Shown: positions 1 to 33,884, counted from the first letter of the stretch. The stretch: 33,884 nucleotides of DNA from Acidimicrobiia bacterium (GCA_029210695.1 JARGFH010000040.1:1-33884); one strand, 5' to 3'. Notes: a model not told the origin generated them from the letters alone. Made by a program: numbers and translations.

Positions 1-77
1 ACTCTTTGTCGGATCTGTCAACAGTCACAGCCGGCAGCAGGGTGCCCGGTGTGCCGTCAAAAATCGGGGGGCCACCC
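1..77. repeat. Terminal direct repeat, left copy (circular assembly overlap)
   Basis: Bases 1-77 are identical to 33808-33884. 77 is a common assembler k-mer, and an ORF reads through the junction. Confidence 0.95.
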
Positions 78-127
78 CGAACGGGGGGCCGCAAATCATG
101 TGTCGTCACCTTCCAACCCTCAATCAT
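1..127 (-). CDS. N-terminal part of the junction-spanning W/R-D-A/V repeat protein (continues at 33807..33107)
   Basis: ATG at 127 lies directly after the TAA (130-128) of the upstream gene. MIEGWKVTTHDLRPPVRGGPPIFDGTGPTLLPAV reads in frame into TVDRSDKECAEGWNF of ORF 33107..33835. Confidence 0.85.
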   Translation of the reverse strand, partial: MIEGWKVTTHDLRPPVRGGPPIFDGTPGTLLPAVTVDRSDKE

Positions 128-559
128 TTATGGCCTCCCTGAAATCAGCTGCCACACCAACGCTGCCGTGTCTGCGTCTTCCCGTACCGTCTGTTCGGCT
201 TCGGTTTGGAGCCGACGCAGGTGACGGCCCGACACATTCAGATAGGCGGCCACCACAGTGCGGGGCACCTCGAGATGGTGGCGGGTGATGAATGCCACCA
301 GCCGGCGAGCCCGGAGCGCGGCCGGGGTGCGGGTCCCATCCGACACCGACCCTGCGGATGTGCCACACAACATGGCAATCCGGGCGGCCAGGTCTGCGAA
401 GAGTGGGTCGGGGACCGGAAGTATAGTCCCCGACCCACGGCAGGAACCGGGGATACGGGGACCCGGTGGGAGGCCTGCCAAGACTGCCTGTTGTCGGGCT
501 GGGAGACCGCCACTTCCCGAAACGGCCCCCCTTGGCCCAACCCTTGTCGCCTGTGTCAC
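128..559 (-). CDS. HTH protein with a DnaA C-terminal-like domain
   Basis: C-terminal RTPAALRARRLVAFITRHHLEVPRTVVAAYLNVSGRHLRR resembles DnaA domain IV. GTG at 559 overlaps the upstream TGA (GTGA); start uncertain. Confidence 0.6.
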   Translation of the reverse strand: MTQATRVGPRGAVSGSGGLPARQQAVLAGLPPGPRIPGSCRGSGTILPVPDPLFADLAARIAMLCGTSAGSVSDGTRTPAALRARRLVAFITRHHLEVPRTVVAAYLNVSGRHLRRLQTEAEQTVREDADTAALVWQLISGRP

Positions 560-858
560 TGGTTTCTGACCGCGCAGTGGAGACATGCCAACCCCAACAC
601 GGTGCGACGAAACACACCAACCCGATTGCTGTCACCACAGACCGGGCAACGAGCTGGACCCGCCAGGTTTTCGGGTGGGGTAGCAGGCGCTGGTGCCGGT
701 ACAGGGGGAGACGGAGAACCTCCATTACTTGCCTGGCCGGCAACTCCCACCCCACCCGAAACCGTCGGTTCTGCACCCACCACCGGAAGTACCACACCGG
801 TGGACCCGCTACGACGAGAAGGAAAAACGGGTATGGATAGGTGCAGAACCGACATCAT
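556..858 (-). CDS. Hypothetical protein with C-terminal Zn-ribbon
   Basis: CPVC...CLHC motifs; ATGA and GTGA overlaps with both neighbours; GGAGG upstream. Confidence 0.55.
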   Translation of the reverse strand: MMSVLHLSIPVFPSRRSGSTGVVLPVVGAEPTVSGGVGVAGQASNGGSPSPPVPAPAPATPPENLAGPARCPVCGDSNRVGVFRRTVLGLACLHCAVRNQ

Positions 859-1016
859 GAAACCTCCGTATCAAGGCGAAGCCAGGCCGTCAACGACAAC
901 CAGGCGGGAACAACAAACAGCAGAACCGCGCGCAGGTCTCCGAACCAGACGGCAGCGATCAGGAACCCGAACGACAGGCCGGTCGTGGCGTTGAGGAAAC
1001 GGGCCCACCAGGTCAC
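855..1016 (-). CDS. Small membrane protein (53 aa, not in the ORF track)
   Basis: MTWWARFLNATTGLSFGFLIAAVWFGDLRAVLLFVVPAWLSLTAWLRLDTEVS. GTGA overlap with the upstream gene and ATGA overlap with the downstream gene; two hydrophobic segments. Confidence 0.7.
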   Translation of the reverse strand: MTWWARFLNATTGLSFGFLIAAVWFGDLRAVLLFVVPAWLSLTAWLRLDTEVS

Positions 1017-1231
1017 GACGCCACCTCGGAAGGCTCCTCGAGATCAGCACACCAACGTCGGACGGTCGAAGCAGTGACTGCCACAGCACCCTGGGTTATG
1101 AGGTGGAGATCTTGGGACATCGACTCGTAGGAGGAGCCGTTGTGACGGGATTCACGGAGGAATCTTTCTAGTGTGGTATCTGCATCTTTGACGAGCAGGC
1201 GATCCACCATTTTGCGAAGGTCGTGTGCCAT
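1013..1231 (-). CDS. Cro-like HTH regulator, first gene of the early operon
   Basis: 72 aa, divergent from the repressor; HTH-like SYESMSQDL...VTASTVRRW; ATG at 1231 is 7 nt downstream of a -10 box. Confidence 0.7.
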   Translation of the reverse strand: MAHDLRKMVDRLLVKDADTTLERFLRESRHNGSSYESMSQDLHLITQGAVAVTASTVRRWCADLEEPSEVAS

Positions 1232-1238
1232 GGGGCGG

Positions 1239-1267
1239 ATTATTGTATATACGAGCGGAAAAGTCAA
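1239..1267 (-). promoter_or_regulatory. Early lytic promoter (sigma70/SigA type), probably leaderless
   Basis: TTGACT-N17-AATAAT, then 7 nt to the ATG at 1231; no SD. Confidence 0.65.
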
Positions 1268-1299
1268 GCAGAGTGCGCGCCACTATCTGGTGTGTTGTG

Positions 1300-1328
1300 T
1301 TGCGCGTTCACTGCGTATGAGATACCGT
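1300..1328 (+). promoter_or_regulatory. Repressor promoter, probably leaderless
   Basis: TTGCGC-N17-TACCGT, then 7 nt to the ATG at 1336. Confidence 0.5.
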
Positions 1329-1335
1329 ATGGAAC

Positions 1336-1734
1336 ATGGATACCGACTGGACACCACAAAGAGGGGTCAAGACAGGTCGGCTATGGATGCATCACAGCCA
1401 AGAGGATCTGGCGAGAGCACTGCAGAACACGACCGGCGACAGATGGACTCGTGGAATGATCCAAGCCCTCGAGTCGGGTCGAAAGCATCTCACCATCGAG
1501 ATCGCCATGGCCATATCGGACATCCAAAGGCTCTCGCTTGACTTCTACGCCTATGGGCCCGCTGCTAGCGTTGCCTCCGGAAGCCGATCTGTTTCAGATC
1601 GCGCTATTCCGGGGTATCACCAACTCCCTGCTCAGGGAGAGTTCTCCTTCACTGGCTCCAACACTATGGCTCTCCCGTTCCCTCAAAGTGAACAGCCGGA
1701 CGAGATTCGTGAAGAGGTGCTCCTCGTTTCCTAA
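1336..1734 (+). CDS. Immunity repressor (XRE-family HTH)
   Basis: SQEDLARAL...WTRGMIQALESGRKHLTIE HTH pattern; divergent from the cro-like gene and upstream of the integrase. Confidence 0.8.
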   Translation: MDTDWTPQRGVKTGRLWMHHSQEDLARALQNTTGDRWTRGMIQALESGRKHLTIEIAMAISDIQRLSLDFYAYGPAASVASGSRSVSDRAIPGYHQLPAQGEFSFTGSNTMALPFPQSEQPDEIREEVLLVS

Positions 1735-1783
1735 AGCAAATCCGTTTTTTTCCGATAGTTGTGGAGTCAAGGACAGAACGACC

Positions 1784-2632
1784 ATGGGGCGGCCACCTGG
1801 GCGGGGAGAAGAGTTATGGATGTCATATGGGGACTTCCGCGAGTACCTGGCCAGGGACGGACTCTCAATCAAAACGATCCGCATCTACCTCTACCGCCTC
1901 GCCCAAATCGAGGACTGGTGCAAGTTCATTGGCAGCAACATCAACGAGCTCACAGCACTCGAGCTCGCCCGATATGTCGACTCCACACCCAACTCCACCT
2001 CGACCCGGCGGCACATACAATCCACACTGACACGCTATTGGGCCATGACCGGCCGGACCGACCCGCCAGTCGGCGCCGTACGGGTACCACCAAAACCGTA
2101 CATGGTATGCCGAGCTCTCGAAGAAGACGGAGCGCGGAGACTCGCCCAAGTCGCACAAGGATGGTGGCCACAAGGGACTGCCGTGCTGATGGCGATGTAC
2201 TTGGCGATGCGTCGGGAAGAGATAGCAGAGGCGCGGTGGGATCGGTTCGATGGGAATCGGGAGTGGTATACGGTGCAGGGGAAGGGTTCGGTTGTGGCCA
2301 CATTGCCTGTGCATCCAGCGTTACGCCGGGAGCTCATCGGTCGACAGAACGGGACGGCCTATGTTTTCGAGGGGTTGGGAGCTCGTGATCATGTCGCGCC
2401 GGGAACGGTTTGGACGTGGGTGCGTCAGGTCGCGGAAGAGGCCGGGCTTGGAACGATCAGCCCACACGTGCTTCGTCATACGGCGTTGGCGACTGCCAAC
2501 GACCGGACCGGGAACCTGCGGGCAGTTCAAACGTTCGCACGGCATGCCCGACCTGAAACAACAGCCGGCTACACCCGCACCACCGCGGCACGGCTTCAAG
2601 AGGTAATGTTCGCTTTGGACTATCTGGAATGA
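1784..2632 (+). CDS. int: Tyrosine integrase lacking an N-terminal arm-binding domain
   Basis: Catalytic R (MRREE), K (VQGKG), HxxR (HVLRH), H (FARHA), Y (TTAGY). Start is ATG 1784 or 1820. Confidence 0.9.
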   Translation: MGRPPGRGEELWMSYGDFREYLARDGLSIKTIRIYLYRLAQIEDWCKFIGSNINELTALELARYVDSTPNSTSTRRHIQSTLTRYWAMTGRTDPPVGAVRVPPKPYMVCRALEEDGARRLAQVAQGWWPQGTAVLMAMYLAMRREEIAEARWDRFDGNREWYTVQGKGSVVATLPVHPALRRELIGRQNGTAYVFEGLGARDHVAPGTVWTWVRQVAEEAGLGTISPHVLRHTALATANDRTGNLRAVQTFARHARPETTAGYTRTTAARLQEVMFALDYLE

Positions 2633-2639
2633 GGAGATT

Positions 2640-3404
2640 GTGATGGACTGGTGGAGGACCCTGAAACGGTGGCAGAAGGTGTTGCTGGTGGTGGTTGTGC
2701 TGATTGTGTTGGTCGCGGTGATACCCGGCTCCGGAGACGACAATCCACAGGCTGGGACTGCTACGACAAGCCCGCCGACAAGCCCCGACACCACCGGTGT
2801 GTTGTCGACCGGCCCGACAGTCACAACAACATTACAGACAACAACCACAGTCCCGGCGACCACCACAACCAGCCAGCCGGTCACCTTTGAACCGTTCACC
2901 CTGTCCGGATCCGGAGACGACATCGTCGACCTCCAAGTCCCGAACGACCTGCCAGCCATTCTGAACATCTCCTCGTCAGGAACCAGCAACATTGCCGTGC
3001 TCTCCTACGACCAGGCCGGTGGCCGGCTTGACCTGCTCGTCAACGAAATCGGCGTGTACCAGGGTGCACGACCGGTCAACCTGTACACAGACGAGCTCGT
3101 CGCCGAACTGGAGATCACAGCATCCGGAGCATGGGAAATCCTCGTCAACCCAATCCTGGCAGCCCCCGTCTACAACGGTGACCTGTCAGGCACCGGTGAT
3201 GCTGTGATCCTGGTCGGTGCCGTTTCTGGTCGGCTTCATGCCACTCACAACGGTTCAAGCAACTTTGCTGTTCTCTCCCACGGGACAGATCGGGATCTCC
3301 TCATCAACGAAATCGGTGTGTACGAAGGGACGGTCCGATTGGACGACGGAGCGCTGCTTATCGAGATCGAAGCAGACGGCGCCTGGACCCTCACCGAAGG
3401 TTAA
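2640..3404 (+). CDS. Membrane-anchored surface protein (possible superinfection exclusion or lysogenic conversion)
   Basis: N-terminal TM helix, Thr/Pro-rich linker, two repeated beta domains (LLVNEIGVYQG / LLINEIGVYEG); GAGGAG SD; in the lysogeny operon. Confidence 0.75.
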   Translation: MMDWWRTLKRWQKVLLVVVVLIVLVAVIPGSGDDNPQAGTATTSPPTSPDTTGVLSTGPTVTTTLQTTTTVPATTTTSQPVTFEPFTLSGSGDDIVDLQVPNDLPAILNISSSGTSNIAVLSYDQAGGRLDLLVNEIGVYQGARPVNLYTDELVAELEITASGAWEILVNPILAAPVYNGDLSGTGDAVILVGAVSGRLHATHNGSSNFAVLSHGTDRDLLINEIGVYEGTVRLDDGALLIEIEADGAWTLTEG

Positions 3405-3428
3405 CCCCGAGGAGCCTTCCAGGACGCG

Positions 3429-3462
3429 GAGAAGCCCCCCACCTCCAGGTGGGGGGCTTCTC
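3429..3462. terminator. Bidirectional terminator hairpin
   Basis: Perfect 16-bp inverted repeat GAGAAGCCCCCCACCT-cc-AGGTGGGGGGCTTCTC between convergent operons. Confidence 0.8.
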
Positions 3463-3482
3463 TGTGGAGGATGGGTGTTAGG

Positions 3483-3692
3483 TCAGGTCTTGGTGGTGTC
3501 GTACTCCGGTACCGGCCAGATACGGGTAAATACCGGCCACTTCTTCCCAAGCCAGCTCGACGCCAGATTGAGCACTCCGGCTGCCAGTCCGGTGAACACG
3601 ACGGTGAGTGCCCCCTCATCAATGGCGATGCCTTTGGCGGCAGCCCAGGCCACTATTGCGGCCACCACGGTCTTGATTGCGGATCGGATCAT
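3483..3692 (-). CDS. Holin-like membrane protein
   Basis: 69 aa, two TM segments, AAAGGAG SD, last gene of the lysis cassette; may extend upstream to a CTG at 3845. Confidence 0.7.
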   Translation of the reverse strand: MIRSAIKTVVAAIVAWAAAKGIAIDEGALTVVFTGLAAGVLNLASSWLGKKWPVFTRIWPVPEYDTTKT

Positions 3693-3841
3693 CGGAAAGG
3701 CTCCTTTCGGGACAGGTTTGGGTAGGTCCTGGTAAGGGTGGTAAAACGTCACAGTATGAAACCTCCGTCGGTGGGATGGCCGGTAGGCGATTAGAACCCC
3801 TTCGAACAGGAGAACGGCAGTGACAAGGACGGCCAGGCCGG

Positions 3842-4213
3842 TCAGATGCCCGTCCCGGTTGGTGGGTCGAAGGTGATGTCGGATCGTCGGCTGCGTGAAG
3901 CCGGATCACGGACAAGATGCTGTTCCAACTGTCGGGTGATGTTGTCCTGCCCGAGCTCGAGGCGGGTGATCCGGTCGACCAAGGTGAGGCCGCCATTGGG
4001 TGTGAACTCTTCTGCGATGCTCATCAGCACTGGGAGTGCCTCTGGCAGGTCACGAGTGTGTGCAGCGATACCGGCCAGCAGGTCGGCGGCATGCACCAGG
4101 GCGCGCAGCCCTCTCCAGGCGGGAATAACCCCTTTCTGCCAGGCCAACCCCAACACAGCCAGGAAGGCAGCACCAGCAGCAAGCTGGGTGGCAAAATGGT
4201 CCAGCCAGTTCAC
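3842..4213 (-). CDS. Lysis-cassette membrane protein
   Basis: N-terminal TM and EFTPNGG...VDRITRLE motif typical of actinophage post-lysin membrane proteins; GTGA overlap with the lysin. Confidence 0.7.
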   Translation of the reverse strand: MNWLDHFATQLAAGAAFLAVLGLAWQKGVIPAWRGLRALVHAADLLAGIAAHTRDLPEALPVLMSIAEEFTPNGGLTLVDRITRLELGQDNITRQLEQHLVRDPASRSRRSDITFDPPTGTGI

Positions 4214-5079
4214 AGGACAGCTTTCATCTTGGCGAGGGTTTGAAGTGCCCGTTCGGCGAGTGCTTTAGCAGCGGCGGCGTCGTTGATGGCCTGCCCGATC
4301 TGATCGTTGACACCATCTGACGTGTTGATGTCTGCGGTCAAAGCAATGTTGGCTGCGACTGTGGTCGGGTCGGCACCGGACACACCAACCCGACCGGCCA
4401 AAGCCCGGTAGGCGTCCAACACGTAAGGCAAAGAGCGGGCGTTGCCACCACCAGTAGTGACCCGTTCGTACAGTTCAACAATGAACTCTTCCTGAACAGG
4501 GGTGAGCATAGGGTCCTCCAAACTGGTGAGAAAACGGGTCCACGGAAAATCGGGGCCCGGGTCTCTCCGACGGTCAGGGTCGAGGCGACTGTGATCAATG
4601 AACCCGAACCTGCCGGCGTCAGCCTCGGTTTTGGTCAACCGGACGGGTGGTATCCCCAGTGCCACCCACCGGAGTCCGGGGTTGCGAAGCAAAGTAAGGG
4701 TTTGGTTGGTCCACCAGTCGGGAGCGGCCGCCCATTCCAGATAGTCGGTGGAGATCTCCACCCCGACCGCACACCGGTTGTAGCCGTGGACATGAAACCC
4801 GGTGAAGTCGTCGGGCAGCATCTCAATATGACTGTCGGAATCGATGGTGTCATGCCACGACACCGGGCGGGTGGTGGTGGCTGCGTAGTTGGCGACGTTC
4901 TCCGCGCCGGTGTCGGGTGGGTTGTAGTCGGGCAGTTGGGTGGTGACATGCACAACAGCCAAATGCGGGCCTGCAATCCCATGCCGGCAGACTCTGCGGG
5001 TGGGGTAGTACCAGCCACGCAGACCGTTGTCCCGAACCGGCGCGTTGAGGTTGGGATGGTCAAGCAGGTAAAACCCCAT
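4210..5079 (-). CDS. Endolysin, N-acetylmuramoyl-L-alanine amidase (Amidase_2-like)
   Basis: AVVHVT, SWHDTID, FHVHGYN..VGVEI, IDH...RRDPGPDFPW zinc-amidase motifs. Confidence 0.9.
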   Translation of the reverse strand: MGFYLLDHPNLNAPVRDNGLRGWYYPTRRVCRHGIAGPHLAVVHVTTQLPDYNPPDTGAENVANYAATTTRPVSWHDTIDSDSHIEMLPDDFTGFHVHGYNRCAVGVEISTDYLEWAAAPDWWTNQTLTLLRNPGLRWVALGIPPVRLTKTEADAGRFGFIDHSRLDPDRRRDPGPDFPWTRFLTSLEDPMLTPVQEEFIVELYERVTTGGGNARSLPYVLDAYRALAGRVGVSGADPTTVAANIALTADINTSDGVNDQIGQAINDAAAAKALAERALQTLAKMKAVL

Positions 5080-5099
5080 TGATGTGTCACCCTTTCGAC

Positions 5100-5903
5100 T
5101 TAGAAGGTTCTGGAGGCGATGAGTGGACGGCGGGGGTACACGTCGAGGAAATCGGCACCGGACGTGCGGCGGGCTTCCAGGTAGATGTCAAGGCCTGACC
5201 CTGCCCACAGTCCAGCGAGACTGCCGTTGAGGGTCACCCCGAACAGGCCACCTCCCAACAGTCCGGTCACACCGGTGATCGTATCGATGACACCACCCGC
5301 CCCTGTTGACCCGTAGGTGGGCCAAGCCCAGATCCGCAGGTCGGCGACTGTTGTGTCCCCCCACGAACAGTCAACGGTGACTTCAACTTCGTTGACGTTG
5401 TCTGAGTTGGGATACCAGTGGGCCAAAGTCACGTAACTGGCCGATGTGGTGGTTTGTAGAGTCGGATCGACTGCCATGACCCGTTCCCCGAACGATGACA
5501 GTTGGGCAGACGACCATAAGGTTGATCCGGCCGTGTTGAAAATGTCGAGACTGACACTGTCAATTTCGACGAGCACGTTCCCGGAGGCGTCGTAGAACCG
5601 CAAACCTGTTTGAGTGAACTCGGCGAGCCGTGTCCCCGCCGAGTTGTTGAGTCGGATCCCCGTCCCGTCAATCAAGACGAGGGTCGAACCGTCCGCCTCG
5701 AAAACTTCCACGCCATCAGAGTCGAGTTCGGTGAGGACGTTGCCCGACGAATCGAGGACCTGGATTTTCCCGCCGTCGGTGACAGTGATTCCACCTGCAC
5801 CGATTGAAGCCCGCTCGAGACGGGCGGCCAGTTCCAAAGTGCGGACCCGTCTATCGAGTTCGGCAAGTCGGTTGGCTTCAGGAAACCAGGAAGGACCAGG
5901 CAC
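5100..5903 (-). CDS. Minor tail protein (fiber/spike-like)
   Basis: N-terminal coiled coil (LAELDRRVRTLE), repeated G-I/L-x-F/L-x-D/N-x-x-G beta motifs; tail-distal position. Confidence 0.75.
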   Translation of the reverse strand: MPGPSWFPEANRLAELDRRVRTLELAARLERASIGAGGITVTDGGKIQVLDSSGNVLTELDSDGVEVFEADGSTLVLIDGTGIRLNNSAGTRLAEFTQTGLRFYDASGNVLVEIDSVSLDIFNTAGSTLWSSAQLSSFGERVMAVDPTLQTTTSASYVTLAHWYPNSDNVNEVEVTVDCSWGDTTVADLRIWAWPTYGSTGAGGVIDTITGVTGLLGGGLFGVTLNGSLAGLWAGSGLDIYLEARRTSGADFLDVYPRRPLIASRTF

Positions 5904-5911
5904 ATGTTCTC

Positions 5912-6991
5912 CTAGAGGGGGGTCAGGTAAAGGACTGCCTGTTCACGGCCACGTTTCCATTCGATGTCGATTCCAATGACCTGTTGGAACTCGTCGACTG
6001 GTTGGTAGGGGGACGGCCAGATGACCCGAATTTCGTCGTCGAGACTGTACGACCCAAACGGTGGATCGATGGTGTCGACTGTGATCGCGATCAGATTAGG
6101 CACGTTTTTCCAGGCGGCTAGTTCTGCCCTCACATGATCTTGGAGACTGGTGGAAACCGTGATGTCTTTGTTGATGTAGGGGCGTTGGGTGAGCCCGTAT
6201 GTGGAGGTGGCGGTCGAGTCTTGCAGTTGGAAAGCGAGCATCCCGCCTTGCCCTCCGGAGCCGGAGGGGGCGCCTTCACCGGCCCCTACCCCAAGTATTT
6301 GTGAGGCTTGTTGAGTGGCGTCGATTTGACGGGTGAAGCTGCGAATGTTGCGAATGTCGAAGATGATGTCGGGGCGGCGTCGTCCCCGCCGCGGGTAGGA
6401 GGGGACGAACGCCCGGTCGGATGGCCGGAATTGAAAATCGAAACCGTCATTGACGTCGGCCAGTTCAACAAGAGCATCGAAGATGTTTTTGTGTTCGTAC
6501 CCTGGGTAGAGGCGGGTGCGGGTGCGTCCCGACCCGGATGTGAACCCTTTCACAATGCCGAAGTCGCCGCCTGCTTTCTGCTGGTGGTGGTTGATCAACG
6601 TCCAGGCAATATCAAACTGGTCGTCGACTGTGTCGGTGAAGGAGAGGGTGGAGGTGACATACCATTTGCGCAGGTAGGCCATCAACCCTTCCGCCCCGAA
6701 CTCGACAGACCGTTTCTTGGCGCTCTGCCTCTCGACAACAGTCAACAGAGGGCCAACCCAGACGGGTTCACTGTTGCGTCGGATCACAACCTCATGAGCT
6801 CCGGCCGTAAGGTTCGAGACCGACGTTTTGGGATGGTCGGGGGACAGTCGGAACGTGCATGCTCCCGGCCGGTTGTGACGCCATCCGTAACGGATAATCT
6901 CTGCTGGGAACTCTTCACCGATTGGACCACCCCCGCGGGGTTGGGTGGCCAGAGTGGTGACAGCACTTTGCGGTTGGGTGGCCGGGGGGAT
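5912..6991 (-). CDS. Minor tail / baseplate hub protein (ReqiPepy6 Gp37-like); start codon non-canonical or uncertain
   Basis: Frame is open from 7135 to 5912. The family-like N-terminus (HNRPGACTFRLSPDHPK...HEVVIRRN..VWVG) lies upstream of the first canonical start (GTG 6787). GAGGAG sits 6 nt before an in-frame ATC at 6991. Confidence 0.75.
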   Translation of the reverse strand: MPPATQPQSAVTTLATQPRGGGPIGEEFPAEIIRYGWRHNRPGACTFRLSPDHPKTSVSNLTAGAHEVVIRRNSEPVWVGPLLTVVERQSAKKRSVEFGAEGLMAYLRKWYVTSTLSFTDTVDDQFDIAWTLINHHQQKAGGDFGIVKGFTSGSGRTRTRLYPGYEHKNIFDALVELADVNDGFDFQFRPSDRAFVPSYPRRGRRRPDIIFDIRNIRSFTRQIDATQQASQILGVGAGEGAPSGSGGQGGMLAFQLQDSTATSTYGLTQRPYINKDITVSTSLQDHVRAELAAWKNVPNLIAITVDTIDPPFGSYSLDDEIRVIWPSPYQPVDEFQQVIGIDIEWKRGREQAVLYLTPL

Positions 6992-7011
6992 GACATACTC
7001 CTCAAATGTTG

Positions 7012-8178
7012 TTAGGCGTACAAGTCGACGATGACGATACCTTGCCCACCGGCGCCACCAGCTTTGGCTGTGCCCTGCGACGCCAGGTTGGCGCCTCCAG
7101 ACCCGCCTGCGCCATACCCTGACGCGACGGCGCCGTTACTGGAAATTTGCTGCGACTGGCCGGTGCCTGTATCACCCAGCAGGCTCGACCCCCCTATCCC
7201 GCTTTTAAGCAGTTGCGAAAACCCGAACACCGAGAACCCGCCGCCACCGCCCGCTGTTTGGAAGTCGCCCGCCGATCCTTGCCCACCGGCACCACCCAAC
7301 GTGGCAGCAGGTCCGACCAACGACGGACCCGAAGATCCGCCGCCACCGCCTGACGCGATAGCAAGTGTGCCGAACGACGACGCTCCACCGGCTCCACCCG
7401 TCGCTCCGGCACTACCGACACCGCCGGCACCCACTGTCACTGTCTCGGACGCGCTCAAAGCACTGGCGGCGGTGGCGGTGTCGGCATATCCACCACCACC
7501 GCCACCGCCCCCAGCAGCGAACTGTCCAGCCGCCGTTATTGCCGCGCCACCACCGGCACCACCGCCACCCTGCACCCTCACACGAACCTTTTTCAGCCAC
7601 GGATAATCCGCTTTCGTAAACGTGCCTGATGATGTGAACTGGACTGTTTGAACGTGTTCACCCCGGATGGGTGCCTCATACCGGTTGTCGGTGATGTTTC
7701 CGTTGACGATGGCGGTGGTGGCGGCTGCCACGTCAACTGTGGCCAACAGCAAAGCCCCGTCAGGGAGCGTTGGGGCTGTCGGGGCGGCGGCTGGGGTGCC
7801 TTGGATCAGTTCGACGTCTGCATAGGAGTTGCCGGACGAGTCGAATGTGTCGTCGTAGATTCGGGCGATGACAATGTCTTTGCGCGGGTTGGTCGGGTCA
7901 GAAGCCGGAACTGCCAGCACTTGACTGGCGTTTTGATGTTCGATCACGTAGACGCCTTGCCCGGCTAGATCACCTGCCACCACAGCCCGGTCGTAGGCAG
8001 TACCTGATCCGACTTTGACGTTCATGTCGGTACCCAAGTTTTGGGCGACTTTGAAACTGAGGCCGGCGACGTCGACTACCCCTTCAGTTAGGAGGACACT
8101 GTTGATGAGCCGGTCGATCACCGCCGGTAGTGACTCCAACTGGATAGCCCGGGTTTTGATTGTTGCGGTGGCAGCCAT
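7012..8178 (-). CDS. Minor tail protein with glycine-rich C-terminal domain
   Basis: ASDPTNPRKDIVIARIYD N-terminal tail motif plus FTSSGTFT...GGGGAGG Gly-rich domain. Confidence 0.85.
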   Translation of the reverse strand: MAATATIKTRAIQLESLPAVIDRLINSVLLTEGVVDVAGLSFKVAQNLGTDMNVKVGSGTAYDRAVVAGDLAGQGVYVIEHQNASQVLAVPASDPTNPRKDIVIARIYDDTFDSSGNSYADVELIQGTPAAAPTAPTLPDGALLLATVDVAAATTAIVNGNITDNRYEAPIRGEHVQTVQFTSSGTFTKADYPWLKKVRVRVQGGGGAGGGAAITAAGQFAAGGGGGGGGYADTATAASALSASETVTVGAGGVGSAGATGGAGGASSFGTLAIASGGGGGSSGPSLVGPAATLGGAGGQGSAGDFQTAGGGGGFSVFGFSQLLKSGIGGSSLLGDTGTGQSQQISSNGAVASGYGAGGSGGANLASQGTAKAGGAGGQGIVIVDLYA

Positions 8179-8192
8179 TCAATCCTCCAAAA

Positions 8193-9023
8193 CTAAATCC
8201 AGGCGTCACGCCATTCGACATCACAGGACGCGTCGGTTGTCACGCCGGAACCCTTGAACCGCAGTTCGTTGTTACCGGGTGCCAGAGGGAAAAACTCGGA
8301 ATTGACAAACAGGTTCAAATAGCGGCTGGCCCCCGACGCAAACGCGATCGATCGGATGCGGGGGTGACTGACGATCACCAGTTGTTGACCTACCCCAATC
8401 TGGGCTCCACCTTCAGCCGACAAAGCGATTGTCTTGCCGGTGGTGACATTCTCGATTATCGGGTCGGTCAGCACACCTGAAGTAGGGCCGTTGATGGTCA
8501 GGGTCGGCCATGTTTCCCACGTGCCGTTATTCGACACGACAGTTCCGGCACCGGAACCGGCCGCCCCATACGTTTTCGGGTAGGTGACCGGATAGGACAG
8601 CCCGGCGGACGTGGCGAACACTGCCAAACTGTCCGACGACAGGACAGCTGCGTAGATGGCCGGGTCGGAACCGGACAGCAACACGTTGACAACAGTGGAC
8701 CCGGCTTTGCGGGTCACTTTGCGTGATTTGACCCGGCAGTAGCGGAGTCGGTCATCCCAAACGAACGGGTCTTCTGTTGACACTGACGGGGCAAACGCGG
8801 CCAACACTTGGTCGGTGAGTGTAGTTAAAGCCGTGCCGACTACCACAATCTTCAGTGGGTTGGATGAGCCGACCGCGTAGGAGTCGCCGGGGATGGCCCC
8901 ATGGTAGGCGGGCAGGTTGTCGTTTTGGATGTCAACGTCGAGACTTTCAACGGTGAGGGGCCCATCGATGAGAACGTCGGTGCCGTCACCCATCGTCAAA
9001 CCGCGAAACGTGTAGACGCTCAT
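8193..9023 (-). CDS. Distal tail protein (Dit)
   Basis: Immediately after the tape measure gene; N.G...TWP...I.GP and FFPLAPGNNELRF...WRDAW motifs. Confidence 0.85.
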   Translation of the reverse strand: MSVYTFRGLTMGDGTDVLIDGPLTVESLDVDIQNDNLPAYHGAIPGDSYAVGSSNPLKIVVVGTALTTLTDQVLAAFAPSVSTEDPFVWDDRLRYCRVKSRKVTRKAGSTVVNVLLSGSDPAIYAAVLSSDSLAVFATSAGLSYPVTYPKTYGAAGSGAGTVVSNNGTWETWPTLTINGPTSGVLTDPIIENVTTGKTIALSAEGGAQIGVGQQLVIVSHPRIRSIAFASGASRYLNLFVNSEFFPLAPGNNELRFKGSGVTTDASCDVEWRDAWI

Positions 9024-11029
9024 ATGCCTGACGTCTTTGTCTGCCAGGCGACTTCCCGACCGATGGCGATCGGGTCGGCTTCGGATCGAATGTAGAACGG
9101 GCCGATCGGACTGGCCCCTTCACTAGCGGACAGGTCACCACCACCGGCGAGGGCCAGGTCGGGAATGTTGAATCGGGTTACCGTGGCGAACGCTTTGCCA
9201 ATGTCGGTGGACGTGCCCAACAGTCCGGTGATGATTCCTTCCCCAAGAGGGGCCCCGATCAGAGCGGCAGTAACCTTGGAGGGGGATCCGATTCCGAAGA
9301 AGGATTTGATCCCGTCGATCGCCCCCCCAATTTTCTGTTTGAGCGAGTCGAGTAGTTTGGTTCCGATGTCTTTGATCCCGTCGAGGATCCCGTCGATCAG
9401 ACCGGCGCCAAGGTCAAGACCGGCCTGCACCAAATCGGCGAGGAAGGCGACAACCCGGCCGGGCAGGTTCTTGAAGAACTGCAACACGTCGTCGATACGG
9501 TCGGAGATGATGGTTGTGAGACTGTCCCACGCTTCCCGAGCGGCGGTTTTGACGTTGGTCCACAGGGTGGACCAGGCCCCGGCGATTTTGCCCCAGAAGC
9601 CGCTGATCCATCCGGAAACCAGGTTGAAGGCGCCACCGATGATGGCGGTGATTCCATCCCAAATACCGGACACGAACTGTTTGATCCCATCCCACATGAG
9701 CTGCCAGTCCCCGGTAAACAGTCCTCGGAAGAAGTCGAAGAGGCCGCTGATAGCGTCAAGCACCCCTTCGATGACACCGCGGATGGTCTCCCACACAACC
9801 TGTACGGTGCCGAGGATGATGTCACCCCACTCCGCCCAGAACGCTTGCAAACCGCCGAGTACAAGTTCGACTACGGTTTGGATGGTGGCCATGGCCGAAC
9901 TGATGGCTTCCCCGATTTTGGGGAATATGTCACCGGTGAGTTTCTGCACTGTGGCAAACGTAGAAGTCAGGCCGTTGCTGCCACTGAACCAGCCGATCAC
10001 CTTGTCGACGATCGGCCCGATGGTGTCCATAGCCCGCCCGATCGCATCGAACACACGGGTGGCGACCGGTTCCAAAGCCACCAGAACCCGGTTCTTCAAC
10101 ATCTGCCACTTGTCAGAGAACGACTGGGTGTCAGCCGCCGCGCCGAGTACCGTTTCGGACCCGCCGGCGATGACCCCGGTAAGCTCACCAAGTTCGAACC
10201 GGCCTTCCCGAATGGCGGCTGCCATGTCCGGACCGGCCCGGGCCCCGAACGTTTCAATTGCCAACTGGTTCGCTTCAGACACTGTGCCGGCGTTTTTGAT
10301 TTCGTCGGTGATCCGGGCTAAAGCGTCGGCCGGTTCTTCCCCTGCCCGGGCCATTTTGGCCAACCCTTGCCGCATACCACCGAGCACCGCTTCAGTGTTC
10401 ACACCTTCCTTTTCGAACTTGCCGAACAGGGCCAACGATTCGTCAAGGCCAAACCCCATTTGGCGGAGTGGTGAACCGAACTGGACGACCAGATCGGACA
10501 GTTTCCCCACCCCGATCCCGGTGCTTTGCGACGCCCGAAACACCTTGTCCAATGTGGCAGCCTGATCACCGGCAGCCACATCCCAATCCCCGAACAGCCG
10601 GGTGGTGGAAGCGATCTGACCGGCCAGGTCACCACCGGTGATACGGGCCAACTCGATTTCGATTTCGGCCAGATCCTGTAACCCTTCCCCGGTTGCGCCG
10701 GTACGAGTGTTCAAATCTGCGATTGCCGTGGCCGCGTCGCCGGCTGAGGTTGGAACCGCTTTGAACACCTCTTTGAAATCGGATTCAAGACCACCCAAGG
10801 CTTCACCGGTTGCACCCGTCCCAACCCGGATCGTGTCGACTGCCTCATCGAACGTTTCACCGATTTTGAAGGCGGCGATACCGGCGCCGATCCCCACCGC
10901 CAGCAGACCGCCGGCAGCCGCACCGACTTTGAGCATGGTCGGTGAAATCATCGAGGTCAGTTGGGATGAGAACTGTGACGTCAGAGACGGTCTGACGTTG
11001 ATGAAAGCGGTACCGGCGGGAAGACCCAT
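9020..11029 (-). CDS. Tape measure protein
   Basis: 669 aa, Ala/Gly-rich helical, Trp-periodic repeats, FFGIGSPSK motif; follows the chaperones. Confidence 0.92.
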   Translation of the reverse strand: MGLPAGTAFINVRPSLTSQFSSQLTSMISPTMLKVGAAAGGLLAVGIGAGIAAFKIGETFDEAVDTIRVGTGATGEALGGLESDFKEVFKAVPTSAGDAATAIADLNTRTGATGEGLQDLAEIEIELARITGGDLAGQIASTTRLFGDWDVAAGDQAATLDKVFRASQSTGIGVGKLSDLVVQFGSPLRQMGFGLDESLALFGKFEKEGVNTEAVLGGMRQGLAKMARAGEEPADALARITDEIKNAGTVSEANQLAIETFGARAGPDMAAAIREGRFELGELTGVIAGGSETVLGAAADTQSFSDKWQMLKNRVLVALEPVATRVFDAIGRAMDTIGPIVDKVIGWFSGSNGLTSTFATVQKLTGDIFPKIGEAISSAMATIQTVVELVLGGLQAFWAEWGDIILGTVQVVWETIRGVIEGVLDAISGLFDFFRGLFTGDWQLMWDGIKQFVSGIWDGITAIIGGAFNLVSGWISGFWGKIAGAWSTLWTNVKTAAREAWDSLTTIISDRIDDVLQFFKNLPGRVVAFLADLVQAGLDLGAGLIDGILDGIKDIGTKLLDSLKQKIGGAIDGIKSFFGIGSPSKVTAALIGAPLGEGIITGLLGTSTDIGKAFATVTRFNIPDLALAGGGDLSASEGASPIGPFYIRSEADPIAIGREVAWQTKTSGI

Positions 11030-11034
11030 TGTGT

Positions 11035-11450
11035 TTACTCTCCTCGAGGTGTGTAGACCACTCGACCGCCGAACAACAGTTTCAGGTCATGGGCAGTAGC
11101 CGGGCGGCGGGGTGGTGTCCACGGTCTGGGCAGCCGCAACGGGTCGGGTAGACGGGTCCCCTTCTTGCTGTTGGCCTTGACCAGAACCCGAATGTTTTCG
11201 TGGACGAGTTCGGCGATCACCGCCAACAGTTCTTCCGTATACCCCCATGGTGGCTGATCGGGAGGGGTTCCGGCCACGTCACGGTAGATGGCCGCACCGG
11301 GCGGCAACCCGAACAGCAGTGAACGTAGGCGACGTAGTTCAACCCCGCCCGGATTCCACAACAGGTGGCGAAGGTCCAGGCGGTAATGGGCTTGGAAGTC
11401 GGCCTCTAACGCTCCGAAGTGCTGTCGGATGAAACGCCAGAGGCTAAGGA
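11035..11450 (-). CDS. Tail assembly chaperone GT, part after the -1 frameshift
   Basis: -1 frame reads ILSLWRFIRQHFGALEADFQAHYRLDLRHLLWNPGG... into ORF 11035..11361; EADF..Y.LDL is typical of actinophage GT proteins. Confidence 0.85.
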
Positions 11451-11735
11451 TTCCCCCGGATCGATGCCGAGCTCCTCCAAATAGCCGGAGACGAGCACTT
11501 CAATGTCCTTGTGGTCACCGCCAGCCTTTTTGAAAGCAGCCCATTGGCTGTCACCCATCACACCGGCCAGGAACCCGGTCAAAGACCCACCCTCGAACGC
11601 TTCCAAGGCTGCAGCCGGGATCGCCCGGGGGAGCACCAGTTCAAGACCGTCGAGAACGACTACCGGACCGTCATCGTCAGTTTCAGCCTGGGCGGCCCGC
11701 ACCGCGCGGGCCTTGTTCAGGTCAATGCGAGACAT
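11406..11735 (-). CDS. Tail assembly chaperone G
   Basis: Between the major tail and tape measure genes; carries the slippery site. Confidence 0.85.
   Translation of the reverse strand: MSRIDLNKARAVRAAQAETDDDGPVVVLDGLELVLPRAIPAAALEAFEGGSLTGFLAGVMGDSQWAAFKKAGGDHKDIEVLVSGYLEELGIDPGESLASGVSSDSTSER
11451..11457 (-). other. Programmed -1 ribosomal frameshift site GGGGGAA
   Basis: CCG GGG GAA near the end of the G chaperone; same slippery sequence as in mycobacteriophage tail chaperones. Confidence 0.85.
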
Positions 11736-12298
11736 CAGGCAAACGCCGGGTCGTCGGTGAGTAGCAGGTATGGGGAAATGCCGGCCGATTCGATGATCTC
11801 AAACCCGATCGGCAACCCCGCTTCGGAACCTTTCACCAGTTCCGTTTCGACGGCTTCAGAGTGGGTGCCCCGGGCGATCAGCAGACGATAGTTTTTGGTG
11901 CCGTCCTGCCATTCGACAATCAGCGACTTTTCCGGGACAACCCCGTCGCGGGTTGGCGTGAACGTGTATTCGCCAACATGACCGACCGGATCGGGTTCGG
12001 TCACCACCCCGTTGAGTGCGAACTCGACGTTGCCTTTGTTCCACTGTTGCATTGTGAACGCCACCGACGCTTCATACCCTTCGATGGTGCGGCGGGTCGG
12101 ATACAGTGACTGCCACGACTTGATCATCGCCTGGGACGGTTCGTCTTTGAACTTGAGACCGTCCTCAGTCAAAAATCCGAGCTCAACAAAGGCGACGTTG
12201 AGTGCGTCGGAAATGTAGGTTGGTAGTGCGGTACCGACCGGGGCAACATAGGCGGCACCGTTGGCACCGATGACGATCTCTGCGTTGGTTTGGGTCAC
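11735..12298 (-). CDS. Major tail (tube) protein
   Basis: YVAPVGT..P...F..LGFLTEDG...IKSWQ motif; AAGGAGG SD. Confidence 0.9.
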   Translation of the reverse strand: MTQTNAEIVIGANGAAYVAPVGTALPTYISDALNVAFVELGFLTEDGLKFKDEPSQAMIKSWQSLYPTRRTIEGYEASVAFTMQQWNKGNVEFALNGVVTEPDPVGHVGEYTFTPTRDGVVPEKSLIVEWQDGTKNYRLLIARGTHSEAVETELVKGSEAGLPIGFEIIESAGISPYLLLTDDPAFA

Positions 12299-12357
12299 AA
12301 CGGACCTCCTTTATTCTGCGACTGGGTGCCCTCGATGGCAGGGTTTTCCGACGGAAA

Positions 12358-12741
12358 CTAGGGGTGGGTGTACACGGCAGCACCGAACATGTAGTGGGGC
12401 CGATCCGTTTCCGGATCCGGCAACCATGACGGTCCGAGTGTTTCTTCAACCTTGGTGACCACCCCCAACACGTGGGAGGTTGACCACATGGACAACACTG
12501 ATTTGCGGGTGACGGCCGTCACATCCCAGGCGGCCGGTTTGTCATCAGCCCACACGTCGATCTGGAGGCTGGCCCGTTCAAGGTGATCACCCACCACATA
12601 AGGTCCGCTGATTCGAAACACCCGGACTTTGGGCCAGGCTTGCCCGGCCGGGATTTCTGTGCCGATTCGGGTACCGGTCAAAGTGGTGACAGTCGAGTCG
12701 GTGAGGAGATGAGCGACGGTGAGGGCCTCAACGTCAACCAT
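12358..12741 (-). CDS. Tail terminator
   Basis: ASLQIDVWA and GPSWLPDP...PHY motifs; position before the major tail gene. Confidence 0.8.
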   Translation of the reverse strand: MVDVEALTVAHLLTDSTVTTLTGTRIGTEIPAGQAWPKVRVFRISGPYVVGDHLERASLQIDVWADDKPAAWDVTAVTRKSVLSMWSTSHVLGVVTKVEETLGPSWLPDPETDRPHYMFGAAVYTHP

Positions 12742-12744
12742 CGG

Positions 12745-12960
12745 CTACTTCTTCGCTGCCGGTTTCTTGGAAGCCGCCTTTACAACAGGCTCCTCGAGGA
12801 CGAGCTCCTCAAGATCGTCGAAAGTGTCCTCCGCGCGACCGGTTGACTGTCGGGCGAGACCCGCCCATCCGAGACGCCGTGCCTCAGACAAAGACACCTC
12901 GGCTGTGTCACCGGGTTCGTGGCCTTGATGGGATTTCAGGTAGGTGATTCCAACGTTCAT
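12745..12960 (-). CDS. Small hypothetical protein (71 aa)
   Basis: MNVGITYLKSHQGHEPGDTAEVSLSEARRL...; AAAGGAG SD and ATGA overlap; Lys/Ala-rich tail. Confidence 0.7.
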   Translation of the reverse strand: MNVGITYLKSHQGHEPGDTAEVSLSEARRLGWAGLARQSTGRAEDTFDDLEELVLEEPVVKAASKKPAAKK

Positions 12961-13280
12961 GAGTCTCCTTTCACAGGGCCAAGCACCGATTCGGCACCAC
13001 GACGCAACGGTGCAAACACCGCCAGATTGGATGGTGGACCGGTACCAGCTTCCACCCAATGCGACGACCAGTGCATGGCGTTCACCCGGCCCAACCATTC
13101 ACCGTTGTCATCACGACCCACCACACTTTCAATCCCGTTGCGATAGTCACCCGACCGGACCGGAGCCAAACCACGGACTGCTTGTTCGACCATCGGTACA
13201 GCCGTTTCGAGAAGTTGTCGGGCTTCGTCAGATTTCAGATAGTCGTCCGCGAAATCCGGATTTGGAACGAACAAAGCCAT
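12957..13280 (-). CDS. HK97 gp10-like neck / tail completion protein
   Basis: APVRSGDYRNGI and WVEAGT motifs. Confidence 0.8.
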   Translation of the reverse strand: MALFVPNPDFADDYLKSDEARQLLETAVPMVEQAVRGLAPVRSGDYRNGIESVVGRDDNGEWLGRVNAMHWSSHWVEAGTGPPSNLAVFAPLRRGAESVLGPVKGDS

Positions 13281-13640
13281 TTACTCGTCCAACTGTCGAA
13301 GGTGAAGTTCGATGTGATGTTGTCCACGTGGACTGCGTGCCACCGCTGGTGGGCCGATGATCTGAAAGGTCAGGTTGCGGGCTTCGACCCGGTCGCGGCC
13401 GGTCATCGCAACGTCCATGTCGAAGGTTGCACCGTCAACCCGCCGGTGCAACACACACAACCAGTCACCAACCTGCAAATCCCGGTTTTCAACGGTCTCT
13501 TGCCCGGATTGTTGTTCCAACCATCCGTAGTAGTCGACCCGTCCGGTTTCGCCGATGGTCGGATTGTTGTAACGGTCGGTGCCTATCTGACCAACCGTCA
13601 CCACTGTGACCGTTTCGGTGGCCAGAAAGGTGAGACTCAT
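13281..13640 (-). CDS. Head-tail stopper / head closure protein
   Basis: DRYNNP, DRVE...FQIIGPP...HHIELHL motifs; synteny. Confidence 0.8.
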   Translation of the reverse strand: MSLTFLATETVTVVTVGQIGTDRYNNPTIGETGRVDYYGWLEQQSGQETVENRDLQVGDWLCVLHRRVDGATFDMDVAMTGRDRVEARNLTFQIIGPPAVARSPRGQHHIELHLRQLDE

Positions 13641-13978
13641 GTCAGTTGGAGGACCGCCACCGACAGGCCGGTCACTTCAGAAAGGGTGAATCGGGCGTCG
13701 TTGGAACCGTCAGCGAACAAATGGGGGGGAAGTTCAACGAACAGGTCACCGGTGGTGGCCGGTACCGACACGGTTGGGTCTTCAACCGCCAACCCTCCCA
13801 CCTGGCCGGGGGTTTCCAACGTGACAACACAGGCACCGGCACCCGACTTTTTGAAATGAAGCATCGTTTTGCCGGCCAGCCGTACCAGATATGTGTTCGC
13901 AATGGACAGACCGGTCGTGTAAGCAGCGGCCAGACCGGTGCGGGTTACGGGTTCGGCGGTGAGTCGGACATCAGCCAT
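13637..13978 (-). CDS. Small beta-rich virion protein (decoration-like)
   Basis: GAGGAG SD; beta-strand-rich 113 aa inserted between adaptor and stopper. Confidence 0.65.
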   Translation of the reverse strand: MADVRLTAEPVTRTGLAAAYTTGLSIANTYLVRLAGKTMLHFKKSGAGACVVTLETPGQVGGLAVEDPTVSVPATTGDLFVELPPHLFADGSNDARFTLSEVTGLSVAVLQLT

Positions 13979-13996
13979 GAGAAGGCTCCTCTCGGA

Positions 13997-14620
13997 TTAT
14001 TGGATGGGGACGGTGGAACGGTGGCGGCCGTACCGGCGGGCAACGGTAAGGTCGTGGTCGATGAGCCGACCGGCCGCGGCGACGTCTTTCGTCACGTCGG
14101 TGTAGGTCACCGAATATGAACCGATCGACTCCTGTCGGACACCCAGATTGTCGTTGGCAGCGAAAGCGGCAGCAGCCAGGAACATGCGGGACACGACCAC
14201 AGCACACAGCCCACGCAACCCGTCAGGAACGTCAGCCACAGTCGTGAACCCGGCTGTGTAGGTGACTACGATCGACTGTGGTTTGACCGTCCAGAACGTG
14301 TGGTAGCCGCCAGACAGGCGAACTACTTCACCTTTCTTACCGCCGTGCTTCAACACAAAGTCAGTGTTCTCGACCAGTGCGATACCGTCCTCGACCAATG
14401 ATGTGACCGCGGTGACCGGCCAGTGTGGAAGCCACAACGACGACCGAAAGTCGGGTCCGTCCAACGTGTCCACATAGTTGGCTTCATCAAGTGGAGTACC
14501 GACCGCAGCCTCGATACCACCCTGAGCCAGTTGGATCAGCTTGGCCACCCAATTATTAGGATCGGAGACAATGGACGACTGGAGTAGGGCTTCAATGTCC
14601 GACTGGTCACAGAGCGCCAT
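13997..14620 (-). CDS. Head-tail adaptor (connector)
   Basis: PVTAVTSL, VVTYTAGF...VPDGL, QESIGSYSVTY motifs. Confidence 0.85.
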   Translation of the reverse strand: MALCDQSDIEALLQSSIVSDPNNWVAKLIQLAQGGIEAAVGTPLDEANYVDTLDGPDFRSSLWLPHWPVTAVTSLVEDGIALVENTDFVLKHGGKKGEVVRLSGGYHTFWTVKPQSIVVTYTAGFTTVADVPDGLRGLCAVVVSRMFLAAAAFAANDNLGVRQESIGSYSVTYTDVTKDVAAAGRLIDHDLTVARRYGRHRSTVPIQ

Positions 14621-17258
14621 GTGTCAACCTCCCGCGCATTCGAACGATCTCAACAGGCTGACGGATGAACCCGACGGGTTGACGGATGAACCCGACGGGT
14701 TGACGGATGAACCCGACGGGTTGACGGATGAACCCGAAAGGTTGGGTCCCGTAGGCGGTGCCAACCCAGGAGATATTCCCGGTAGCGGACCCTTCGGGAA
14801 TACCTGAGGCGGCTACCCCGTCTGCGGAACCCACCCAGGACATCGATCCTGCAACAGCGCCTTCGTGGACGGCAACCCCATCTGCCGAGCCCACCCAGGA
14901 CATCGATCCTGCAACAGCGCCTTCGTGGACGGTTACACCGTCTGCGGAGCCCACCCAACCGACGGCTCCTGTTGAAGAACCTTCGTGGGTGACGGCACCG
15001 TCTGCACTCCCCACCCAGACAATCGACCCAGTCGAATCTCCTTCATGAACAACAGCGCCGTCCGCGGTGCCGGACCATGCAACCGACCCAGTGGCAGAAC
15101 CTTGATGAGTGGTGGCACCATCTGCCGAGCCAACCCACGACACAGACCCGGCACTTGACCCTTCGTGGACGGCAACCCCATCTGCCGAGCCCACCCAGGA
15201 GATGCTGCCTGTCGCGGTGCCTTCGGGGACACCCGTCGGAGCCACCCCGGTAGCCGACCCAACCCATCCGACTGCACCTGCGGCAGATCCTTCGTGGACG
15301 GTCGCGCCATCGGCAGCACCCACCCAACTTATGGCACCAGCCGCAGACCCTTGATGGGTGGTCGCGCCGTCCGCGGACCCAACCCAGGAAACGGCTCCCG
15401 ACGACGACCCTTCATAGGTTGCAACGCCATCGGCAGTACCAACCCAACTTATGGCACCAGCCGCAGACCCTTGATGGGTGGTCGCGCCGTCCGCGGACCC
15501 AACCCAGGAAACGGCTCCCGACGACGACCCTTCATAGGTTGCAACGCCATCGGCAGTACCAACCCAACTTATGGCACCAGCCGCGGACCCGGTTGGCGTA
15601 GATGCCAGCGGCCCAATCCAATCAGTGTTGCCCAATTCGATGGCATCCACATACCAGTGCTGTGTGACATCAGAGAAAACTCCGAGGTCAAGGTCCTCCC
15701 ATTCGGTGCCGGTGACCGCCGTTCCGGTCAGGCCGATCTCCTGAATGAGAGTGACCGAATCGCCTTCGTAGTAGCGGACCAGCAAGGTTCCGTCACCGAC
15801 ACCTGTCGCCGTCTCCGACGCGTAGTTGAGCTCGATTCGATACCATGTCGCCACCGACAGGGCGGTTGTGGCTGTGGCAATGACCCCACTGTTATCTCGC
15901 AATTGAATCTTGTTAGTCGCGTCGATATGGATGGCGAACGGGGTTATGAGGTCAGTATGTTCGGTAGCTTGAGCGATGCGATGATCGGTTGACGGCAAAG
16001 ACGGGTAGTAAAGGTACAGTCGGAGGAAACCGACCTCCGCTTGATTGAGGTCATACCAGCGGAGCTTGTGTGCGGCTGTTCCTCCTGCTGTGTAGTTGAT
16101 CTCGCAAGACACCAGCCCGTCGTGGACAACCGCAGTGTCGTAGGTGATGATTCCGGTGGCAGGTGTGGTGCGCTGAATCCCGTCGATGGTGTCAGTGTCG
16201 GCAATAGTCGTGTTGACTTCCGCACCGTCGACACCACCTTCGAATCCGTGCGTCCAGACCAAGGTTGGGTTGATGTGTGGTTCTACGTTGTAGGCATCGA
16301 AGAGGGAGCCGTCACCTTCGACTACTCGAAATCGGAACTCTTCCTGGTCGGACACAATGTCGGCTGAGTCGAGTTCGAGAACCCACAACCATTCGACTGT
16401 CACCCCTGCCGCAATGGTGCGCCCGGTAGTGAACGTGCCGTCCGCCTCGTCGGCGCGACCCCCTGCAAAACTGCCCGTCGACACTCGTTGAGTCAACAAC
16501 GATTCGTTATCGACGATGTCTGCCGACGCGATTGAGTTGACTCTGGCTGAAGCCCCGTTCACGTCTGTCCAGGCAGTCCAGTTGACTGCACCACCAGTAC
16601 CTTCAGCCATGTAGCTGTACTGCAACTTGGGGTTGATGGTTGCTGATTCGGCGGTGCCGGTGTTTTTGACACCCACCCGCAGATGGAAGATTGTGTCCTT
16701 GTCGGTGACCGCATCACGATCAGTCGAGTTCAAAGCAGCCGAACCTGCTGCCGTCCCATCAGCGAAGAACCCGAAATGGTCTTGCTCGAGGACAGCGACA
16801 GCAGCAGCAGGCGTGTAGGTGATCGTGACCGTGAGCGCCGACGCCGCCAAGGTGGAACCGTCCGCCCCCTTGACCTTGTTCCACAAACACCACGCATCCG
16901 ACACTCCATCACCACGAACCACCGCAGCTTCCCAGTCGGCAACTGACAGGCCGGTGGGGATGCCTGTTGAATCAGTGTGGTCGCTGGAGCGGGCAATGTT
17001 CTGGTTGCCGGTCGATCCTTCGCCAGGGTGCTGGGAGATCTCGGTTGCGCCGGTGACAACAGCCACCCCGGCAACGTTGTCCCATGAGTCGTCGACGAAG
17101 CCGGACCCGGTGACCGTCCACTGTGTTCGGATTGAGGTGACTGCGGCCGGGTCGAGGTCGGGTGGGGCGGTGGAGTTGTCGAGGGCATAGTTCCCGACCA
17201 GAGCGGCGTCAGTCGTGGACGGTGCAGTACCGGTGCCCAGGCGGATCCAGGTGGCCAC
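14607..17258 (-). CDS. Large virion fiber/adhesin-like protein (883 aa) with 20-aa repeat stalk
   Basis: Acidic beta-rich N-terminal domains (one lectin/LamG-like: WYRIEL...WYVDAI); roughly 14 copies of xEGSAAGxISWVGxADGxxx; 4x GFIRQPV at the C-terminus. Confidence 0.75.
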   Translation of the reverse strand: MATWIRLGTGTAPSTTDAALVGNYALDNSTAPPDLDPAAVTSIRTQWTVTGSGFVDDSWDNVAGVAVVTGATEISQHPGEGSTGNQNIARSSDHTDSTGIPTGLSVADWEAAVVRGDGVSDAWCLWNKVKGADGSTLAASALTVTITYTPAAAVAVLEQDHFGFFADGTAAGSAALNSTDRDAVTDKDTIFHLRVGVKNTGTAESATINPKLQYSYMAEGTGGAVNWTAWTDVNGASARVNSIASADIVDNESLLTQRVSTGSFAGGRADEADGTFTTGRTIAAGVTVEWLWVLELDSADIVSDQEEFRFRVVEGDGSLFDAYNVEPHINPTLVWTHGFEGGVDGAEVNTTIADTDTIDGIQRTTPATGIITYDTAVVHDGLVSCEINYTAGGTAAHKLRWYDLNQAEVGFLRLYLYYPSLPSTDHRIAQATEHTDLITPFAIHIDATNKIQLRDNSGVIATATTALSVATWYRIELNYASETATGVGDGTLLVRYYEGDSVTLIQEIGLTGTAVTGTEWEDLDLGVFSDVTQHWYVDAIELGNTDWIGPLASTPTGSAAGAISWVGTADGVATYEGSSSGAVSWVGSADGATTHQGSAAGAISWVGTADGVATYEGSSSGAVSWVGSADGATTHQGSAAGAISWVGAADGATVHEGSAAGAVGWVGSATGVAPTGVPEGTATGSISWVGSADGVAVHEGSSAGSVSWVGSADGATTHQGSATGSVAWSGTADGAVVHEGDSTGSIVWVGSADGAVTHEGSSTGAVGWVGSADGVTVHEGAVAGSMSWVGSADGVAVHEGAVAGSMSWVGSADGVAASGIPEGSATGNISWVGTAYGTQPFGFIRQPVGFIRQPVGFIRQPVGFIRQPVEIVRMRGRLTHGAL
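14659..14742. repeat. 21-bp tandem repeat x4 (TGACGGATGAACCCGACGGGT)
   Basis: Three exact copies and one with 2 mismatches; encodes GFIRQPV on the minus strand. Confidence 0.95.
14750..15590. repeat. 60-bp coding repeat array including an exact 120-bp-period duplication
   Basis: Line-to-line periodicity of 60 nt; 15361-15465 is identical to 15481-15585. Confidence 0.9.
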
Positions 17259-17536
17259 TATCGGTTACCCCTTCCCCAGCAGCAGGCGTAGAAAGGCCCG
17301 GCAGTGGGTTCGGCGGCCATCACTTCGGGAATGTTCTGAGGCCAATCAGAACAGTCAAACCCCGGGTAACGTTGCGCGAACCATTGACCTACCGGAGCGT
17401 CACGCCAACGGGTGTCCCAGTTCCCCCACACCGAGCAGCGGGGGATCGGGCCGTCGGTGTCGAGGAACTGGCAGACTTTGCCGTCAATGAAACAGCAGTG
17501 GCCGCCGCGGTCACCCCGGCCGTCACACACCAGCAT
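17258..17536 (-). CDS. Small Cys/Trp-rich protein
   Basis: 92 aa with 8 Cys (C..HCC..C..C..C..CC); stop overlaps the start of the large fiber gene. Confidence 0.65.
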   Translation of the reverse strand: MLVCDGRGDRGGHCCFIDGKVCQFLDTDGPIPRCSVWGNWDTRWRDAPVGQWFAQRYPGFDCSDWPQNIPEVMAAEPTAGPFYACCWGRGNR

Positions 17537-17548
17537 GATTGGTGCCCC

Positions 17549-17896
17549 CTATGTGGCTGTTCCTGGAATGCTGATTCCGGTGACGGTGTACTCCCCAGCC
17601 GCGTTGAAAGCCTGGTCGCCGGTCGTTGGCAGCCACCCATAGAACGTGCCTACGGTGAGCGCCGACCAGAACCCGACATGGGTGGCAGGACCGCTCGCCG
17701 CGCCCCCGGTGAACGGCAGGTCAACCAAAGCGATCATGTCACCGTTCGCAGCCGCCTCCCATGTGATCGGTTGGCGGGCCGAGGTCGCTTCGTTGCTTCC
17801 GGCCGCGTCGGGTATCGCAGTGTGGATTTGCAGGTGCGTTGCCGCCCCCTGCATGGCGGCAGCACCGATGTTGAGCAGGGCATCATTGAGTGGCAT
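17549..17896 (-). CDS. Small virion fiber/collar-associated structural protein
   Basis: LQIHTA.P...GSNE...ARQPITW...THVGFWSA.T.GTF.G motif, common before large fiber genes in head-neck modules. Confidence 0.75.
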   Translation of the reverse strand: MPLNDALLNIGAAAMQGAATHLQIHTAIPDAAGSNEATSARQPITWEAAANGDMIALVDLPFTGGAASGPATHVGFWSALTVGTFYGWLPTTGDQAFNAAGEYTVTGISIPGTAT

Positions 17897-18198
17897 CAGT
17901 CATCTCCTGAGGCGTCTGCGATCACCTTGCCCAAACCCTCAATGAGCGACTTGCGTGGGTTCTCCGTTGCCTGCTCGGTCTCGAGAGCTGCCGTGGCAAG
18001 GTTGAGGTCGTCGCCGACCTCTTCGAGAATGTCTTTGACCGACTTGGCCTTTTCGACAACCGTCGCGCCGATCATGACGATCGGGTTGCCGTCGGAGTCG
18101 ACCGGGATCAGCTGGCCTTTGGCGAGTTGCTCGGCAATGTGGTCTGGAAGGGGCTCGTCGAACTCGAAGACGGCCCCTCCCGTACCTTTGAGCAACAT
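17896..18198 (-). CDS. Hypothetical head-module protein
   Basis: SVKDILEEVGDD...ALETEQATENPRKSLIEGL helical motif; TGATG overlaps on both sides. Confidence 0.7.
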   Translation of the reverse strand: MLLKGTGGAVFEFDEPLPDHIAEQLAKGQLIPVDSDGNPIVMIGATVVEKAKSVKDILEEVGDDLNLATAALETEQATENPRKSLIEGLGKVIADASGDD

Positions 18199-18560
18199 CA
18201 GGCTGTCCTGGGCATGTGCAGGGCGGTGATGGTGCCGGTGGCGGCTGCTTCAACGTCGACGTGAAGACTGCCGTCGGCTTGGATGAACCGGCCCGACGTG
18301 AACGGACCGACAAACCCGACCGCTGCGTTGAGGGGGACGATCAGATCTCCCTGTCCTGCTTCGAGGGCAGGCGGGTTGGCACCGACCTTGATGGTGAAGT
18401 TCTTGGCACCGACGAACGTCGAGCTGATTCGCAGGACCAGTTCTTCGAGAGGCACACCTGAGATGATGTGCCCGTTGGTTGGGTCGACGGCTGTACCGGC
18501 CGGGTCCGCCAGACTGGCGTTCGGGGTGAAGACGTCGGCGGTGATTGCTGTACGTGCCAT
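18198..18560 (-). CDS. Putative capsid decoration protein
   Basis: Immediately after the MCP; beta-rich 120 aa; AAAGGA SD. Confidence 0.7.
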   Translation of the reverse strand: MARTAITADVFTPNASLADPAGTAVDPTNGHIISGVPLEELVLRISSTFVGAKNFTIKVGANPPALEAGQGDLIVPLNAAVGFVGPFTSGRFIQADGSLHVDVEAAATGTITALHMPRTA

Positions 18561-18582
18561 GTGATGGTTCCTTTCCAGAAGC

Positions 18583-18611
18583 GGGGGAACCCCCTACAAA
18601 GAGGTTCCCCC
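18583..18611 (-). terminator. Hairpin after the major capsid gene (partial terminator or mRNA stabiliser)
   Basis: GGGGGAACC / GGTTCCCCC 9-bp stem in the intergenic gap. Confidence 0.55.
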
Positions 18612-18633
18612 TTCGACTCAGACTCCGGTCAGA

Positions 18634-19485
18634 TCAGGTCGGTGATACGGTCGCGATTGCGATCCCGTTCGGACGGACCAGTTTGGCGCCGTACAGGTGA
18701 AGCCCCTTGACCGCATCCGAGAACGAGTCTTCGGGCCGGTAGGCTTCAACCTTGTTGATCTGCTCGGCGAACGAGATTGCACCCGGGAACCCGGCTAAGA
18801 CAACATTGTCGTCACCGACCGGATTCGGAGTGTTGTTCGACATGCGAATGTCGAACCCGGAGGCCCGGCCGATGAACCCGTTGCGGAGGGCTTCCGTGCC
18901 ACCTGACGCGTCGGCCCGGACGAACCGGTCGTCGCGGAGGAGCCGACCATGGAACCAGGGTGGGATCACAACGTAGCGACCCTCCTTCGGGACACTTGCG
19001 TCGTCCAACGCCACCATAAGTGGAACAAGCACCAGATCGTAGGCGTTGGTCGGGGTGGCTGCCACGACGGCGATCGTGCCAAGATCATTGGCTGCGACAA
19101 CCCCCGTGTACAGGGAGACGACGTACTGGTCGGCGACGTCACGTAGCCCGTAGGCGGCTTCAACGATCGCTTCGGGAATCACATCGCCGGCAGCTTGCCG
19201 TTTGTCGACGTCGTCGACTTCGAAGGCGAAGTACTTGGACTGGTCGACAATCAGTTTTCGCTGCGCGGTGGTCAGCTGCTCAGGGGTGATGGTTGTGGAC
19301 CCTTTGACGTAGGTTCCAATGGTGGGGCGGCTGATCGAGTTGATGGTGACCGTGTCACCCTGCTCGCTGATCTCACCCTCATAGTCCCGGTTGACGACGC
19401 CTGGAGCGGCATACACCAGAGACTTTTTCAGGGAGGCGAGCAGGAGCTTTGACCAGATCTCCGGTATGAATGTCGCTAGCGACAT
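18634..19485 (-). CDS. Major capsid protein (HK97 fold, P22 coat-like family)
   Basis: FIPEIWS, NRDYEGEI..GDTVTI, DAVKGLHLYGAKLVRP motifs; AAGGAG SD. Confidence 0.92.
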   Translation of the reverse strand: MSLATFIPEIWSKLLLASLKKSLVYAAPGVVNRDYEGEISEQGDTVTINSISRPTIGTYVKGSTTITPEQLTTAQRKLIVDQSKYFAFEVDDVDKRQAAGDVIPEAIVEAAYGLRDVADQYVVSLYTGVVAANDLGTIAVVAATPTNAYDLVLVPLMVALDDASVPKEGRYVVIPPWFHGRLLRDDRFVRADASGGTEALRNGFIGRASGFDIRMSNNTPNPVGDDNVVLAGFPGAISFAEQINKVEAYRPEDSFSDAVKGLHLYGAKLVRPNGIAIATVSPT

Positions 19486-19495
19486 CGGATACTCC

Positions 19496-20149
19496 TTACT
19501 GCTTCACCCCTAAAAGATGAGCGAGTCGGCCCTCGTTGTGAGCTTTCTCAACGTCTTCAGGGGACATGGATTTCAGGTCGTCACGTGTGATCGTGCCCGA
19601 TCCGCCACCGCGGAGACCTTGGTCTCCACTGCCGGTACCGGCGACCTTCTTCAGATACGGTTTCTCGGTGACGAGAACGTCGATCGCTTCGTCGACTGAC
19701 TTGGCGGTCGGCTGCCCATCCTCTCCGTACTCGATCGTCGACGTGTCCAACAACCGCCAGGCAGCATCCAGATCGTGGATGTCCTTGGTTGCGGCACGGG
19801 TGATCACCATTGACCTCGTGAGGGCGTCCTTGATGCGCTGATCGGTGTCGGCTTTCGCCTTCTCCGCCGCAGCAGCACGTTCGGTTGCCTTCTCGAGTTC
19901 GGTCTTCTGTTCTTCCTGCGCCTTGTCGAACTCTGAAGCTTTGGCTTTCAGGTCGTCATAGTCGGCGTATTTGGAGCGTTCCCGACGTAGCCGGTCGGCG
20001 ACAACACGGTCGAGGTCCTCTTGTGTGAACGTCTTCGAGTTGTCTTCGTCAGACTTGCCAGTGTCACCGTCGCCGGTTTTACCGTCGCCGGCAGCTCCGC
20101 CACCGGCATCGTCGTGCTCTTCACGGAAGGGACGGAATGGTACGAACAT
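19496..20149 (-). CDS. Capsid scaffolding protein
   Basis: KTFTQEDLDRVVADRLRRER.KYADYDDLK.KA...KTELEK hallmark; ATG 20149 with GGAGG SD. Confidence 0.9.
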   Translation of the reverse strand: MFVPFRPFREEHDDAGGGAAGDGKTGDGDTGKSDEDNSKTFTQEDLDRVVADRLRRERSKYADYDDLKAKASEFDKAQEEQKTELEKATERAAAAEKAKADTDQRIKDALTRSMVITRAATKDIHDLDAAWRLLDTSTIEYGEDGQPTAKSVDEAIDVLVTEKPYLKKVAGTGSGDQGLRGGGSGTITRDDLKSMSPEDVEKAHNEGRLAHLLGVKQ

Positions 20150-20230
20150 GAATGTTTCCTCCGTTTTCGGCCCGTCGGCCGAGGTCACCGGCTGTTGAAC
20201 GCCAGCCGTGAGCGCTAACCCGAACCCCGT

Positions 20231-21037
20231 CTAGGCGGCGTCCGTGAACTTGTGCGCGCTGTTCCACAATGTGGGACCGAGCTCGCCGTGTGAAACAATG
20301 CTGACCGCCGGTAACGTGTCTGTGTCGATACGAAGCCTCGACATTGCTTCCCGTGTGTACGGAAGGTCTGCGGACCGTAACTGGTCTTTGACCAGGGACA
20401 GGGAGTCCCCGTCGATGATTCGGGACGGTGCGCGGGTCCCGAACAGGGGTTCTACAGTGCAGCCACAGTTCGAATGGATGGGCATCAGATCTTCCGACGA
20501 GTAGCGTTGGGTGGAGGCCACAATGCACAGGCCACAGTTTTTGCCTGGTGCCAGTACCCGCTGATATCCGACAATCCTTGACGACTGGCTGGTGACCGCT
20601 TGGGCGGCGTTGCGGGCTGCCAGTTGTGTGTCTGTGTCGGCCAACATGCCGACCGTGTTGCGGCCTTGACCTACTGCGTCAGACCAGGAAGCACCCGCCG
20701 ATAAGGCTGTCCATGTCCTCACGAACGGTCGCCGATACACAACCTCCGGTGGGGTGGGACGGATGGGAATGTCGGTGAGGCCCAACGGGGACACGGCAAC
20801 ACCCAGTTCGAACTCCTGGAAAGTGGCCAGGTAGGCGTCTGTGGCGGAGACGGCTGCGTCGGTGATCGTGGCCAACACCGGCAACACGGTTTCGAGGAAC
20901 CGGGGTATGTCGGCTTCGTTGTATGAGGTCAGGTCTTTCCATGCGGTCACGGCTGTACGTCGGGCCGCACCGCGCAGCTGTTCAATACGGAAACGGTAGG
21001 CGGCCACCAACTCTTTACCGAGCACAGTGTCAGCCAC
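20231..21037 (-). CDS. Minor capsid / head morphogenesis protein (MuF-like)
   Basis: GYQRVL...NCGLC..ASTQRY...LMPIHSNCGCTVEP; the likely start is GTG 21037, overlapping the upstream stop. Confidence 0.8.
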   Translation of the reverse strand: MADTVLGKELVAAYRFRIEQLRGAARRTAVTAWKDLTSYNEADIPRFLETVLPVLATITDAAVSATDAYLATFQEFELGVAVSPLGLTDIPIRPTPPEVVYRRPFVRTWTALSAGASWSDAVGQGRNTVGMLADTDTQLAARNAAQAVTSQSSRIVGYQRVLAPGKNCGLCIVASTQRYSSEDLMPIHSNCGCTVEPLFGTRAPSRIIDGDSLSLVKDQLRSADLPYTREAMSRLRIDTDTLPAVSIVSHGELGPTLWNSAHKFTDAA

Positions 21038-21227
21038 GGTCAACCTGTCTGATGATCTCGGCGAGTTCGTCGTGAAGGTATCCGCCGTCACACCAGCGCA
21101 GTCGGCGGCTACACGAACGGCACACCCAACCGGTGCCGGCCACCCACCGTCGCGCCCACAGTCCCCACCGGCGGCAATGCCATTCACGGGCCAACTCCCA
21201 CCAGCCGGTCAACACGATTTTCAGCAT
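21030..21227 (-). CDS. Small Trp/Cys/Arg-rich protein inserted after the portal gene (65 aa)
   Basis: MLKIVLTGWWELAREWHCRRWG...CRSC...; TGATG overlap with the portal stop and 8-bp overlap with the next gene. Confidence 0.55.
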   Translation of the reverse strand: MLKIVLTGWWELAREWHCRRWGLWARRWVAGTGWVCRSCSRRLRWCDGGYLHDELAEIIRQVDRG

Positions 21228-22675
21228 CAGACAGTCTCCGCCGGTTCCCCAACCTGAGCGGTGCTTTGACCCAGAAGACTGAACAGGTTCGAGGTGGCAG
21301 CCATCGTCTTCCACCGTTTGATCTCCTGCGGGGTAGCGTTGGCTCTCTCCCACAAAGCCTCGTTGGGAATGTCCAATGCTTTCAGTTTGATCACCGCGTC
21401 AACATGCTCCCCTTCAGAACGGGACTCGGGATCCCCCCACAACGTTTCAGCAGACCGTTCGTTCGACTTCTCATCGTTCATGGCTGCAAAACCGAGTCGA
21501 ATGACCGCTTCCCACGATTCCCCAAAATGCAGGTGCTGCCGTTTCACTTTGGCGACCAGACCGGTCTCAGTCGCTTTCAACGACTCACCCGACGGAAACG
21601 CGCCGGACTGGCCTAACAGGTAGTGGGGTGGTGTCCGGGTGATCGCCGCCAAATGTTGCACGTCGGCTTCAACCGCCCGAATGAACCCGGCCAAAGTCAC
21701 CTCAGGGAACGAACCGAACTTGGCTTCTGGGTTTTCGTCCATCCACACCGAATCAACGGCGGCGTCGTAGTCGATCGGGACGGCCTCACCAGTTTCAGGA
21801 TCCTCCACCAGTGAGATACCTGTCGCCCACCGTTTCTGACTGGCAGTGAACTCGGCAGCCAACATGCGACCGAAAATGGTGGCGTTGATCCGATCCTGAA
21901 TCGAGGTCACATCCGAAATCTCCGACACCCCGCCACGGATCAGGTCCGGATGGTTACGAAACACCACAATCGGGACCGCGCCAAGCGGGTTTGTGAGCGG
22001 CCATTCTTCCCCTTCGGGTTCACGTCGCATCCAGTCGCCACCCTCACCCCGCCGGTATTTGACCACCCAGCCCGGCAGGTACACGGTCGCAAAGGTGGTT
22101 GTTCCAACCTTCCACCGTTTCAAAGCTGCTGCCCGGAGTCGCCGGTTTTCCGGTGAATGGGCGACGATGACCTCCGACGGATGTTCCGGCATGATCAGTG
22201 GTATGTCACCGGTCGGCCAAACCGACACATATGAGGTGCCCGACTTCAACGCTTCAGTGTGAACCTGGTCGGATTCGGCGTCCAGATTGTTGGCCTGCCA
22301 CATCGTCCAGGCTGCTTCGTCACCGACCGTGTCCCCGAACCGGAACCCTTCGACCCGTAACCGTTCACCAAGCGCGTCAATGACCAGCCGCATCCAGTTG
22401 GTTCGTGACTTGACCAACAGGTCAGCATACTTCCGTTTGTAGTAGGTGGCTTTCTCCTGGGAACGAAACGGCATCTCCGGGAGCGGATGGTCACCCCGGT
22501 AGTATTCGTCAAACCTCAACGCCTTCGACGCCTGCGCGTCCAACTGGACTTCGAGCAGTTTCAACCATCGCCGTGCTTCAACATCAACCGGCCCGTCACC
22601 GACTAACGAATCTGACCCGTTCGGCATCGGCATCAACGTCTTCGAATCGTTGAAGAAGTCAGACGCAACAGCCAT
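21227..22675 (-). CDS. Portal protein (SPP1 gp6-like)
   Basis: YYRGDHP, NWMRLVIDA..ERL...GF, WQANNLD, TNPLGAVPIV.F.N, TRTPPHYL, SGESLKA.E motifs. Confidence 0.95.
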   Translation of the reverse strand: MAVASDFFNDSKTLMPMPNGSDSLVGDGPVDVEARRWLKLLEVQLDAQASKALRFDEYYRGDHPLPEMPFRSQEKATYYKRKYADLLVKSRTNWMRLVIDALGERLRVEGFRFGDTVGDEAAWTMWQANNLDAESDQVHTEALKSGTSYVSVWPTGDIPLIMPEHPSEVIVAHSPENRRLRAAALKRWKVGTTTFATVYLPGWVVKYRRGEGGDWMRREPEGEEWPLTNPLGAVPIVVFRNHPDLIRGGVSEISDVTSIQDRINATIFGRMLAAEFTASQKRWATGISLVEDPETGEAVPIDYDAAVDSVWMDENPEAKFGSFPEVTLAGFIRAVEADVQHLAAITRTPPHYLLGQSGAFPSGESLKATETGLVAKVKRQHLHFGESWEAVIRLGFAAMNDEKSNERSAETLWGDPESRSEGEHVDAVIKLKALDIPNEALWERANATPQEIKRWKTMAATSNLFSLLGQSTAQVGEPAETV

Positions 22676-22690
22676 AGGGGAGACTCCTTT

Positions 22691-24247
22691 TCACCGTTTG
22701 AATGCCCGATACTGCTGCTTCTTGACGGTCGCGCCGGCGGCGATAGCGTCACCACGCGCCTCCCAGGACAACACACCGGCCGGGACCGCGTCGATCTTGC
22801 GGGGGGACATGGGCCGATCTTTCTGAACGGTCCACATGCGACGTTTGTGGTCGTCGACCACGTTCAACATTTGGCGGCGGGCATGACCGACGTGCTGAGC
22901 CATTTGAACGTCACCGTCGTTGGAGAGGTCGCCGGCAGTGATCGCTTCGGAGTAGCGGCGCACCGCGTAGGCCATCTGCTTGGGACGGTTGGTCCACCAC
23001 TCGAGAACAGTCTTCTCACCCCAACGGCCCTGCCACCGGTCGATCAAAGTTTCGATGCGTTGCGGGTCGCAGTAGACGCGCCACACTGAAAACCGGTCGA
23101 ACGTTTCGACCATGGTCCCGTCAACGTCGTCGAGGGGATGTTCGTAGTCGTCGTCAGCGTCGGGGGGTTGTTCCCAAATCCCAATGACGAACTGGTGGCC
23201 GGTTTCAACCTCGGTACCGACTACAGCCAAAGCGTCATCCCAGCGGGCTCCGTCCACCCCGATCGTGATCAACGCCCCATCGGGGACAACCCGATCATCG
23301 ACGCGCGCCTTCCACACTTCCGGGTCGAAGGCGGCGTCACCTTCACCCCGTTTCCGGTTGAGGAAAAACCGTTCGGCCTGACCTGGGTCACGGGTGAGGA
23401 GCTCAACAATCTCCATGTCGATCCGGTCCAGGTCAACCCAATGCGAATCCCCGTACACTTTGCGGAGCATCCGCCGGCGGTCACGTCGGTTGTTGATCGA
23501 CCCCGACCCCGGATCCACATCATCCAGATAGACGCCTGGAGCCTGCGACTCTGATGTCTGCTGAGCTACCGACTCCTCGGTCGGATTCCAAGCGTTGGTG
23601 GTTTCAAGGAAACGGCCGTTCATGCCGGCCAGGTTGCGGCGTTGCGTGTCAGCCACCCGGCGGCCCTGATTGTGGGCTGTCCAACTGTGTGTTTCGTCCT
23701 CCACACAGAACGTGATCCGCTGACCAAGTCTGGAATGATGCGACGACGTGACAGGTTCGATCTTGCCGCCGTGGGGCAGGTTGATTCGGGTGCGGCCGGT
23801 ATCGGGAATGTCAAACCGTAGGGCAGACAGTTCGATCATCGGCAGCAACGCCAACCAGACGTTGTCGGTCTGATCACCAGACACCGCCGTGACTTGAATC
23901 CACGGGGTTGCCCACGGTCGGCCAACCGGTTCACCGGCTGCGTTCCAACCGGCCGGACGGACCGGCCCTTCCGGATGGGCTTCGACGATAACCACCGCCG
24001 ACGAGAACGGGCCCTTCCCCCATTTCTGTGGGCGGACCAACTGGCTGCCACGTTCGAAAACAAACTTGCCTGACTTCGGATCGATCCGGTACAGCCAAAG
24101 CAGATGATGCCACATCTCATCGGTGAGGAGATACGGTTCACCCACCTGATCCCCATCCGGAATCACACAGCAAGCCTCGATCAGATCTCCCACCTGATAG
24201 CCGAGAGTGGGGAACTCACCTGGATACTCAGGACCGCGCCACGGCAC
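22691..24247 (-). CDS. terL: Terminase large subunit
   Basis: Walker A (PQKWGKGP), Walker B (VEDETH), nuclease GVDG..DD, YCDP and KIDA motifs. Confidence 0.95.
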   Translation of the reverse strand: MPWRGPEYPGEFPTLGYQVGDLIEACCVIPDGDQVGEPYLLTDEMWHHLLWLYRIDPKSGKFVFERGSQLVRPQKWGKGPFSSAVVIVEAHPEGPVRPAGWNAAGEPVGRPWATPWIQVTAVSGDQTDNVWLALLPMIELSALRFDIPDTGRTRINLPHGGKIEPVTSSHHSRLGQRITFCVEDETHSWTAHNQGRRVADTQRRNLAGMNGRFLETTNAWNPTEESVAQQTSESQAPGVYLDDVDPGSGSINNRRDRRRMLRKVYGDSHWVDLDRIDMEIVELLTRDPGQAERFFLNRKRGEGDAAFDPEVWKARVDDRVVPDGALITIGVDGARWDDALAVVGTEVETGHQFVIGIWEQPPDADDDYEHPLDDVDGTMVETFDRFSVWRVYCDPQRIETLIDRWQGRWGEKTVLEWWTNRPKQMAYAVRRYSEAITAGDLSNDGDVQMAQHVGHARRQMLNVVDDHKRRMWTVQKDRPMSPRKIDAVPAGVLSWEARGDAIAAGATVKKQQYRAFKR

Positions 24248-24727
24248 CTAAGCCTTCTTCTTGGCCGACTTGGGGTCGACTGCTTTCACCCGCCGTTTCG
24301 GTTCAACAACATGCAGCTGGTGGACTTCGGCGAGCTCCTCAGCTTCAGTGGGGAGCAGCCAGCGAAGATCACGGCGTCCCGGTTCTGTCAAACCGAGAGA
24401 CTTCTTCAACCTGTCCAAACCGATCAGCAACGTACCGATCCCTTTGGTTTCTGAATGGGCCAACATGCGGGCAACCGTGTCCTCAATGCGGATCGCACGA
24501 GTCAGGTCCGCCCACTGTGACTCGATCCACATGTGCGCCATCGGCGACTCCCACCAGCGGATCCACGTGTACTTCGTCTCCTTGAGCAACCCACCCGACA
24601 CTCGAGGCAGGTTCGGTTTCGAACCCTCATACGGTTCAGCCGGCAGAACCGTCCACTCGCCACGCTCCGGCATGTTGCGCCGGCGACGTTCGCCCGGCAG
24701 TTTCGGAGCGGGCCCTCTTCCAGCCAT
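24248..24727 (-). CDS. terS: Terminase small subunit
   Basis: MAGRGPAPK...RRRRN, W..WW.SP.A..W...W, LGLT..GR..LRW motifs of actinophage TerS. Confidence 0.88.
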   Translation of the reverse strand: MAGRGPAPKLPGERRRRNMPERGEWTVLPAEPYEGSKPNLPRVSGGLLKETKYTWIRWWESPMAHMWIESQWADLTRAIRIEDTVARMLAHSETKGIGTLLIGLDRLKKSLGLTEPGRRDLRWLLPTEAEELAEVHQLHVVEPKRRVKAVDPKSAKKKA

Positions 24728-24729
24728 GA

Positions 24730-24870
24730 AAAACTCCAAACGGTGAAAGGTTACAAAGGACGGGTCTGACGGATGGGAACAGTCGGATAGACCCGTACAC
24801 ATGGAGAGAAGCTGCCCTCACCGGTCCCGCGGTGATGTGACTAGTTAGTGCCTCCCCACCCCCGACCGCG
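24730..24870. other. Candidate packaging (cos-like) site region
   Basis: Gap between HNH and terS, with a G-rich run (GGGGGTGGGG on the minus strand). HNH-terS-terL order usually flanks the packaging site; the exact cut site cannot be determined. Confidence 0.35.
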
Positions 24871-25188
24871 ATGTAACTCTCGAGATCGAGCGGCCTCACG
24901 TGCAGTTTTCGCCTTATGACAGTCGACGCACAGAGACTGCAGGTTTGTTTCCGAATGATCGTCGTTGTTGACGATGTGATCTACCTCAGTAGCGGGGGCA
25001 CCACACTTCACACAGCGATACCTGTCTCTGCGGAGAACCCGGACCCGGCGACGGTTCCAATCCTTTGGGAGTCTGGAGCGTCGAGTCGACCCAGTCCAAG
25101 GGGCCGGTTGATGTTGAATGCAACGGCCAGTCGACGACAGTTCCGGACATCCCGGCTCGGCGCATACCCTCAGCGAACGACGAGACAC
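24841..25188 (-). CDS. HNH endonuclease (packaging-associated)
   Basis: CAEPGC, RDRYRCVKC..ATEVDHI...NLQSLCVDCHKAKT. Confidence 0.92.
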   Translation of the reverse strand: MSRRSLRVCAEPGCPELSSTGRCIQHQPAPWTGSTRRSRLPKDWNRRRVRVLRRDRYRCVKCGAPATEVDHIVNNDDHSETNLQSLCVDCHKAKTAREAARSRELHRGRGWGGTN

Positions 25189-25220
25189 AGCGGAGCCCCT
25201 CTGCTTTTGCTGCTTCCCTC

Positions 25221-25463
25221 TTAGCCATCGAGAATATTTACGATATCGAAGGCGTCCAGGTCGGCGATAACCTCCAACAACATGCCGCGAATGTCCCAGT
25301 TCCTGATTTGGCGGTCGCGGATGATGTACAGGCGCCGGGAGCCGTCAGCATCAAGGAACTCGGCAACGATAAGGGCTCTAGTTGTGACTGTGGCCGCGTC
25401 ACCTATGTCGGCTTCGATGTCGGCGCAGAGCTTGTCGACCGCTTCAAGGACCGGATCGTTCAT
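25221..25463 (-). CDS. Hypothetical protein (80 aa)
   Basis: MNDPVLEAV...; ATGA overlap with the upstream gene. Confidence 0.65.
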   Translation of the reverse strand: MNDPVLEAVDKLCADIEADIGDAATVTTRALIVAEFLDADGSRRLYIIRDRQIRNWDIRGMLLEVIADLDAFDIVNILDG

Positions 25464-25660
25464 GCTGTCTCTCGGGTGGCCGTTGCCCGGTTGCGAGGGT
25501 ACCGGATCGGTTGATGGACCCAACACTCCGCATGTTTGTTGTACACCGACAGGACAGTCGCACAGTCAGCCTGCGAGCACACCCGGCCCGGTTGGAACCG
25601 TTTCCTCGGTTGGGTCGGATGGAGAACACGGTGCATTGCAGTCGACGACACGACGTTCAT
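25460..25660 (-). CDS. Small zinc-finger protein
   Basis: GRVCSQADCATVLSVYN...CWVH (C-C-C-H); GAAGGTGA SD before ATG 25660. Confidence 0.65.
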   Translation of the reverse strand: MNVVSSTAMHRVLHPTQPRKRFQPGRVCSQADCATVLSVYNKHAECWVHQPIRYPRNRATATRETA

Positions 25661-25757
25661 GCGGGTCACCTTCCCCCAAAGTTTCCGGCAGAAACTGCTA
25701 CGAGGCCCCGGTCGGGACCCCGTGTGTAGGCGCACCTGTCGTGAACCTAATAACAGC

Positions 25758-25787
25758 ACTGTAGTTCACCCCGTCAAAGCAAGTCAA
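25758..25787 (-). promoter_or_regulatory. Candidate promoter for the late operon
   Basis: TTGACT-N18-TACAGT in the AT-richer gap downstream of the second recombinase. Confidence 0.45.
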
Positions 25788-25833
25788 TCACTCAATGACG
25801 GTTGACGATCCAGACAAATGTCCCCTACAACCC

Positions 25834-26730
25834 TCAGGGTTCGTTATCAGGACGGGTGAGGGTGTCACCTAGAAGGCGCGCGGCTGCGGCGGTAGCAGTG
25901 CGAATGTTGCGGCCGGCGATGTAGCGTAGGGTGGTTTCGATCGACCGGTGACCTAGCAACTGTTGGACATCCTGAACGGGTGCACCCGCCTCCAACGCCA
26001 AGGTTGCTGCAGTGTGACGCAACGTATGGGGTGTGCACTTTTCGACCCCCACCGAGGTGGAGAGCTCGACGATGGTCTCCCAACCGGCTCGTCGTGACAG
26101 TGGCCGTCCTTCGGAGGTCAGAAGGATGGGGCCTTCCTTGCGGTCGCCGGCCGCCCGTCGTACAGCCTCGAGCACTGGCGGGGACAGAGGTTTCGCCTGA
26201 CGGTGGCCCCCCTTTACCGTCACAGTCAAAACGTCGTCGCTGATATCCTCCAGACGGGCTGTGCACGCCTCGGCGATTCGCAAACCCACACCCACCATCA
26301 GCCACACCAAAGCATGCGCAGCAGCCGACCGGTCCCTAGCAGCCGAAATCAGCAGCCGGGCCTGTGCAGGGGTCAACCCAGACTTTTGGGGTCCCTCACC
26401 TTTAGGGCGCCGCAAATGGACAGTCGGGTCTGTCTCCACATGCCCCTCATCAGTCAAATACGAGAACAACGAATGGACGGCTGACGCTTTCCTCTGCACC
26501 GTCTTCGGAGCCAACCCCTTCCCAATCAGTTCGGCCAGCCACCGTTGAACCACCGGCCGTGACACCACAAGCAACCCCACATTCACATTCTCCAGGTAGG
26601 TGATGAACTGGGCGACATCCGTACCGTACCCACTACGGGTGTTCGGTGTCATGCCCACCAACCAGTCCGCCACCAACCCACGCACCTCACCCATGCCATC
26701 ACTCATGCCATCACTCATCGGAGCAATCAT
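25834..26730 (-). CDS. Second tyrosine recombinase (XerC/D-like, with SAM-like core-binding domain)
   Basis: TPNTRSGY..DV..F, GLRIAE, VKGG, TPHTLRHT, VQQLLGH.SIETT.RY: complete R-K-H-R-H-Y set. Confidence 0.92.
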   Translation of the reverse strand: MIAPMSDGMSDGMGEVRGLVADWLVGMTPNTRSGYGTDVAQFITYLENVNVGLLVVSRPVVQRWLAELIGKGLAPKTVQRKASAVHSLFSYLTDEGHVETDPTVHLRRPKGEGPQKSGLTPAQARLLISAARDRSAAAHALVWLMVGVGLRIAEACTARLEDISDDVLTVTVKGGHRQAKPLSPPVLEAVRRAAGDRKEGPILLTSEGRPLSRRAGWETIVELSTSVGVEKCTPHTLRHTAATLALEAGAPVQDVQQLLGHRSIETTLRYIAGRNIRTATAAAARLLGDTLTRPDNEP

Positions 26731-26765
26731 ATCCTCGCCTTACCTTCCGGGAGATTATCGCTCAT
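26727..26765 (-). CDS. 12-aa linker mini-ORF MSDNLPEGKARI
   Basis: Starts at a junction motif (GACGATGAGCGATAAT) with GAGGA upstream; its TGA overlaps the recombinase ATG (ATGA). Confidence 0.4.
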   Translation of the reverse strand: MSDNLPEGKARI

Positions 26766-26776
26766 CGTCCACGTCC

Positions 26777-26971
26777 TCAGTTCGCCTTCCATCGGCGGCG
26801 ACACCAACCACAAATATCAGACCCAACCGGATCCACAGTGCCGATCAGAAGCGAGCCGATAGCCGGTTTGGTGAAGGCGGGACCGAGTTCGACGGCTCGG
26901 GTAAGGGCCGGGCAAGTCTCAAACAGGTGATCGACTGTGACGCCGGCATCACCCTCGTGGTGGCATGTCAC
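26777..26971 (-). CDS. Small Cys/His hypothetical protein
   Basis: HLFETC...ICGWC metal-binding pattern; start uncertain. Confidence 0.45.
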   Translation of the reverse strand: MTCHHEGDAGVTVDHLFETCPALTRAVELGPAFTKPAIGSLLIGTVDPVGSDICGWCRRRWKAN

Positions 26972-27245
26972 GGATCGATTCCACAGTCAACACGACAATC
27001 TGAAGTCGCTGGATCTCATCTTCCCATTCGTAGTCACCACCAACCGTTGCCAGCTCATCGGCATAGAACGACTCGACCCAATCGACAGCCTCATACCAAG
27101 AATGAAATTGGAACCCGCCGTAGTCACCGATGTCATCGCCGTCCACGGCCTCGACCCAATACCGTTTGCTCTTGGCTGTCGGTGCAGCAACCACGTTCAA
27201 AGAGACGGTTCCCGTCGCCTGAGTTCCTGGGGTGTTGTCATTCAT
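26949..27245 (-). CDS. Acidic hypothetical protein (cassette starting MNDNT)
   Basis: TGATG overlap, GGAG SD, junction motif GTCTGATGAATGACAACACC. Confidence 0.65.
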   Translation of the reverse strand: MNDNTPGTQATGTVSLNVVAAPTAKSKRYWVEAVDGDDIGDYGGFQFHSWYEAVDWVESFYADELATVGGDYEWEDEIQRLQIVVLTVESIRDMPPRG

Positions 27246-27544
27246 CAGACCCTCTCCTTCTCCTTTTGGTACGCCGCCCACGTTTCGTTCCATTCCCAGG
27301 GACGCTCAAACATGTCGCAAACCTCGGTAACGAGAGCCTTAGGCCAGCCGGCGTAATACCAGCGAACCAAGGCAACCACCTCGTCAGGGTCGTCATACCA
27401 GAAGCTTTCTAACGTTTCGATTCGGTGGTCGTTCATTTTGCCCATTTTTGGTTCCTTGTTTGGTGGGTAGATGTCGTGAGGGTCCCAGAGTTGGCATCGG
27501 TTCCCGTGTTCGCAACGAGCATTGCACAGGGTGTTGTCACTCAT
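27245..27544 (-). CDS. Hypothetical protein (cassette starting MSDNT), possibly two fused modules
   Basis: ATGAGTGA overlap; internal copy of the 31-bp boundary repeat with its own SD and ATG at 27445. Confidence 0.6.
   Translation of the reverse strand: MSDNTLCNARCEHGNRCQLWDPHDIYPPNKEPKMGKMNDHRIETLESFWYDDPDEVVALVRWYYAGWPKALVTEVCDMFERPWEWNETWAAYQKEKERV
27442..27472. repeat. Boundary repeat copy 1 (ATCTACCCRCCAAACAAGGARCCAAAA(A)TGG on the minus strand)
   Basis: Matches 27794-27823 except for 2 substitutions and a 1-nt indel. Confidence 0.9.
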
Positions 27545-27797
27545 CGGACACGCTCGCATCGGACACGCTCGCATCCAGAGCAGCATGCCCCGCTGCCGTG
27601 AGCAGCAGACGCTCCTTCCCAGAATAGGTGAACTCAAACCGGGCCAACCCAAGTCGCACCAAACGGCGGGAATGCGGAGAAGACACATGAGAAGGACCCG
27701 ACGAGCTTGAAATCCACATGGACCGACCTGCCGCTTGCATCTCTCGCATTCGGGCAAGGACAGTTAAATCCTTCTCGGTAATTACAGTGTTGTCCAT
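27537..27797 (-). CDS. Winged-helix-like hypothetical protein (starts MDNT, ends VSDE)
   Basis: AAGGAG SD; RRLVRLGLA...LLLTAAGHAAL resembles a winged-helix C-terminus. Confidence 0.65.
   Translation of the reverse strand: MDNTVITEKDLTVLARMREMQAAGRSMWISSSSGPSHVSSPHSRRLVRLGLARFEFTYSGKERLLLTAAGHAALDASVSDASVSDE
27542..27575. repeat. 15-bp tandem duplication at a cassette junction
   Basis: CATCGGACACGCTCG x2 plus CATC (ASVSD-ASVSD). Confidence 0.9.
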
Positions 27798-28090
27798 TTT
27801 GGCTCCTTGTTTGGCGGGTAGATAATGTGCGTTATGTTCGCTGCCCAGCAGGCGAGTGTGGCGAACACATGCCAATTGCACGTCGACCCATCAGGCATCG
27901 GAGCGACACACAGAATCGACGGACTGACATGCCCCTCACTATCAATCTCATGGTCAAGAAGTCCGGCATGACCGTTAGCACACACCACCCAAACCCCAGA
28001 CCGCCGATTCAACTCATCAGACGCCCAGGTGAGCAGCTGAGTCGGAATGCCGCGTTCGAGGGAGTGGCCGATCACAACTCGATCAGTCAT
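27782..28090 (-). CDS. Cys/His hypothetical protein (DUF6527-like pattern)
   Basis: CANGH...HEIDSEGHVSPSILC...CNWH; ATGA overlap, starts MTD. Confidence 0.65.
   Translation of the reverse strand: MTDRVVIGHSLERGIPTQLLTWASDELNRRSGVWVVCANGHAGLLDHEIDSEGHVSPSILCVAPMPDGSTCNWHVFATLACWAANITHIIYPPNKEPKWTTL
27794..27823. repeat. Boundary repeat copy 2
   Basis: See copy 1; contains the SD and start codon of the 27797 gene. Confidence 0.9.
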
Positions 28091-28374
28091 CGTGAGGTCC
28101 TTCCAGTTTTCATGCGTACGTTGAACCCCGCCGACTGAACCGCGTCGAGCGCCCGCACCAACCACATGATGTGAGTGTGGCGGTGATCGTCTGATACGCT
28201 CGACCACTTCTCCGCGTGGATCATCCGATTAGCTTGCCCGCCGTCGAACGTGCTGCATTCACATCGGTGCGCAACCTTCGCCACGTCAACAAGCTGCTCG
28301 GCGGTGTAGACGCCTTTCGTGACCGGCCAGAGAGACGCCGCCCATTCTTCATCGGTGGGGATGTTGTCACCCAA
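28087..28374 (-). CDS. Hypothetical protein (cassette starting MGDN)
   Basis: TTGGGTGACAAC junction with 8-bp overlap; GGGAG SD. Confidence 0.6.
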   Translation of the reverse strand: MGDNIPTDEEWAASLWPVTKGVYTAEQLVDVAKVAHRCECSTFDGGQANRMIHAEKWSSVSDDHRHTHIMWLVRALDAVQSAGFNVRMKTGRTSR

Positions 28375-28609
28375 CTAGATCACTCCCTCGCCTGGTCCGC
28401 CACCGGTGATCACATTCGGGGCAAACCAGAAACATGCCACCCCGACCACCGTCTCGGTCGACGTATGAATCGACTACCACAACTTGTAACCGGCCCTTCT
28501 CGATCCCCACGACCTCTTCAACTGTGACACCTCTGTACGTATGTTCCAGGTTCCAGCCAGCATCGGCCCGATGATGACAGTTTGAGCACATGATGGTGTT
28601 GTCACTCAT
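28367..28609 (-). CDS. Zn-ribbon hypothetical protein (cassette starting MSDNT)
   Basis: CSNC...CPEC; ATGAGTGA overlap; GGGAGG SD. Confidence 0.7.
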   Translation of the reverse strand: MSDNTIMCSNCHHRADAGWNLEHTYRGVTVEEVVGIEKGRLQVVVVDSYVDRDGGRGGMFLVCPECDHRWRTRRGSDLVG

Positions 28610-29483
28610 CTCGATCAGCCTCCCTGCTTCCACTGTGTACGCGGGGCATTTCGTCCCAGGTACACCCATCCAAGATGCGGCCCGCGGCCCGTTTGCCTAC
28701 ACGCCACATCTTCTGAAAGGCGCCGGCGCCGTTATCAAGAACGACCGACTCGGCAGAGGCTGGGATTCCCCCATAGGTCCACGACCACTCGCCCCATTGT
28801 TTGAAGAAGAACGGCACACCGGCTGTCTGACAACGACTACGAATATCCCGCACCCAGTCGGGGTGCATCGGGCGGGCCCCGGGTCCGGACTCACCACCAA
28901 CAATCACCCAATCGATAGCGGATAAGTTGAGGGCAGGGAGCGGCCCCAACAGCGGTTCGAGCGACAGGAACCGCACCGCCGCCGATGTGGAGCGCAGATG
29001 GTTCGCCCGGAACGCATACCGGTTCTCTTCGATCGAGGTCCCCAGCCACACGTTCGGCAGCGGACCGAAGTCCTCACCAAACTCGTCATCTGTCTCATAC
29101 CACTGAACCCACCGGGCCATCCGCTGTGGTCGTTTCGTCAGAATCTGAAAGACGTGAGCCTCCGCCCGCTCCATCACATGCCACACGCGGGCGATGAACT
29201 CCGGTGGCACATCGGGGTGGAACAGATCGGACATCGAGTTCACGAACACACGGCGAGGGCGCTTCCATCGCAACGGCTGATCCAACCGCTCCGGCAAACA
29301 GCGCACCAAACCAGTCCAATCATCCCTAATCGTGATGCCCCGATATGCCTCATTACCAGTCGTCTCGATACGGCGACTCATCGTGATCGCATAGCAGTTG
29401 TCACATCCCGGCGATACCTTTGAACACCCCAAAACCGGATTCCAAGTGGCATCGGTCCACTCGATCTTCGATCGATCACCCAT
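28602..29483 (-). CDS. Phage Gp37/Gp68 family (DUF5131) radical-SAM-like protein
   Basis: SKIEWTDATWNP..GC.KVSPGCDNCYA, FVNSMSDLFH, FQILTKRP, FLSLEPLLG, WVIVGGESG, PFFFKQWG. Confidence 0.95.
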   Translation of the reverse strand: MGDRSKIEWTDATWNPVLGCSKVSPGCDNCYAITMSRRIETTGNEAYRGITIRDDWTGLVRCLPERLDQPLRWKRPRRVFVNSMSDLFHPDVPPEFIARVWHVMERAEAHVFQILTKRPQRMARWVQWYETDDEFGEDFGPLPNVWLGTSIEENRYAFRANHLRSTSAAVRFLSLEPLLGPLPALNLSAIDWVIVGGESGPGARPMHPDWVRDIRSRCQTAGVPFFFKQWGEWSWTYGGIPASAESVVLDNGAGAFQKMWRVGKRAAGRILDGCTWDEMPRVHSGSREADRDE

Positions 29484-29489
29484 CGGTTA

Positions 29490-29555
29490 TCACCTTGCGT
29501 CTCCCTGTTTCCAGTCGTGTTTCTCACACCACATACGCCGGATCGTCTCACTCAT
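29490..29555 (-). CDS. 21-aa mini-ORF / cassette remnant MSETIRRMWCEKHDWKQGDAR
   Basis: Starts at a CCGATGAGTGA junction and ends 6 nt before the DUF5131 start. Confidence 0.4.
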   Translation of the reverse strand: MSETIRRMWCEKHDWKQGDAR

Positions 29556-29877
29556 CGGTTTCCACCCGCAGCAAAAAGTACGTCCCCACAGGTATGTCCC
29601 TCTCATCGGTTGGACCAAGATACAAGGACCGGGTCAACACCTCACCAGAGGTCTCAACGTAGATCTTCGTGACCTCAATCAGCGAGTCAAGCCGTTTGAG
29701 CATTCTGTCAACATGCCCATTGACCAAAGACGTTATCGCTCCGAACGGTTCGTTCATCAAACGGCGAGCGTCGTCGATCCATTGTTGATCTGTTCACCCT
29801 TTCCTGTTGACGAGCATTGATTCGTGTGCTCGTTGTGCCTGCTCTTTCATTACTTCTGCCATTTGGTTGTCACTCAT
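29548..29877 (-). pseudogene. Cassette gene (MSDNQ...VETDE) interrupted by an in-frame TGA at 29794-29796
   Basis: 110 codons in one frame between two junction motifs; reads ...VNRKG*TDQQWIDDARRLMNEPF... Confidence 0.65.
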
Positions 29878-30088
29878 CGGACACTTCTCCTGCTTGAAGT
29901 TTGAACTGTTCCCACTCCTTGATCGTCTCAAACGCTTCCATCCGACGTGCCACCGCACACCCCTCCAAAAATGCCGTCAACTTGAACAACCAGTCGGGCA
30001 GACTGTCAGCCACCGCCAATTGCAGAGAAGCGACCGCCAAACTGAACTCGGCCCGTTGCACCACCCACGGATCATGTAGCTTCTTCAT
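29870..30088 (-). CDS. Hypothetical protein ending VSDE
   Basis: ATGA overlap at the start; ends at the GTGTCCGATGAGTGA junction. Confidence 0.6.
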   Translation of the reverse strand: MKKLHDPWVVQRAEFSLAVASLQLAVADSLPDWLFKLTAFLEGCAVARRMEAFETIKEWEQFKLQAGEVSDE

Positions 30089-30387
30089 CCCCATATCAGC
30101 CATCCCAACACCACACCAACACCTGTCCCATACAGGGCAAACATGACCATCACTATCAGCACCGGAGTAGCCCGGTCGATCGTTGCCTCGTCGTCCGCAC
30201 CGACCCATACCTTCCGATACCCAAGCGTCTCACGGCAGCAATCACACAGATCATCGGGATAACACCATTCGGAGTCGGTGAGGCACCGTGCCCGATGTGG
30301 TCCCACTGTCCGATGCTCGAACGAGCCCTCCACTCCCTCAAAGTTGAGGATGTCGTCACTCACCGGACCGCGTGTTTCATCGTCCAT
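30085..30387 (-). CDS. Cys-rich protein with C-terminal TM helix
   Basis: HRARC...WCYPDDLCDCC plus a hydrophobic tail; alternative start GTG 30363 (VSDDI) at a junction-like motif. Confidence 0.65.
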   Translation of the reverse strand: MDDETRGPVSDDILNFEGVEGSFEHRTVGPHRARCLTDSEWCYPDDLCDCCRETLGYRKVWVGADDEATIDRATPVLIVMVMFALYGTGVGVVLGWLIWG

Positions 30388-30868
30388 TAGGGGGGTTCCT
30401 TTCGGGGAGTGGGTGGCCGCACCAGGCGCAAAACCGGGGCCACGTGATGTCGATTGGGTGGTGGCAGTGTCGACACAAAGAGCGTGCTTCGACCGTCCAA
30501 CCGGTGTGAATGAACCCGGCCAAAGCATCAGCCCGACGGGTGATGTGGTCAAGTTCACGAGTGAGGAGGTTGTGCGCGTAAACAGGGGTGGGGTCAAAGC
30601 TTTGACCGGCGGTCGAACCTGACACCCTTTCACGGTCGGGGCGGATGGCCTGATTCGCCGACGACAACAAAGCCAGAGTATCGACCCGGTTCAGGTAGGC
30701 GCGCACTGTGGTAGCTGCTGCTGTGTCCAGGTTGGCGACAAAGCCCAACTGGTCGCGCAGGCCGGCAATGGTCCGATCTCGAGCTTGTACGGTGTCGACC
30801 AGATCGGACCGTTGCCGTTGACAGGTCTCCAAACGGTCATGCAGTGACGGCTGCCGGGATTTCGTCAT
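30377..30868 (-). CDS. Coiled-coil protein with C-terminal double Zn-ribbon
   Basis: CRHC...FCAWCG; ATGA overlap. Confidence 0.7.
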   Translation of the reverse strand: MTKSRQPSLHDRLETCQRQRSDLVDTVQARDRTIAGLRDQLGFVANLDTAAATTVRAYLNRVDTLALLSSANQAIRPDRERVSGSTAGQSFDPTPVYAHNLLTRELDHITRRADALAGFIHTGWTVEARSLCRHCHHPIDITWPRFCAWCGHPLPERNPPNGR

Positions 30869-31488
30869 CGGGCAGCCGTTCCGAGGACCCCGGTTTCTGT
30901 CAGAAACTCTCGAAGCAGGACTGCTACTTCGTGTCTACGCCCGTAGACGGTGCGTCCGTCGAGGATGTCATGATGGGTTTTGCACAGCAGAACCGCATTG
31001 TCAGGGTGGTTGACGGTTTTGGAGCCGCCCATACCCCGATGGTTTAGGTGGGCGCACTCGAGCGGGTTGCCTCTACCGGTCGGGAAGGTGCAGCCGGGCC
31101 AACGACAGGACACGTCCCGGACGCGCACATGCTTCGACAGGGCTGCCATGGACATCATGAGCTTCCCGCGCGGGATCCCGCGCGGCCTCGTATAGTCATC
31201 CAGACCTGGATAGTTGACAGCAGCAGGGCGGCTCGGTGAGGATCCCGCACCGCCATCATCAACAGCAGTGGGTGAGCTGTGTTCACAGAAGTGGGTGAGG
31301 TGAATCCACACACCCTCAAACAGGCCCAACGCCTGACCGGACACGATGCGACGGTCACACCGCAAACAGCGGCCACCATGTTTGGCCCGAAATGTTGCTT
31401 CTGGGACTGCTTCGATCAAAGGTGGTATTGGGGTGTGTCCGTCGCATAGGACGCAGGTGCCCGGGTCCATCAAATGCAAATCACACAT
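30865..31488 (-). CDS. HNH endonuclease with N-terminal Zn-binding domain
   Basis: RDVSCRWPGC...ECAHL.HRGMGG...DNAVLLCKTHHD; start ATG 31488 (ATGTGTGA overlap). Confidence 0.8.
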   Translation of the reverse strand: MCDLHLMDPGTCVLCDGHTPIPPLIEAVPEATFRAKHGGRCLRCDRRIVSGQALGLFEGVWIHLTHFCEHSSPTAVDDGGAGSSPSRPAAVNYPGLDDYTRPRGIPRGKLMMSMAALSKHVRVRDVSCRWPGCTFPTGRGNPLECAHLNHRGMGGSKTVNHPDNAVLLCKTHHDILDGRTVYGRRHEVAVLLREFLTETGVLGTAAR

Positions 31489-31912
31489 GAGGGGTCGAAG
31501 CTTTTTGGGAGGTTTCACCGGCGGTGGGAAGGGCAGAGGCCATACCGGTGCGGGTGGCGTCACAAGCAACACAGATTGCTTCGCGCATGCCACCAGCAAG
31601 GTGGAAGATGGCCCAGCGGGGATGCCGGCAAAAGTCGGGGTCGGTTGGATCCACCCCCTCAGGGACGTCTGTTCTCGAGTGTGCTTTCGCAGCGGCCAAC
31701 AGTTCAGACGGAGAGGGTGCCGATTTGCGGCCCTGCTCATACAGTTCGTGGACGGCCTTCCACAACGCCCGTTCCGGTACCCTCGAGAAGTCGGGGAACA
31801 GGGAGGCCACCCGTTCGGCTGATGCCAGCCAGCGGGTACCCGGCCAACGGGTTTCAATCCATTCCAACACGTCAGCGAACGTGTCCTCAGACAGGCGGTG
31901 CATCAGGCTCAT
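31481..31912 (-). CDS. Replicative helicase loader/inhibitor-like protein (SPP1 G39P-like)
   Basis: Follows the initiator; W.AV......SAPSPSEL pattern. Confidence 0.55.
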   Translation of the reverse strand: MSLMHRLSEDTFADVLEWIETRWPGTRWLASAERVASLFPDFSRVPERALWKAVHELYEQGRKSAPSPSELLAAAKAHSRTDVPEGVDPTDPDFCRHPRWAIFHLAGGMREAICVACDATRTGMASALPTAGETSQKASTPHV

Positions 31913-32178
31913 GGTCGGCCACCCATCAACGTTTCCAACCTGCCGGCCACTTCCGGGCCGAGGAACGTGGCTGCCACACCACGCAGCACAGCCATGGCAG
32001 TGTTGGCACCCGTCATCCCATACTGGTCTTTGGAAAACAAAGCTTGGGCGCGGACGTCCAACCAGCCGGCTGTCCGATCAAACAGATACGCTTCCAACAG
32101 GCTGTCGGTCAGTTCAACCGACGGTTCCCCTGCTTCGATCCGTCGGCGGGTTTCAGCCAGATCGGTAGCCGGATGCAT
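31909..32178 (-). CDS. Hypothetical protein (89 aa)
   Basis: TGATG and ATGA overlaps with both neighbours. Confidence 0.65.
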   Translation of the reverse strand: MHPATDLAETRRRIEAGEPSVELTDSLLEAYLFDRTAGWLDVRAQALFSKDQYGMTGANTAMAVLRGVAATFLGPEVAGRLETLMGGRP

Positions 32179-33110
32179 CAGCCTGACCCCCTGGCAACCT
32201 GACGGATCGCATCCCGACGTCGTTGACGGGCTGTGGCCGCCTGATATTCGTCACGGTCTACGTCTGATACGGCTGTCAACGGGTTCGACGAATGGAAGCG
32301 GCGCCAATGGGTCGCCAACGAACTCAACGTCAGTTTGCCTAACCCCCACTCGAGAACCAGCCGTTGTGCGATCGGTTGTAGTTCATCCGGATCCACGCCG
32401 GCCCGTAGCAGTTCGGTTTGGAAACGGCCTTGGAGTTTGCGTTGGGCTTCGGAGGGTTCCGAACCGACTGCTTGAGAGATTGCCTCCCACATTTGGTCTC
32501 GGACCGGCTTCGAAATGGGTGGCGGTCGAGATAGATCGACCGTAGGGAGATCTATCTCTCTGGTGGGAGCGGGAGCGGTCTCTTTAGAAACCGGCCCTGT
32601 GGCGCGCGCTGAGGACGTCCCACAGGGCCGGTCTTGACCTGAGGTTGAGACCGGCCCTGTGGTTCCGGTCGAGACGTCGGAGGAAACCCCAGGTGGAGGG
32701 GGTGTGGCGTCGTCGTTCACGTCGAAAACAGGCGGTTTTGAGGGTTCAGTTTCTAACCCGGCCCCCTGGGGCCGGGTAAGGATTGGGAGGCTGTTTTCAG
32801 TGTGGTCTTGACCGCATATACACTCACCGGTGTACCGGTTGGGAACGTGCAGCTGATATTCCTGAGCTTCACGCCGGCGCCGGCCCAACACTTCGACAAA
32901 CCCCAGTTCGATGAGCCGGTCCAAGTTTTTGCGAACGGCCCGATCTGAGCTCACCGACGTGTACTCGGCCAACATGAGCTCTGGCACTTTGGCGTAGCCG
33001 ACGTCGTTGGCCTGATCAGCGAACGCCACCAGCAGCAGTTTGAGATGGCCGGGTAGTTGGCGGCCTTCATGGCGGGCCACCCAGGCGTGTGGTGTGACAT
33101 GATGACTCAC
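32178..33110 (-). CDS. Replication initiator (N-terminal winged HTH, lambda O-like layout)
   Basis: KLLLVAFADQAN..G...LAEYTSVS.DRAVRKNLDRLIELGFVE; low-complexity linker containing iterons; GTG 33110 overlaps the upstream TGA. Confidence 0.8.
   Translation of the reverse strand: MSHHVTPHAWVARHEGRQLPGHLKLLLVAFADQANDVGYAKVPELMLAEYTSVSSDRAVRKNLDRLIELGFVEVLGRRRREAQEYQLHVPNRYTGECICGQDHTENSLPILTRPQGAGLETEPSKPPVFDVNDDATPPPPGVSSDVSTGTTGPVSTSGQDRPCGTSSARATGPVSKETAPAPTREIDLPTVDLSRPPPISKPVRDQMWEAISQAVGSEPSEAQRKLQGRFQTELLRAGVDPDELQPIAQRLVLEWGLGKLTLSSLATHWRRFHSSNPLTAVSDVDRDEYQAATARQRRRDAIRQVARGSG
32528..32777. promoter_or_regulatory. Putative replication origin (iterons) inside the initiator gene
   Basis: ACCGGCCCTGTGG at 32590, 32620 (inverted) and 32650; palindrome at 32756-32777; 10-bp inverted repeat at 32528-32558. 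Confidence 0.6.
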
Positions 33111-33884
33111 AGGTTTGACCCCCGGTAGTAGGCGTGGACGGTGCCGTCGTCGTTGCAGTCGATCATCGCCCAACCCAACGTGTTGTCGCCTGTAGGTACA
33201 GCAACCGCTAAGCCGTGGTGGTGGGCGTCACGGATACCAGTGGTGAGAAGCATCGGGTTGTGGTTAGTCCATCCCCGATGTGACGCAAATTCGACAGCCA
33301 AAGCGTCCCGAACGTCCCAAGCGTCCCAAGCGTCCCGAACGTCCCAAACGTCCCAAACGTCCCGAACGTCCCAAACGTCCCGAACGTCCCAAACGTCCCG
33401 AACGTCCCAAGCGTCCCAAGCGTCCCGAACGTCCCAAACGTCCCAAGCGGTGTCGTACTGTTGGAGAGTCCAATCCAAACCCCGAGCTTCCAACGCCTCC
33501 CTCAGCGACACCTCCACATGTTCGGCATCCCATTCGGGACGGGCCAAAGCATCACGCCACAACAACACCGAGGACACAATGTCAGGATCCTGCAACGGCC
33601 GGTGCAGTGCTGTTACCGCATTCTCGAGTTCTTCACGGATGGCTTCACGCACCATAACCAGTTGGCTGGCACGGCATTTGTCACCCCGTTCAACCACCGG
33701 CTGATCTGTTTCGATCTTCCACAGACGGGACGGCCACCCGTCCGGCCACAACCCGCCAATTCGCAGGGCTGTTTCCGGGCTGCGAGTGAAGTTCCACCCT
33801 TCCGCACACTCTTTGTCGGATCTGTCAACAGTCACAGCCGGCAGCAGGGTGCCCGGTGTGCCGTCAAAAATCGGGGGGCCACCC
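33107..33884 (-). CDS. C-terminal part of the junction-spanning protein with (W/R)D(A/V) repeats
   Basis: Open frame continuous with 1..127 after circularisation; the full protein is about 275 aa. Confidence 0.85.
   Translation of the reverse strand, partial: GGPPIFDGTPGTLLPAVTVDRSDKECAEGWNFTRSPETALRIGGLWPDGWPSRLWKIETDQPVVERGDKCRASQLVMVREAIREELENAVTALHRPLQDPDIVSSVLLWRDALARPEWDAEHVEVSLREALEARGLDWTLQQYDTAWDVWDVRDAWDAWDVRDVWDVRDVWDVRDVWDVWDVRDAWDAWDVRDALAVEFASHRGWTNHNPMLLTTGIRDAHHHGLAVAVPTGDNTLGWAMIDCNDDGTVHAYYRGSNL
33304..33447. repeat. 9-bp tandem repeat x16 (CGTCCCRAR)
   Basis: Three unit types, ending GAA, AAG or AAA, in the order A B B A C C A C A C A B B A C B. Confidence 0.95.
33808..33884. 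repeat. Terminal direct repeat, right copy
   Basis: Identical to 1-77. Confidence 0.95.

Follow-up and report, generated by a model that had tools for sequence, protein, structure and literature searches.

In T4-type phages, repeated regulatory cassettes are described as mediating the shuffling of orphan genes (PMC2839356). In that account, the promoter-early stem-loops (PeSLs) are short repeated units that flank orphan genes in a hyperplastic region; close relatives differ in gene content at the units, and the proposed mechanism is deletion between flanking copies. Each PeSL is given there as combining a promoter with a terminator stem-loop; the unit lies between genes, and its conservation extends over ~100 bp. 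The SAS and ESAS sites of Cluster K mycobacteriophages are described as short asymmetric repeats in one orientation, present only at the starts of non-structural genes; SAS have a ribosome-binding-site core, accompany gene families unrelated to one another, and show conservation among related phages, and the 13-bp consensus, GGGATAGGAGCCC, is placed 3–7 bp upstream of the start (PMC3203893). In lambdoid phages, boundary "linker" sequences are short homologies at module edges that guide exchange, under one of the two models outlined in PMC3029335.

The window analyzed here, the whole stretch of 33,884 nucleotides, is a complete circular phage genome (~33.8 kb) that we read as a temperate siphovirus-type phage. 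In its early operon, small genes on the minus strand are joined by a repeated motif whose closest analogues are the PeSL cassettes and the SAS sites. Like PeSLs, the motif is a repeated unit flanking orphan genes that differ between relatives, both in the window and its relative G008 and among viral loci elsewhere (L176 and L190 versus L202); unlike PeSLs, it appears to be a translational unit of 20–25 nt, located inside overlapping genes. The promoter-plus-terminator make-up of a PeSL was not found: a promoter and terminator scan of 26.7–30.4 kb returned no promoter-like site on the gene strand and no convincing terminator, the only promoter-like site on that strand lay downstream of the recombinase gene, and no common RNA fold was seen among the joints. 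The motif resembles SAS in its single orientation, its restriction to non-structural starts, and its use by unrelated genes, but it extends over the stops and the start codon into the opening codons of the next gene. The SAS consensus had no match in the window at up to two mismatches, and a repeat search showed no 17-bp inverted repeats of the ESAS type. Lambdoid linkers are reported to be rare at mosaic boundaries, whereas in one region of this genome the sequence stands at most junctions and is also a translation joint. We conclude that the motif is a reused stop/start joint, also present in many unrelated phages, that probably couples translation and offers short homology for the exchange of small genes.

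All of the motif strings listed in the first-pass annotation, which had counted about 12 copies, were found at their claimed minus-strand positions. The motif is real, and five strong copies lie at actual gene junctions (starts at 29877, 28609, 28374, 27544, and 27245), but the remainder are internal, core-only, or weak. The copy at 30363 most likely lies within a gene that begins at the ATG at 30387; only the core CCGATGRGTGA is shared by those at 29555, 29483, and 26718/26706; and those at 28090, 27797, and 26765 are weak, with the 27797 copy falling in a second type of repeated joint (family D4). ATGAGTGA occurs at six minus-strand sites (starts at 29877, 29555, 28609, 27544, 26718, and 26706) and none on the plus strand, so that all sites are on the gene strand and confined to 26.7–29.9 kb. 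The remaining 3.88-Mb bin contains 61 such sites, with a maximum of two per 3.3 kb on one strand. With up to three mismatches, GATGAGTGACAACAC had eight matches in the window versus 1.52 expected, a number reached by none of 100 shuffles, and six of the eight were on the minus strand (27232–30364). The enrichment predicted for this region was thus borne out, with clustering unmatched in the rest of the bin, as was the absence of the extended motif from structural-gene junctions (0 of the listed structural-gene starts). An independent repeat search recovered a 19-nt family with six copies (26754, 27234, 27533, 28598, 29866, and 30352), of which those at 27533 and 29866 are identical at 19/19 nt.

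The joint is a unit of ~20–25 nt comprising the upstream protein's final four to five codons (..E-V-T/S-D-E), a Shine-Dalgarno-like GGAG(G) embedded in those codons, the overlap itself, and the next protein's first three to five codons (M-S-D, here often M-S-D-N-T). GGAG-like strings stand 9–15 nt 5′ of most starts. The core ATGAGTGA is a −8 stop/start overlap with a −4 overlap nested inside; TGA is present in both non-start frames, and therefore an upstream gene in either frame ends no more than 5 nt from the next AUG. The −8 spacing (NTGNNTGA) is presented in PMC12548453 as a recognized, enriched overlap class. Same-strand stop/start overlaps of the −1, −4, and −8 classes that mark coupled gene pairs are found here: 8-nt overlaps at 29877, 29555, 28609, 28374, and 27544, −4 overlaps at 28090, 30088, and 30868, and a −1 overlap at 27245. 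The array resembles coupled overlapping genes in its −8/−4 overlaps, its ribosome-binding sites within upstream tail codons, and its lack of internal gene-strand promoter-like sites and convincing terminators, and differs from them in a joint conserved to 19–22 nt among unrelated genes and shared with G008 despite the other genes there.

All features of the array are on the minus strand. The variable block of accessory genes, g3–g14, spans 26777–30085. A joint copy at 29864–29884 (family D1, 100% to the reference copy) connects g3 (30088–29870) to a 27-aa open reading frame (ORF) (29877–29794) through an 8-nt overlap, ATGAGTGA, with tail ..VSDE-stop and head MSDNQ. A core-only copy (29545–29562) follows g5 (29757–29548, tail ..VETDE) and begins a 21-aa ORF (29555–29490). 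The copy AACCGATGGGTGA (29473–29492), where the DUF5131 gene (29483–28602) starts, bounds the block differing from G008 on its left. The DUF5131 gene (tail ..RDE-stop) is joined by an 8-nt overlap (28596–28617) to an 80-aa zinc-ribbon-like ORF (28609–28367, head MSDNT), and a TTG-start copy, TTGGGTGACAACATC (28361–28382, family D7), also with an 8-nt overlap, connects g8 to g9 (28374–28087). The copy at 27531–27571 (families D1 and D12) lies between g11 (27797–27537) and g12 (27544–27245), and a copy in which AGT has become AAT (TGATGAATGACAACACC; 27230–27256, family D2) joins g12 to g13 (27245–26949) by the 1-nt overlap TGATG, with head MNDNT. For g13, the one of the predicted small ORFs that was searched, 5.8 billion clusters yielded only itself. 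A weak copy, ATGAGCGATAAT (26754–26772, family D1, 74%), encodes MSDN by other codons at the head of a 12-aa ORF and is probably a decayed joint. Finally, a tandem pair of ATGAGTGATGGC (26695–26724) closes the variable block on the right, where the Xer-like tyrosine recombinase gene int2 (25834–26730) starts; int2 is the final gene of the early operon, and homology to G008 begins at its ATG.

On balance, we favor the view that this joint is portable, couples translation, and serves in addition for the shuffling of cassettes by short homology. Reuse of a ~20–25 nt joint where small accessory genes of the early operon meet would place each stop beside the next start, letting ribosomes terminate and then restart, so that promoterless genes in the chain would stay expressed. 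Because the same joint stands at successive boundaries, each cassette is flanked by a direct repeat of 12–22 nt. Homology of this length is short for efficient homologous recombination, and no recombination gene was recognized among the window ORFs scanned (44 with PHROGs; only 28 with Pfam). Whole genes could be deleted, duplicated, inserted, or swapped through slippage, template switching, or short-homology recombination between copies, either inside a single genome or when relatives co-infect a cell; such copy-to-copy exchange would keep the register, leave a working joint, and have no need of the neighboring recombinase. From these sequence patterns we infer coupling, the pathway of recombination, and possible selection for evolvability.

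The principal alternative, which we consider rather unlikely, is that the joint serves expression only: the likeness among copies would come purely from selection for efficient termination-reinitiation or from diverged tandem duplicates, and gene turnover from illegitimate recombination plus selection for intact boundaries, with the repeats not acting as substrate. PMC3029335 favors a model of mycobacteriophage mosaicism in which illegitimate exchange takes place close to gene boundaries. The core is, moreover, the generic −4/−8 overlap of PMC12548453, recurring in unrelated phages, and g8 shows a faint resemblance to g14 (E = 0.003) and, in its head, to g12, which would fit tandem duplication. 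On the other hand, the 19-nt identity of two unrelated junctions includes tail codons that coupling does not need.

Comparison with the only close relative found, G008 (rated 47% complete; 32.4 kb), bears on both readings. The flanking genes of the two genomes encode proteins with 86% (g1/a1) and 79% (recombinase) identity. Between them, G008 has six genes without a counterpart in the window's variable block (g3–g14, with eight genes between the bounding motif copies), and that block has no nucleotide or protein counterpart in G008 except a 37-nt island. The different genes of G008 are joined by the same motif (consensus GGTNACCGATGAGTGAC), with six ATGAGTGA sites clustered in 1.6 kb and no further site in the remainder of its 32.4 kb, and in both genomes, motif copies lie at the edges of the differing block. 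The first TGA serves as the stop at three G008 joints and the second stop at the other three (TGA, once TAA). AGTGA is retained even at joints where it is not the stop; its conservation where ATGA already provides one argues against a purely expression-driven likeness. Motif copies occupy almost all boundaries in the array, so that any gene-preserving exchange would break at a copy, and the coincidence of breakpoints with copies is therefore weak evidence for the motif as a substrate.

Several scars are visible in and beside the block. A small membrane-protein gene carries a 201-nt in-frame insertion (30160–30367), making it 100 aa here versus 33 aa in G008. The insertion opens with the motif-like GTGAGTGACGAC, the 30363 copy at its left edge, and is bounded by direct TCCGGTG repeats (30367–30361 and 30166–30160), and the two alignments on its sides overlap by 7 nt in G008; an insertion bounded by such repeats is a further argument against a role in expression only. 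Of a 66-aa gene intact in G008, the 21-aa ORF retains the 3′ end (g6 versus a3, 80% over 15 aa; E = 4e-7), with homology beginning 18 nt past the ATG, not at the motif. A 15-nt exact tandem duplication (27542–27556 and 27557–27571) precedes the g11/g12 joint and doubles the tail ..ASVSD, one of two tandem duplications within joints of the array. The second joint type, ATCTACCCRCCAAACAAGGARCCAAAA followed by ATG, with tail IYPPNKEPK and a strong ribosome-binding site, occurs in frame inside g12 (27446–27472; D4, 93%) and at the g10/g11 boundary (27797–27823; D4), and g10 and g12 are 91% identical over 11 aa.

The same joint was found in other phages. In IMG/VR, 58 loci (48 non-redundant) carry two CGATGAGTGA copies 170–200 nt apart, versus six for the backwards control. 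All of these paired sites read MSD or MSE, and most, judged by eye, have a GGAG-like string 5′ of the ATG. Phages with the core joint are unrelated, with GC contents from 34% to 68%. Some arrays, such as L184, in which MSDDLVKR recurs several times, are evident runs of paralogues, a point in favor of the expression-only reading. Against that reading, the upstream flanks matched at 13 or more of 20 positions in 19% of 191 within-locus pairs versus 1.7% of 10,249 between-locus pairs, pointing to homogenization within loci, and in an independent lineage, L202 lacks one ~213-nt cassette found in L176 and L190. This loss falls exactly between two copies, and the alignments overlap by the 14 nt of the motif. 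The proposal that the motif is a crossover site for gene gain, loss, and reordering therefore gains partial support from block edges, scar edges, and one precise cassette loss at motif copies; its integron-like mode and its assignment of catalysis to the adjacent recombinase do not.

It is improbable, in our view, that the motif is instead a translational operator, bound by a phage or host RNA-binding protein or a small RNA that sets early-gene translation. The targets of T4 RegA are proposed translational operators. The account of Cluster K SAS in PMC3203893 leaves an operator role open, and the features listed there are matched here by a motif found only at non-structural starts, in one orientation, at unrelated genes in two relatives. 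The spread of the core across unrelated phages of widely differing GC content argues against a lineage-specific factor, however, and the flanks of the motif differ between the window and G008 even though conserved early proteins are 86% alike. No RNA-binding protein was recognized among the window ORFs scanned (Pfam and PHROGs), and no common RNA fold was apparent.

The first-pass annotation had likened the array to an integron ending at a dedicated recombinase. In integrons, attC sites are imperfect inverted repeats of roughly 57–141 bp at the 3′ end of each cassette. The array shares with integron arrays its co-oriented, promoterless, mostly unrelated small genes and an adjoining tyrosine recombinase gene. 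Its genes overlap by 1–16 nt or are separated by 6–11 nt, leaving no room for attC sites, the repeat search found no local inverted repeats flanking cassettes, and an Rfam search gave no relevant matches, in agreement with the earlier remark that neither attC hairpins nor an IntI insertion could be seen. int2 has the domains of a tyrosine recombinase (Pfam PF00589, E = 6e-29; PF02899, E = 9e-12), and its best matches were XerD (135.3 against a cut-off of 329.6) and XerC (132.6 against 335.15), both below the equivalog cut-off. The integron-integrase models scored far lower than their cut-offs (TIGR02249 of NCBIfam, 56.7 bits versus 265, over the last 46 residues only; NF011946, 35.9 versus 435), with only the C-terminal 46–52 residues aligning. 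int2 is thus a Xer-like phage tyrosine recombinase and not a member of the IntI subfamily. Nor is it a divergent upstream integrase with attI and Pc; it is last and co-oriented, downstream of an array in which no promoter-like site was found on the gene strand.

In the window and G008 alike, the array does end with the recombinase gene, whose start lies in a motif copy; this much of the description stands, the link being positional only. A second tyrosine recombinase (1538–2632) sits in a divergent plus-strand block (ORFs 1173–3735) that we read as a lysogeny module; int2 is therefore not obviously the integrase, and no attB was found for either enzyme. Both observations would suit a dedicated role for int2 at the array. 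The observation that the first-pass annotation had named as refuting its model was made: the core joint forms arrays in many unrelated phages. Among ten records with four or more joint copies, just two had a Phage_integrase match over the cut-off, and one of those lacking a match is a 100%-complete genome with seven copies. That the adjacent Xer-like recombinase crosses over at the motif, excising and inserting genes as an integron integrase does, is very improbable given arrays lacking a detected tyrosine recombinase, a motif with no core-site-type dyad symmetry (GTGT..ACAC alone, in two copies only), the missing attC-like repeats and intergenic room, the poor integron-integrase score, array genes that lie upstream of int2 and are co-oriented with it, the presence of a second recombinase, and scars that resemble short-homology or slippage events. 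The motif is not an integron-like site served by its neighbor.

Returning to the portable joint, we tentatively raise the possibility that it is a widespread mobile translational cassette boundary in tailed phages, a translational counterpart of the T4-type PeSLs, at which promoterless orphan genes would routinely move between genomes by phage or host short-homology recombination and be kept expressed, each genome homogenizing its own joint. If so, this homogenization would make the accessory-gene region a self-organizing exchange platform.

The window constitutes the entire contig C116 of a 181-contig, 3.9-Mb bin and has a GC content of 59.7%, vs. 63.0% for the bin. An exact 77-nt direct repeat occupies its termini (1-77 and 33808-33884); because these 77 nt are identical at both ends, the contig represents a closed circle of ~33.8 kb and a complete genome. 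Pfam and PHROGs searches identified a siphovirus-type phage, with recognised genes for the small and large terminase subunits, portal, a protease/MuF-like protein, scaffold, major capsid, tape measure, tail proteins, and endolysin. Almost every gene is encoded on the minus strand, where the early operon runs from a replication-initiator-like gene (33173-32178) through an HNH-tailed gene (31857-30865) and a series of small ORFs, one of them a DUF5131 gene (29483-28602), to int2, the gene for a 298-amino-acid Xer-like tyrosine recombinase (26730-25834). We number the small predicted genes of this operon g1 to g14. Downstream of int2, 640 nt without assigned genes, in which the weak ORFs 25526-25221 and 25759-25460 matched no Pfam or PHROGs family, precede HNH and terminase genes. 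A promoter-like sequence, TTGACT-18 nt-TACAGT, lies just past int2 (25680-25790, minus strand), followed by a GC-rich palindrome and a AGTTTCTGCCGGAAACT hairpin with a T run. All of these elements are kept in the relative G008 described below, where the first hexamer is TTGACA, and together they may act as the late promoter and a leader terminator ahead of the HNH and terminase genes. A scan of the window for tRNAs found none, and an Rfam scan returned a single sub-threshold, irrelevant hit. Megablast of positions 25800-30900 and 14000-25000 against 50,697 phage records gave no match, and the remainder of the 3.9-Mb bin contained neither a convincing match to the window nor an attB site. The bin does hold a second, diverged DUF5131 gene (contig C149, 7464-8113; 71-75% nucleotide identity over ~210 nt), which may come from another phage or prophage.

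The first-pass annotation had described a motif that joins the small early genes through a stop/start overlap and had listed twelve copies, each named here by the position of its start codon. All twelve strings were found in place, and the proposed clustering in the array was borne out. When up to three mismatches to the 15-mer GATGAGTGACAACAC were allowed, the window held 8 matches vs. 1.52 expected, a number that none of 100 shuffles reached; six of the eight were minus-strand sites between 27232 and 30364. At up to two mismatches, four of the nine matches in the whole bin fell in this contig. An unprompted repeat finder returned a 19-nt family of six copies, of which those at 27533 and 29866 were identical. 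The core ATGAGTGA occurred at six minus-strand sites (26706-29877) and nowhere else in the contig, and the remaining 3.88 Mb of the bin contained 61 sites, with at most two per 3.3 kb on one strand. None of the structural-gene starts examined carried the motif, as had been noted, and the conserved early genes have plain ATGA or TGATG overlaps instead. The count of about 12 copies stood only in part. Five strong copies lie at real junctions (29877, 28609, 28374, 27544, and 27245), and the rest are internal, core-only, or weak. Copy 30363 is probably internal to a gene, since an in-frame ATG at 30387 has AAAGGAA upstream and matches the start of the gene in the relative. Copies 29555, 29483, and 26718/26706 have only CCGATGRGTGA in common, and copies 28090, 27797, and 26765 are weak.

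At 29877, 29555, 28609, 28374, and 27544, adjacent genes overlap by 8 nt and the upstream gene stops at the second TGA of ATGAGTGA (TTGGGTGA at 28374), so that the last residues of the upstream proteins are D-E (V-G at 28374) and those that follow begin M-S-D (M-G-D at 28374). The core also contains a TGA in the other frame, as ATGA. The corresponding joints of G008 use the first TGA in three cases and the second stop in three; AGT is therefore retained even where it is unneeded for a stop. AGT tends to be uncommon among serine codons when DNA is GC-rich. Most starts in the array have a GGAG-like string 9-15 nt to their 5' side, and no gene-strand promoter-like site or convincing terminator was found within it, which indicates that the array genes are read from one long transcript. 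Folding of the RNA at 14 joints revealed no common structure, and joint start regions were slightly more open than 27 other starts (0.57 vs. 0.45). As read from these features, the joint is a unit of tail codons, ribosome-binding site, stop/start overlap, and head codons. Its -8 spacing (NTGNNTGA) is described as the third recognised class of enriched overlaps, after -4 and -1 (PMC12548453).

Scanning IMG/VR with the recombinase yielded G008, a 32.4-kb contig rated 47% complete. Nucleotide similarity between the window and G008 reached 84% in the replication module and 72% across the recombinase and ~360 nt downstream, and extended to g1, a small membrane-protein gene, a piece of the small-terminase gene, and window positions 141-1008. 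The proteins flanking the array were 86% (g1 and its counterpart a1) and 79% (recombinase) identical. Between these flanks, blastp found no counterparts between g3-g14 and genes a3-a9 of G008, bar one 21-amino-acid ORF (29555-29490) that matches the last 15 residues of the 66-amino-acid a3. G008 uses this core to join its own, different genes: GGTNACCGATGAGTGAC occurs at six boundaries and ATGAGTAAC once, all within 1.6 kb and none elsewhere in the contig. In a gapped reading by eye, the two sequences remain similar through GGTGA..CCGATGRGTGA at the block's left edge and not beyond, a reading that the printed MAFFT alignment, ungapped at this edge, supports only weakly; at the right edge, similarity begins at the ATG of the ATGAGTGA copy that opens the recombinase gene. 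The expectation that gene content would differ between motif-bounded flanks was supported in part, within the scope of the only close relative found. Since motif copies form almost every boundary in the array, any breakpoint at a gene boundary would fall on the motif by default.

Other searches for relatives returned little. The large terminase found five IMG/VR loci at no more than 55% identity (the best, L061, and also L063 lacked the motif) and seven short loci of at most 8.1 kb among metagenome contigs. Replication protein and g1 searches of IMG/VR found G008 only, recombinase and replication protein searches of genome contigs found no matches, and seven genomes of the bin's family contained no relative of the array. 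Two further features of G008 were observed. The HNH-endonuclease part of the 31857-30865 gene (30868-31289, minus strand) lies inside a 420-nt segment replaced by 22 nt in G008, a domain-sized indel that ends where ATGA overlaps the following gene. In G008, the first motif copy is followed by a split gene (locus L158, 11704-11947), made up of a 12-amino-acid ORF (MSDVVSLRSARP) and then 73 open codons that lie in a different phase and lack a start of their own; the split reflects either a frameshift, a pseudogene, or an error in sequencing.

We considered whether the array genes share joints because they are paralogues and rejected this as a general account, as blastp among 16 window proteins gave three matches only: g8/g14 (E 0.003), g10/g12 (an 11-amino-acid tail belonging to a second joint type), and the heads of g8 and g12. 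Genes g14 (26777-26971, minus strand) and g8 (28367-28609, minus strand) have a CHH(E/R)(G/A)DAG stretch in common (41% over 17 amino acids, E 0.003) and paired CxxC motifs in both, and may be diverged paralogues inside the array. A search with g13 found only itself among 5.8 billion clusters.

The first-pass annotation had also proposed that the motif is an integron-like crossover site, possibly used by the adjacent recombinase. The int2 product carries Phage_integrase and SAM-like N-terminal domains, and its best NCBIfam matches, XerD (135 bits) and XerC (133 bits), were far under the cut-offs. The integron-integrase model matched only its last 46 residues (56.7 bits vs. a cut-off of 265), and the motif contains no core-site dyad. 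An integron reading is further disfavoured because the array genes leave no room for attC sites. In a test of co-occurrence, Phage_integrase exceeded its Pfam cut-off in two of ten records with at least four motif copies. One of the eight records without such a match is a 100%-complete genome that has direct terminal repeats and seven copies; most of the others are fragments, so absence there is weak evidence. The window encodes a second tyrosine recombinase, int1 (1538-2632, plus strand; phrog_1 integrase, E 2e-32), within a block of plus-strand genes (1173-3735) that is oriented divergently to the early operon and adjoins the lysis genes. Its start likely falls well inside the listed ORF, near residue 83 (MGRPPGRG..). 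G008 likewise has a second tyrosine recombinase (29829-30497), 26% identical to int2. No attB for int1 or int2 was found in the rest of the bin or in 151 genomes of the order. DNA 3' of int2 and around int1 gave matches of 25-50 nt in these genomes (78-100% identity, E 3e-5 to 1e-2), with tRNA overlap at none of seven loci scanned, and we read them as composition-level noise.

Several scars were present at joints. The 21-amino-acid ORF is a gene remnant with a motif copy at its head. The 100-amino-acid g2 equals the 33-amino-acid a2 of G008 plus a 201-nt in-frame insert, which begins GTGAGTGACGAC and is bracketed by a pair of TCCGGTG repeats; in G008, the two BLAST segments share 7 nt. A 15-nt tandem duplication directly precedes 27544, and at the start of the recombinase gene the 12-nt ATGAGTGATGGC is present in duplicate. 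The second joint type, 27 nt long (tail IYPPNKEPK, AAGGAG, ATG), occurs with 93% identity at 27797 and inside g12, where one extra A brings both reading frames into phase. Outside the window, three samples yielded the related contigs L176, L190, and L202. Positions 1-1695 of L202 align to 1527-3221 of L176 (96%) and positions 1682-2887 to 3434-4639 (88%); L202 therefore lacks one cassette of ~213 nt. The two alignments overlap by 14 nt, ACGATGAGTGACGA, the sequence common to both flanking joints, and the loss is the product that would be expected from recombination or slippage between two joint copies.

Judged by its distribution in sequence databases, the joint is not special to the window lineage or its recombinase. 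The pattern CGATGAGTGA-N170-200-CGATGAGTGA retrieved 58 IMG/VR loci (48 non-redundant by our own filter) vs. 6 for the backwards pattern. GC content of these loci ranged from 34 to 68%, every site reads MSD or MSE, most have a GGAG-like string 5' of the ATG by eye, and several loci carry four to seven copies with locally uniform flanks. With positions -1 and -2 fixed by the search pattern, upstream flanks agreed at no fewer than 13 of 20 positions in 19% of the 191 within-locus pairs vs. 1.7% of the 10249 between-locus pairs. Five copies lie within 1.3 kb of an unrelated 15.7-kb contig, G007. Among 80 unrelated phage loci retrieved with the DUF5131 protein, 59 lacked ATGAGTGA and the maximum was three. 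The exact 15-mer gave 52 single matches in IMG/VR, about chance by our rough estimate, two of them DUF5131 gene starts and one the array-bearing contig L031. Arrays of three to seven ATGAGTGA joints with locally uniform flanks were seen at L184/L217, L163/L175/L207, L209, L178, and L216 in IMG/VR; some are clear tandem paralogues (MSDDLVKR repeated) and others join unrelated heads. The DUF5131 genes of two unrelated IMG/VR phages (L038 and L049, both at 3000-3016) share the 16-nt start CGATGAGTGACAACAC (MSDNT..IEWCDSTWN). In the window, the DUF5131 gene itself begins MGDRSKIEW, and the head MSDNT may derive from a DUF5131 gene such as these.

The best-supported reading is that the motif serves as a portable translational joint that would also give in-register short homology for the gain, loss, and exchange of cassettes; we infer both the coupling and the recombination at the joint. 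Its closest described analogues are two: the transcriptional units known as PeSL cassettes in T4-type phages (PMC2839356), and the start-associated sequences of Cluster K mycobacteriophages, whose sequence and position differ from those of the joint (PMC3203893). The Cluster K sequence is absent from the window at up to two mismatches. Among the matches listed, literature searches on ATGAGTGA returned unrelated papers only, and those on boundary sequences returned no description of the present joint.

At this locus, our analysis removes the claim of a new integron-like system. Phage early regions are rich in fast-turnover small orphan genes, many of which are thought to act in host takeover or anti-defence, and how such genes can change places and still be expressed is understood only in part. 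A joint that couples expression and gives in-register homology would explain how promoterless genes are swapped as units, and runs of ATGAGTGA-type joints with locally uniform flanks would offer a simple signature for exchange regions in metagenomic phages.
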